64,000 nucleotides of DNA from Cyanophora paradoxa CCMP329 (lineage: Eukaryota > Plantae > Glaucophyta), in contig QPMI01000145.1 of the NCBI GenBank assembly GCA_004431415.1, positions 62,001-126,000 on the forward strand, written 5' to 3'. Both the position numbers and the translations under genes were made by a program. Position 1 is the stretch's first letter; each line of letters starts with the position of its first letter. Below, piece by piece: positions 1 to 64,000 of this stretch. The notes beneath the pieces are model-generated. The model did no database searches, was not told the DNA's origin, and saw nothing but the letters and a program-made list of their open reading frames with translations.

Positions 1-437
1 ACGGCGTGAAGGCGGTGCTCGCCCTGCAGCTTGTGATTAGCTAAGTTTAAGCGGGAGGGATTGAGACAGATGGGGCTTTGGAGGAGCTAAGCTTATGATT
101 AAGCTAAGCTTATGATAAGGAGGGATATACTATGCTAAGCATATGATTAGCTAAGCTTTTGGAGGGATTGAGCCTCGGGCCTCAGAGACAGATGGGGCGG
201 CGCAGGCGGGCGGGAGCGCACGGCGGCGCCGGCGCCGCCGACGGCCGTGGTGGCCGCCTCGCTGAAGCCTCCGGCGACGCTCACGGCCCCCGCCATGCTC
301 ATCACGCTGCGGCGGTGGCCCTGCACGGCCTGGCCCGCGGCCGGGCCGCTGGCGCCGTAGAGGCCGGGGGAAGCCGTCGTCTCGCCCGCACCGGTACCGT
401 CGTGGCCGTGGCTGCGGCCAGCGGCCGCGGGCGCCAT
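1..437 (-). CDS. Possible 5' exons of a spliced gene of unknown function running off the left edge
   Basis: ATG at 437 opens MAPAAAGRSHGHDG...AATTAV. An AT-rich intron-like block follows, with a minus-strand CTGCAG acceptor near 24-29. No recognisable domain. Confidence 0.3.
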
Positions 438-1793
438 ATTTAGCCGGCCGCGCCCCGGGCGGCCCCCGGCCGGTGGTCGCGTGTGCCGGACGAGCGGATG
501 AGGGCCGCGCGGGGCTTAGGCTGCTTAGCTAAGGAAGACCGCGATTGATCGAGCCTAGCTTTATAGCTAAAAAGGGCCTAGGCCTCTCGAGCAGCAAATG
601 TGTCGCGGAGCCGCTCTGCCGCGCGCGGCCCCCGGCCGGGCCCCGGGGTCCAGCCCACGTGTACGCTACCGCCGGGTCCGCGGCAGCAGCTGACCGGGAG
701 CGAACTGTGTAGCTGGCAGCTGCAGTCTGCACGCCTAGGGCCTGAGCTCAAGGGGCGTCCGATCCCGAAGGTAACCCCGTCGCTGCACCGTCCTGCACGC
801 ACCAGGCGGACTCAGTGAGCGCGCGCCGCAGGCCCGCGCGCAGCGCCACCGCCGCTATAGCTACCGTAGCGCGTTCGTTCGGAGGCGCCGAGTGCGCGGC
901 TCTGCGCGGCAGTGCGCCCCCCGCGGCCGACCCGCTAGCGCTGCAGGCTGCACTGGCTGTCTGCACAGCCCGCACTGCCGCTGCCGCAGTGCAGCTGCGC
1001 CGCGTCCGACGGTCAACTCCTGCGTAGGCCGCGTCTCTTAGTACCGGAGGCGAGCTCGGTTCAGCCTTCAGCGCTGAAGTCGACAAGCTGCTGTCACATC
1101 AGAAGCTGCGCGGGGGGTACAGAATGTGTGGTGCATTGTTTGACTTGCAGACTTAAGTTGCAGTTACTTGAACTTACGTCATGAATCAGTGAGAACGATT
1201 CAAGCCCTCTGCGGCGGAGATCTAGAATCACTTGAATCTTTAATTTTTTTTGAGAGACTGCTTCTGCACGACGCTAGCGCTGCACGCGTGCGACGGTGCG
1301 AGGGGCGAGCTCGAGCGGCCGCGATCGCGATCGCGAGCCGGCGCCCCCCTGTGGCCGGCCGGGCCGGGGCCCCGGCCGCGGGGGCCGGCCCGGCCGGGGG
1401 CCCCGGCCGCGGGGCCGGGGCCCGGGGGGGTGGGGTGAGGGGGGGAAGGCGTGTGGGGTGGGTGCCACTGGGTGGGTGGGGAGGGGGCCCCGGCCCCCGA
1501 GGCCCCCCCAAAAGGGAAGGCTTTTATACGTGCCGTCCGGCTGCAGTGTTTCAATGAACGGCGCCGGCGTGTCGGCGGCGGCAGGCGAGGGGGGCAAACG
1601 AGTCACTGGCCCAAAGAATCACCGGCCGCCCCCGGCGAGCTCTTTCATATGCATGCCCACTCCATTTGTCAAACTCGCGCGAAAGCTCTGGGCCCGGGGG
1701 GCCGCGCAATGGCATCCGAGGCTCACACGTCTCCGGGGGGCCGCCGCCGGGGCGAGCTCGGCGGCCCCTCGATCCGGGGGACCGCCGAGGGCC

Positions 1794-2710
1794 TCACATG
1801 TCGAAGAGCTCTTGGGAGGGGTCCATGTCTGCCCGGCCCGGCCGCCCCGCCGGCGCGTCAGATCGGGACAGCGCAGGCCCGGGCCCCGCGCGCGCCCCGA
1901 CCCGACCCGAGCTCCATCCATCGAGCGGCCCGGCGATCTATGTCTATCCTTTCGCCTCTATTTATGGTTTTCTCGCCTCGAGGTCCGACCCTCGGGGCGC
2001 GCACCGAAGTTGGCGGAGAGCTGGGGAATCTGCTCGAAGCCCTTCTGCTTCACTGCGCGCCGCGAGGCGGTCAGGCGGCCGCGGGGCGGGGCGGGGCGGG
2101 GCGGGGCGGGGGGCGGCGGGGCGGGGCGCCCAGAGCTTGAACTTGAAAAAGAAGAACGGGAAGAGGGGTACGCACTGAAGTCGCGGAGGGCGGAGAGTAT
2201 GTTCGCGTGGGGCCTGCCGCCGGGGGGAAGGGATGAGATCCAGGGGGGGGAGGGGCGGGGGGGGGGGGGTGTCAAGGGCCCGAGTAACGCACTGGGCCTT
2301 GTTCGCCTGCGGGGGAGGAGGGGGAGGAAGGGGTGAGGGGCGCCTCAGCAACCGCAGCAAAGTCGATCCGACCCGACTCGAAACTGGATCAAATTCGAAC
2401 CTTGACGGCGCAGTCGATGGCCATCTTGAAGGCGTACGTCATCGCCCCGGCCGCCTTGCCTGCGCCCCGGTACGAATGAGCGCTCCTGCTCTTTTTTCCG
2501 TGGGGGAGGGGGGGGGGGGAGTAAGGGACACACCGCCGAAGCGCGCGTCGGCGCTGCACTGGTCGTCGAGGCAGCTGTACCCCGGGCGGGGACCGTCGGC
2601 AAGCGCACGGCGCGAGGGGGCGAAACGCGGAGCGCGGACCCGGAGTACAGCACGACTGCGCCGAAAGAAGGGAACGAAGGTAAGGTCGGGTGAGGGCCGC
2701 CCGCGCAAAG

Positions 2711-2742
<32 letters not shown>

Positions 2743-5272
2743 AGGCGCACCCTTGGGCTTGGTGTCCGGGGCGCCGGCGCGGCTGGCCGACTTGTTCTGC
2801 CCTCGCCCTCAGAGACAGCAGCAGCAGCAGCAGCGGCGGCGGCGTGGCCGGCCCGGACGGGGCCGGGGGTACGCGTGCGCGCCTGGATGCGGTTGAGGCC
2901 GGCGCCGGCGTCGAGGCCGCCAAAGGCGGAGGCAAGGGAGCCGAGGAAGCCGCCCAGGCCGCCCTGCGGGGGAGGGAGGGGGGGGGGAGGGGGTGGGGCG
3001 GCCGGCGTCAGGAGGCGTCGTCGTGGGGCATCATAGCGGTGCGGGGCGGGGCGGCGTCAGGAGGCGTCGTCGTCGGGCGTCATAGATAGACTAGAACGAT
3101 TCAGGTTCTTCGTTCGAGCGTTTTGGTATGTTGGAGTAGGCTGGGCCATGGCCGGACCGCACCTGCTGGTTGCCGCTGAGGAGGCCGCCGAGCACTGCGG
3201 GGTACCGGTGTCGAGTCAGGAGGGCAGGCGGGCCGCTGCCCCCGCCCCGGCCCCCGGCTCGCAGGCCTGGTCTAAGCCCCGGCCCCGCCCCCTTCCCCGC
3301 CTCCCCCGCCCCGCCTTCCCGTAATAAAGGGGCGCACGCTGGCCAAGGTCGGGCTGGGCCGGGCCGTCGCCACCGGCGCTCTTGTCCGCCGTCGCGCCGA
3401 AGCCGCCCGCGAAGTTGCTCGCCATCTGAGCCGGGCGGGCGCCGCGGGTTAGGCAAGGCCGGGCGCAGCGTGGCGAGGCGAGGCGAGGCGAGACTGCGGC
3501 CTGTGGGGCGGGGGCGGGCAGAAGGGGGTACGCGCACCATCATTGCGACCTGCGACATGATGATCGACTGGACGGAGACGCCGCCCTGCGGCTGGCCGCC
3601 GCCTGTACCCCTGTTCAGCCTTGCGGGGGAAGGAGCGGGAGTGGGGTACCGAGATTGAGGCCGCCGAGGGCGCCCAGAATGTTGCCGAAGAAGCCGCCGC
3701 CGCCAGAGGACGGAGCCTGCGGGGGTGTGGAATTAAGGATGGGGAGGTGTGAAGGGGGGGGGGGGGGGCGGGGGGGGGAGAAGGCGGGTGGTGGTGGGGG
3801 GGTGGGGGAGAAGTTGCCGTACCTCCTCGGCCGGCGGGGGCGCCTCGCCGCCCATCTGCATGTTGACCTGTTGGGGGTATGAGGTTGAGTGACAGAGGGG
3901 AAAGGTTGGGAGGGGGGTACGACGCGCCATGGGGTCGTTCATGGTATTGTTGACCGCCTCAGAATAGCTGTGGCTCGGGCGGATAGTGTGCTGCATCGCG
4001 GGGTGTCGAACCGGCGCCGGCGGAAGGGGGGGGGGTACGCATGCACCTCGAGGTCCATGCCAGAGCCGCTGTGGCAGCAGTCCAGAATCTGAGGGGGGAA
4101 CGGATCGGGCCCCAGCGGGGTACGGACCCTCAACCGGCAGGGGGGGGTACGTACCACGGTGACGGCGACGCCTGCGGGTACCTGCTTGCAGAGGATCTTG
4201 TTCAGGTCGTCGTCGACGATGACGCCCTTCCTGGACGCGGGTTCGAATCCGGGCGGGGCCGCTTTCGAATTGGGGCAGAGCGGGGGGCACGCGCTGGCGG
4301 CAGTCGAGGGGGCAGAGGCACTCGTCGTGCCCGTCCTTTTCGTCGCCGGACTTGTCCGCCACCTGCGAGCCGTGGCCCGAGTACTGCGGGGTACGGCGTT
4401 TAGGAACGATGCCCGGTTCGGTGGGGGTACGTGCACCTGGAAGAAGAGCTTGTCGCCGGGCTCGGCGCCGGCCACGAGCCACTTGAGTCCCGCGAGAATG
4501 TTCGCCTTCGTCGGCTGCTCCTCCGGAGGCCGCGACGACTCTGCGCGCCGCGATCCCGCTCAGCGGCCCGCCGGCCGCGCCCGAAGCGACCCCCCCTCGA
4601 CCCCTCGGGCACCCTCGACCTGCGCGCGGCGCGGGCTCGAATCCGGGCGGCGGCGCCGGCCCGGGGGGGGGGACGGAGCGCGGGCGCACGATCATCTTGA
4701 CGTTCTCCTCGGGGTACCCGAAGACCCCTGCGGGGTACCGGTCAGCGGCACGCGAACCGGCCGGGCGGGGCGAGGAGGGATCAGGGGGCGAACTGGTGAC
4801 GATGTCCTTCCTGAGCGGTGCGCGTTAGCGCGTGAGCGACGGAACGGAACGGTGCAGGGACGCGCGCACCACGTGTAGCTGCGGCCGCCGTGGGTCGAGC
4901 GTTGCAATCGCAATCAGAATACAATCATCGACGCCCCGCGGCCGGACCGGGCCGGCGGGGCGAGGCAAAGCGATTCGAACGACGAGCCCAGCGCGTACCT
5001 GTCATTGACACAGCCGCTGAGGCGGCCCTGGGTCCAGGTCTCTGCTCGCGCGTCGGCCGTTAGAGGCGGTCCGCCCTTGCGCCGCTCGACCGGCGATGCG
5101 ACTCAAGCGAACCATAGTTGATTCCGACTGCGGTTCGAAAGGGGCGGGAGCGGCCCGGTCGCGTCAGGAGGGTCAGCCGGTTGGGTTGCGGGGCTGGGCG
5201 GCTGGAGCGCGGCCTTCGCGGGGCGACGTGAAAGGGACGGACGTGCGCACCGATGAGGGCCTTCTTCGTCAT
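1794..5272 (-). CDS. MCA: Metacaspase (peptidase C14), multi-exon, no N-terminal prodomain, long p20-p10 linker
   Basis: Spliced exons read MTKKALI/VGINY/ETWTQGRLSGCVND, then AEPGDKLFF/YSGHGSQVADKSGDEKDGHDECLCPLD (catalytic His), GVIVDDDLNKIL and ILDCCHSGSGMDL (catalytic Cys). The p10 part reads SCLDDQCSADA/GKAAGAMTYAF ... QIPQLSANF/DMDPSQELFDM*. ATG at 5272, TGA at 1794-1796. Confidence 0.92.
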
Positions 5273-5497
5273 CTTTGGAGATGTTTGGACCGGCACCGCT
5301 CCGCAATGTGGAAGGAGGGACGAACTGAGGATGCGAACGAAGGTGCGGCTGTACACCCCCCGTCGACGTAACACGACGTCGAAGTACGTAAGCAGGCTTC
5401 GTTGAGAGCGCCACAGAGATCTCCAAGTCAAGCACGCACCTCCGGCCGACTTTCAGCCCCCGCACGCGCCAACCACTCCAACAGCAGAGCAAAGAGG
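5273..5497. promoter_or_regulatory. Putative bidirectional promoter (metacaspase / Kelch-BTB)
   Basis: Only 225 bp separate the divergent start codons at 5272 (-) and 5498 (+). Confidence 0.5.
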
Positions 5498-8400
5498 ATG
5501 TCCTGGACGAACCGCGGCATAGCTCGGGGCCCGGGCATAGACCAGCCGCCGGAGGTCACGCCCTTCGGCCGCCAGCAAAGCTGTCTCGTAGGCGGCCAGC
5601 TCGCGGTCATCTCGGCCCACCCGCTCGGCGCGTGCACGCTTTGGCGCGCCCGTTGCAAGCGCCTAGCGCCTTACAATTGTGTCTCCTCACTGCAGGCCGT
5701 GACGCTTTCACGCACTACTACGACCTTGAGAGCCGCTCGTGGAAGCGCTCAAACATACCCGACCCGCGCATCGTCTCCACTCTGTCGCAGGTTCACTATC
5801 TCCACTCTCTCTCGGCCTAATTCGGCCGCGGGAACCGCACCCCCCGCCCTGCAGGCCCGCACTGAGCGCTCGTGCAGTTCGACGGGAGTCTGAACATGGG
5901 CGGCACGGCCGTCTTCCTCGACTGCAAGTCAAACGACGCCGAGATCAAGGCACGCGGCACTTTCGCGGCCCCGCCGCGCGCCCTGACCGCGCCCCGCTGA
6001 CAGGTTATCACACTCGAAGTTGCGACGCGGAAGCTGAACGTGCAGTCCATCCAGCCAACCCCGGAGGAGCGCAAGACGCAAGTGTTCCGCTCGAAGCCCT
6101 TCGTCCCCAAGTCGCGCGCAGCGCAGGCGCGCCCGCTCGCCCGTCCCCGCGCGGATCGATTTCAGAGGAGCGGCCGCCAACGTCCCACGGCAGGTCGAAG
6201 TGGACGAGCCGATCTTCCCGCAGCCTATGGAGCGCTCTGTTCTGTGCAAGCCGAACAGGCCGCTGCTCGCCTGCTGCCCCTTCTCGGCGCTCTACGGCCA
6301 GACCAGCGGCCGCACAATGTGCCCGCCCGCGCCCTCGCCAGCCCCGCCCGCGTCGCCGTTCGCTAACGGAACCCGCCAGCTTCTACTTCGGCCAGAAGCT
6401 CGCTCTCTACAGCCTCACGCTGAACGACGACGACTCCGTCACGCTGAAGAAGGCACGCCGGCGCCCGCCCGCCTGCCCGCCGCCGCTCGGCCTGCGCTGA
6501 AGTGACCGTCTCCGGATCAGGAATCCACCATCGACCCGCTGCACAACGAGTCTGGTCTTCTTCCCGGCGTCTGGGGCCAGGTACCCGCCGTCCCGGCCTC
6601 CCTCTCTTCCTTCTCCGATCGGCTTCTCACGCCCTCGCCTTTCTCTGCCCTGCAGTTCTACGCCGGGGAGCGCATGCTCGCGTTCCCCGAGAGCCGACCG
6701 GGCGCAGTGCACGACCACTTCAAGGTTCGAACGATTCGATTCGATCCAGATTTGATCCGACCGGATCAAATCTATCCGAACTCGAATTTGATCCGGGGCC
6801 CCGGGAGCAGTACGTGTTCGAGCTGGACATGCGCGAGCGGACGGCGGCCGTGCGGACGACGAGCGGCGCGGTTCCCGCCGAGCGGACGTCGTACGTCGCC
6901 GCGGTCGCCCACGGGCACCTCTTCCTCGCCGGCGGCATGGCGCGCCCTTCGCTTGCTTGCTTGCTTGCGGCGGAGCGCGCGCGCGCGAGCCTCGCGAGGG
7001 CTTACCCGTTTAGCCGCGCAGCTCAGCAACGGGCAGACCGAGGCCGCCCTCTACGTCCTCAACCTCACGACGTGGCGCTGGTGCGGTCCCGTCGCGTCGC
7101 GTTGCCTCCCCGCGCGGCGTTCGTTCGGCTCACCGGTCGATCAATCCGCGTCCGGACAGGTCGCGGCACGCGCTGACGTCGCCCTCCGCCGCGCACATCT
7201 TCCTCGCCGCGTACGACTCCCGCCTCTTCTACGACCCCAAGCGGTACCCCCCTTCCATTCCATCCCCCCCCCCCCCCCCCCCCCCCCCCTCCCCACCGAC
7301 CACCGATCCTTCCGGGCAGGCACGAGCTGCTGTGCTACGGGGCCTACGTCGGCGACTCGATCTCCAATCAGCTCTTCACGCTCCGGTGCCCTAGCTAATC
7401 CATCCTCTGATCTGATCCGAACGCCTCTGATTTGATCCGGCCGCCCCTTCTCTCTTTCTAGGCTCATGGATCTCGGCGTCTTCGAGCTGCTCGTGTCGGC
7501 CGCCGAGGAGCTCGTCCAGATTAAGGACCAGGCGCGCCCCGTACCCCCCGCCCTCGCCCCGTACCCCTCTCGCCATGTATCCCCCTCACGCCCGCTGCAG
7601 AGCGCGCTGCTGCAGTCGGGCGAGGGCGCGGACATCGACGTCCTCCCCTCCGACGCCGGGCCCTCCGACCCCGTGCGCGACGCGTACCCCCCTCCAACCC
7701 CCCCCCCCTCGCCTCTGCTCCGCCTGACCTTGGCCCCGCGCAGGCGATCCGGGCGCACCGGGGCGTGCTGGCCGAGTCCTGCCCCCGCCTCGCGACGGAG
7801 GCCGGGGCGCGGGAGCTGCGGCTGGCGTACCCCCGCGCCGTCGTCGCCTTCTTCCTCCGCTACCTCTACGGCGCGCGCAGCATCGAGGTACCCCCCTCCC
7901 TCTCCCCCCCCGCCCCGTCCAGCCGAGCCGCGCCTCGCTGAGTCTGCCTGTCGCAGGGGGCGGAGACGCCTGTCGTGGCGTCGCTGCTGGAGCTGGCGGA
8001 GCGGTACGGCCTCGAGGACCTCCGCCACCGCGCCTGCGTCGGTCCGCACCGCCCCGGAGCCCGCCCCGCCCCTCTAGGCCCTGTAGCCCCCCTCCCTCGC
8101 CGCGGTGATCTGACGCCGGCCCTCGCCTTCTCGCGCGCAGTGATCCGGGACCGGCTGGACGTGGACAGCGCCGGCCTCGCCTTCCGCGCCTCTCTCCGAG
8201 GCAACGTGCGTACGGCGCCCTCCGCGAGCGAGCGCCCAGAAGACTAGGGGCCATAGCTGGGCGGGGTCTGGTGGGCCGGGAGGGTCGCCTCCTCCTCTCT
8301 CCCGCTCTTTCTGAGGCCCACCGCGCGGGTACAGGCCCCCGAGCTGCGCGGCCTCGTCCTCCACTTCATCTTCCGCAACGTGCGTGCCCCGTACCCCCCG

Positions 8401-9093
8401 CCCCTCTACCCCCCCCCCCCCCCGGGCTCAGCCGGGGGCAGTTCGGGGCCTTCTACCGGTCCAAGGGCCACGCGGAGCTGGCGGGCGACCCCGAGGCGCT
8501 TCAGGCCTTCGTCGCCGCGGTGCGTGCGAGCGAAGCGAGCGAAGCGAAGGGGGAGCTTAGAAGGCGGACGTCGAGCGCGGCGCGTCTAGAGCATCTATCT
8601 ACTAGAAGAAGAAGAGCATTTAAAAGAAGCCGCTATCTACAAGAAGAGGTTCCTGAGCGGGGCGCGCGCGGGGGCGCAGATGCCGGCGACGGCGGTGCTG
8701 GTGGAGCCGTTTGAGGCGGTGGCGGCGGCGGGGGCGGGGGCGGGGGCGGCGCCGGGCTCCAAGGGGGCCCCCTCCACCTTCACCTCACCGCTCGCCCTCT
8801 CCGCCAACGACAGCCAGCTGGGGCGGCCCATCCCCTCCGCCTGCGGCAAGGGCGCCGACGTGCGTACGCGTGCAGCTTCTCTCACTCCATCTATTATTCT
8901 CTCGTTGGATTCTATTTTGCAGCTTCTATTTTATCTATCTATCTATTCTATCTATCTATCTATCTGCAGCTTCTATCGGATTCTCGTTGCGCCTGCACTG
9001 CTGCTGAGTCTGACTCGCTGCGCCCGGCGCGTGCAGTGCTGCAACGGGTCCAAGAAGGGGTGCGGCTCAAAGAAGAGCTGCGGGCGGCGATAG
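5498..9093 (+). CDS. Kelch-repeat + BTB/POZ(-BACK) protein, multi-exon (putative Cul3 adaptor)
   Basis: Kelch-like segments: PAERTSYVAAVAHGHLFLAGG, ALYVLNLTTWRW, ELLCYGAYVGDSISNQLF. BTB-like: GADIDVL...IRAHRGVLAESCP...VAFFLRYLYG...LLELAERYGLEDLR, then LDVDSAGLAF...LRGLVLHFIFRN. Ends CCNGSKKGCGSKKSCGRR*. Exon boundaries are approximate. Confidence 0.8.
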
Positions 9094-9694
9094 CTCCTAC
9101 CGAGCCCTGTTCCCGGCCCCGGCCTGGCCCTCTTCCCGGCCCGGCCCTCTGTTGTTGTAGATTACGTAGATTACGATATCGATCGGGGCAGTGGCCATGC
9201 CTCGCGCAGCCCGCCGCCGCGCCTGCAGCTGCGAGGGTCGGGACGATGAGAACGCGCGACGCACGCCGCTCAGCTAGCGCTCCCCCGGGGCCCCTCGCCG
9301 CGCAGGCGCGCTGCGCATGCGGCGCGGTGCCACGGTGGCCGGCGTCGGCCCGGGGCCAGCTGCCCATGCAGGGCCCGGGCCGCTCGCGGGCGCGCGCGCG
9401 GCCGCGGCGCGCGGCCGCCGGCTCCAATCTGCCCGATCGTTGAAGCACGGGCTCAGAGTCTGAACAATTGCAAGCACGTAGCCATATAGTCTTCGAATTC
9501 CGCGGCGACGACGACGACGGCCGCGGCCGCGGCCGCGGCGCGGAGCGCTAGCGCAGCCGGCGAGGCGCGCGCGCGCGCGCGGGAGAAGCCTTGAAGCTGC
9601 CGCGCGGGCCGGGGGCGCGCCGCTGGCTGCTGCGGCCGCCGGGCGCCGGCAACGTGCACGTGCACACTGCAGCCGCCGTTCTTGGGGCAACGTA

Positions 9695-9890
9695 TGCGTG
9701 CGAAGCGGCCTTAAGTTCCCGGATCGGGGAGCTTAAGCGAAACTCCGGTGCGAAGCGGGCCTTAGGTTCCCGGATCCGGGAGCTTAAGCAAAACTCCGGT
9801 GCGAAGCGGGCCTTAAGTTCCCGGATCCGGGAGCTTAAGCGAAACTCCGGTGCGAAGCGGGCCTTAAGTTCCCGGATCCGGGAGCTTAAG
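9695..9890. repeat. Left part of a 51-bp palindromic tandem-repeat array (~4 units)
   Basis: Unit GCGAAGCGGGC-CTTAAGTTCCCGGATCCGGGAGCTTAAG-CGAAACTCCGGT, starting near 9700, 9750, 9801 and 9852. Each unit contains a 28-bp near-perfect palindrome. Confidence 0.97.
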
Positions 9891-10528
9891 TTCTTCCACG
9901 CTCACGGCCGCAGCCAAACGCGTCCGCAGCGTGCCGGCCTCTGGCCGCCGCAAGGAATTCGAAGGATGAGGGGGTAAGAAGAGGACCGGCCGCCCCGCGG
10001 TGGTCCGGCCGGCAGCAAGCAGAGCCCCGTGCGGGGTACCTCATTGGGCCGCGTCCCAAGGGGCGCGCAGCGCCAAAGGAGGGGCCGCCGAGAGGGCCCC
10101 AGGGCCCGAAAAGGTAGACCACTCATTGCCTCGTGGGCGTGGTTGGGGAGGATATCTCTTCACTCCCCGTGTGCCGGGGGGTACGCATTTGCTGCCCGGG
10201 TACTCATATCGCGCCCGCATTTTTTTTTTTTGAGTTTTCCGTAGTTTATTAGGGGACAGAGCCCCTGGTACACAAAAAACATCGTTTTCTGTCTACCCTA
10301 GGCCTAGGTCTACCCTAGGCCAACTAATATACTTTAGCCTAGTCTACTCCCCACTATTGGGTCTCCGACTAGGCGCCCCAAGGGCTATACCCTATTGCGA
10401 GCCCCGCCCCCTCTACCCTTGAGGCGGCTCTCTCGGAGCCTCCCCCCGCGACGGCCAGGGCCGGTCACGATGGGGTGGGGTAGAGAGGTGGCAGGGGCTG
10501 GGGCCGGGAGATTGTTGGGCTGGCAGGC

Positions 10529-13500
10529 TCAGGGTTTAAAGCCAAGCGGCGAGATCCCAAAGATGAGAAGAGAGAGGAGGAGATCTCCGCGGTGGTACCT
10601 CACGTGTTCCCGTGCAGGACAGAGGAGCGGGCGTGGAAGGCGGTGGAGGTGGCGGTGTCGGTGGAGCGACAGGGAACAGATGGACAGGTTGCTGGAGGGG
10701 CGAGATGGGGAGGGTGGAGCTGGAGAGCCCGTTTCGAGAAGAGGAAGGGTGGAGGAGGGGAGGGTGCGGGGAGGAGGCTGGGGTGAGGGCCGGGCCTCTT
10801 CGGTGGGGAGGGCGGGGCGGCGGCCGGTCTTGTGGGGGAGGCCGGTCTTGAGGTTCGGGAAGAGGCTCGGGCACAGCTGATGCGGCTGCGGACGACGCTC
10901 CATCCCGCCGCTGGGCGTGACCATGAGCAGCAGCAGGGGTGACGGAAGCTGCTGCAGCTGTTCTAGATCTGCGGGGGCGAGGTCCGGGTCCGGAATTATT
11001 GCCTCGGGCTGCACGGAATCCCGCCGACTCTTGAATTTCTCGAAGGAGGCGCGGGCGTCGCGTCCGCACTGTTGCCGTGCCGTCGGCTTGTGCCACTGGT
11101 GTGTCAGGCGGGGCACTTGCGTTGGCGGACTGTCCTTTGGACTCTGGGGCCTAGCTATAGAGGTGTCGCTGACGGCCGACGGGCGCGGGCGGGGTTGGAA
11201 GAAGGTGCGGATGTCTGCTCGCGAGTTCCGGGCCGCAGGCCTTGGGGTAGGCTGCGCGCTCAGCGGGGGCCGGTATTGGGGTTCCGGTGCGGGCGTGACT
11301 ATTTTGGGCCTGGATGGGCCTGCAATGGCTTCATCTTGGGGGCGCGGTCTGTCTCGCTGGTTTTGGGGGGCGACACTGGAGCGGTACATTTTCCTTTGCG
11401 TTTGTGCTGCGCCAGGGCTTCGGGGAGGCAGCAGCGTAACCGCACCGGCAGCTGAGGGGGCATCCCGTGGCAGTTCTCCCGGGGCCAGCGCAGCCACCGG
11501 TATTGCCCGGGGCTGCTCGGGCTGGGAGGCGGTGCTCGTGGGCGCCTCCGTATCCAAGGCCTGCGAGCCTAGAATCCGAGAAAGAATGAGGCCGCGCCAG
11601 GTGGCGCAGTTAGACACAGTGCCCGTGAAGGAGGGTGTGTAGGCCGTGGGGTCATGTTCCAGAGCACGGACAAGTATTTCGGCGAAGGCACAGACGAAAA
11701 TCCCGCAGTTGAAGCGATCGTTTTGGGCCGGGATGGGGAATCGGGTGGCTGAGGGGAGGGGCCAGGTGAGAGCGTCGTCGGCGCCGGTCGAGGAGCCTAG
11801 GGCTGCGCATTCGCGCTCCATGTTGAGCCATTTTAGGAGGGGCAGGAGTTGACGGCGGGCCTCTTCGGGGCCCGGGAGATTGTATCCATCGTATAGTTCA
11901 GCACGGCGAGCACGGAGATGGAGGGCTGCAAGGATCCAGTGGCCCGGGTGTGGATAGGGAAGAGTAATAGGTCATAGTCAAAGACATTAATTCCGCGCCC
12001 AGCGGTGCGACGGCGCAGGCGGGCGCTGCCCGCCGGCGTTATTGTCTGGGGAATAGCGGCGTAGAAAGTGTGCGGGAAAAGTAAGACGCGTCGGCGAGGG
12101 TTAATTTCTCCGCTCGCAAGAAGGTTTAGTCGGGCAAGGTAGTAGTTGATGACGTCGGCGTTCACCCAGGACGAGCCGTTCAGCGTGGCTAGGTCATGGA
12201 GCGATACGGAGGCACTGCCAAACAGTGCAGCGGGGCCGCTGCGGGCTGCCGGGAGCTCTCGGACTGCGCTGTTGGGTAGAGCGCGGGTAGGGGAGCGGCG
12301 TACTTGGGCCCAGGCGGCACGTAATGCAGGTGGGACGGCGGAGCCGGCCACCCTGCATTACTGGCATTAATATTGGTGATGCTGTTAGCAGCTGCCGGCC
12401 TAGCTACAGGTCTAGGTCTCGGGCTCGAGCTCGGGGCGGCGGTAGGGGGCACCGGCGTTGCGGGTATCGCTGTTGTAGGGGGGCCGTGGCCGGCCACGGT
12501 GCTGGGGAGCAGCGCGGGTTCGAGAGCGGCGCGACTGGCTGACTAATTGTAGGTCTGATGAGAGGGTGAGCTGGCCGTTGGGTATCCGTCGACGCGGGGC
12601 CGGGGCCACCACGGTCGAGGGGCTCGTGGGCTCATCCCTAATCCTGGCTGGCATCGACCTCGCCGGTGAGGGCTCAGCAGGGCGCGAGGGTCGAGGTGCA
12701 TGAGTTTGGCGGCGAGTAATCCCGTGTCGGCGTTGCCAGGACTGGACTTCGCTATTGCGAGCCTTCCAGATTGCTTGGGTGTAGTCTATGATGGTGGCCA
12801 TAATTGCGTTGGCGCATTTAAGCGCCGCCGGTCTACGTACATCTAAGTAAATCAGGGCAGGGATGAGGCTACGAGGAAGGAGGAGCCTGACGGTGTGGCG
12901 GGGAGAATCGCAGGCAAGGTCGGCGAAGAGTTTGCTGCCGAGGCTTTGCCACTGATCGGGCAGGCCATAGAGTGGCTGCGTGAGGTGCGAAGGAAGGGGG
13001 CCCGGCCGTTGGCGCTGACGCTCTGACCATCCCCAGTTTGCATCGTCAGCCAGTGCAAAGGCCGGGAACAGTTGGCGCAGCAACAGTCCGTCCTGGCGCA
13101 GGGCCGGGGGCAGCTTGTAGGCTGGGTCGCCAGCTGCAGCCGCATCGACTGCAGTTTTTAGGCGTTGAGACGATATGGTTTCGTACAATAGGTTGAATAT
13201 CTTAGTTTGGGCTTCGATACGGAGGGTGCGTGTTGCTGGGCAGAGACCAAAGGCGTGGTCGTGGGTTTCAGGCGTCCCGCTAACGATAGGGGGGGCCGCG
13301 GTGCCTGGCGTGCGTCTCGTGCGGCCGGTCGCCGTTGGGGCCGTTCCGGATCCCACCGTCTTCCTCGGGGTCGGACGCAGGCGGCTGCCATGGCGGGGCT
13401 GGGGTGGGCCGGCCGTCTGGGCCTAGCACGGACGCGCAGCCTGCGCGAACACAGAGTCCATTTGGATTTATTGCACTATAGAGATGGGGAGCGTCCCGGG

Positions 13501-16500
13501 CACGTTCACCCATGAGGGGTGCGAGTCCGGAGCTGAATTTCGTGATTTGAGCAAGCCTCGCATTCAGGGGTGCGATGCATCGCGGGAGAGCCCTTTCTTG
13601 CGGTATTCGCGGGCGAGGCGCGCACGGTCGACCGGACTGCCCAAATGGCATTTTTCGGTTGCAAGGAGACGGGAGAAGTTCCGAAATTCGCACGTATTTT
13701 TTACGTGTGCTCGCGGGTCAGACTCAACTCTGTAAACTCTACGAGTGTCGTAGTTCTCGTTCCAGCAGCGCGGGGGCGAAAAGAGTAGGACCATGTCAAA
13801 TCCGCCAGGGGAAAGACCGGCTCCCGGCGGGCGTGCCACGCGCGTTTTGATGCAACTGTTGCGGCCGGGACGGGTCTTCGGGGTCAGATTGCCAGGCTGC
13901 TTCCTCAGGGTCAGCCCAGGAAGAAAGTTCCCGGCCGTCGAGTGCCTGCCGGGAGAGGTCTGCGCTGGGTGCAGAGCCAGTGCCGCAGCGGCGAGGCGGT
14001 CGGCTCGTGCGTTGTCCCGATCAAATGCACGGTTTGGAACCCGTTCTTCTTCCACCAGCAGGGGCAGGCTTGGTAGTCCTGGTGTATGCTGACCTAGCGC
14101 AGCCCGGGCTTCGCGCCGCCTCTGTCGTTCTGCTCGCCTGGAGGCACGAGACGCTTGCTGCATTTGGTGGACGGCTCGGCGGGCGTTCCGACGGTGGATG
14201 TGGGCAGTGCCCGCGCGAAGGTGCTCGGAGATATAGTTGTAGGCGCCGGTTAGCGGGTTCGCGCGCCCTTCGTATACTCCCGTGCCGGGGCCATATTGAG
14301 CTATCAGTTCCGCCTCCGTAGGTTCGGGAGCGACCGGGTCTCGGTCAGAGAGGTAGGATTCGTATGAGTCTGCGTCTGATTCCGAGTCGTGGTCGGCCAC
14401 TTCAGCGGGGCGGCAGCCGGGCGCGGCGGCGCCGAGTTATATATTCTTTCTGGTGGGCTTTGACTTTGACAAGACGTTCTTCGTATAGCATTCTGTCGGG
14501 TGCCACGGCCCTTGCTAGTGCAAGCCGGATGCACTGCACCTCAGCATACGCTTTAAGGTGATGGGAGTACGAGGCTCGAATGCAGCTGCGAAGGGTGGCG
14601 GTGGCGCGATGCGAGACGTACTTGGAATAGTCCGCCATTGCAGTGAAGCTGTCAGTTTTCACTGTGCAGCCTTCGGAGAGAGCAGCAGGGCGGACAGGAC
14701 GGCGAGGAGCTCGCCTTTGTTATTGTTCACTGTGCCAGGACACGGGGCCACGAAAAAGTCGCTGCCGTCGGTCGGGATGGCGTCTGCAAGGCCGCGAAGT
14801 TTCGCCACCTGGTCAGTATCGACGCCGGTTGTGCCCAGCCGGTCAGCTAGTGCGTGAATTTGTTGACGGAGGGCTATCCCTCGCTGCGTGCGGGCAGCTT
14901 CGTCAGCTAGTGAGGCCGGGTTGCTCTCACGGGGCCAGACGCCAGCGTAGGCCGTGAGTGCAGCTTCTGAGGCGGCGTCCATGGTACTGGCATCCGTGGC
15001 TGCGAGTCGGCGCTCGCGGTCGAGCGGGAGGGAGGTGCGGCCGAGCTCCGCGGCAATCAGGTTCCAAAATGGGTCAGCATACTCTGACGATGGGATGCAG
15101 AAGTCGCTCAACTGTCGGCGTTGGGGGTAGGCCCGAGGCGCTGTCGGCGGGGGGACGGTCCCAGGGTCGCGAGCGGCGACTCCATCTGGCCGCTGGGGCG
15201 CCTCGTGATCATCTGGATCATAATTCCAGTCCTGTTCCCACGGGGGAGGAAATGAGTGTCGCGGAACTCGGGCCACCACGTTATTTTATCTTCAAGGAAA
15301 ATGCGAGCATGCTCGGCGACACGGCCTGACCGCGACTCGGGGACCAGGCTCTGAAGTCGGGCGGGTAGATGTAGGCTGTGTCTTCGGTCCAGCGGCACCG
15401 TTGGGAGGCCGGGTCTGAGTGGTCACATGCGCGGCGGAGAGCCTCTGCTTCCGGCGTTTTCGCTGTGAAGCGGCTGTCGCATTCTTTGGGATCCATTATG
15501 CAGCGGAAGAAGGAGACGGGTTCGCCGGTGGTGTCATATATGTGGTCCTCTCGGTCGTCCTGGCCTTTGTCTCGGCGGACCCAGTGTTCGAGCTCAACTA
15601 GGACGCGTTCTCTGCCGTCGTCAGCGTCAGTTGTCCGCCGGATATTGCAGATGCGTCCTAGATACGCTTCCGTTGTCCAAACGAAGCCGCCGACTTTGTA
15701 CTGGGCGAGAGCAGGCCGGCTTCAAGAAGGGTACGTTGGGCTGCAGCCGGATTTTGCGCAGGCTGCAGGTGCATGGGGAAGCGGAGACGACGGGGGATGG
15801 CGCGCGGGCCGACGGGCTGACATATTGCTCGGGTGAACGACGGGAACCAGGAGGGAGGTCTATTGAGTCGCTGTTTAATTTTCCCGCTGCCCCATAAGCT
15901 AATCCAGTCGAGCACACTGACGCCGTCGGGCCCCGTGACGTCAGCAGCTGTGAGGATATCGTGGCGCCAAAGGAATGGTGCAGCCGCACGCAGGAGGCGC
16001 GGGGGGAGCAGTGTTGTGAGCACAAAGCGGCGTTCGAGCTGCGGGTGAGGCAGGGCCGGAACGAGATAGTCCTTGCCTGAGTCGAGTTTGTAGCCGGCGC
16101 GGGTCAGATTTCGCGCTACAGCTAGTGCAAAATTGTCTCTGTAGGCTGCGGGGCCCAGCTGTAAATTGGGGTAGCAGTATGGCGGAAGGGGAAGCCCCAG
16201 TTGCTCCTGCGCTGCGAAAATGCGGTGCATGATATACGGGAGAAGCAGGGGGTGGTTCGTGCGGATGGTTTCATCGAGCACGTGAATGGCCAGCTGTTCG
16301 TCCTCCGTTCTCTTGAGGCCGTAGAAGCCTCGGCTCCACATGAGCGCGTTGGGCGTGGACCCCTAAGGCGGGCATGATGTTTAGTGAGCGTCATCCAGAG
16401 AGTGTCGAGCTGGGCACATTGTCTCTCGGTAAAGGAAACAATCTTGCAGGCGTAAGTGATGCGAGGGAGAAGGACGCTATTTACTATGTATATCGTCTCT

Positions 16501-19500
16501 TTGGCGGTGAGTTTCTTACGCCTTAGTATCGCGCAGGCTGCCCGAGCTGTTGAGTATACAGCCTCAAATTGCCGCCGCCAGTCCAGATTTGCTGTCATCC
16601 AGACCCCGAGCACCTTGAATGGTTTGTTCGGCGCAAGGACTTTGTCGGCCGGTTCTTTAGCATCGGGCGGGCCTAGTAGCGGGGCAGACGGGCGTGGGGA
16701 GACGTTGTTGTACGTAAATTCGGTTTTCTTCGCGTTGAGGGCAATATCATGTATCCAGAAGAATTCAGAGGCCAGGTCTGCGTGCAGCTGGATGCCCCGG
16801 GCTGTACCGCTAATAAGTACGGTGTCGTCTGCGTATGCTTGCCCCGGCGAGGTCACCCGAGGCAGGCGCGCTCGCAGGCGTCGGGTGGGCGCGGGCAGGT
16901 TAGCGTCAGACGCAGAGGGCGGCGGGCCCATGGAGTATTGGGTGCTCTCCGCAGCGCTGACTTCGCGTAAAGCCGATAGAAATACGTCATAGAAGATGAG
17001 CCAGTGAATTGGGGACTCGGTTCCTCCTTGCGGGAGCCCGCACTCCACATCGAAGGGGTCAGTTGGGCCGTACCCTGTCGCGACGGACGCTGTACGTGAT
17101 GTTGATATTTGTCCGTAGAGGCTTATGTACCGTTCGGGAATTTTTAGGCGGCGGAGTGCCATTTCCATGCTAGACCAGCTGACGCTGTCGTAGGCTCTGC
17201 GAATATCTAGCAGTAGCAGATAGATCGGTTTCGAGAATTGTTTTGCGTCCTCCAGTAGCGCGCGCAGCATGTACAGAGGCTCGTCGGTGGACTTGCCTCG
17301 AGTAAAGGCGAAGTTCGCGCCCTGTAATATGTCGTGTTTGCGGAGAACGCGCGAGAGGCGGTCAGTGAGGACTGCCGTCACGAGTTTCAGCGTGCATTCT
17401 TGGAGTGTAATGGGGCGGACATTGTCAGGGTGCCCATCCCATTCCCCGCCCTTGGGGATAAGACATATATTTCCGTGAAGAAGGGGCGCAGGGACAGACG
17501 AGAGTTTTAGGATCAGATTTACCGTAGTGAGGATTACCTGGCGGCACGTCGGGAACAGGTTATCGGGTTCTTGGAGCGGCTCCGGGTCCAGGCCCGCCTT
17601 GCGTAGTTCTTCGCAAGTTTTCTTTGAAAGGACCGGTGCCGTCCACAGCATTTTTATCATTTCGTGGGAAAATCCCGAGGGCCCCGCCGCACCGTTTCGG
17701 AGAGAGCCGATGATTCGGTCCAGTTCGGCCTCGCTGGTGGGTTCCATTAGGTACACATAAATTGCATCATCAATATCCTGGCGCGGGGAGTGAAGTCGGC
17801 GCCATATTGAGGCCTCCTGTGCACATGTACTAAGTGGCAGCGCGCCCGGGTCCCTGTTCGCTGTGAGTGGGCTACGCTGCCGTGTCCAGGCATGCATGTG
17901 ATGGCGTGCGAACTGTTTCACTGCATCTTCATTGCCGTATACCTGATATTCTCCAGCGTGGCAGAGGGAGAAGGAGGTAATCGGCCTGCGTTCTGGGGCT
18001 TCAAGTGTTTGGCGGAGGTATTGGGCGAGGTCTGTCTTGAACATGCGCTGCGAGCGCTCTCGGTTTGCTCTGATTGTCGTGGCTTCGAAACGTTTAATGT
18101 GGGCCTGGACTTTGGTGTCCAAGGCCGAGGCCCAAGTGGTGAAGCTTGGAAAATAGTCGAGCCAGCTTGGTTGTCGGGCAGAGAATGGCGGCGGCACAGG
18201 GGTAGTGGGAGTTTAAGATAGCCTGACCGCTTGTCTATTGGGAGTTTGTCAAGCCGGCGGTTGTGATTTGAGATTGCCCTGCGCAGGTCAGAGAGGGAGT
18301 GCCGTACGCGGCGCGGCGTGGAGTCGATCCCGTGGCGCGCCGCTTCCCATGCCTTGCGCAGTTCCTGGGCCCTCGTGAGCAGGTTGGATTCGGGGCGGCC
18401 GCGGCGGGAGAATTTTTGAGGGATTTTTGGGGGCGTAAAGATGCCAAATACTGGCGATTGGCCGAGGTCACAGATGTGGGCGAGAGTGGATTTGAGGGCT
18501 TCGTGCAGGCGGGCTAGGCGGTCCTCTGGCGGGGTGCCGTCGTCGTCCTCCAGCGTTGCGAGTAGCTCTCGTACGCTAGCTGAGGACCCCGGCACCGGCT
18601 GCTGTAGCTTTTCTTCCAGTAGTTCTTTGAAGCGAAGTTTTGTGAGCGATGCCTGTGTCGCGTACTTGAAACGCGGGGGGCCGGGCGAAGACGCTGGGGG
18701 CCCCAGTTTATATTTGATGGCCAGGGCCCGTTTACTGTACTCTGCAAGGAGTGGGAAATGGTCCGAGGGGAAAGGGGCGTTTCTAGGCGACGCTTGGGCC
18801 GCTCGAAGGGCGTTAGTCGCGACTTGGGATTGTAAGATGTAGTCGAGCCTGGTAGCATGGCGGAGCGTGCCATCTGGGGCGATGCCTCGAGGGTTGGGGT
18901 TGTCAGGAGCGTCAGGAAATATGAAGGTGATTTGGTCGTCGGTGCCCATGGCTGTGGCAGCGTCGGAGAGGGTCCAGTCGTGAAGCAGTTCATGCCACCA
19001 GCGGTGATCAGGTTCTCGTGTGGTCGCATATTGCCCCTGTCTGATTTTGCCCGTCTCGGGACAGAGGCAGCTGTTAAGATCGCCAAGGAGGAAAAAGTGC
19101 GCGCGGGGCGGAGCGCCCAGTCAGCGTACATGGTCGCGCGGAGATAGTCGAAGATTTTCGCACTTTCAGTAGACCGCGCCGTCCGACTTTCGCCGGGGGG
19201 AGGTACACGCTGGCGATAAAGATCTGAACATTATTTGCAAATCGAAGCTCACAGCCGGCCACGCGGCCTGGCATTGTGTAGGTCTTAAAACAGTGCTTGG
19301 CCATATTTTCTGAGAGAAAAAGGGCTACGCCGGAGCCGCGGGGGAGGCTCGATTTTGGCGGAGTTTCTTCTGCGAGAGGGCGGGGTGGGCGGGGCTCGAG
19401 CTGGGAGCTCCTGAGCACTAGTTGTGCGCGTGGCCGAGTCGGCGTGCACGGACGTGAGCATGAGCCCCGATGTCACTGACCTGCGCATCGCTCTGACCGT

Positions 19501-19947
19501 AGCCTGGGTGCAGTTAAGTGATTGGACCCCTAATACGCTCAGCCCCCAGTCAAGCATATATTTCTGGATCTGGCCGACATGGTTGACGCTAGAGCAGGTG
19601 CGGGCGTTCCAGGTCGCGAGTCTCCAGTACTGGTCAGAGTCAAAGCGGCGGCGTATGATACCCGATTTTCGGTGAGTGCCCGCAGGTTTGGCTCCGAGGC
19701 GCTCGTGTGTAAACAGCTCGAGGGGAAATAGCGTGCGGAGCAGCGGCGCGGGACGGCCGGCACCAGCGGGGCCAGGCGTGTTATATGCGGTCATGGGACT
19801 CTGGGCGGGTGGAACATTTTCTTGTGCCCCTGGTGCAGGCCAGACTCCAGGCCTGGGTTCTTCGCGGCGGTGCGCGGGGGGCGGGCCGGATAGCGCTGTC
19901 GTTGGATGCCATGATGCCGGGCTCGCGCGTGATGCATGGGCCAGCAT
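10529..19947 (-). pseudogene. LINE ORF2 polyprotein (~3000 aa, several 1-nt frameshifts): APE-RT-RNase H-Zn knuckle-Ulp1
   Basis: APE (~18750-19630): RLATWNA, GSGVALFL, IASVYLP, LGDLN, TRLDYIL, SDHFPL. RT (~16560-17700): RPITLQE, LDIRRAYDSV, GLPQGGTESP, AYADD. RNase H (~13960-15010): ATDAS, NNNKGELLAV, TDS, KVKAH, NARADRLA. Also ETHDHAFGLCP and IWKARN. Confidence 0.88.
11590..12200 (-). other. Ulp1/SENP-like (C48) cysteine protease domain inside the LINE
   Basis: DLATLNGSSWVNADVINYYL...HTFY...NVFDYDLLLFPIH, then after a 1-nt shift near 11945 GHWILAAL...LYDG, then QNDRFNCGIFVCAFAE. His, Asp, Gln and Cys catalytic positions are all present. Confidence 0.9.
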
Positions 19948-21228
19948 GGCCGGGTCAGCTTGGCCCGCCGCGGCGAGGGCCGAGCCCGCTGCCGCTGCCT
20001 GGCGGCGCCACCCCGCATTCGCATGTGAGCCTCTAGCGCTGTGGTCATGGCAGCTATCGGCCCGATTGACTGGTTGCTCCCGATTGGCGGGTGCACAATG
20101 AATGGCGACGACGACGTAGTGCCGGCGCTAGCGGCCGGTCCGGGAGGGCAGAAAAAATTCTTTTTCTGTTCATGCATATGTCTTGGGGCCGGGGACTCGG
20201 ACGGTTCGCCGGAGCCAGTGATCGAGCTCGCGGTAGGCGTCGCGGAGATTCGAATTCGGGTCGGGATCCAGCTGCAGCGCCGGCCGCGGCGTGCACCGCC
20301 GTGCAGTCTACAGTGCAGACCGTACACGTGCGGGCCACTGACAGTGAGGCTACGTATGCTATGCTGGCGGTAGCGCCGGCGGCGCACATACACAGTGTCA
20401 TACTGGTACTAGTAATTGTAGTGGCGGTGGCGCTAGCTGTTGTGATTGCCTTGGCGTACCCATCTTTGGCAGCCCTAGCTCTAGATCGGGATCTGGGGCC
20501 TGCTAGGTCGTGATCGGGGGGGCTGTTACTACTCAAGTTAAAGGTGGCGCCGGCGCCGGTGCGCGTGCCGGCGCCAGCTGTTTCGGTATCATATGCATTA
20601 GTGCTAGTGCAAGGCATTATAACTACTCGGAGCCGCGTATACGTATACGTACGTGCCGACGGCGCCGTCAGGTCGAGGCCGGCATCGGCACCGGTACCGG
20701 CGTCGGCGTCGGTCCTCTGGCATCTTTGATCATGACAGGCTAGCCGGCGCCGGCGCCGTAGTACTAGTAGCTTCTGAGGTACAGGTCTGTAGCGGGGGCC
20801 GGCTTCGGCACCGGCCTCGGGCTCCTGGCTTCGCTTAGGGACTAGCTGTCGTGTTACGTATACAGCAGGATCCGCGGCCTGCTGGGGCCGAGTCCGGGAG
20901 GCAGCGGTCGGTGTCGTAAGAACAGGCTGGCGCTTCAGGCCGGTGGTGCAGTCATGATTAGACTGTTCTCCTAGCGTGGCTGTCGAGCGTGCGCGAGCCC
21001 GGGCTAGCCGGATCCGCACAGTTGATGGGTACGTTTTCCACCCACGTACCCCTCTGGGCCTCGCGTGCAAGTCGTGATCGGGTCTAGATCTACAGGGCCA
21101 GGTGCGCGTCCGGCGCGTATGAGTACGGGTGTTCTCCTTTGGGTCCCCACTGGTACCACCGCTCTGCACCTGTTTAGCTCTAGCTCGAGATCTGGATGTT
21201 GTGACTTCGGCGTCGAGGTGTCCGTACA

Positions 21229-21294
21229 TGACGGGACTAGAGCTAGCGCTATTACTGGTTCTGACGGGACTAGAGCTAGCGCTATTACTGGTTC
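21229..21294. repeat. 33-bp perfect tandem duplication
   Basis: TGACGGGACTAGAGCTAGCGCTATTACTGGTTC at 21229-21261 and 21262-21294. Confidence 0.95.
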
Positions 21295-21376
21295 AGGATC
21301 TAGGCCGGAGGGGCTTGGCTGCCTTACTCTTAGCTTGCTGTGGCTCGCGGCGGTTGGCGCTGGAGTTGCAGCTAGC

Positions 21377-22860
21377 TCAGTACTGCCAGGGCAGCCGCTG
21401 CTGTCCAGGGCCGCCGCCACCCCGGCCGGCGCCAGCCCCAAAGCCGCGGCCACCACGTGCTCCTCGTCCACCCCTGCCGCCGGCGCCACGGCCTGGGAGT
21501 CCGCGCCCACCGCGGGGGGGGCCCATCCCGCCCCGGGCTCTCCCAGCAAAGCCGCCCCGGGGGAGGTCGCCCCAGATGATGTCCACCCCACGGCCACCGC
21601 GGCCATTGGCTGCGCCCGCCCCGCCGCGGGCATCCCAGATGCCGGCTCCGCCGCGGGCTCCATGGGCTCCGCCAGCCCCGCCGCGGCCTCCAGCGCCGCC
21701 TGCACCGCCCCAGTCGCCTCCGGGCCCTCCAAGTCCGCCACGGCCGCCCGCAGCCCCGCCGGGGCCCCCGCCACGCGCTCCGCGGTAGGCAGCGTCCACA
21801 TACAGTCCACCGCGCCCCTCCGCCCGACCCCCAGGTGCTTGCCCTCCTGCAGCTGCCGGCTCGTCCCGGTTCCGCCGGTCGAGGGGCTGGCAGTTGTGTC
21901 CCCCCCCGAGCTCGCCACGGTAGTTGAGCAGGGGCTGGTTGATGTTGTTGATGCTGGTGAGGAAGTGTGCCGCGCACATGAGGGCTTCGGACTGGGGAGG
22001 GGATGACCACGTGCTGCCGGTAAGGATAATTATGTGAGATGGGGGGGGGCCTCGGGCGGAGGGGAGGTGGGGGGTACCACATCGTGGGTGACCTCGAGAA
22101 TGATGACCTGTCTCCCCCGCGCGTCGTGGAGGTCGAGGGCTCCGGAGAGGGTTGGGTGCGCCGTGAAGCCCATGCGCTCGCGCCTCGCCGCCCACTGTTC
22201 GTCATCTAGATCCAGCACACGGAGCTGGCGGCCACCACCGGTGGAGTAACGCTCGGCGTCAACCATCGAGGCTTGGACACCCACCTCGATCTGCGGGAGG
22301 GAGGGGTAAGCGCAAGTAGGGGGGGCTTTGCATGGGTAGGGGCGGACAGAGGTGGGGTACGGTCGGGTTGTCATGTACAGGACGCCGGCGGCCCGCAGGT
22401 CCATGATGAACTGCCGGTCCGGCACAAGCTGTGTGATGTCCAGCTGGCATTCGTCGCCGGGGAAGGGGACATGCTCCTGGTTGGCGTCGGCGTGCCCACA
22501 GCCGGCGTGGGCCCCGGCAAAGATGAGGACTCCGTTGAGGACATGCTTGCGGTCGTTGTTCCAGCAGAAGTCCGGGTCCGGGTCTTGGAAGCGGGGGAGG
22601 GTGATGAGGGCTGAGTTGTTGTCTGCGGCCAGGAGGTAGCCAACGTTTGCCTGCCAAGGGAGGGAGGGGAGAGTCAGAAGGGGGGTAAGGTGGTAAGAGC
22701 AGGTGGCAGGTCGGACCAGGAAGTTCTGCGCGGCCTGTGCGTGCGACGCCGGGATCAGGTAGCGGGCTGTCGGGCCGTTCGGGCACTTGACCGCCAGCTC
22801 GTTGTAGGCCACGACGACATCGTTGGCCTCGTACGCGTCGGGGTTGATGCCAGACGTGAA
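21377..22860 (-). CDS. 5'-truncated, intron-containing ORF of unknown function with RGG-rich C-terminus (candidate LINE ORF1)
   Basis: Protein-like sequence (FTSGINPDAYEANDVVVAYNEL...ALMCAAHFLTSINNINQPLL...GGRGGRGARGGRGFG...RLPWQY*). It is broken by three GT...pyrimidine tract...CAG segments at ~22651-22716, ~22291-22360 and ~22014-22077. Two homopolymer corrections are needed to keep the frame. Confidence 0.55.
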
Positions 22861-23481
22861 GCGTCCTCCGCGCGACTCCGACGCTCCGCGCGACTCCGAC
22901 GCTTCGTGAAGCGTCCCTCCATCGGCCATAGCCGATCCTCGCTCACGGCCGTATGCCGACGGAGCGGAGCCTCCAATGGTCGACCACGGAGCCAGCCGAC
23001 GTGTCCGGGTAACTCAGCCCCTGTTTCTAGCGGTCTAGCGGGTCCAGCCTGCGCGTTTCCGAGCGCGCGGGCCCGGCCCGCCAGGGCCCCGGGGTTCCCC
23101 AAGGCGGAATGGGCGAAGGGGGTCACACCTTCGCTAGCGATGAGAAGTCGATCGAGGTCTCCGTTGCCTGCCATCGCGACCGTACGCGTGCCTGACACTG
23201 CTGCTGCTGGCAATGAGATCGGCAACACGCCCGGCAAATCGGGCAGTCGACGGGTACCCAACGACTGAGCCGGTGGCCCGGGTACAGCGAGCCCGTATCG
23301 CAGATGCGGGTACCGCCGCGCCCTGGCTCGCAGATCTGGGTACGCCGTGCGTCCGATCGCGATCCGATGATCGCGATCGCAAGCAGCAGGCGCGCGGCTC
23401 GTGCAAGCTGCTTTCGCGTTCGGCTCGGCCTTCGCTAGAAGAAAGCAGATTACTCGTACGCTTTGCTAGAGTAATCTTCCC

Positions 23482-23522
23482 CGAAACTCCGGTGCGAAGC
23501 GGGCCTTAGGTTCCCGGATCCG
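23482..23522. repeat. 41-bp fragment of the 51-bp array unit between YR copies 0 and 1
   Basis: CGAAACTCCGGTGCGAAGCGGGCCTTAGGTTCCCGGATCCG. Confidence 0.97.
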
Positions 23523-24988
23523 TTCTTCCACGCTCACGGCCGCAGCCAAACGCGTCCGCAGCGTGCCGGCCTCTGGCCGCCGCAAGGAATTCGAAGGATG
23601 AGGGGGTAAGAAGAGGACCGGCCGCCCCGCGGTGGTCCGGCCGGCAGCAAGCAGAGCCCCGTGCGGGGTACCTCATTGGGCCGCGTCCCAAGGGGCGCGC
23701 AGCGCCAAAGGAGGGGCCGCCGAGAGGGCCCCAGGGCCCGAAAAGGTAGACCACTCATTGCCTCGTGGGCGTGGTTGGGGAGGATATCTCTTCACTCCCC
23801 GTGTGCCGGGGGGTACGCATTTGCTGCCCGGGTACTCATATCGCGCCCGCAGGGGGTAAGCGATTTCGAGGGGGGTACAGCTTCTTGAGCCAACTGGAAA
23901 ATAAAGATCCGCCGTAGCAGATAAACCCCCGCATGAACAGCCAAAAGCTCGCGCTTAGGCCCGCGGAAGGCGTGAAGCCGTAGCTTCCGGGCCCTGGGAA
24001 GGTCACAACCGGAAAACAACCTCTCTCGGACGGCGGAATGAAAGGAACTAAGGTTGAAAACTAGTGATGCTGAGCAACCTAAGGAAACGCGTTTCCTACT
24101 AGGCTAAGCCTGTGAAGTAATAAACTGCTGTACATGAAAAATAGACCAGGGGACGAAATAAACCCCGTGTTGATCAGCCTAGGCCTGCAGCTAGCGCTGG
24201 CAGCCTGGCAGCCTGCCAGCCGCAGCAAACCTGACATCGAATTCGATCGAAGACCATGAAAAGTAGCCGGTCTAGGCCTAGGCCGGGGCTTGTAAATGCT
24301 CGGCCGGGCTTCGATCGAATTAAAAGCTTCGGTGATGTAGGGGATGGTGGGAGGGTCGGCAACACGCCCGGCAAATCGGGCAGTCGACGGGTACCCAACG
24401 ACTGAGCCGGTGGCCCGGGTACAGCGAGCCCGTATCGCAGATGCGGGTACCGCCGCGCCCTGGCTCGCAGATCTGGGTACGCCGTGCGTCCGATCGCGAT
24501 CCGATGATCGCGATCGCAAGCAGCAGGCGCGCGGCTCGTGCAAGCTGCTTTCGCGTTCGGCTCGGCCTTCGCTAGAAGAAAGCAGATTACTCGTACGCTT
24601 TGCTAGAGTAATCTTCCCTTCTTCCACGCTCACGGCCGCAGCCAAACGCGTCCGCAGCGTGCCGGCCTCTGGCCGCCGCAAGGAATTCGAAGGATGAGGG
24701 GGTAAGAAGAGGACCGGCCGCCCCGCGGTGGTCCGGCCGGCAGCAAGCAGAGCCCCGTGCGGGGTACCTCATTGGGCCGCGTCCCAAGGGGCGCGCAGCG
24801 CCAAAGGAGGGGCCGCCGAGAGGGCCCCAGGGCCCGAAAAGGTAGACCACTCATTGCCTCGTGGGCGTGGTTGGGGAGGATATCTCTTCACTCCCCGTGT
24901 GCCGGGGGGTACGCATTTGCTGCCCGGGTACTCATATCGCGCCCGCAGGGGGTAAGCGATTTCGAGGGGGGTACAGCTTCTTGAGCCA
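23523..24988 (-). repeat. 3' split-direct-repeat block B1-A2-spacer-B2 of copy 1
   Basis: B at 23523-23892 and 24619-24988. A at 24356-24618 matches 31736-31998. The internal junction CTTCCC|TTCTTCC reproduces the two element ends joined. Confidence 0.95.
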
Positions 24989-25114
24989 GGCAACATTTCG
25001 GGCCAGCAGCAGCAGTAATTCAGGCACGTGTACCATAGTAGAGGCCCCTCGGCACATGCAAGTTTGCAATTGCCTATATATATAAAATCAACAGGGAGGC
25101 CGGCCATAGCCAGC

Positions 25115-26644
25115 TCAGGGCCGGCCGCCGGGCAAGGCGCCACGGAGCCTGATGTAACGCTCCATGTGCATGCACGCCTGCCCCGACAGCTCGGTGGCGG
25201 CGTCCACATAGTGCTCGGCGGTGGTGCCGCTGTGCGACCAGCGGCCGTGCACATCAAGAACCCGCTTCTCGGCCCCACCGAGAGCGGCCCATGTGGTGCC
25301 GGTGCGCCGGAAGGAGTGGGAGGAGTAGCCGTCAGGCTGGAGACCCACCGCCTCCGCCATCCGCTTGGGAATGCCGTTGACGTAGCAGTACGACAGCTCC
25401 GCCCCCTGCTCGTTGGCGAAGAGGGGGCGGGAGCTGGCGCGCTGGGCGGCTGTGAAGCTGCTGAGGTACCGACGGAGTGCTCGGGCGGGGTCTAACAGGC
25501 CAAGCTCTGGCATGTCGGAGATCGTGACAGCCCTCGCCCCGCCGCCGCCAACCACCCCGTCGGCGAGCGGGCCGCGGCGGGGCTGGTTCGTCTTGTCCGC
25601 CGGAACTAGGAACGTGAGGCCCGGGCGCATTGCGCCGCGGTCCGCCGCCTCGACGACGTCACGGAGACGTAGGCGGCGGCAGGCGTCGTCGTAGCGGAAC
25701 CAGCCGAAGATCATCGTCAGCACCAGCGCAAGGTCGCGCAGCTGCACTGCTGTCCCCCGACGCAGGAAGTCGTCGGACGTTATCCAGCGCCGAACCTCCT
25801 CAGGGCGGAACGTGCGGGCGGTCTCTGCCGCCCGCCGCGCCGTCATCTCGATGCCGCGGAGGTCGCGGTCGGAGAAGGAGCCTGGGGGTAGTGGGGTGCC
25901 CGCCGCCGCAAGGCCGCACCGCACCGCCGCCAGGTACTTGGTGAGTGTGCTCCACTGCTTGCCCTCCAGCGCCAAGTTTGCCACGTACAGCCGCACGGAC
26001 TCTGCACCGTGAGGCGGACAGTCGATCTCCGTGCAGAAGGTGATGAACCGGCGGTAGATGCGGGCGTACTCGGCCTGGGTCCCGCTGCTGTGAGCGTAAC
26101 CTTCCCAGGCATGCGCCGCCGCCCTCAGCTCGGCCTGCCGCGCTTGGCGGGCCGGCCCGCCGGCTGCTGGGGCGGAAGCCGGTGCCGCGCGGGGGGAGGG
26201 GCCCGTGGCGCCGCGGCCGGCGCCCACGGGGCGGGGTTCCGGGGGAGCGGGGGGAGCCCTTCCCCCGTAGTTGAGAGGGGGCGAAGAGGGTGCAGGTCCT
26301 GCAGCTGCCGGGCTGGGCCAGCGGACCGCGGTGGCCACAGGAACAGCGTTGCGTCCTGCAGGGGCACCGCGGCCTGCGCCTCCGAGGAGGGCGGCGAAGA
26401 GAGCGGAGGGGGCCGCTGCGGCGGGGGTAGGAGGGCATCCGCGGGCAGCTCCTGCGCGGCCAGAGCCTCGATCAGCGTCGCTGCTGGGGCAGGAGCGCAT
26501 ATCCAGAGGGGCCAAGGGGAACGCCCTAGCCCGATAGCGCCCTTGGACGGTGCCGAGAAGAAGAGGTGTCGGGGCCCTCGTCCGGCGGGAAGAGGGGCCA
26601 GGAGCCAGCCGCGGGCAGCTGCGAGGGCCACCAGGGGGCGCCAC
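25115..26644 (-). CDS. Tyrosine recombinase of YR retrotransposon copy 1 (true start uncertain; core begins ~26130)
   Basis: SAM-like N-domain (TQAEYARIYRRFITFC...STLTKYLAAVR). Complete catalytic set: RDLAL...GWFR, DKTNQ, HSFRR, GRW, EHYV. Confidence 0.95.
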   Translation of the reverse strand: MAPPGGPRSCPRLAPGPSSRRTRAPTPLLLGTVQGRYRARAFPLAPLDMRSCPSSDADRGSGRAGAARGCPPTPAAAAPSALFAALLGGAGRGAPAGRNAVPVATAVRWPSPAAAGPAPSSPPLNYGGRAPPAPPEPRPVGAGRGATGPSPRAAPASAPAAGGPARQARQAELRAAAHAWEGYAHSSGTQAEYARIYRRFITFCTEIDCPPHGAESVRLYVANLALEGKQWSTLTKYLAAVRCGLAAAGTPLPPGSFSDRDLRGIEMTARRAAETARTFRPEEVRRWITSDDFLRRGTAVQLRDLALVLTMIFGWFRYDDACRRLRLRDVVEAADRGAMRPGLTFLVPADKTNQPRRGPLADGVVGGGGARAVTISDMPELGLLDPARALRRYLSSFTAAQRASSRPLFANEQGAELSYCYVNGIPKRMAEAVGLQPDGYSSHSFRRTGTTWAALGGAEKRVLDVHGRWSHSGTTAEHYVDAATELSGQACMHMERYIRLRGALPGGRP

Positions 26645-26901
26645 TCCAGGGCTGCTGGCTGCCGCTGGATGAGCCAGACGACGGGGCCCGCGCTTTGCCA
26701 GCCGTACTCCTGCAGCCAGTTGAGGAAGCGGGCCCGCAGCTGCCAGTCGACAGTGACGATAGACCCGTCCACGGGCAGGCTGCCGACGAAGGGTGGGCCG
26801 TGCCGGTTGAAGATGTGCACGTGGGGGAGCTCGGGGCGGGCGCGGCCAAGGCCAGCCGCGAGAGCCAGCGCCTCAGGCCACCATGCAGGATCGGGGCGCA
26901 C
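26125..26901 (-). CDS. Domain downstream of RNase H, at the position of the DIRS methyltransferase-like domain (degenerate)
   Basis: HVHIFNRHGPPF...EWRPLV...LPAGRGPRHLFF...PWPLWI. It is in frame with RT-RH in copy 2 (ORF 34314-36359) and one base out in copy 1. No clear NPPY/F motif. Confidence 0.45.
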   Translation of the reverse strand: MRPDPAWWPEALALAAGLGRARPELPHVHIFNRHGPPFVGSLPVDGSIVTVDWQLRARFLNWLQEYGWQSAGPVVWLIQRQPAALEWRPLVALAAARGWLLAPLPAGRGPRHLFFSAPSKGAIGLGRSPWPLWICAPAPAATLIEALAAQELPADALLPPPQRPPPLSSPPSSEAQAAVPLQDATLFLWPPRSAGPARQLQDLHPLRPLSTTGEGLPPLPRNPAPWAPAAAPRAPPPARHRLPPQQPAGRPAKRGRPS

Positions 26902-29900
26902 GTCCGCGATCCCGCGTCGGCCACCACATTATCCTTGCCGCGAACGTGCACCGCCTCCAAGGTGACTTGGGCACGGATGCAGGCGCTAAAGAGCTGCAGC
27001 GCGAGGTCCATCATCCCCTCGTTGACGCTGCCCCGCAGCGCCGCCGCCACCGCGGATGAGTTGTCTACACGGGCCACGACGTGGCTGCCAGGGCTCAGGC
27101 GCGGGAAGAGCTCCGTCGCTGCGATCAGGACGGCCCGCAGCTCACGCCAGCAGTTATCCTCGCCTGCAAGCTCTGGCGACCAGCAGCCAAAGGTGCAGCA
27201 GAAATCGCGGGAGTTGAGGGCGAGGGGATCCGCCGTGGCGTCGATGTCAAGGGCGGCGCAGAAGCCGGTGCCGGAGGCGTCTGTGAATAGGCGGAACGCC
27301 TTGGACGGGCGCCAAAGTGGGGCAGGGGGGGCGCTCGGCAGGTACTCCAGCAGCCAGGAGATGACCTGCTGCTGGAGCGGGCCCAGTGGGACGTGGGCCA
27401 TGGCCAGCTGCCCTCTAGCTCCAGCCGCGTCGGCTTGCGCGACCGCCGCTGTGAGCGGGCGGGACACCAGCGCGGCCCCAACAAAGGCATGCCGAGCCGC
27501 GTTGAGCGAGCCGGCGATCCGCTGGAGCTCGACGGCGGGGGCTGCGGTCGCGCCGCGCAGTAGCTCGAGCACCGCAAGAAGCTTGCGAAGCTTCTTCTCC
27601 GGCAGATAACACCGGCCCCGGGCCGTGTCAAGGACAAGGCCCAGGTGCTCCCGGTCCTGGGAAGGCGTGAACCTGGTCTTGTCTGAAAATGTGAGGCCCA
27701 GCAGGACGCCCAGGTACTGCAGGTGCAGCGAGACGAGGATCGCCTCTTCAAGCGTCTCGCAGATGAAGAGGCCGTCGTCGATGTATGTACAGAGGAGGAC
27801 GCCCGCGAGCACAAGCCAGTACTTCGCGAAGGCCCTCATCACCTTCGTGAAGATGTAGCACGCGGCGGCGACCCCGAAGGGGAGGGCCTGATACACATAG
27901 TAGTGCGTCACCCCTCCTATCGTCCACTTGAAGGCCAGGATGCAGGCCGTCAGCATGCAGAGTGCGATGTGGTAGTAGCCCTTTCGCAGGTCGTAGGATA
28001 CGAGCCAGCAGTTGGGATACCGACGCAGGAGCTCGATCACCTGGTCGAGCGTCTGGTAGCGGAACGAGCGAAGGTGAATGTAGCGGTTGACACGCTTGGC
28101 ATCGAGGCAGAGCCGGAATTTGTCCGCCCCTTTCTTATCCACCGTGTGAAGGGAAGACACCAGGGGGGGCTTGGGCTCGTCCGGGCCGACGCGGCGCACT
28201 AGTACTGCACCCAGCGCGACCATGCTCTTTTTCGGGCCTTCTACCTCCGAATCCACGAAGGCTTTATGCGCCGGCGAGATCGAGCATGAGGGGCGCGGTT
28301 CTTCCTCAAACGCCGGAATCTGATCCGGCGTGATCGCCTGCGAGGGGTCCCAGGGGTCGCGCGGGTCGAATCTGTCGGCGTCTCGCAGGGCGAAGCGCGC
28401 TCCGCGAGATAGGACAAGCTTCACATAGCGCGGAACGGTTGTCCCCGCCTTCCTGAACTGCCTCACCCATGCCGCGGCATGTGTTTTAAACTGGCCTGCG
28501 CGGAATGCGGCCTCGTGCGCTTTGAAATCGTATGGTGGGGGCTGCCCGTGCTCACGCACGAAGGCCCGTAGCCTCTCAAGGCGTGCTCCACCCGTTCCCG
28601 GCGGTGCCAATGCGTTGGAGTTCGATAGCGCTATCAGCTCGCCCCCCCGCATGCCCGGCAGGTCGACCTCATGGTCACAATCAGAAGTAGAAGTCAATTT
28701 TGGCCCGTAGGCCTCGACTGGCCAGGGCCCTACATGTACAGTGTCATCCATCACTGCCAGGTCCCAGGCCACACGTGTCCCGCTGAACCCCACCGAGGCC
28801 TGCGCACTACTGGCGCCGGCGCTGGGGGGAGCGGCCGCGCGGGCTGCGGGAGCGCTTGCGCTCGCGATCGCTGTCCTTGGGGGGGGTACGCTGGCGGGGG
28901 GCCGGGGGCATCCGGTTGCCGCCGCCTCCCCCCTTGCCGCCGCCGTTGTAGCCGCCGCCGCTGTTGTGGCCGCCGCCGCCGTTGTAGCCCCCGCTGCCGC
29001 CCTGGCCGCCGCCGGAGCCGACGTCGCGCCGGGAGAGGGCGGCCAGCTGCTTGGGGTCGGCTGCGAGGGGTAGAAATCAGGGGTGAAAAGGCCGTGGCCC
29101 GCAGGGTCGTTGCAGGCAAGGCCGTGGCCCGCACGTTTGATCTGGACGCCGTCGCCGTGCGCCAGCTGCGCCTCCTCCACCCCCGCGTCGGTGGCCTTCT
29201 TGACGAGGTCGCGCTTCGACTTGCCCGGGTCGGTGCCGTCAGGGCTCTTGAAGAGGCCCTCCAGCGTGATCCGGCGCCCCTCCGGCTTCCAGATGCGCGG
29301 CGGCGTCTCCTTGACCAGCCGCGTCGACTTGATGCCGGTGAGGGGCATGTCGTCGCCGATCTTGCTCATCGCCGTGCGGATGAGCTCGGCCGAGAGGTTG
29401 GTCTGGAGGAAGGCGCCGTACGACGAGTTCGTCTTCGCCATGTAGGCCTCCGCGCCCTTGTTCTTGTCGTACGGGTCCGGGGCGGGCACGCCGCGGGACG
29501 CCCCAGCGCTCACGGCGTCCGACGCCGGGTCAGCCAGGCCGCGGATCTCCAGGTTGGCCAGGTGGCCCAGGCGGCTGAGGTGGAGCGCCTTCACCAGCAA
29601 GCCCTTGGCGGCCTCCTTCTCGCCCGCCTTCCTGAGGAGCGCCACGCTCTGAAGACAGGACTGGACGAGGCCGCGGTTGGCCGCCAGCGCGCGGGCGGCG
29701 GCGTCGGTGCAAGCGTTCGCCATGTAGCCGGCGCCGGCCGCGAGCGCCGCCCGGATGATCTCCTTGACTGCGGGGTTCTGGATGTCGTTGCTGATCTCCG
29801 ATGCGCACAGGCCCGCGCGGGCCAGGCGGGCCTGGTGCAGTGAGATGTCGGTGCGCTCCTTGACGGCGGCGGGGTCGATGCCGAAGAAGCCCGCGAGGTC

Positions 29901-31778
29901 CGCCAGCTTGTCGGGATCATCCAGCGCCTCGAGGATGTTCTTCATGTCGCCCTGAGGCTCGGGGCTGCGGGAGCGGTCGCGGGAGCGGTGGGGTTCGTCG
30001 TCCAGGCGGCGCTCCAGGCGGCTAACGAAATTCTCCAGGCCCCTCTCCAGACGCCCGAGGCGGTCGCCCGTGCGATCGTGCTCGCCGTCGCGCCGGCGCT
30101 CGCGCTCCTCCTCCCGATCGTAGTCCCGCTCACGATCGTAGTCCCGCTCGCGATCGTAGTCCCGCCGGTCGCCGTTCGCGTCGTCACGATCGCCGTCACC
30201 CCAGCGCTCGCCGTCCGCGTCACGCGCGCCGCCGCCGCCGCCGCGGCCGGCGCCGCCGGCACCGCCGTTACCGGCGGGCCGGCCCGCCGCGGCCGACGTC
30301 GCCAGCGCCAGCTGCAGGGACCCCGCCATGACCGGGCCCCGCCGGGCGCCCGACGCGCCGGCGCCGGCGTTGCCAGCGTTGGCGCCGGCGCCCGCCGCCG
30401 ATGCGCCGCTCTCCAGCTGAGCCAGAAAGAGCTTCATGGCCAGTGCTTGCTGCTCGTTGTCGCCGTAGCCGACCCCAGCGTGGTCCAGTACGTCACCGAT
30501 GAGACCGCCGCTGAGGCGGGCATGGGTGCCGCCGACGACCTCGGTCGGCGTTGCCGCGCCGGCGGCCCGTGCCGCCGTGGTCGGAACCTCCACACCCACG
30601 GCGATCGCCAGCCAGCCAACAGTCAGCACCCGCCCGCTCGTCACCGCCTCCAGCACCGGCGCCATGCGCCGGTCCGCCAGGCACTTGCCGAACTGCCCGG
30701 CGAACTCGGCCGACCGGGCGTCCGCTCGGAAAGGCACCGCGAGAGACTGGAGGATCCGGAACTCGATTGAGCCTGACGGGGCCGCGGAGGCGAAGCGGGC
30801 GAACGTGACGCCGGGCGATTGGCCGAGTACGATGCGGATGACGCGATTGAACGCCGCCCGCACGGCGAGCGTTGCGTGGAGGACCGCCGCGCCGTCGTCG
30901 GGGTCCAGCCGGGTGAGCGCCGCTGCCCGGTGGAACACCAGCGACTCCGGGCCCTCGCCGACGATCCACACGTGTTCGGCGAACAGCTCCGTGGTCTCGC
31001 ACGCCGCGTCCTCCGTACCACGATCCGTCCAGGCGATGTCCAGGCGGCGGCGGCCGCCGGCATCCGGCGTGGCCATCGACACTTCGAGCACGTCTGCGCC
31101 GGCTCTCGCCGACCACGCAAAGAGCCGGCCACGGTCGTCGAACGCCGGCAGAGACATGGCGAAGCCGTCCAGAGCCGCCTCCTCCGTCGGCAGCGCCGCG
31201 GTTTCGTCGGCGCCCGCGGCCCGGCCAACCGCGACGCGCGCGATCAGCTCTGCCTTGAGGGTCACTGGCACCCGTAGGTTGAGCGCCATCACACCCAGCC
31301 GTAGCTGCTCTGCGCTCGCCAAAAAGAAACCGGATGAGCTGCTGTCCATGGAGTCCGCCAGCCCGCCAGCACTCCCCAGCCCATGCGCTAGCCCCGCCAA
31401 TCCCGCGCGACTCCGACGCTTCGTGAAGCGTCCCTCCATCGGCCATAGCCGATCCTCGCTCACGGCCGTATGCCGACGGAGCGGAGCCTCCAATGGTCGA
31501 CCACGGAGCCAGCCGCCGTGTCCGGGTAACTCAGCCCCTGTTTCTAGCGGTCTAGCGGGTCCAGCCTGCGCGTTTCCGAGCGCGCGGGCCCGGCCCGCCA
31601 GGGCCCCGGGGTTCCCCAAGGCGGAATGGGCGAAGGGGGTCACACCTTCGCTAGCGATGAGAAGTCGATCGAGGTCTCCGTTGCCTGCCATCGCGACCGT
31701 ACGCGTGCCTGACACTGCTGCTGCTGGCAATGAGATCGGCAACACGCCCGGCAAATCGGGCAGTCGACGGGTACCCAA
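26526..31778 (-). CDS. Gag-like + reverse transcriptase + RNase H polyprotein of copy 1 (likely ATG at 31349)
   Basis: 1750-aa open frame. RT: KFRLCLDAKRVN, YDLRKGYYHI, ALPFG, YIDD. RNase H: LFTDASGTG, WRELRAV, VDNSSAV, HVRGKDNVVADAGSR. The N-terminal helical region contains DYDRER repeats. Confidence 0.93.
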   Translation of the reverse strand: MGTRRLPDLPGVLPISLPAAAVSGTRTVAMAGNGDLDRLLIASEGVTPFAHSALGNPGALAGRARALGNAQAGPARPLETGAELPGHGGWLRGRPLEAPLRRHTAVSEDRLWPMEGRFTKRRSRAGLAGLAHGLGSAGGLADSMDSSSSGFFLASAEQLRLGVMALNLRVPVTLKAELIARVAVGRAAGADETAALPTEEAALDGFAMSLPAFDDRGRLFAWSARAGADVLEVSMATPDAGGRRRLDIAWTDRGTEDAACETTELFAEHVWIVGEGPESLVFHRAAALTRLDPDDGAAVLHATLAVRAAFNRVIRIVLGQSPGVTFARFASAAPSGSIEFRILQSLAVPFRADARSAEFAGQFGKCLADRRMAPVLEAVTSGRVLTVGWLAIAVGVEVPTTAARAAGAATPTEVVGGTHARLSGGLIGDVLDHAGVGYGDNEQQALAMKLFLAQLESGASAAGAGANAGNAGAGASGARRGPVMAGSLQLALATSAAAGRPAGNGGAGGAGRGGGGGARDADGERWGDGDRDDANGDRRDYDRERDYDRERDYDREEERERRRDGEHDRTGDRLGRLERGLENFVSRLERRLDDEPHRSRDRSRSPEPQGDMKNILEALDDPDKLADLAGFFGIDPAAVKERTDISLHQARLARAGLCASEISNDIQNPAVKEIIRAALAAGAGYMANACTDAAARALAANRGLVQSCLQSVALLRKAGEKEAAKGLLVKALHLSRLGHLANLEIRGLADPASDAVSAGASRGVPAPDPYDKNKGAEAYMAKTNSSYGAFLQTNLSAELIRTAMSKIGDDMPLTGIKSTRLVKETPPRIWKPEGRRITLEGLFKSPDGTDPGKSKRDLVKKATDAGVEEAQLAHGDGVQIKRAGHGLACNDPAGHGLFTPDFYPSQPTPSSWPPSPGATSAPAAARAAAGATTAAAATTAAAATTAAARGEAAATGCPRPPASVPPPRTAIASASAPAARAAAPPSAGASSAQASVGFSGTRVAWDLAVMDDTVHVGPWPVEAYGPKLTSTSDCDHEVDLPGMRGGELIALSNSNALAPPGTGGARLERLRAFVREHGQPPPYDFKAHEAAFRAGQFKTHAAAWVRQFRKAGTTVPRYVKLVLSRGARFALRDADRFDPRDPWDPSQAITPDQIPAFEEEPRPSCSISPAHKAFVDSEVEGPKKSMVALGAVLVRRVGPDEPKPPLVSSLHTVDKKGADKFRLCLDAKRVNRYIHLRSFRYQTLDQVIELLRRYPNCWLVSYDLRKGYYHIALCMLTACILAFKWTIGGVTHYYVYQALPFGVAAACYIFTKVMRAFAKYWLVLAGVLLCTYIDDGLFICETLEEAILVSLHLQYLGVLLGLTFSDKTRFTPSQDREHLGLVLDTARGRCYLPEKKLRKLLAVLELLRGATAAPAVELQRIAGSLNAARHAFVGAALVSRPLTAAVAQADAAGARGQLAMAHVPLGPLQQQVISWLLEYLPSAPPAPLWRPSKAFRLFTDASGTGFCAALDIDATADPLALNSRDFCCTFGCWSPELAGEDNCWRELRAVLIAATELFPRLSPGSHVVARVDNSSAVAAALRGSVNEGMMDLALQLFSACIRAQVTLEAVHVRGKDNVVADAGSRTCAPILHGGLRRWLSRLALAAPAPSSPTCTSSTGTAHPSSAACPWTGLSSLSTGSCGPASSTGCRSTAGKARAPSSGSSSGSQQPWSGAPWWPSQLPAAGSWPLFPPDEGPDTSSSRHRPRALSG

Positions 31779-31998
31779 CGACTGAGCCGGTGGCCCGGGT
31801 ACAGCGAGCCCGTATCGCAGATGCGGGTACCGCCGCGCCCTGGCTCGCAGATCTGGGTACGCCGTGCGTCCGATCGCGATCCGATGATCGCGATCGCAAG
31901 CAGCAGGCGCGCGGCTCGTGCAAGCTGCTTTCGCGTTCGGCTCGGCCTTCGCTAGAAGAAAGCAGATTACTCGTACGCTTTGCTAGAGTAATCTTCCC

Positions 31999-32039
31999 CG
32001 AAACTCCGGTGCGAAGCGGGCCTTAGGTTCCCGGATCCG
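31999..32039. repeat. Second, identical 41-bp array fragment between YR copies 1 and 2
   Basis: Identical to 23482-23522, including the CCTTAGG variant. Confidence 0.97.
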
Positions 32040-33628
32040 TTCTTCCACGCTCACGGCCGCAGCCAAACGCGTCCGCAGCGTGCCGGCCTCTGGCCGCCGC
32101 AAGGAATTCGAAGGATGAGGGGGTAAGAAGAGGACCGGCCGCCCCGCGGTGGTCCGGCCGGCAGCAAGCAGAGCCCCGTGCGGGGTACCTCATTGGGCCG
32201 CGTCCCAAGGGGCGCGCAGCGCCAAAGGAGGGGCCGCCGAGAGGGCCCCAGGGCCCGAAAAGGTAGACCACTCATTGCCTCGTGGGCGTGGTTGGGGAGG
32301 ATATCTCTTCACTCCCCGTGTGCCGGGGGGTACGCATTTGCTGCCCGGGTACTCATATCGCGCCCGCAGGGGGTAAGCGATTTCGAGGGGGGTACAGCTT
32401 CTTGAGCCAACTGGAAAATAAAGATCCGCCGTAGCAGATAAACCCCCGCATGAACAGCCAAAAGCTCGCGCTTAGGCCCGCGGAAGGCGTGAAGCCGTAG
32501 CTTCCGGGCCCTGGGAAGGTCACAACCGGAAAACAACCTCTCTCGGACGGCGGAATGAAAGGAACTAAGGTTGAAAACTAGTGATGCTGAGCAACCTAAG
32601 GAAACGCGTTTCCTACTAGGCTAAGCCTGTGAAGTAATAAACTGCTGTACATGAAAAATAGACCAGGGAACGAAATAAACCCCGTGTTGATCAGCCTAGG
32701 CCTGCAGCTAGCGCTGGCAGCCTGGCAGCCTGCCAGCCGCAGCAAACCTGACATCGAATTCGATCGAAGACCATGAAAAGTAGCCGGTCTAGGCCTAGGC
32801 CGGGCTTGTAAATGCTCGGCCGGGCTTCGATCGAATTAAAAGCTTCGGTGATGTAGGGGATGGTGGGAGGGTCGGCAACACGCCCGGCAAATCGGGCAGT
32901 CGACGGGTACCCAACGACTGAGCCGGTGGCCCGGGTACAGCGAGCCCGTATCGCAGATGCGGGTACCGCCGCGCCCTGGCTCGCAGATCTGGGTACGCCG
33001 TGCGTCCGATCGCGATCCGATGATCGCGATCGCAAGCAGCAGGCGCGCGGCTCGTGCAAGCTGCTTTCGCGTTCGGCTCGGCCTTCGCTAGAAGAAAGCA
33101 GATTACTCGTACGCTTTGCTAGAGTAATCTTCCCTTCTTCCACGCTCACGGCCGCAGCCAAACGCGTCCGCAGCGTGCCGGCCTCTGGCCGCCGCAAGGA
33201 ATTCGAAGGATGAGGGGGTAAGAAGAGGACCGGCCGCCCCGCGGTGGTCCGGCCGGCAGCAAGCAGAGCCCCGTGCGGGGTACCTCATTGGGCCGCGTCC
33301 CAAGGGGCGCGCAGCGCCAAAGGAGGGGCCGCCGAGAGGGCCCCAGGGCCCGAAAAGGTAGACCACTCATTGCCTCGTGGGCGTGGTTGGGGAGGATATC
33401 TCTTCACTCCCCGTGTGCCGGGGGTACGCATTTGCTGCCCGGGTACTCATATCGCGCCCGCAGGGGGTAAGCGATTTCGAGGGGGGTACAGCTTCTTGAG
33501 CCAGGCAACATTTCGGGCCAGCAGCAGCAGTAATTCAGGCACGTGTACCATAGTAGAGGCCCTCGGCACATGCAAGTTTGCAATTGCCTATATATATAAA
33601 ATCAACAGGGAGGCCGGCCATAGCCAGC

Positions 33629-34948
33629 TCAGGGCCGGCCGCCGGGCAAGGCGCCACGGAGCCTGATGTAACGCTCCATGTGCATGCACGCCTGCCCCGA
33701 CAGCTCGGTGGCGGCGTCCACATAGTGCTCGGCGGTGGTGCCGCTGTGCGACCAGCGGCCGTGCACATCAAGAACCCGCTTCTCGGCCCCACCGAGAGCG
33801 GCCCATGTGGTGCCGGTGCGCCGGAAGGAGTGGGAGGAGTAGCCGTCAGGCTGGAGACCCACCGCCTCCGCCATCCGCTTGGGAATGCAGTTGACGTAGC
33901 AGTACGACAGCTCCGCCCCCTGCTCGTTGGCGAAGAGGGGGCGGGAGCTGGCGCGCTGGGCGGCTGTGAAGCTGCTGAGGTACCGACGGAGTGCTCGGGC
34001 GGGGTCTAACAGGCCAAGCTCTGGCATGTCGGAGATCGTGACAGCCCTCGCCCCGCCGCCGCCAACCACCCCGTCGGCGAGCGGGCCGCGGCGGGGCTGG
34101 TTCGTCTTGTCCGCCGGAACTAGGAACGTGAGGCCCGGGCGCATTGCGCCGCGGTCCGCCGCCTCGACGACGTCACGGAGACGTAGGCGGCGGCAGGCGT
34201 CGTCGTAGCGGAACCAGCCGAAGATCATCGTCAGCACCAGCGCAAGGTCGCGCAGCTGCACTGCTGTCCCCCGACGCAGGAAGTCGTCGGACGTTATCCA
34301 GCGCCGAACCTCCTCAGGGCGGAACGTGCGGGCGGTCTCTGCCGCCCGCCGCGCCGTCATCTCGATGCCGCGGAGGTCGCGGTCGGAGAAGGAGCCTGGG
34401 GGTAGTGGGGTGCCCGCCGCCGCAAGGCCGCACCGCACCGCCGCCAGGTACTTGGTGAGTGTGCTCCACTGCTTGCCCTCCAGCGCCAAGTTTGCCACGT
34501 ACAGCCGCACGTACTCTGCACCGTGAGGCGGACAGTCGATCTCCGTGCAGAAGGTGATGAACCGGCGGTAGATGCGGGCGTACTCGGCCTGGGTCCCGCT
34601 GCTGTGAGCGTAACCTTCCCAGGCATGCGCCGCCGCCCTCAGCTCGGCCTGCCGCGCTTGGCGGGCCGGCCCGCCGGCTGCTGGGGCGGAAGCCGGTGCC
34701 GCGCGGGGGGAGGGGCCCGTGGCGCCGCGGCCGCGCCCACGGGGCGGGGTTCCGGGGAGCGGGGGGAGCCCTTCCCCGTAGTTGAGAGGGGCGAAGAGGG
34801 TGCAGGTCCTGCAGCTGCCGGGCTGGGCCAGCGGACCGCGGTGGCCACAGGAACAGCGTTGCGTCCTGCAGGGGCACCGCGGCCTGCGCCTCCGAGGAGG
34901 GCGGCGAAGAGAGCGGAGGGGGCCGCTGCGGCGGGGGTAGGAGGGCAT
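33629..34948 (-). CDS. Tyrosine recombinase of copy 2
   Basis: Same R-K-HxxR-W-Y motifs as copy 1. Two substitutions seen in the core (AESV to AEYV, VNGIP to VNCIP). Confidence 0.93.
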   Translation of the reverse strand: MPSYPRRSGPLRSLRRPPRRRRPRCPCRTQRCSCGHRGPLAQPGSCRTCTLFAPLNYGEGLPPLPGTPPRGRGRGATGPSPRAAPASAPAAGGPARQARQAELRAAAHAWEGYAHSSGTQAEYARIYRRFITFCTEIDCPPHGAEYVRLYVANLALEGKQWSTLTKYLAAVRCGLAAAGTPLPPGSFSDRDLRGIEMTARRAAETARTFRPEEVRRWITSDDFLRRGTAVQLRDLALVLTMIFGWFRYDDACRRLRLRDVVEAADRGAMRPGLTFLVPADKTNQPRRGPLADGVVGGGGARAVTISDMPELGLLDPARALRRYLSSFTAAQRASSRPLFANEQGAELSYCYVNCIPKRMAEAVGLQPDGYSSHSFRRTGTTWAALGGAEKRVLDVHGRWSHSGTTAEHYVDAATELSGQACMHMERYIRLRGALPGGRP

Positions 34949-36270
34949 CCGCGGGCAGCTCCTGCGCGGCCAGAGCCTCGATCAGCGTCGCTGCTGGGGC
35001 AGGAGCGCATATCCAGAGGGGCCAAGGGGAACGCCCTAGCCCGATAGCGCCCTTGGACGGTGCCGAGAAGAAGAGGTGTCGGGGCCCTCGTCCGGCGGGA
35101 AGAGGGGCCAGGAGCCAGCCGCGGGCAGCTGCGAGGGCCACCAGGGGGCGCCACTCCAGGGCTGCTGGCTGCCGCTGGATGAGCCAGACGACGGGGCCCG
35201 CGCTTTGCCAGCCGTACTCCTGCAGCCAGTTGAGGAAGCGGGCCCGCAGCTGCCAGTCGACAGTGACGATAGACCCGTCCACGGGCAGGCTGCCGACGAA
35301 GGGTGGGCCGTGCCGGTTGAAGATGTGCACGTGGGGGAGCTCGGGGCGGGCGCGGCCAAGGGCCAGCCGCGAGAGCCAGCGCCTCAGGCCACCATGCAGG
35401 ATCGGGGCGCACGTCCGCGATCCCGCGTCGGCCACCACATTATCCTTGCCGCGAACGTGCACCGCCTCCAAGGTGACTTGGGCACGGATGCAGGCGCTAA
35501 AGAGCTGCAGCGCGAGGTCCATCATCCCCTCGTTGACGCTGCCCCGCAGCGCCGCCGCCACCGCGGATGAGTTGTCTACACGGGCCACGACGTGGCTGCC
35601 AGGGCTCAGGCGCGGGAAGAGCTCCGTCGCTGCGATCAGGACGGCCCGCAGCTCACGCCAGCAGTTATCCTCGCCTGCAAGCTCTGGCGACCAGCAGCCA
35701 AAGGTGCAGCAGAAATCGCGGGAGTTGAGGGCGAGGGGATCCGCCGTGGCGTCGATGTCAAGGGCGGCGCAGAAGCCGGTGCCGGAGGCGTCTGTGAATA
35801 GGCGGAACGCCTTGGACGGGCGCCAAAGTGGGGCAGGGGGGGTGCTCGGCAGGTACTCCAGCAGCCAGGAGATGACCTGCTGCTGGAGCGGGCCCAGTGG
35901 GACGTGGGCCATGGCCAGCTGCCCTCTAGCTCCAGCCGCGTCGGCTTGCGCGACCGCCGCTGTGAGCGGGCGGGACACCAGCGCGGCCCCAACAAAGGCA
36001 TGCCGAGCCGCGTTGAGCGAGCCGGCGATCCGCTGGAGCTCGACGGCGGGGGCTGCGGTCGCGCCGCGCAGTAGCTCGAGCACCGCAAGAAGCTTGCGAA
36101 GCTTCTTCTCCGGCAGATAACACCGGCCCCGGGCCGTGTCAAGGACAAGGCCCAGGTGCTCCCGGTCCTGGGAAGGCGTGAACCTGGTCTTGTCTGAAAA
36201 TGTGAGGCCCAGCAGGACGCCCAGGTACTGCAGGTGCAGCGAGACGAGGATCGCCTCTTCAAGCGTCTCG
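34800..36270 (-). pseudogene. 3' part of copy 2 pol (RT thumb, RNase H, downstream domain)
   Basis: Resumes at ETLEEAILVSLHLQ directly after the DNA-transposon insertion. Contains LFTDAS and ADAGSR. Confidence 0.9.
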
Positions 36271-36636
36271 CGTTTCAAGTCAAACCCCCCCCCCCCCGGC
36301 GCCGGGGGCGGGGGGTGAAGCTGGGCGGAAATCAAGTTGAAAGCAGCTCGAGCGCACAATTGTGATTGGTGGGGACGCTTTTCAAGTTCGATAGTTCGAG
36401 TCGAAGGGCGGGATGTGTGTACGGGAAAGAGGGCGGACTCGACCGTTGCGGAGGACCGTTAGTTCGGCTACTAGTAACGGGCCGAGCCACTAATTATAGC
36501 GGCAAGAGCTGCTGGCTAGGGGCAGTCTCCAAGGCTAGCAAGCCGCGCGATGGGGAGGGGGAAGGGCTAGAGAGCCGTTCGCGCCATCGATCTTGGCGGC
36601 AGCTAGCAGCAGCAGCCTGCGGCCGCCGCGACGCCC

Positions 36637-38802
36637 ATGGGGCGCAAGCTCTTCTCCAACTCCGGCCAGCGCTTCCGGAAGGAAGACGACTGGAAGCTGC
36701 CGGACGACCCGAAGCTGCCGGACATGGACTATCTGGAGACGTATTTGCCCGGGGCGCGCGACAGCAAGGGCCGTTTCCTCCTCGTAGGGGAATATGCCCT
36801 CATTAGGACCAGCTGGGACCTCCAGCCGACCGACAACTTCGCCAACTGGGTCTTCAACCGCCAGGACGTCCGTTCCGGCGAGCCGATCCTCGTTCGCCTG
36901 GAGGAAGTCAGCAAGCCTCGCTCAGACGGTCACATTGCGTGCCTCTTCCGGCATTTCGTGAAGGCCGGCGACAAGATGCTCTCGGACAAGGCGCGGGACA
37001 TGATGGCCCGTTCCACCAAGCACCCCGACAAGGAGGTCATGGTCGTCATCGGTCGGTTCCAACTGATCGGATTTGAGGTTCGCAGCGCGCGCGATCGCCC
37101 CGCGCTGGCCCCTCGGCTCACGCCGCGCAGATTCTGAAGAAGGTCTGCGTCTGGTCTGGGGAGTCGTTCAACAAGTTCACCACCATCACTAAGAACGACT
37201 ACTGCTGCCGGTTTGTCGGCGCGCTGTACGGGCGCCGGTGCTTCGTCAGCGGATGGGAGAACTACCCGAAGATGAAGATCCGGAAGCCCAACGCCAAGGC
37301 GATGACTCGCTTCATCGACCTGACGTACAGCAAGGACCCGAGGGACCTCGTGGATCCCAAGGAGCAGAAGTACCTGCTGGACGAGGCGAACAACCAGCTC
37401 CGGAGCCGCAGGAGCCGCCAGCCGAGGATCGTCCAAGCGCGGCTCATGGTCTACGGGCCGTCTCACGCGGTGCGCACGGCCTCGTGCTCGCTCTCCGTCG
37501 GCTGACCCGCCTCCAGCGCCGGACGCTCTCGAACCTGCCGGCGAACGGAGTGCCGACCGCGGTTATCGCGCAGCCGTGGCGTCGCGTGCTGAAGACCAAC
37601 AAGGAGTGCGATGGTGCGTGCGTCTTCCTCTTCCCGCCGTCGCGCGCCTTATTTGCGGCGCCGCAGATGTGCTCGGGCCGTCCGGCCTTCGGCAGGTCCA
37701 CTCGAAGAAGCGCGAGGACGGCCCGAACGGCAAGAAGGTCTTCGTGCCAATCTTGAAGAAGGAGGCGTACGGCCCGCGCGTCAAGCAGAACACGGAGACG
37801 GCCCACCTCGACGTCCTCGACACGGAGTACGAGGGCCGTGCGTTCGCCTCACCCGGCACGCGTGCGCAGCGCTGCTGATGTGCTCGCAGACCCCGCGGAG
37901 CTGGCGCTCATCCAGCCGGCAAAGAAGAAGCAGCGGCTCGCCCTGACGCTGTCGGCGCCCCAGTACACGGAGGACTGGGTCGGCCATCGCAACGGCCAGC
38001 ACGCGCAGGGCCCCGTCGGGGTTCCCACCGCCATCCCCGTCGATCCGCCCGTCCCGCGGCCACCGCCCCGTCCGCGCCGTGCCCGCGCCGCCCAGCAGCA
38101 GCAGCCGCCCGCCCCGGAGCCTCCCTCCGTGCCGGTGGCTGCCCCCGCCGCCGCCCCGGAGCCTCCCGCCGCGCCGGCGCTCCCCGCCGCGCCGACGCTC
38201 GCTGCCCCGCCGCCGCCCCGGAGCCTCCCTCCGTGCCGGTGGCTGCCCCCGCCGCCGCCCGGAGCCTCCCGCCGCGCCGGCGCTCCCCGCCGCGCCGACG
38301 CTCGCTGCCCCGCCGCCGCCCCGGAGCCTCCCGCCGCGCCGACGCTCGCTGCCCCGCCGCCGCCCCGGAGCCTCCCGCCGCGCCGGCGCTCCCCGCCGCG
38401 CCGACGCTCGCTGCCCCGCCGCCGCCCGGAGCCTCCCGCCGCGCCGGCGCTCCCCGCCGCGCCGACGCTCGCTGCCCCGCCGCCGCCCCGGAGCCTCCCG
38501 CCGCGCCGGCGCTCCCCGCCCCCGCCGCCGCCCCGGAGCCTCCCGCCGCGCCGGCGCTCCCCGCCCCCGCCGCCGAGCCCCCCACCACGCCCTCAACGGC
38601 TGCCGCCGCAGCTTCTCCCTCCCAGCGTCGCAGCCCCCGCTTCGCTCCCCCTCCGGCACCAGCTGCAACCATGCGCGCTTAAAGATTGATATCTGCATAT
38701 TTACACGTTTCTAACATCCGCCCCTGCAGGGCGACAGACGAAGCTCTCGAGGTGCTCGACGCGGCCAAGAATGCCAAGAAGCGCAAGCGAGCCCAGGCGT
38801 AG
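36637..38802 (+). CDS. BAH-domain protein with Pro/Ala-rich tail and C-terminal basic NLS-like motif (spliced, ~5 introns)
   Basis: LLVGEYALIR...EPILVRLEEV...ACLFRHFVKAGD...PDKEVMVV...IGFE/ILKKVCVWSGESF...NDYCCRF follows the BAH consensus order. The last exon ATDEALEVLDAAKNAKKRKRAQA* ends at 38802. Confidence 0.75.
38100..38580 (+). repeat. GC-rich coding minisatellite (PEPPAAPALPAAPTLAAP-type units)
   Basis: Repeated CCGGAGCCTCCCGCCGCGCCGGCGCTCCCCGCCGCGCCGACGCTCGCTGCCCC units and sub-units. Confidence 0.9.
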
Positions 38803-38842
38803 GACTAGGTGAGCGCGTCGCCGCGATTCGCGTCGCCGTCGC

Positions 38843-40550
38843 CTAATCGTCGCCGTCCACCAGGTCGTTGTCCTCCTCCATCTGAACGTCGGACTCCGAA
38901 TCGGAATCCGACTCGTCTGACTCGGACTCCGATGCTGCGGCGGGCTCCAGGGCGGGCTCCGGGGCGGGCTCCGGGGCGCGCTCCGGGGCGCGCTTCGGGG
39001 CGGGCTTCGAGGCGGCTTTCCGGCGCGGCCGCCGGCGCGCCTTCGTCACGGGGGCGGGGACGAGCTGGGCGCCCGCGGGATAGGGGCGCGTGGGCGGCTG
39101 GGCGGCCTGGGGGACGGCGAGCTGCTCGTGCTCATCGTACTGACTCCGCACAGGCCACGGCTGCAGCGGCCCCTCCGGCCAGAGCTTGACGTCCACCGTT
39201 GGGCACTCCACCTCCTTCGCCTTCCCCGTCTCGTCCTGCTTCCTCGGCGGCTTCAGGTGCGCTGCCTTCTCCACCGTGTTGCCCGCCACGTACGCCTTCA
39301 TGACGCGCGTCATCTCCTGAAGCTGAAACCAAAGGCGGCGGCGCTCGTGCTGCAGCATCTGGAGGAGCATGGTGACGTTCGCGGCCCGTCCGCCACCGAG
39401 GGACGTGACAGCGTAGCGCAGGCGACGGAGGTAGCCCATGTACGCCTCGGTGACCTCCGAGCTGTTCCGGGCCGGCGACCGCGTGGCATCGAAGAGCGCC
39501 CAGAACGGAAGGTGCGCCAGCGTCGCGTGCATGTAGCGCGTGAAGGCGCCCTCCAACGGGAAGTGCAGCTCCATCAACTCGCGGATCCGGACGGCGGCGG
39601 TGGCGGCGGCGGCCCGCATCTGGCTGCTGGGCCACATGGTGGTCTCGTACGTGTACAAGCACTGCCGCCACTTCCAGATCTCGCGGAGGCCGCTGACCTG
39701 CGCCGACCAGGTCCCCGGCGGGCCGTGCACGATGCTGAAGACCTCGTCGATGAAGCCCGAGTCGTCGGCAAGGATGCGCTTCGCGGTCGTCGCGTTGATC
39801 TTCTGGAACGGAGTTGCGTACCCGTCCGCGTCGCGCTCGAGCTTGAATCCCCGCGCGAACTTGTCCCTGATCAGAAGCTCGATCTTGTCGTGCGCCTCCT
39901 TCATGGCCAAGCCCGACGTCTTCAGGAAGGTGGCGGCGAAGCCACCGACGGTCCAGCTCTTCGTGCCGTGGAGGACATCCAGCTGCACCTGCCGGGGTAC
40001 GTGTCAGCGCCACATACACGAGGCTACAGGATTGGGCCGGGCGGGGCGATGGCGAGGGAGCGGCGGGGCCGCGCCGGGCGGGGCGCGCACCATGTCAACG
40101 AGGGCCTCGAGTGCCTCCAAGGCGCCGACGGAATCCGTGTAGGGCATCGGGTCGGCGGAGTTGGTGAAAATGCTGAAGGCACGGTCCTTCCGTTTTTGCT
40201 TGTCCATCTCGGCGCGAATCTGAGCGCGTGCGGCGCGCGCGCCGCGGGGCGACATGGGCCGCAGCGGAGCGTCCTCCTCCTCCGCATCCCGCTTCCGCTT
40301 CCCTGCAGCCTTCGGCGACGAAGCCTCGGCGTCGCAGTCGTTGAAGGCCAGCTTCCGCGGGGCCAGGTCGCCCTCGCCGGAGCTGCGCGGCCTGCTGCCC
40401 GCTGGGCTCGCTGGGCTGGCTCCCGCGATGGGGCTCTTGCGCGCTCTCTCTTGCGCTGGGCTGCGCCGCTGCGGACTCCCGATGAACATTCTCTTTATCG
40501 AGCCGAAACGGATGTTGGGGCCCGCGGCCGGGCTGCTGCCGCCCACGCGG

Positions 40551-40588
<38 letters not shown>

Positions 40589-40759
40589 GGCGCGCCTGAA
40601 CTTGGCAGGGTCCGCCGTGAAAGGCTGCGCCTTCTTCTTACGCGCTTCTATCTCCTCCTTTGTGCGGCCGGCCTCGCTGATCGCGTGCATCTTTGCTGCC
40701 ATCGAGTGGGAGTAATACTCGATGTACTCCACGAGGTCCGCATCGTCTGCTGGTGCCAT
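38843..40759 (-). CDS. RAG1/Transib-like transposase derivative (C-terminal half of catalytic core), two exons
   Basis: GCCGCCATGG start at 40759 and a GT-AG intron at ~39989-40090. Motifs QLDVLHG, KINATTAKRIL, TRYMHATLAHLP and SSEVTEAYMGYLRRLR parallel RAG1 SIDALHC, MNGNFARKLM, TNYFHKTLAHVP and ASEGNESGNKLFRRFR (RAG1 motifs recalled from memory). Acidic tail. Confidence 0.78.
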
Positions 40760-41098
40760 GGCGGCAGCGCCTAGCTAGCCAGGCCAAGCCTACTTGTTTG
40801 GGTACAACAGACGGGAAGCCGCCTGACTAGCCGACGAGAACTTGTCTAGCAGCGGCTAAGCAGCCGCCCAAAGTAGTACCGGAACACGCGTGACTGGTAC
40901 CCGAAAAGTACCAGAAAAGTTGAGGACACTTGGATTTTTTTAGAGGGGAACTTGACACTTCCGGCCAAGTTCCGGGCGAGAGTTTGGCGAACTCGCCAGA
41001 TTGCCCGACCAATGGCGCAACTTCAAATCTGCGGGGGCTACAGGAACTTCCGGCTGTGTTCAGGCGGGCGCCAGAAGGGACTTTGACTTGTTACGTCG

Positions 41099-44000
41099 CA
41101 GATGAAGAGGCCGTCGTCGATGTATGTACAGAGGAGGACGCCCGCGAGCACAAGCCAGTACTTCGCGAAGGCCCTCATCACCTTCGTGAAGATGTAGCAC
41201 GCGGCGGCGACCCCGAAGGGGAGGGCCTGATACACATAGTAGTGCGTCACCCCTCCTATCGTCCACTTGAAGGCCAGGATGCAGGCCGTCAGCATGCAGA
41301 GTGCGATGTGGTAGTAGCCCTTTCGCAGGTCGTAGGATACGAGCCAGCAGTTGGGATACCGACGCAGGAGCTCGATCACCTGGTCGAGCGTCTGGTAGCG
41401 GAACGAGCGAAGGTGAATGTAGCGGTTGACACGCTTGGCATCGAGGCAGAGCCGGAATTTGTCCGCCCCTTTCTTATCCACCGTGTGAAGGGAAGACACC
41501 AGGGGGGGCTTGGGCTCGTCCGGGCCGACGCGGCGCACTGCACCCAGCGCGACCATGCTCTTTTTCGGGCCTTCTACCTCCGAATCCACGAAGGCTTTAT
41601 GCGCCGGCGAGATCGAGCATGAGGGGCGCGGTTCTTCCTCAAACGCCGGAATCTGATCCGGCGTGATCGCCTGCGAGGGGTCCCAGGGGTCGCGCGGGTC
41701 GAATCTGTCGGCGTCTCGCAGGGCGAAGCGCGCTCCGCGAGATAGGACAAGCTTCACATAGCGCGGAACGGTTGTCCCCGCCTTCCTGAACTGCCTCACC
41801 CATGCCGCGGCATGTGTTTTAAACTGGCCTGCGCGGAATGCGGCCTCGTGCGCTTTGAAATCGTATGGTGGGGGCTGCCCGTGCTCACGCACGAAGGCCC
41901 GTAGCCTCTCAAGGCGTGCTCCACCCGTTCCCGGCGGTGCCAATGCGTTGGAGTTCGATAGCGCTATCAGCTCGCCCCCCCGCATGCCCGGCAGGTCGAC
42001 CTCATGGTCACAATCAGAAGTAGAAGTCAATTTTGGCCCGTAGGCCTCGACTGGCCAGGGCCCTACATGTACAGTGTCATCCATCACTGCCAGGTCCCAG
42101 GCCACACGTGTCCCGCTGAACCCCACCGAGGCCTGCGCACTACTGGCGCCGGCGCTGGGGGGAGCGGCCGCGCGGGCTGCGGGAGCGCTTGCGCTCGCGA
42201 TCGCTGTCCTTGGGGGGGGTACGCTGGCGGGGGGCCGGGGGCATCCGGTTGCCGCCGCCTCCCCCCTTGCCGCCGCCGTTGTAGCCGCCGCCGCTGTTGT
42301 GGCCGCCGCCGCCGTTGTAGCCCCGCTGCCGCCCTGGCCGCCGCCGGAGCCGACGTCGCGCCGGGAGAGGGCGGCCAGCTGCTTGGGGTCGGCTGCGAGG
42401 GTAGAAATCAGGGGTGAAAAGGCCGTGGCCCGCAGGGTCGTTGCAGGCAAGGCCGTGGCCCGCACGTTTGATCTGGACGCCGTCGCCGTGCGCCAGCTGC
42501 GCCTCCTCCACCCCGCGTCGGTGGCCTTCTTGACGAGGTCGCGCTTCGACTTGCCCGGGTCGGTGCCGTCAGGGCTCTTGAAGAGGCCCTCCAGCGTGAT
42601 CCGGCGCCCCTCCGGCTTCCAGATGCGCGGCGGCGTCTCCTTGACCAGCCGCGTCGACTTGATGCCGGTGAGGGCATGTCGTCGCCGATCTTGCTCATCG
42701 CCGTGCGGATGAGCTCGGCCGAGAGGTTGGTCTGGAGGAAGGCGCCGTACGACGAGTTCGTCTTCGCCATGTAGGCCTCCGCGCCTTGTTCTTGTCGTAC
42801 GGGTCCGGGGCGGGCACGCCGCGGGACGCCCAGCGCTCACGGCGTCCGACGCCGGGTCAGCCAGGCCGCGGATCTCCAGGTTGGCCAGGTGGCCCAGGCG
42901 GCTGAGGTGGAGCGCCTTCACCAGCAAGCCCTTGGCGGCCTCCTTCTCGCCCGCCTTCCTGAGGAGCGCCACGCTCTGAAGACAGGACTGGACGAGGCCG
43001 CGGTTGGCCGCCAGCGCGCGGGCGGCGGCGTCGGTGCAAGCGTTCGCCATGTAGCCGGCGCCGGCCGCGAGCGCCGCCCGGATGATCTCCTTGACTGCGG
43101 GGTTCTGGATGTCGTTGCTGATCTCCGATGCGCACAGGCCCGCGCGGGCCAGGCGGGCCTGGTGCAGTGAGATGTCGGTGCGCTCCTTGACGGCGGCGGG
43201 GTCGATGCCGAAGAAGCCCGCGAGGTCCGCCAGCTTGTCGGGATCATCCAGCGCCTCGAGGATGTTCTTCATGTCGCCCTGAGGCTCGGGGCTGCGGGAG
43301 CGGTCGCGGGAGCGGTGGGGTTCGTCGTCCAGGCGGCGCTCCAGGCGGCTAACGAAATTCTCCAGGCCCCTCTCCAGACGCCCGAGGCGGTCGCCCGTGC
43401 GATCGTGCTCGCCGTCGCGCCGGCGCTCGCGCTCCTCCTCCCGATCGTAGTCCCGCTCACGATCGTAGTCCCGCTCGCGATCGTAGTCCCGCCGGTCGCC
43501 GTTCGCGTCGTCACGATCGCCGTCACCCCAGCGCTCGCCGTCCGCGTCACGCGCGCCGCCGCCGCCGCCGCGGCCGGCGCCGCCGGCACCGCCGTTACCG
43601 GCGGGCCGGCCCGCCGCGGCCGACGTCGCCAGCGCCAGCTGCAGGGACCCCGCCATGACCGGGCCCCGCCGGGCGCCCGACGCGCCGGCGCCGGCGTTGC
43701 CAGCGTTGGCGCCGGCGCCCGCCGCCGATGCGCCGCTCTCCAGCTGAGCCAGAAAGAGCTTCATGGCCAGTGCTTGCTGCTCGTTGTCGCCGTAGCCGAC
43801 CCCAGCGTGGTCCAGTACGTCACCGATGAGACCGCCGCTGAGGCGGGCATGGGTGCCGCCGACGACCTCGGTCGGCGTTGCCGCGCCGGCGGCCCGTGCC
43901 GCCGTGGTCGGAACCTCCACACCCACGGCGATCGCCAGCCAGCCAACAGTCAGCACCCGCCCGCTCGTCACCGCCTCCAGCACCGGCGCCATGCGCCGGT

Positions 44001-44675
44001 CCGCCAGGCACTTGCCGAACTGCCCGGCGAACTCGGCCGACCGGGCGTCCGCTCGGAAAGGCACCGCGAGAGACTGGAGGATCCGGAACTCGATTGAGCC
44101 TGACGGGGCCGCGGAGGCGAAGCGGGCGAACGTGACGCCGGGCGATTGGCCGAGTACGATGCGGATGACGCGATTGAACGCCGCCCGCACGGCGAGCGTT
44201 GCGTGGAGGACCGCCGCGCCGTCGTCGGGGTCCAGCCGGGTGAGCGCCGCTGCCCGGTGGAACACCAGCGACTCCGGGCCCTCGCCGACGATCCACACGT
44301 GTTCGGCGAACAGCTCCGTGGTCTCGCACGCCGCGTCCTCCGTACCACGATCCGTCCAGGCGATGTCCAGGCGGCGGCGGCCGCCGGCATCCGGCGTGGC
44401 CATCGACACTTCGAGCACGTCTGCGCCGGCTCTCGCCGACCACGCAAAGAGCCGGCCACGGTCGTCGAACGCCGGCAGAGACATGGCGAAGCCGTCCAGA
44501 GCCGCCTCCTCCGTCGGCAGCGCCGCGGTTTCGTCGGCGCCCGCGGCCCGGCCAACCGCGACGCGCGCGATCAGCTCTGCCTTGAGGGTCACTGGCACCC
44601 GTAGGTTGAGCGCCATCACACCCAGCCGTAGCTGCTCTGCGCTCGCCAAAAGAAACCGGATGAGCTGCTGTCCAT
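41099..44675 (-). pseudogene. 5' part of copy 2 gag-RT, cut just after YIDDGLFIC
   Basis: Near-identical to copy 1 apart from scattered 1-bp homopolymer deletions and a 6-bp indel (copy 1 has an extra AGTACT near 28201). Confidence 0.9.
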
Positions 44676-45322
44676 GGAGTCCGCCAGCCCGCCAGCACTC
44701 CCCAGCCCATGCGCTAGCCCCGCCAATCCCGCGCGACTCCGACGCTTCGTGAAGCGTCCCTCCATCGGCCATAGCCGATCCTCGCTCACGGCCGTATGCC
44801 GACGGAGCGGAGCCTCCAATGGTCGACCACGGAGCCAGCCGCCGTGTCCGGGTAACTCAGCCCCTGTTTCTAGCGGTCTAGCGGGTCCAGCCTGCGCGTT
44901 TCCGAGCGCGCGGGCCCGGCCCGCCAGGGCCCGGGGTTCCCAAGGCGGAATGGGCGAAGGGGGTCACACCTTCGCTAGCGATGAGAAGTCGATCGAGGTC
45001 TCCGTTGCCTGCCATCGCGACCGTACGCGTGCCTGACACTGCTGCTGCTGGCAATGAGATCGGCAACACGCCCGGCAAATCGGGCAGTCGACGGGTACCC
45101 AACGACTGAGCCGGTGGCCCGGGTACAGCGAGCCCGTATCGCAGATGCGGGTACCGCCGCGCCCTGGCTCGCAGATCTGGGTACGCCGTGCGTCCGATCG
45201 CGATCCGATGATCGCGATCGCAAGCAGCAGGCGCGCGGCTCGTGCAAGCTGCTTTCGCGTTCGGCTCGGCCTTCGCTAGAAGAAAGCAGATTACTCGTAC
45301 GCTTTGCTAGAGTAATCTTCCC

Positions 45323-45497
45323 GGAGCTTAAGCGAAACAGCGTGTGCGAAGCGGGCCTTAAGTTCCCGGATCCGGGAGCTTAAGCGAAACTGCGTGTGCG
45401 AAGCGGGTCTTAAGTTCCCGGATCCGGGAGCTTAAGCGAAACTTCGTGTGCGAAGCGGGTCTTAAGTTCCCGGATCCGGGAGCTTAAGCGAAACTCC
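45323..45497. repeat. Right part of the palindromic tandem array (~3.5 units of 52 bp)
   Basis: Same CTTAAGTTCCCGGATCCGGGAGCTTAAG core. The linker varies (AGCGTGT, TGCGTGT, TTCGTGT). Confidence 0.97.
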
Positions 45498-45703
45498 GTC
45501 GAAACTCTCTGTGAGCTGATATCGATCATGACTTCAAGCCGGCTCATTCACTCGCAGGCGAGACGTAACAAACCCGGCTTCAAGCCGGCCCCGCAGCTCA
45601 CTCGCAGAAGCGTGGCGCCGCGCGCGCGGGCCAAGCCTCTCGCCGCATCAGTCCGTCGCAGCCAGATAGCACACCACAGCGGAAGCGGTTCGGGGAGGCA
45701 CGA

Positions 45704-48700
45704 ATGGAGGAAGCTTCTGCGGGGTGCGGCTCGCGGCTCTTGATGTGCTCCGTCTGCTCCAATTGCTTTGTTCTCACGCACGAGCGCAGCGAGGCTCGCC
45801 CGGGCGGCGCCTGCGCCGAGCGCGGCGAGCGGGAGCTGGCCATGGGGAGAGCATCGGGGCACACGGCGTCCGCCGCCGCTGCTGTTCATGGTGCCGCTAG
45901 CACGTCCACACAGCTCGCAGCATCGTTCGCCCTCGCCCGAGCCGGCTCAGCCGGCGGATCGCGCGGCACGGTCTTCCGCGCGGCGCCTGCTCGGCCGTTG
46001 GTGCACACAGCGCTTCCTGCGCCGCCCGGCGAGCGCAGCGGACCGGCAGCGCACGTGAGGATGCGGGAAGAGCTCCTGCAGCTGCGCGAGCGGCAGCTCC
46101 CCATCGTAGCCGTCCGACAAAGCGCTAGTACTAGTACCAGTGTTTCGGAGGCCGAGCGGCGCGCGGCGGCCGCTGCCCCGGAGCGGGACCGAGAGGCGGA
46201 GCTTGCGTCGCGCGTCGCGGATCTTGAGCGGCAGCTGCAGCGGCAGGCGACGGAGATCGAATCTTTGAACGCGCGGCTGCAGCAGATCCAGGGGCTCCGC
46301 TCGTCCGACTCTTCGAGCAGCACCAGCCCGGCGCCGCCCCGATCGAAGCAGCAGCCGCAGCCGCCAACGCCGAACGACGAGCGTTCGGCGAAACGGCAGC
46401 GGACGGCGGGCCCGGACACGGCGCCGGCGTGCCCCTTCGACGTCCTCCCGGACGAGCTGGTGAAGCGCATCTTCGAGCAGCTCGGCATGCACGCCGCCTA
46501 CCGCGGCTGCGTCGACGACGTGTGCCGGCGGTTCCGGCGCGTTCTGGCGCTAATAGAGTGGCCGGCGCTCGTCGTTTCCCTGCACATCGCCAAGGGACTG
46601 CGCCCCATTTACGACGACGAGTCCGACGACTCGGAAGATCGGGTGCGCCTCTTGCACTTGCATAGCTATGATCAAGCTTGCTTAAGGCCGATCTTAGCGG
46701 TCGCACGCAGTACCGCGACCGGAAGTCGGAGGCTGAGGTGCTAGTGGAGACCTGGCGGAAGCTGCTGCTGGGGGGCCGGGCGCGCCTCAAGGAGGGCGGA
46801 AAGGTGACTGTCTACATCAACTTTCCCAAATACTTGAACCGAGATGAATACGTGAGCGCCCTAGCCGCTGCGTTCTTACCGCTCTCGTTCATCTTGCTGA
46901 CTCGAGATCTACCCTTGGACCAGTTTCCCGACGAGGCGTTCCGCGAGTGTAAGGAAGTTGGGGCGCAGCTGCCCGCCTTCTTCAGCGCCGCCGCGCGAAA
47001 ATCGCCGGGCGGCCTTGGGACCGCTTGCATTTCTCTTCATGGCGACACAACGATGTTTTTTGTGCGTCCATGGCTCTGTTTCTTTAATCCTTTGAATTGC
47101 TACCCATGCTACCTCACCATGGCCTCACCGTGCCTTAACTTGTCTCACCATGCTACCCATGTCTCAGGTGTACAGGTCGGATGCTCGGTTCAAGATGGAC
47201 GAACTTCTGTGCAACGTCGCGCTTGGCCTCGGCACCAGCGGCGGGGCCCGTTGCTTGAAGTTTCGGTCCTCTGTCGACGAAGTACTCAAGGAGACTGCAG
47301 CACGCCGCGCGACCTCCGACGTGCTCCAGCGGTCCCTCCAGCCGCTCTCGTCCACCCTGCGCGAGCTGGAGCTGCCCTCAGACTTCTTCCTGCTCTCCGA
47401 CGATGCCCGGGCGATCGTGGCGTCCCTGCCTGGCCTGCAGAAGCTCGACGTTGTGTTGGGAGAGGACGATGCGGGCGGCTCGGGAGCTGCCAACGCCATC
47501 GGACAGTTGTCATCGCTCCAGAATCTGACGCTCGGACTTCAGAACCCGACCCGTGACAGCGCCACGGATGTGCTGCAGGGCATTGCACGTGGAGTTGCAG
47601 CTCAGTCGTTGAAGACTCTTCTCGTGGCTTGTACGCTAGTTGATGATATCACTACTCCTCTCACTAGTACTGCACCTCGTAATCCATTTGGCAGATCTTG
47701 GCGCCCTCACACCAGACGCCATGGAATGGATTGCACGCATGCATGGTCTCACCGGGCTTTCCATTACTGTGAGCCTCACATTCTAAAACGCCATCCTCTC
47801 CGCACGCTGCTCGTCCACTGATGGACTGATTTCGCTATGTATGCAGGTGAACCGGAGGAGCGCGCGCAGCCTGCGCAAAATCTCGGCTCTCCGTTCGTTG
47901 GAGTATCTAGGACTTTTCCTAGGTCTCCCAGAAGCGCCAGAGGAAGGCTACACCGAATCTGAGGCGTCCAGAGCGATGCGGCACACGAAGGAAATGTGCG
48001 AGGACGTGGCTGACGCCCTGAGGCCCCTCGTTCGCAAACAGCGGGCGGAGGGCCAGACGCCCTCCCAGGGCATTCAGACCATGAGGCTGTGGGTTTGCCA
48101 GGAGGATCACCACCTGCGCGACGGGGCGCGCGTGTCCCCCTTCGACTCGGTTGCCTTTGCGGACCTCGTCTCTTCCATCTCGACAGTCCTCACCTACGTC
48201 GAGTGCGTTGCGTATTTTTCAGTTGCAGTTGGTGTTTTCGTCCTTAGGTTGACATGACAGGGCCCGGTCCCACCTTGCAGGTACGAGACGTTCGTTCTCG
48301 ACGCGCCGTCCACACGCGAGCTGGAGGCGCTGGCGGCCTGTCCGCGGCTGGAAATCATGGAATTCCGGCACCGCGCGCAGCACGCCACCGACGTGCAGGT
48401 GTACAGGTTCGCCGTATATATATGGTCGTCTGCGTTCTGGGCTTCCTTTAAAGCAGAAGTGTTCGCGCTTCGCAGCTCCATCAAGCACGTGGAGGAAGTC
48501 GATGACTGCGCGCCTCCAGCAGCAAGCTCAAGTGTCTCCGGCGACAGGGCCATCAGCCTTCCCGGCGACTGCACTCTCTCGGTCCACGTCGCCGTCCCGC
48601 CGCGGCATCGCTCCGCCAAGGAGGTCATCCAGTCGCTGCTGCAGACGTGGCTCCCGTCCAACACGGACAACGAGATAGACGTGTTCTGCTACGACCACAA

Positions 48701-48704
48701 CTGA
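45704..48704 (+). CDS. F-box protein with coiled-coil N-terminus and LRR-like C-terminal region (spliced; start could be 46061)
   Basis: F-box PFDVLPDELVKRIFEQL...VCRRFRRVL. LRR-like segments TLRELELP, LPGLQKLDV, LSSLQNLTL, LRSLEYLGL, CPRLEIMEF. Ends IDVFCYDHN* at 48704. Confidence 0.75.
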
Positions 48705-48950
48705 AAGTTACATGTGCATGCCTTGTACATGTAACCCATGTTCTAGGCAGCTTGCCGACCCGTCTTTGCGCAGGCGCCGGCATAAGCTTTTTTCTGTAGC
48801 TTGATATTGCATTTGCATTCGAATTTGAAACGAATCGCGCTTGCAAGTACTGCAAGTCGCGATCGCAGGGGGGGGGTATAGTGGGCCCAGAGGGGGGTGA
48901 GCCGGGAGGGAGGTCTCGAAGCTTTCAGACTAGCTGCCGCAGCCCCCCGG

Positions 48951-51900
48951 CTAGTAAAGGGGGCGGGTGGGCGAGCCGCCTCGCGAGCCGGGCCCCGGCC
49001 AGGACCCGGCGCCCACGCCGGCGCCGCCGCTGAACGCCCCCTCGCCCCCGCCCTCCTCCTCCTCCTCCTCGCCCCCGCTGGAGCGGCGGCGGGGCGGCGA
49101 GCGGCCGGCCGGGGCCTCGGAGCCGGGCGAGGCGGTCAGCGTGTAGGCGTGCGAGATCGAGTCCGACACCAGCGTGAGGTACTGCGGCGGCGTCAGCTGG
49201 CCCCTCTCTCCCACCAGACAGATCAAATTGAAGCTCGACTCGCTCGGCTGGGCTCACCTGGCGGCGGGCGGCGGACTGGCGGGCGAGCTCGAGGTCCCGC
49301 TCCTCCGTGTCCGCCAGCTGCTTCGTGATCTGCTCACTTGCAGTTAGCAATTGTTAGCGGATTTGAAAGCAAATTCAAACGGGCCTCGTAGAGCTTGTCG
49401 GCCATGGCGGAGACCTGCCGCTCGAGGTCCGCGCTGTGGGCGACCCGCTTGCGGCCCAGGGCGTGCACCCACGCCACCCACGCCCGCGTCCGCAGCCGCT
49501 CCCGCGCCCCCGCCTGCCCCCGGCGCCGGCGCCCGCCTCGCCTCAGCCGACGCGGAAGCAAGCGAGGGCGAGGCGGCGGCGGCAGGGGCGGGCGGGGCAA
49601 AGGCGCACGCGGAAGTGGTCGACGACGCGGACGGCGGTGAGGCGCGCGTGGCGCGTGCGGTCCGCCCACTCCCGCCACGCCCGCATCACCCGCATCACCT
49701 GCGCGCGAGCGCACACACGCGTCAGAGATCCAGATCCAGACCCAGAGCAAAGACCGGGCCGCCGCAAAACGCGCGGGGGGGCCTCGCGGTCGTGGGACTT
49801 AAAAGAGGGGCGGGCGCGAGGGGCGGGCAGGCAACGGGGGGAGTGGCATGGGCGGGCGGGCGGTCTGGAGCAGTCTAGAGCAAGGCCGGCGGACGCGGCG
49901 CGGGCGGGACGGGGCGGGGCGGGACGGGGCGGGGCGGGGCGGGGCGGGGGCGGGCCTGGCGGTCGTGGAACTTGAAGTGGAGGCAGAGGGCCATCCGCTC
50001 CATCAGCGCCCCCCGCTCCGCCTCCCCCGCCACCTCCCGCTCCTGCGCGGCGGGTCGGCGGCCGGGCCGGCGGGCGCTGAGCGAGGGGGCCGGGGAGCTG
50101 GCAAGCTGACGTGCGCGCGCACCCGTACTTCAGAGTCGCGGAGGGCGGCCGCCGCCTCCGCCCGCCGCTCCGCCTCTACCATCGCCCTGGCGAGAGGCGC
50201 CGCCGCCGTCAGCTTCGAATCCGGGGCTGGCTGGCGCGGGCGCGGGCGAGCGGCCGGCGCCGCCTCTCGCCGCCTCGCACGCATGCGCGCACCGCTCGGC
50301 GTCCTCGGTCCGCGTCTCCATGCGGACGCGCGAGCGCGCGTCGGCGCGGACCTGCGCCCGAGAGTTAGTAAGTAAGCTAGCTAGATAGCTAGCTGTCAGT
50401 TATCTACTTAGTTAGCTAGCAAATCTCTCTAAAAAGAGTTTTTCTCGTGACCTTCCAGACGAAGAGGGTCTTGAGGAGGCGGAGGCGCTCCTGTGCCTCC
50501 TCGAGCGCCTCGAACTGCTGCTCGGCCAGCGTCGACTGCACGGCAAGCTCCCGCCTGGCCTCCTCCAGCGCCCCGTCCGCCTCCCGCCGCTCCGCGCGCA
50601 GCCGCTCCGCCTCCGCCCGCCCGTCGTGCAGCGCCCGCGCCTCCGCCTGCCGGGCCCCAGACGACGGCTCACGAGAGAAAGGAAGAAAAGGAAGGCTTCT
50701 TCATGCTCCTAGAGCTTAAGAAAGGCCTCCTAAGGTCGGGGCTCGCTCGCATGCGCACGTCGAGGGCGGCGAGGCGGCGGGAGAGCTCGTCGCGCTCGGC
50801 CATGCGCCCCGCCTCGCTCTCCATGAGCGCCGCCTCGTGCTTCAGCCGCCGCTCTCGGTCCAGCACCGTCTGAAAGGGCGGGGAAGGGGAGGGCGGTCAG
50901 GTAGAGGTAGAGGGGCGGGGCTGGGAGGGGCGGAGGGTGGGGGGGCTGGCTGCCTTCCAGACGAGGAGGGCGCGGCAGGACTCCCAGCGCCGCGAGCGCT
51001 GCGCCAGCGCCTCCGTCCGCCAGTCCGCGAAGGCCGCCTGCAGCACCGCGCGCCGCCCCGTCCGCTCCGCCCGCCGCTCCGCCCGCTCCCCCATCGCCTG
51101 CCCCGCCCGCCGCCCGGCTCGCTCGCTCGCTCGCTCGCGGAGGGCGCCGCGCCGCGCCGCGCCGCGCACCGCCTTGCGCCGGCGGTGGGCGACGTAGGCG
51201 CGCCAGGCGGCCCACGCATCGCGGCAGCGGCCGGCCTCCCACCGCCTCGCGATGCGGTCGCCCGCGACCGTCCGCGCGTGCCGCGCCGCCGCCCACCTGC
51301 GTGCGGCACAGGCGCCGCCGTCAGCAGCGCGGCCGGGGAGAGCGGGCGGGCGGGCGTGGGGACCTCCGCCAGGCCGTGAAGGCGCGGGTGGTGTCCAGCG
51401 CGGCGCAGGCGGCGGCGTGGCGGTCCGCCAGCGAGCGCGCCGCCGCCGCGCGCCGCATCCCGCCCGTCTCCAGCTGCTCGTACTGCGGCTCGTCAGAGCG
51501 AGCCCGACAGGCGGGGCGGGCGGGGCGGGGCGGGGCGGGGCGCACGTGGAGGAGCGCGCCGCGTCTTCCGCTTCCCTCCGCGCAGCCTCCTCCGCCGCCT
51601 GCGCCGTCCGGCCCCGTCAGGCGCCGGAGCGGGCGCCGGGCGCTGGGCGGCGCGGGGCGGCGCCTTCTCGGCCTTGCGGCGTGCGGCCTGCAGCTCGCGC
51701 TCCAGGGAGGCCACCGTCCCCTTCAGCTGCACCACTGCGCGGGCCGCGGCGTCGGGCGCCCGCCCGTGCAAAGCGGAGCGGGGCGGGGCGGGGCGGGGCG
51801 GGCGGGGCGGCGCACGCTCGAGGGCTGCCTTCTCGGCCGCCACGCGCGCGTCCAGCGCGTCCCGCTGCGGCCGTGCGAGTGAGTCGGACCGGCGCCAGCG

Positions 51901-54900
51901 GCGGCGGCGCTCTTCAGAGCGGCGCCGGGGCGGGGCGGGCGAGCGGGCGGACCTTGGCCGAGTCGAGGCGGCGGGCGTACTCCTCCTTCTCCATCTCCGA
52001 GACGCGCCGCACTCGGTCCCCCTCCTGCGCCCGCCAGTGAGCCCTCGCTCGCCTCCGAAGAAGAAGGGGAGGGGGGCGAGGGGGCCGGGCGGGCGGGCGC
52101 GCCTTGCCGTCGGCGAGGGCGGCGCGCAGCTGCGACTGGAGGCCCTCCGCCTGTACTTTCGCCGCCGCCGCCTCCCGCCGCGCCTCGCTCTGCAGTCGTA
52201 GGCGCCGCCCGCGTGAGCAGAGGGGAGGTAGAGGGGGTAGGGGGCGCACAATCTCCTCCATGCAGCGCGCCGCGTCGCGCTCCCGCTCCTTCGCCGCCTC
52301 CGTCTGAGGCAGTCGCGGAGGGGCGCGGTGAGGGCAGAGTTCAGAGGGCGGGAAGGGCGCGCACGGCGCGGCCGAGGGCGTCGCGGAGCTGCGCCTGCGT
52401 CGCCGCCAGCTGCGCCTGCACCTCCCCGAGCCGCTGGCGGGGGCGTCAGGCACAGCAGACAGAGCCGAGCGGGCAGAGAGGGCGCGGGGGGAGGGGGCGA
52501 AGGGGGGTACCTGGGCCTCCTCGGCGTTGGCGCGCTGCAGCTGCTCGATGCGCTCCGCGTCCCGCCGCTGGTACGCCCGCTGCCAAACCGAACCAGTAAG
52601 TCAGCGGCCAGCGAAAGAGCGAGCGAGTGCTGGCCGGCCCCGCCGCGCGCGCGCGGGCACCAGCTTCTGGACCTCCTGCTGGAGCAGGTCCCGCTCCACG
52701 CCCGCCCGCTCCGCCTCCACCTGCCCCGAGCGAGCAAGCAAGCAAGCAGGTTAGCCGGCTCAGCTCCTGCCGCCCGCCCGCCCGGCCCCAAGAAGCTTAG
52801 AGCAGGCGTAGATAGATCCAGGCTGAGAACAGAGCCGAGCGGGCCTTGAGCTCGGGGACGAACAAGAACAAGCTTAGATAGCTCCAGGCTTAGAAGCTTA
52901 GAAGAACACGCTTAGATAGCTCCAAGAAGCTTGAAGAACAGGCTTGGATAGATAGATAGATCCAGGCTTAGAATAGGACGGGCGGGCCTTGAGCTCGGGG
53001 ACGAGGCGGGCGAGTACGCCCTCCTTCTCCCCCGCGATGGACTGCGCCTCCTGCCGCGCCATCGCCAGCTGCGACGCCAGGCCCTCCTTCTCCCGCTCCC
53101 TCAGCGCCAGCGCCTGCGCGCGCGAGGAAGAAGCTCAGCGGAGGGAAGGACGGCTCGATCGGATCGCGCGCGCCTGGTCGCGGCGGTCGAGCTCCTCCTC
53201 GAGGGCCTCGCGCGCCGCCTCGCTCTCCTGCAGCTGCTCCGCCAGCTTCTGCGCCGCCTGCACCGCCTCCCGCAGGTCCGCACGCAGGTCCCTGGGCGAG
53301 GGGAAGACGATGAGCGATGGGGGAGGCGGGGCGGAGCTACAAGCCAAGACAAGACAGAAGAGCCAAATGGGCTGCAGGCAGGCAGGCGCGCACCCGGCCT
53401 CGCGCATGCGCTCCTCGACCTCGGCCTGCGACGCGTCCGCCTCGGCGCGCTGCAGCACCCGCCGCTGCTTCACCTGCCCCGCCGCCCCGCCCCCGCTTTC
53501 AGAGGAGGGGGAGGAGGAGGGGAGAGGGGGGGTGACGGGTCGTCTCGGTCGCCTCGTACCTCGCGGCGGAGCTCGGCGGCGGCGGCGCGGGCCTCCTCCT
53601 CGGCGCGGCGCGCCGCCTCGGCCTGCTTCGCATGCGCGCTCTTCCACCGCTCCACCTCCGCCTCCGCCTGGACGATAGATGGATCTCAGAAGAAGAAGCA
53701 AGAGGAAGAGAGAGAAGGGAAGGGGGCGCTCGCCAGCTCGCGGGCCTCGATCTCGCGCATGACGCGGGCGCGGCTCTCCGCCAGGTCCCGCCGCACCCGC
53801 TCCTTCCCCTCCCCCGCCTTCCCCGCCTCCGCACGCAGCTCCTCCGTCACCTGGGGGCGAAGGAAAGCACTCAGTCCCCACCCGCCCCCGCTCCCCAGCT
53901 TCGCCCCACCTTTAAAGCTGCGACGACGCGGGACATGAGCTCCTTGCGGACGACCTCGCGCTGGTGCTTGGCCCGCCGCAGCGCGATCTTGTACGCCAGC
54001 ACCTGCCGCGCCGGCCGGGCCAGGCGTCAGCAGGGGCCGGAGGGGGGTTGAGTGCGGGCGGGCGCGCCTGCCGCTCGAGAGCGTCGACCTTCTCCGACTC
54101 GGTGAGGTTGGCGGGGAGGGGCCCCCCCGACCCCTCCGCCAGCAGGTCCGACCCGTCGTCGTCCAGGGGCGCCGCCCCGCCCCTCAGCTCCCGCAGCGTC
54201 TCCGAGAGCCGGAGGTACGAGGAGGGCACGTCGCCCGGCGCCGCCCCCGTCTGCGTGCCCGAGAGCAGCGCCGAAAGCTCGGCCTCGAGCCCCGCGATGG
54301 CCCGCTGCTCGGAGGAGGCGCTGAGGGCGCCGCCGGACTGCACCGACTCGCGCAGGCCGACGTGCGCGGGCGGGGATCCGCCGCGCGCGGGGGTGGCCCG
54401 CGGCGTAGGCCGCGAGGGCGGCGCCGAGGCCGCCCGCTCCGTGCTGCGGCTCACGTCGACGCCGCTGCCGCCGCGGCTCGCGAGGGACATCACCGCCTCC
54501 GCCACGCGGCTCACGTCCTCCTTGTACCCCCCGAAGGACTGCGGGGCGTCGGTCAGGGGCTTCAAATTCTGAGCTTCTCAGAGAGAGCGAGAAAGGACGG
54601 CCGGCTCGCCTTGGGGACAGTGGGCATGCCGATGGTGTGGATGCGCTGCGCGAACTTGAGAGTGGCCAGCGTCTCCTTGTACGACGTGTACCTGAGGGGC
54701 GCGCGGGTGGACACCGGTCGGTCGAGGGGGGAGGGGAGGGACGGAGGGAGGGGCACGCACTGGGGGGAGGGCGAGATGGTGGCGAGGAGGACCAGCTCGC
54801 AGCCGGGGACGAAGCTGGCGGGGGGGTACCGGACCTCGGCGAGGGCTGGGGGGGCGGGCGCTCGGAAGGGAGCGGAGGAGGGGCAGCGCACGTGTCGCGG

Positions 54901-56721
54901 AGGACGTGGTTGACCTTGCAGTCCCGGAAGGGCTTGTGGGGGCACGCCCCGTGCAGGAACTGACCGGCGCGCGCGCTCAGAGCTCAGGGGAGCAAGGAGG
55001 AGGAAGAGGCGGAGGCGACGCCCGCCCGCCCGCGCGCCCACCTGGATCATGTTGGTGAAGGCGTCGAAGGCGAGCGCGATGCGGCGCCGCTCGACGGCCG
55101 GGGCGCCCCGCCCGTACCCGTCCTTCTCGTGCGGCTGCGTGCCCAGAACGGGCGCTCAGCCTGGAGCGGAGGGGTGCATACATAAAGAACGCGGCAGGCG
55201 TCCGGACCTTCTCGGAGCCTGCGTACTCGACGAAGTGCAGCTTGGTGCCCTTGCCTGCCGCCCGCCCCGGCCTCAGCCTAAGCCTGGGCACTCGTGGCTA
55301 GGCCGCGGACCGATGGGCTGCCCGTCGGGCCCGATCTCGGCGTCGGAGTAGAGGCCCACGGTGAAGACCGTGTGGCTCCGCGCCTCGAGGTCCTCCGCCT
55401 CCTCCGTCGCCGCCGCCCGCACCAGCGCCGAGCTGCCGGACCGGGGCGTTGGAGGGGAAGGAAAGGAGAGGAAAGGAAGGAAAAGGGAGAGGAGGGGCAC
55501 CGCTTGAAGATCTTGTCGGCGGCGTTAAAGCTGTCGAGCCGGCGCTCGGTGAGGCCCTGCGCGGAGGTCAGGCGCGCAGGCGCGGCGAGGGCGGCAGGCG
55601 GGGGCGGGCGGGCGGGCGAGCGGGCCTTCACGTGCGTGCCGCGGCGCCTCTCCTCGCGGTCCGCCTCGAACGGGTCGAACGGCACGCGGGGCGGCAGCTG
55701 CCCGATCTTCAGCTTGGGGACCTCCGGGACGCGCTGGCCCATCTTCCCGATCCTGCGCGGCGGCGGCGCGGGCGGGCGGTTGGGACGGGCAGGGCGCCGG
55801 CAGGGCGGGGGCCTCCGCACTTCGCGACTGCCTCCTTGACCTCTCCGGCGTTGTACGCGGCAATGTCCTTCTGCGGCGTGAGCGGCGCCGAGCCCGGCGT
55901 CGCCGGCCGCTGCCTCAGGCCGGCCGTCGGCGTCGAGCCGGGCTCGCCGGGCTCGCGCAGGCCCTCCATGATCTTCAGGTTCTTGTTCCGCGGCTTCAGC
56001 AGGTCGTAGAGGTTCTCGTTCTGGACCTGCAGGAACGAGACGAAGATGTTCACGCCGCCGCGCTTCGCCGCCGATCGGGATTTCGAGTCTGCGCGCGCGA
56101 GAATCCTTAGCTGCGCGCGCTGGGACTCGCGCCCCCGCCCTGCGCGCTCACAGTCGAGGATGTGCTCTATGGCCCGCTGGATGATGCCGCGCTCGGACAC
56201 CGGGCCGTGAGCGGGTCCTTCCAGGCTGTAGGACTTCCCCGTAGAAGTCTGCCCGTACAGAAACACCGCCGCACTCCGCCCCTGGGGCCCCGCAGCTAAG
56301 TCGGGGCGCCTCGAAGCCGGCGGCGGAGAGGGCCGCGGCACCTTGAGGACTGTCCTGACCGCCTTCCTTACGCTGTTTTCGTAGACAAGGCTCTGCGAAG
56401 TCCTCGCATCGTACACCTGGTCGAAGGTGAACGTCCTGTGGTCCCCGATCTCAGCGTCGTCCAGGGAAATGGTGTCGCCCGCGACGGAGAAGGCCTGGCG
56501 CTCCCTGCGGAACAGTGCATCAGAGCGAGCCGCATATAGGCGCATTGTCTCGCCGCCCAGCTGGCGCACCCCTCGTTCACGGGCTTGACCCGGACGGCGA
56601 CATGCACATGGCAGCCGCGGGGCGGGCTAGAGTCGCGCTCGTCTCGCTCGTGCGGGCTGCTGCTGCGTGCTCGGCCAGACCGCACGCTGCTAGCCCGCTC
56701 CAGCTCCTCCGCGTCACTCAT
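48951..56721 (-). CDS. Divergent kinesin-like protein: N-terminal motor domain plus long coiled-coil tail (many exons)
   Basis: HVAVRVKP, FTFDQVY, FLYGQTSTGKSYSL, GIIQRA, VSFLQVQNENLYDLL, RSHTVFT, LHFVEYAGSEK, PFRDCK, LLATISP, ETLATLKFAQR. Downstream exons are E/A/R-rich heptads. Treating the tail to 48951 as one gene is an inference. Confidence 0.85.
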
Positions 56722-58405
<1,684 letters not shown>

Positions 58406-59281
58406 GCTGACCGCTGATGGCGGACGCCCGCATCGAATCGGGTCGACGTCGAAGCGGAATCGCTGAGTCAGTGATTCATTGTGGTAGGGCTAGGTAGCTT
58501 AGGTCGCGGGCGCAGGTCGCCCGTCCTCGTTATAAATATATACGTCTATATGGCGGATCGGGGGTACGGAAAATTTGCGGTAGCGCGACGATTACGGCGG
58601 CGCAGCGGGCCAGGTTTCCCACCCGTGGGTTCCTGATAACGCTGCGTGTCAAGCTGCTCGGAAAGTCGCGCGCCAGCTCCACCCGACCCCCGTAGCCAGA
58701 ACGCGCTAGATAGACCAGCCGGGCGTGCACGGACAGCCGACACGAGCACATCATCACCAAGCGCAACCGCCGAAGTCGATAGCCCGCCCCCGGAGCGCCA
58801 GGCAGCCCCGCCAACCTCGCCGCGTCATCTTTTTTGAATTCCACGGACCCCCGGACCCCACCTGCGCCCTGCGCGTAGCGCAAAGCACTCGCCCTGCCTC
58901 TCCCGATAGAAGATAAGAGCTCTTAAGCAACTGAACTGCCGCCCAGTCCCCGCGCATTGCGCCTCGGTGCGGACACTCACTCGCTGCCTGTCACACCGCA
59001 GTCATGAGCCGACCATCCACGGACTACACACCGGATGTCGCCGCCATGCCCGGCGAACGACGTAGACCGTGCTTGCGCGACGCTCGCCGGCGCCCAGGCC
59101 CCGCGGGCCCACGCCCCCGCCCGCTTTCCCCCGGACTGGGCCCAAAGGGCGCCCACCTGGACTCCTCCCCCCCGAGGTCGGTACAGAAGCGTGTACGCTC
59201 GGACCCCCTGCCCCCCGTCCGCAGTCCGAGCCAGACGAGGCCCGCCCGGACCCGGCCTTCAAGCCGGCCCCCGCCCTCCCG

Positions 59282-60090
59282 CCCCAGCGCCCCGCCCTCG
59301 CCCTCCGGCTCCAGCGCCCCGCCCTCGCCCTCCGGCTCCAGCGCCCCGCCCTCGCCCTCCGGCTCCAGCGCCCCGCCCCCACCCTCCGGCTCCAGCGCCC
59401 CGCCCCCGCCCTCCGGCTCCAGCGCCCCGCCCCCGCCCTCCGGCTCCAGCGCCCCGCCCCCGCCCTCCGGCTCCAGCGCCCCGCCCCCACCCTCCGGCTC
59501 CAGCACCCCGCCCCGCCCTTCGGCTCCAGCGCTCCGCCCCGCCCTTCGGCTCCAGCGCCCGCCCCCCACCCTCCGGCTCCAGCGCCCCGCCCCACCCTCC
59601 GGCTCCAGCGCCCGCCCCGCCCTCCGGCTCCAGCGCTCCGCCCCCGCCCTTCGGCTCCAGCGCCCCGCCCCCACCCTCCGGCTCCAGCGCCCCGCCCCCA
59701 CCCTCCGGCTCCAGCGCCCCGCCCCCGCCCTCCGGCTCCAGCGCCCCGCCCCGCCCTCCGGCTCCAGCGCCCCGCCCCACCCTCCGGCTCCAGCGCCCCG
59801 CCCCACCCTCCGGCTCCAGCGCCCCGCCCCGCCCTCCAGCTCCAGCGCCCCGCCCCCGCCCTCCGGCTCCAGCGCTCCGCCCCCGCCCTCCGGCTCCAGC
59901 GCCCCGCCCCCACCCTCCGGCTCCAACGCTCCGCCCCCGCCCTCCGGCTCCAGCGCCCCGCCCCGCCCTCCGGCTCCAGCGCCCCGCCCCCGCCCTCCGG
60001 CTCCAGCGCCCCGCCCCGCCTCCGGCTCCAGCGCCCCGCCCCGCCCTCCGGCTCCAGCGCTCCGCCCCGCCCTTCGGCTCCAGCGCCTTG
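59282..60090. repeat. 23-24 bp GC-rich minisatellite (~34 units)
   Basis: Unit CCCTCCGGCTCCAGCGCCCCGCC(C/A)C. It is open in all frames, which explains the stacked ORFs here. Confidence 0.95.
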
Positions 60091-60890
60091 CCCCGCTCCT
60101 GGCCCGTCACCCTTCCCGCCCGCCCCCCAGCTTCCCGATTCCAGCGCCTCACTCCCGCCACCCTCCAGCGCCCCGTGTACCCCACTCCCTGCCCTTCTCC
60201 CCCTCCCTACGCCTCGCCCCCTGCCGACCTCCCGTACCCCGCGCGCATGCACCTCGCCTTCCCCCTCCCCTCCTTTTCCACAGGACCAAGGACACCAACG
60301 CATCAGGCCCTCCTCAAGCTGCAGATCGATAGCTCACAGCTAGGATAAGATAGCAGGACGTCTTCCCTCTATGCCGCAGAGCCTCAGAGCTAGCCTAGGC
60401 GCCACCCCAGTCGATGGCAGCGACGGGGCGGCTGTTGTTGTCTTTAATAAGAACATTGCCCGGTTGGGCTTTTGCAAAAATACGTCTATATGGCGCCTGG
60501 GAGGGTTGCGGTTCACATGCCGGTGCACGCCAAGCTGGCTATCGTGCACGCCAAGCTGGCTATCGTCAAGCTGACGTGTATGGCGCCTGTGGGGCGGGGC
60601 CGATGCAATTGATGATATGATACTGTCATTAATACCGGTACCACACTAACACGTATACTAGTGGCCGCCGGGCGGTCGCTTTGCGGGGCGGGGCGCTCGT
60701 CCGCTTTATAATTATATTATATCATGATTTACTTATGAGAGTCCCATGTGCATCCCCTTTCTTTCGTTGCGGAGGGGCCAGCGCGGTTCAATCCCTCTAG
60801 ATGTTACACTCGTATGCATGCACTGGATATTCCAATATTCCAGGTTCAGGTTCAATATTCCAAGGACAGGCCAAGGTTCGCATGCATGCA

Positions 60891-63800
60891 CTAGGCCACG
60901 GAGCAGGTCTTTGGGCCGCCGCGGCCGCCGCCGCCGGCCTCGGCGGCGGCGCGGAGCTCGTCGGCCCGCCGGCGCGCCCGCGCGAGGCGCCCCCGCTGCT
61001 CCGCCACCGCCCGCTCCAGCGCCTCCGCCTCCCCGCCCCCGCCGCCGCCCCTGCGCCGGCCCCGGCGCCCGCGCCGGGGCGCGCGGGGGCCGCCCTCTGC
61101 TGGGACGGGCCCGGGGTCGACCAGGGCGGAATCGGGCCAGGCGTGAAAAAGGGGCGCGTGCACCTGGGCGGACGCGGGGCGCGCGGCGGTGGCTGCGGCT
61201 GCAGCCAGGCCCGGCAGCGACTCGAGCAGCGCGTCGAGGTTCTGCGCCCAGCCCCGCCCCGCCCCGGCGCCGGCGTCAGGGCGGACGGCTGCGGGCGGAG
61301 AAGACGGAAGAGATGCGAGAGAGCGGGGCGGGCCGACAGGAGGGCGACGTTGCCCTTGGTGACGTAGACGTAGGGCCCGGCCTCGGGGAAGAGGCCCTCC
61401 AGGAGCCCCTCCGGCGCCTGCGGCCGCGGGCCGGGGCCCGAGGGCGGAGGCCACTCAGGCAAGGCCGCAGCTGGCGCAGCGACGGATCGCGGCTGCGTGG
61501 ACCGCGCGCGCGCGCCTGGAGGTCGGAGACCATGACGGGCTTCAGGGGGCGCTTGTTCAGCTCCGCCAGCTACGAGCGAGCGAGGGCGTGAGGGGGGTAC
61601 AGGAGCCGCGGGGGGTACGGGTCGCGCCTGGAGGCGGTCGCGGAGGAGCGGGTCGGCGAGAGCGGCGGTGGAAAGGAGGGGCAGGAAGGCCGCGCACTGT
61701 ACCCCCGTACGCCGCGTCAGGCGGCGCGAAGCGGGGCGCGGCCACGGGGCGCGCGGGGCCGGGCGGGAGCAGACCTTCACGACCGCCCGGGCGCCCTCGT
61801 CGCCGGCCGGGGCGGCGCCGGCGGATTGTGGGCGCTGGGCGCCCCGCCGGAGCACTCGAGCCAGCAGCGGCGGCCGCGGTGGGCCAGGCCCCGCACGAAC
61901 TGGCCCGCAAACGCCGCGTCCTGACCCGGCGCGCCGTCTCGATCAGAGGTGGAAGCCCGCAGCGGGCTCTGCGGGGCGCGGACCGCGGCGTGGCACCAGA
62001 CGAAGAGGAATGGCTCCGCCTCGTCGACGGCGCAGCGGGCGCCGGGCGTCGCGAGCAGCGCCGCCGCCGCCTGCGCCAGCGCCTCCTGCCCGCGGCGCCG
62101 GCCCCGCCGGCCCCGCCCGTCGCCAGCCGCTGGGTCAGCGTGAGGGCGAAGGGCGGCAGTCCCGCAGCGAAGAGGGCGTCCCTGCGGGCGGGCGGGCGGG
62201 CGGGCGGCGTTGTAAAGTAGGCGGGGCGCCCCGGGCCGCCGCCCCAGGACCGCGCGCGGCGTACGTGGAGAGGTCCCTAAAGCCTCCCCGAGTCAGCCTG
62301 GCAGGGGCGGGCGGGAGAAGGCGGGGGAGGCTAGGGGCCGGGAGGAGGCGGACGCGAACTGCTGCTTCATCAGCGCCCCCTGCGCGCCCCGCCGAGTCGG
62401 GTGACCAAGAGGGGGGGGGGGAGGAGGGGTAGACGGACCTGCAGCTGGTCGTCCAGTGCGCACTTCTCGCGCCAGACGGGGTACACGGGCCTCCCCAGGC
62501 GCCGCGCGGCCGCCAGCTGCGCCCGGCACCGCGCCGAGGCCGCCCCCGCGGCGCTGCGCGCGGGGCGGGCGTGAGCGGCCGCCGGGTACCCCCCTGAAGC
62601 TCAAGACGGGTACCTGACGACGAAGATAAGGGCCTGCGCCCTGCGGAGGCCCGCCGCCTCCTGCGCGGCTGTGCGCGTCGGCCGGCGGCGAGCACGCGAG
62701 CGAGCGGGCCGCGCCGCACGCACGTCGGCCTCGCCGGCGTCGTCCAGCGCGCACTGCGGGGGCGGCCGGCCGGGGGCGGGCGGGCGGGCGCTCAGCGACC
62801 GCTCCCGGGTCCGCGCAAAGCTGCGCGGGGCACGCGTGCAAGCGGCGGGGCGCACGGTGACGTGGGCTGCCTCGAGGCCCTCGAGAAGCCGCCGCGCAAA
62901 GGCCGCGTCCTCCCCCGCGTGCCTGCGGAGATGAGGGCGGCTCGCCGAGCGAGGGGAAAAGAGAGGGAGGCGAGGCGAGGGAGGGGGGTGCGCACGCGAC
63001 AAACGCGTCGCGGATGCCGCCCGCGCGCTTCAGCGCCGCCTGCGGTCGCGGCGGGCGCGAGGGGCTCGAGCCCGCGGGAGTCTCAGGGGGGTACGGCGAA
63101 CCTGGAAGGTGACGTCGGGATGGGCCTGCACGACCATCCTGCGGCGAAAACGATTCAGGGGGGGTACAGGGGCGCGGGCCGGGGTCGCTCGCTTTCGGTT
63201 GGGTCCTTCACCGACAGTCCGCGCCGGGTCCGCCCCTGCAGAGTCCCGTCAGGGGAAAGGGTGGAGTAGGGGGGGTAGGAGAGGATTAGGCCTGCCCCGC
63301 TGCATGAGGAGGAGGCAGGCGTCGAGCATCGCGGGGCCCTGGCTGGCTGCATGGAAGAGGGGCGTGCGGCCCTCGCCGTCCGGAGTGCTGCAGCCCGCCC
63401 CGGCCCGCCGCCTCAGCAGCGCGGGGCGGGCTTGCGGGGCGGACGCGCGCGGCGAGGCGCACTCGAGGGCGCCCTTGGGGGCGGCCGCCGCGAGGCGCAG
63501 CGCCGTGATGCGGAAGCCGTGCCTGCGCGCGCCGCGGCCTCAGGATCAGGGCTGGTTGGCTGCCGGGGGGGAGGGGGAGGGAGGGTGGGGGGGGCGGGGC
63601 GGGGCGGGGGCGAGCCGCGCGGCGCACCGGCAGGCGGCGTGCAGGGCCGACTCCGATTCATCGTCATCGTCGTCCTCATCATCATCGTCGTCGTCCTCCC
63701 CGCCGTCGTCGTCCGCGTACCTGTTCAGGTGGTGGCGCACACGAGGTGCGCGCATTTAGGTGCACGCGAGAGAACGGGGGCCGCCCCCGCTTCTAGAAAG

Positions 63801-64000
63801 GGAGCTCGCCTTGCTAGCGCCTCCGCCCCGCCCCGCTCTTAGCTTGGGACCTAGCTCCCCCAGCCCTATCCTACCGCCGTCGTCGTCCGCGTACCTGTTC
63901 AGGTGGTGGCTCGTGATGCCCCCGCCCGGCCTCGTCCGGAACCTCCGGCGCTGCGGGCGGGCGGGCGGGCGGGCGATCGCGGGCGGGATCGATCCATTAT
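60891..64000 (-). CDS. Protein with two TIR-like domains, coiled-coil and C-terminal CaaX-like motif (5' end beyond window)
   Basis: Spliced reading RDAFVA/HAGEDAAFARRLLEGLEAAHVT/CALDD...LRRAQALIFVV. Second unit PFLFVWCHAA/DAAFAGQFVRGLAHRGRRCWLE...CAAFLPLLS...LAELNKRPLKPVMV. Ends GGPKTCSVA*. Confidence 0.62.
63700..63910. repeat. 37-bp direct repeat flanking a 137-bp insert
   Basis: CCGCCGTCGTCGTCCGCGTACCTGTTCAGGTGGTGGC at 63700-63736 and 63874-63910. Confidence 0.93.

Follow-up and report, generated by a model that had tools for sequence, protein, structure and literature searches.

The window analysed here, 64 kb of Cyanophora paradoxa DNA, holds two tandem copies of a tyrosine-recombinase retrotransposon, the second of which is interrupted by a DNA transposon. 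In the alignment of the two copies, copy 1 (22886-32039) matched copy 2 in two blocks (31403-36271 and 41096-45374), and the 4,825 bp between the blocks (36271-41095) were left unmatched. The features of the insertion and its surroundings are as follows.

31403-45374, minus strand: host, second tandem copy of the tyrosine-recombinase retrotransposon (copy alignment, profile scan)
36268-36270, unstranded: target site duplication (TSD) TCG, left copy, 3 bp (empty-site comparison)
36271-36284, plus strand: left terminal inverted repeat (TIR), 14 bp, CG at its start (empty-site comparison)
36271-36636, plus strand: left end region with three CAAGT/AAGTY words and a C-run/G-run hairpin (36286-36315); presumed promoter of the plus-strand gene
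36637-37077, plus strand: partner exon 1, 147 codons; first three quarters of a BAH-like pattern (by eye); no family or fold match
37131-37469, plus strand: partner exon 2, 113 codons; last part of the BAH-like pattern; an RNA contig covers some of it
37517-37613, plus strand: partner exon 3, predicted
37667-37837, plus strand: partner exon 4; donor confirmed by RNA contig
37890-38672, plus strand: partner exon 5, approximate at its 3' end; RNA-confirmed acceptor; tandem Pro/Ala repeat
38730-38802, plus strand: last partner exon, predicted only; tail basic and NLS-like, with the stop; a GC-AG intron is required
38843-39988, minus strand: RAG1-like exon 2, 381 codons; DxLH, NATTAKR, His-x4-His, E962-type helix, acidic tail
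39989-40090, minus strand: RAG1-like intron, predicted, 102 bp, GT-AG, CTGAC branch site, in-frame stop; none seen in RNA
40091-40759, minus strand: RAG1-like exon 1, 223 codons, low-complexity and basic; without catalytic Asp motifs or CxxC
40760-41095, minus strand: right end region, eight AAGTY words; promoter of the minus-strand gene presumed here
41082-41095, minus strand: right TIR, 14 bp (empty-site comparison)
41096-41098, unstranded: TSD TCG, right copy (empty-site comparison)

The alignment confirmed the insertion of 4,825 bp and the exact empty site proposed in the first-pass annotation, and likewise its 14-bp imperfect inverted ends and TCG duplication. The empty site in copy 1 has a single TCG (27757-27759), and copy 2 has TCG on both sides of the insertion. 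The ends (CGT-TT/AA-CAAGTCAAA) match at 12 of 14 positions, with a chance of ~8e-6 at a fixed junction; inverted repeats and a TSD at a defined empty site are those of a cut-and-paste TIR transposon. A 4-bp reading of the duplication, TCGC, is formally possible, but the symmetry of the ends is then lost. Two further CAAGTCAAA words in the window, at 1139 and 5925, were rejected as related ends, as they face outward and one lies inside an apparent host exon. The insertion splits the host reverse transcriptase, whose frame is broken just past the YIDD motif. Over 9.1 kb, only 8 substitutions and 34 gap positions separate the two host copies, which supports the earlier suggestion of a recent move. 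In public DNA runs, the element has a copy number of ~1 and the empty-site junction is present at a depth of ~210; the several empty copies in the reads rule out precise excision as the source of the empty site. The element is thus a real, recently inserted, cut-and-paste-type transposon. The two non-coding end regions together contain 11 AAGT(T/C) words, compared with 1.7 in shuffles, and CACTA elements also carry repeated subterminal words. Part of the right end region is common to a diverged second copy in the DNA runs.

The two genes of the element are convergent, with stop codons at 38800-38802 (plus) and 38843-38845 (minus), 40 bp apart. All exons are coding-biased (GC3 0.78-0.96 vs. GC2 0.36-0.63). 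Of the proposal that both tail-to-tail genes are spliced, the layout held, and the plus-strand intron at 37838-37889 is spliced in an RNA contig; the RAG1-like intron is a prediction that was not seen in RNA. The RAG1-like exons have open frames (GC3 0.83-0.93) that join in frame across a canonical intron.

The motifs DVLH, NATTAKR, TRYMHATLAH and SEVTE occur in the RAG1/Transib order, as first described, and all four are located after the second catalytic Asp of RAG1. Exon 2 is equivalent to RAG1 from about residue 790 onward; of the core, the gene retains just the C-terminal half, with DxLH, His-x4-His and the last catalytic Glu, and the upstream catalytic half is missing. Three comparisons, each sub-threshold by itself, are consistent with a RAG1 fold: RAG1 chains ranked 1-3 for exon 2 in Foldseek (E 0.5-0.8), a VIA structure match placed 93 residues of it on RAG1 790-894 (Z 5.3, rmsd 3.5), and the ESM Atlas gave RAG1_ZnH2 clusters (0.93 and 0.91). 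The RAG1-like exons had no Pfam match and no PDB sequence match, and word-based homologue searches with the window exons returned no match.

The equivalents of the first two catalytic Asp (D600/D708) and the CxxC pair were absent from all six frames of the element, and the N-terminal RNase H half was not found anywhere in the 64-kb window. The encoded protein therefore retains only the Glu of the D-D-E triad and falls short of an autonomous DDE transposase. In two DNA runs, a 2,040-bp contig crosses the junction between exons 1 and 2 with no difference and at single-copy depth, which rules out an assembly error as the cause of the gap. Catalytic exons hidden inside the element were also rejected: the six-frame test was blank, and only 1.1 kb lies upstream of exon 2. 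The similarity of exon 1 to the N-terminus of full-length relatives was composition-driven (P 0.08). Given the loss of two catalytic Asp and the CxxC pair, this copy is not a working RAG1-family transposon and, judged from its sequence, is unable to move itself in its present form. The first-pass view of an independent RAG1-family transposon thus holds for the RAG1-fold gene and the recent cut-and-paste-type insertion, but not for the catalytic equipment of this copy.

Full-length relatives exist in the same alga. The RAG1-like family of C. paradoxa comprises EukProt EP00741 models P0001-P0009, a multi-copy set of nine models on nine contigs. These proteins carry D418, D522, C535/C538, H757/H762 and E784, which is the residue order of RAG1 (PMC4914335). 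They are 44-47% identical to the element over the C-terminal 230-280 aa, share its motifs and acidic tail, and match the window only from their own residue 603 on; the H(4)H motif TRYMHATLAH aligns to H757/H762 of P0002. In contrast to their complete D-D-E set and CxxC, the element lacks everything homologous to their first 602 residues, and its six frames held nothing above shuffle level for residues 400-602. The full-length proteins were blank in Pfam, with only DUF1280 at E 0.25 on P0002, and no related loci were found in the metagenome, viral and prokaryotic contigs searched.

We compared the element with the CMCT clade, which includes EnSpm/CACTA, Mirage, Chapaev, Transib, Plavaka and ESTA as well as Lanisha (PMC12730594). 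The element shares the H(4)H before the last catalytic Glu, and its 3-bp TSD is within the clade range of 2-5 bp. The C(2)C of the clade is present in relatives P0002, P0003, P0007 and P0008 and absent, with both Asp, from this copy, which is therefore filed as a derivative of a CMCT member and not as an intact member. CMCT termini are usually CA..TG (in most, not all, members), whereas those of the element are CG..CG, and it had no significant sequence match to the described CMCT lineages; none of the searches returned a reference transposase sequence. The Cyanophora lineage is probably an orphan within this clade (RAG1/Transib/EnSpm), with CG ends and a 3-bp TSD. Although RAG1-type core motifs are common to Transib and the element, canonical Transib has one gene, a 5-bp TSD and C-initial RSS-like ends (CAC) (PMC1131882, PMC7204232), and the element has neither that TSD nor such ends. 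The Nozomi/Hayabusa lineage of Transib does include TSDs of 3 bp, first bases that depart from the canonical ones and shortened derivatives that are non-autonomous (10.64898/2026.08.26.747230). Finally, the element shares with ProtoRAG/RAGL a RAG1-fold gene facing a second gene (PMC7204232), and to this extent the ProtoRAG-like layout first proposed was borne out; it is not a ProtoRAG, as it lacks the CAC heptamer, the 5-bp TSD and an intact active site, and no kelch/PHD RAG2-like gene was detected. A RAG1-like element in an alga has already been published, AanRAGL of Aureococcus (PMC9435367).

The element lacks the RNase H strands that bear the first two catalytic Asp as well as the CxxC zinc pair, and it sits in a young retrotransposon copy. 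We consider it probable that it is a non-autonomous, internally deleted member of the Cyanophora RAG1-fold (CMCT-clade) cut-and-paste lineage. A full-length transposase would have bound both ends, excised the element and inserted it with a stagger of 3 nt. This enzyme may have been the element's own transposase before a deletion in place, or have belonged to a related element and acted in trans. What is left of the protein would be a remnant without cutting activity, and the second gene a nuclear accessory gene passed down from the parent family. In favour of this reading, no contig in two RNA runs covered the RAG1-like core, while the partner is spliced; contig data cannot, however, prove that a gene is silent. 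Against it, no parent with at least 85% DNA identity covering exon 2 was found in the runs searched, and both exons are open and in frame with each other, an outcome that not every random deletion would produce.

The open frames, the in-frame splice and the lack of a near-identical full-length parent would also suit a stable non-autonomous sub-lineage, in which selection keeps the half-transposase, either for regulation or as one part of a split enzyme that is completed in trans, and the partner gene serves as cofactor. The ESM Atlas has eukaryotic clusters of 230-288 aa with similar features, which may be fragments, and partner exons 2-4 and part of the right end recur in the diverged sibling. 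However, the His pair and the last Glu are intact though their Cys and Asp partners are gone, as would be expected after a recent deletion. With no transcript seen in the two RNA runs and no N-terminal RNase H half in the window, we regard this alternative as unlikely.

The partner gene is a real second gene of the element. Exons 2-4 of the diverged sibling are alignable despite the replacement of three introns, which points to a conserved, element-borne gene; this also rules out a single-copy host gene captured only here, a case that the first-pass annotation had named as refuting its view. The Pro/Ala repeat of exon 5 shifts frame in the assembly, probably through homopolymer errors. The partner was said to follow a BAH consensus. 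By eye, the motif order agrees, and Pfam, atlas, homologue, PDB-sequence and fold searches were blank; the ESM Atlas gave no features for exon 1, and its structure search was also blank. These blanks are weak because the searches were run exon by exon, the domain is split by an intron and the model has a pLDDT of 42. We put a degenerate BAH fold at about an even chance. H3K27me3-reading BAH domains use an aromatic cage of a Trp and two Tyr (PMC13068663). The corresponding motifs of the partner, matched by eye to the BAH consensus, read EPIL and RHFV, without Tyr and Trp, and the methyl-lysine cage is apparently absent. The scanned partner exons had no kelch or PHD match, and six exons ending in a Pro/Ala repeat would leave little room for a six-bladed propeller.

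The blank searches would also suit a partner that is not a BAH protein and plays no part in transposition, whether a captured passenger or an orphan one. Its tail-to-tail position would at most produce antisense RNA that damps the transposase gene. With stops so close, the 3' ends are likely to overlap, and this genome has many end-to-end genes that share UTRs (PMC6704402). The exon conservation in the sibling and the weakness of the exon-by-exon blanks argue against this, and we hold it to be slightly less likely than a selected half-transposase.

Repeats in C. paradoxa are CpG-methylated (PMC12344493), and a counter-silencing or targeting factor would be useful to a transposon there. Together with the convergent layout, the RAG1-type fold of exon 2 and the BAH-like motif order, this agrees with an autonomous RAG1-family transposon in which a BAH partner takes the role of RAG2 and steers insertion to repressive chromatin. 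We find this highly improbable: two of three catalytic residues and the CxxC are missing, no method returned a BAH match, and the Trp/Tyr cage was not seen by eye. Moreover, one insertion cannot show targeting. The nested position is weak evidence of targeting to heterochromatin because 29% of the genome is repeats and such sites are also tolerated by selection. Under the internal-deletion reading, the partner would keep the element expressed by binding nucleosomes or proteins, which is more likely than that it reads a methyl-lysine mark. An accessory gene, here a putative BAH gene, inside a DNA transposon of a repeat-methylating genome has parallels among transposons with chromatin or anti-silencing genes: VANDAL/VANC (PMC10398659), TET/JBP-bearing CMCT elements (PMC12730594), and PHD and chromo fusions (10.1101/2021.11.30.470311). 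Our literature search found no paper on a BAH gene as transposon cargo. A bolder combination is that a glaucophyte lineage of RAG1-fold transposons independently recruited a BAH-fold chromatin adaptor, and that its non-autonomous branch keeps the adaptor gene together with a half-transposase under selection. This half, made up of the zinc-His domain and the Glu helix, would regulate the full enzyme or complement it in trans. The combination seems unlikely, a little more so than a passenger gene.

On the most probable reading, the element is a defective copy from an algal branch of the RAG1/Transib/EnSpm clade that is apparently undescribed and has unusual CG ends, and its partner gene travels with it despite the crippled transposase. 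On how V(D)J recombination arose, it has no direct bearing. Should the partner be a BAH-fold factor binding either the transposase or chromatin, a RAG1-fold enzyme would have gained a chromatin adaptor independently, a case comparable with RAG2, and the material for testing this is the full-length copies rather than this one.

The features of the window are arranged as follows.

2400-9090: two host genes with many introns in head-to-head orientation, judged by eye to be metacaspase-like (- strand) and kelch/BTB-like (+ strand)
10220-22000, - strand: probably a fragmented LINE-like element; the stretch is G-rich and contains an RT domain at 16125-18197 (E 7e-22), a poly-T run at 10221 and, at 10532-11821, a weak Ulp1-type protease match below the cut-off (E 0.006)
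22886-45374: young tandem retrotransposon pair; the unit, about 9.15 kb long, encodes RT and integrase and has split internal repeats (263, 374 and 637 bp)
36271-41095: the 4,825-bp element, inserted in copy 2 of the pair
36637-38802, + strand: partner gene of the element
38843-39988, - strand: exon 2 of the RAG1-like gene
40091-40759, - strand: exon 1 of the RAG1-like gene
55712-56569: kinesin motor domain fragment (E 1.5e-20)
59208-60175: tandem array of 27-bp units, about 1 kb in all, with Pro/Ser-rich reading frames

Pfam matches show that the two tandem copies encode a reverse transcriptase (RVT_1, E 2e-12) and a tyrosine recombinase (phage integrase, E 4e-6). Copy 2 aligned to copy 1 to the left and right of 36271-41095, with no match inside that interval. 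TCG occurs once at the empty site and twice at the filled site. The element termini form an inverted repeat of 14 bp that begins with CG and has two mismatched positions; at a fixed junction, a match of this kind would arise by chance with a probability of about 8e-6. The empty-site alignment thus bears out the 14-bp imperfect inverted ends and TCG target site duplication (TSD) described in the first-pass annotation. The word AAGT(T/C) was over-represented at both ends (11 observed vs. 1.7 expected), and the element interrupts the RT frame of its host copy directly after YIDD. Only 8 substitutions separate the host copies over 9.1 kb, so the insertion is recent, as had been proposed. None of the read-table contigs listed bridged the filled junctions. 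At 36413-36428, both DNA runs deviate from the window (a 10-bp insertion and two substitutions), reflecting an assembly error or a strain difference. The DNA runs also held several further copies and diverged relatives of the retrotransposon. A minisatellite of 51-52 bp with palindromic arms sits at the pair's right end (45304-45504) and recurs at 9698-9890, where 380 bp matching the retrotransposon internal repeat follow.

The element is occupied by two convergent genes with coding-type GC3 and stop codons 40 bp apart, a layout also found in MuDR. The ProtoRAG-like layout suggested earlier holds for the convergent pair, but the ends, TSD and partner differ from those of ProtoRAG (PMC7204232). 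Convergent genes are frequent in the C. paradoxa genome (PMC6704402).

Exon 2 of the RAG1-like gene showed 44-47% identity to nine full-length C. paradoxa transposase models (P0001-P0009); among 1.8 billion representatives, C. paradoxa gene models were the sole homologues found. P0002 carries the complete RAG1 order (D418, D522, C535/C538, DxLH, H757/H762, E784); the mouse RAG1 residues are D600, D708, C727/C730, H937/H942 and E962 (PMC4914335). Foldseek with a single-sequence exon 2 model ranked RAG1 chains 1-3 (E 0.5-0.8), and VIA-align gave RAG1 as the leading globular matches, placing residues 5-117 on RAG1 790-894 (Z 5.3, rmsd 3.5). RAG1_ZnH2 clusters scored 0.93 and 0.91 in a feature comparison. 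This fold evidence agrees with the motifs but is weak, because the model has a pLDDT of 48. The motifs carrying the RAG1 case are common to the whole CMCT clade, which includes Transib and EnSpm/CACTA (PMC12730594); therefore, the label RAG1-fold is justified, and the RAG1 family membership first suggested is not. Unnamed eukaryotic clusters in the ESM Atlas, 230-288 aa long and from Chlorophyta, Chordata and Mucoromycota, have features similar to those of the half-transposase; they may represent fragments or free-standing proteins of the ZnH2 type.

The alignment of the relatives to the window began only at their residue 603. Their residues 400-602, with both Asp and the CxxC, had no match exceeding shuffled sequences in any of the element's frames, and low-complexity exon 1 had no significant similarity to them. 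The predicted intron of the RAG1-like gene, at 102 bp, is twice as long as the element's other introns; fusion of two introns is a guess. One 2,040-bp contig covered 38542-40541 without difference in two DNA runs at a depth of 61, like other single-copy contigs; therefore, the truncation is genuine. The same runs contained no near-identical full-length parent. As all three acidic residues are individually essential in RAG1 (10.1101/698332), the half-transposase cannot cut DNA on its own. We consider it fairly probable that a full-length RAG1-fold transposase inserted the element, with an internal deletion before or after. That selection has kept the half-transposase seems unlikely. The autonomous RAG1-family transposon envisaged at first, with a RAG2 analogue as partner, fails for this copy, which has no complete active site, and we regard that model as highly improbable here.

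The partner gene is expressed, and its six exons were predicted from canonical splice sites. One RNA contig joined 37837 to 37890 (low depth; the RNA nature of the run was guessed, and clean GT-AG removal supports it), and two others, also at low depth, covered exons 2 and 4 without mismatch. The splicing claimed for this gene is thus observed at one junction and predicted for the remaining introns. Exon 5 holds a Pro/Ala repeat with a frame shift, likely a homopolymer error. At single-copy depth, the DNA runs contained a diverged second copy that covers 37340-37960 (exons 2-4) and a portion of the right end (40777-41000); this is a sibling element from another genomic location. Its three introns differ and exons 2-4 are still alignable, so the partner is not a one-off capture of a single-copy host gene.

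The BAH consensus assigned to the partner is visible by eye as a motif order (VGEYALI, EPILVRLEEV, an F-containing strand, E-VMV, ILKKVCV, DYCCRF); computed tests for BAH were all blank, and these are weak for a domain divided by an intron and an exon-1 model of pLDDT 42. A BAH fold has about even odds. H3K27me3-reading BAH domains use one Trp and two Tyr (PMC13068663), positions not conserved, by eye, in the partner; methyl-lysine reading would be well below even odds. Because repeats are CpG-methylated in C. paradoxa (PMC12344493), an anti-silencing role is plausible. Heterochromatin targeting, drawn from one nested site, is a candidate reading only; repeats make up 29% of the haploid 99.9-Mb genome (67.6% GC, many short introns; PMC6704402), and such nested sites are tolerated.

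The element differs from canonical Transib (PMC1131882) in ends and TSD. Three-bp TSDs and shortened derivatives occur in one Transib lineage (10.64898/2026.08.26.747230). Algal RAG1-like elements are already published (PMC9435367) and transposons with chromatin cargo are known (e.g., PMC12730594); we found no BAH gene as transposon cargo in the literature. This locus adds a diverged version in which half of the transposase is left and the partner gene is still present.
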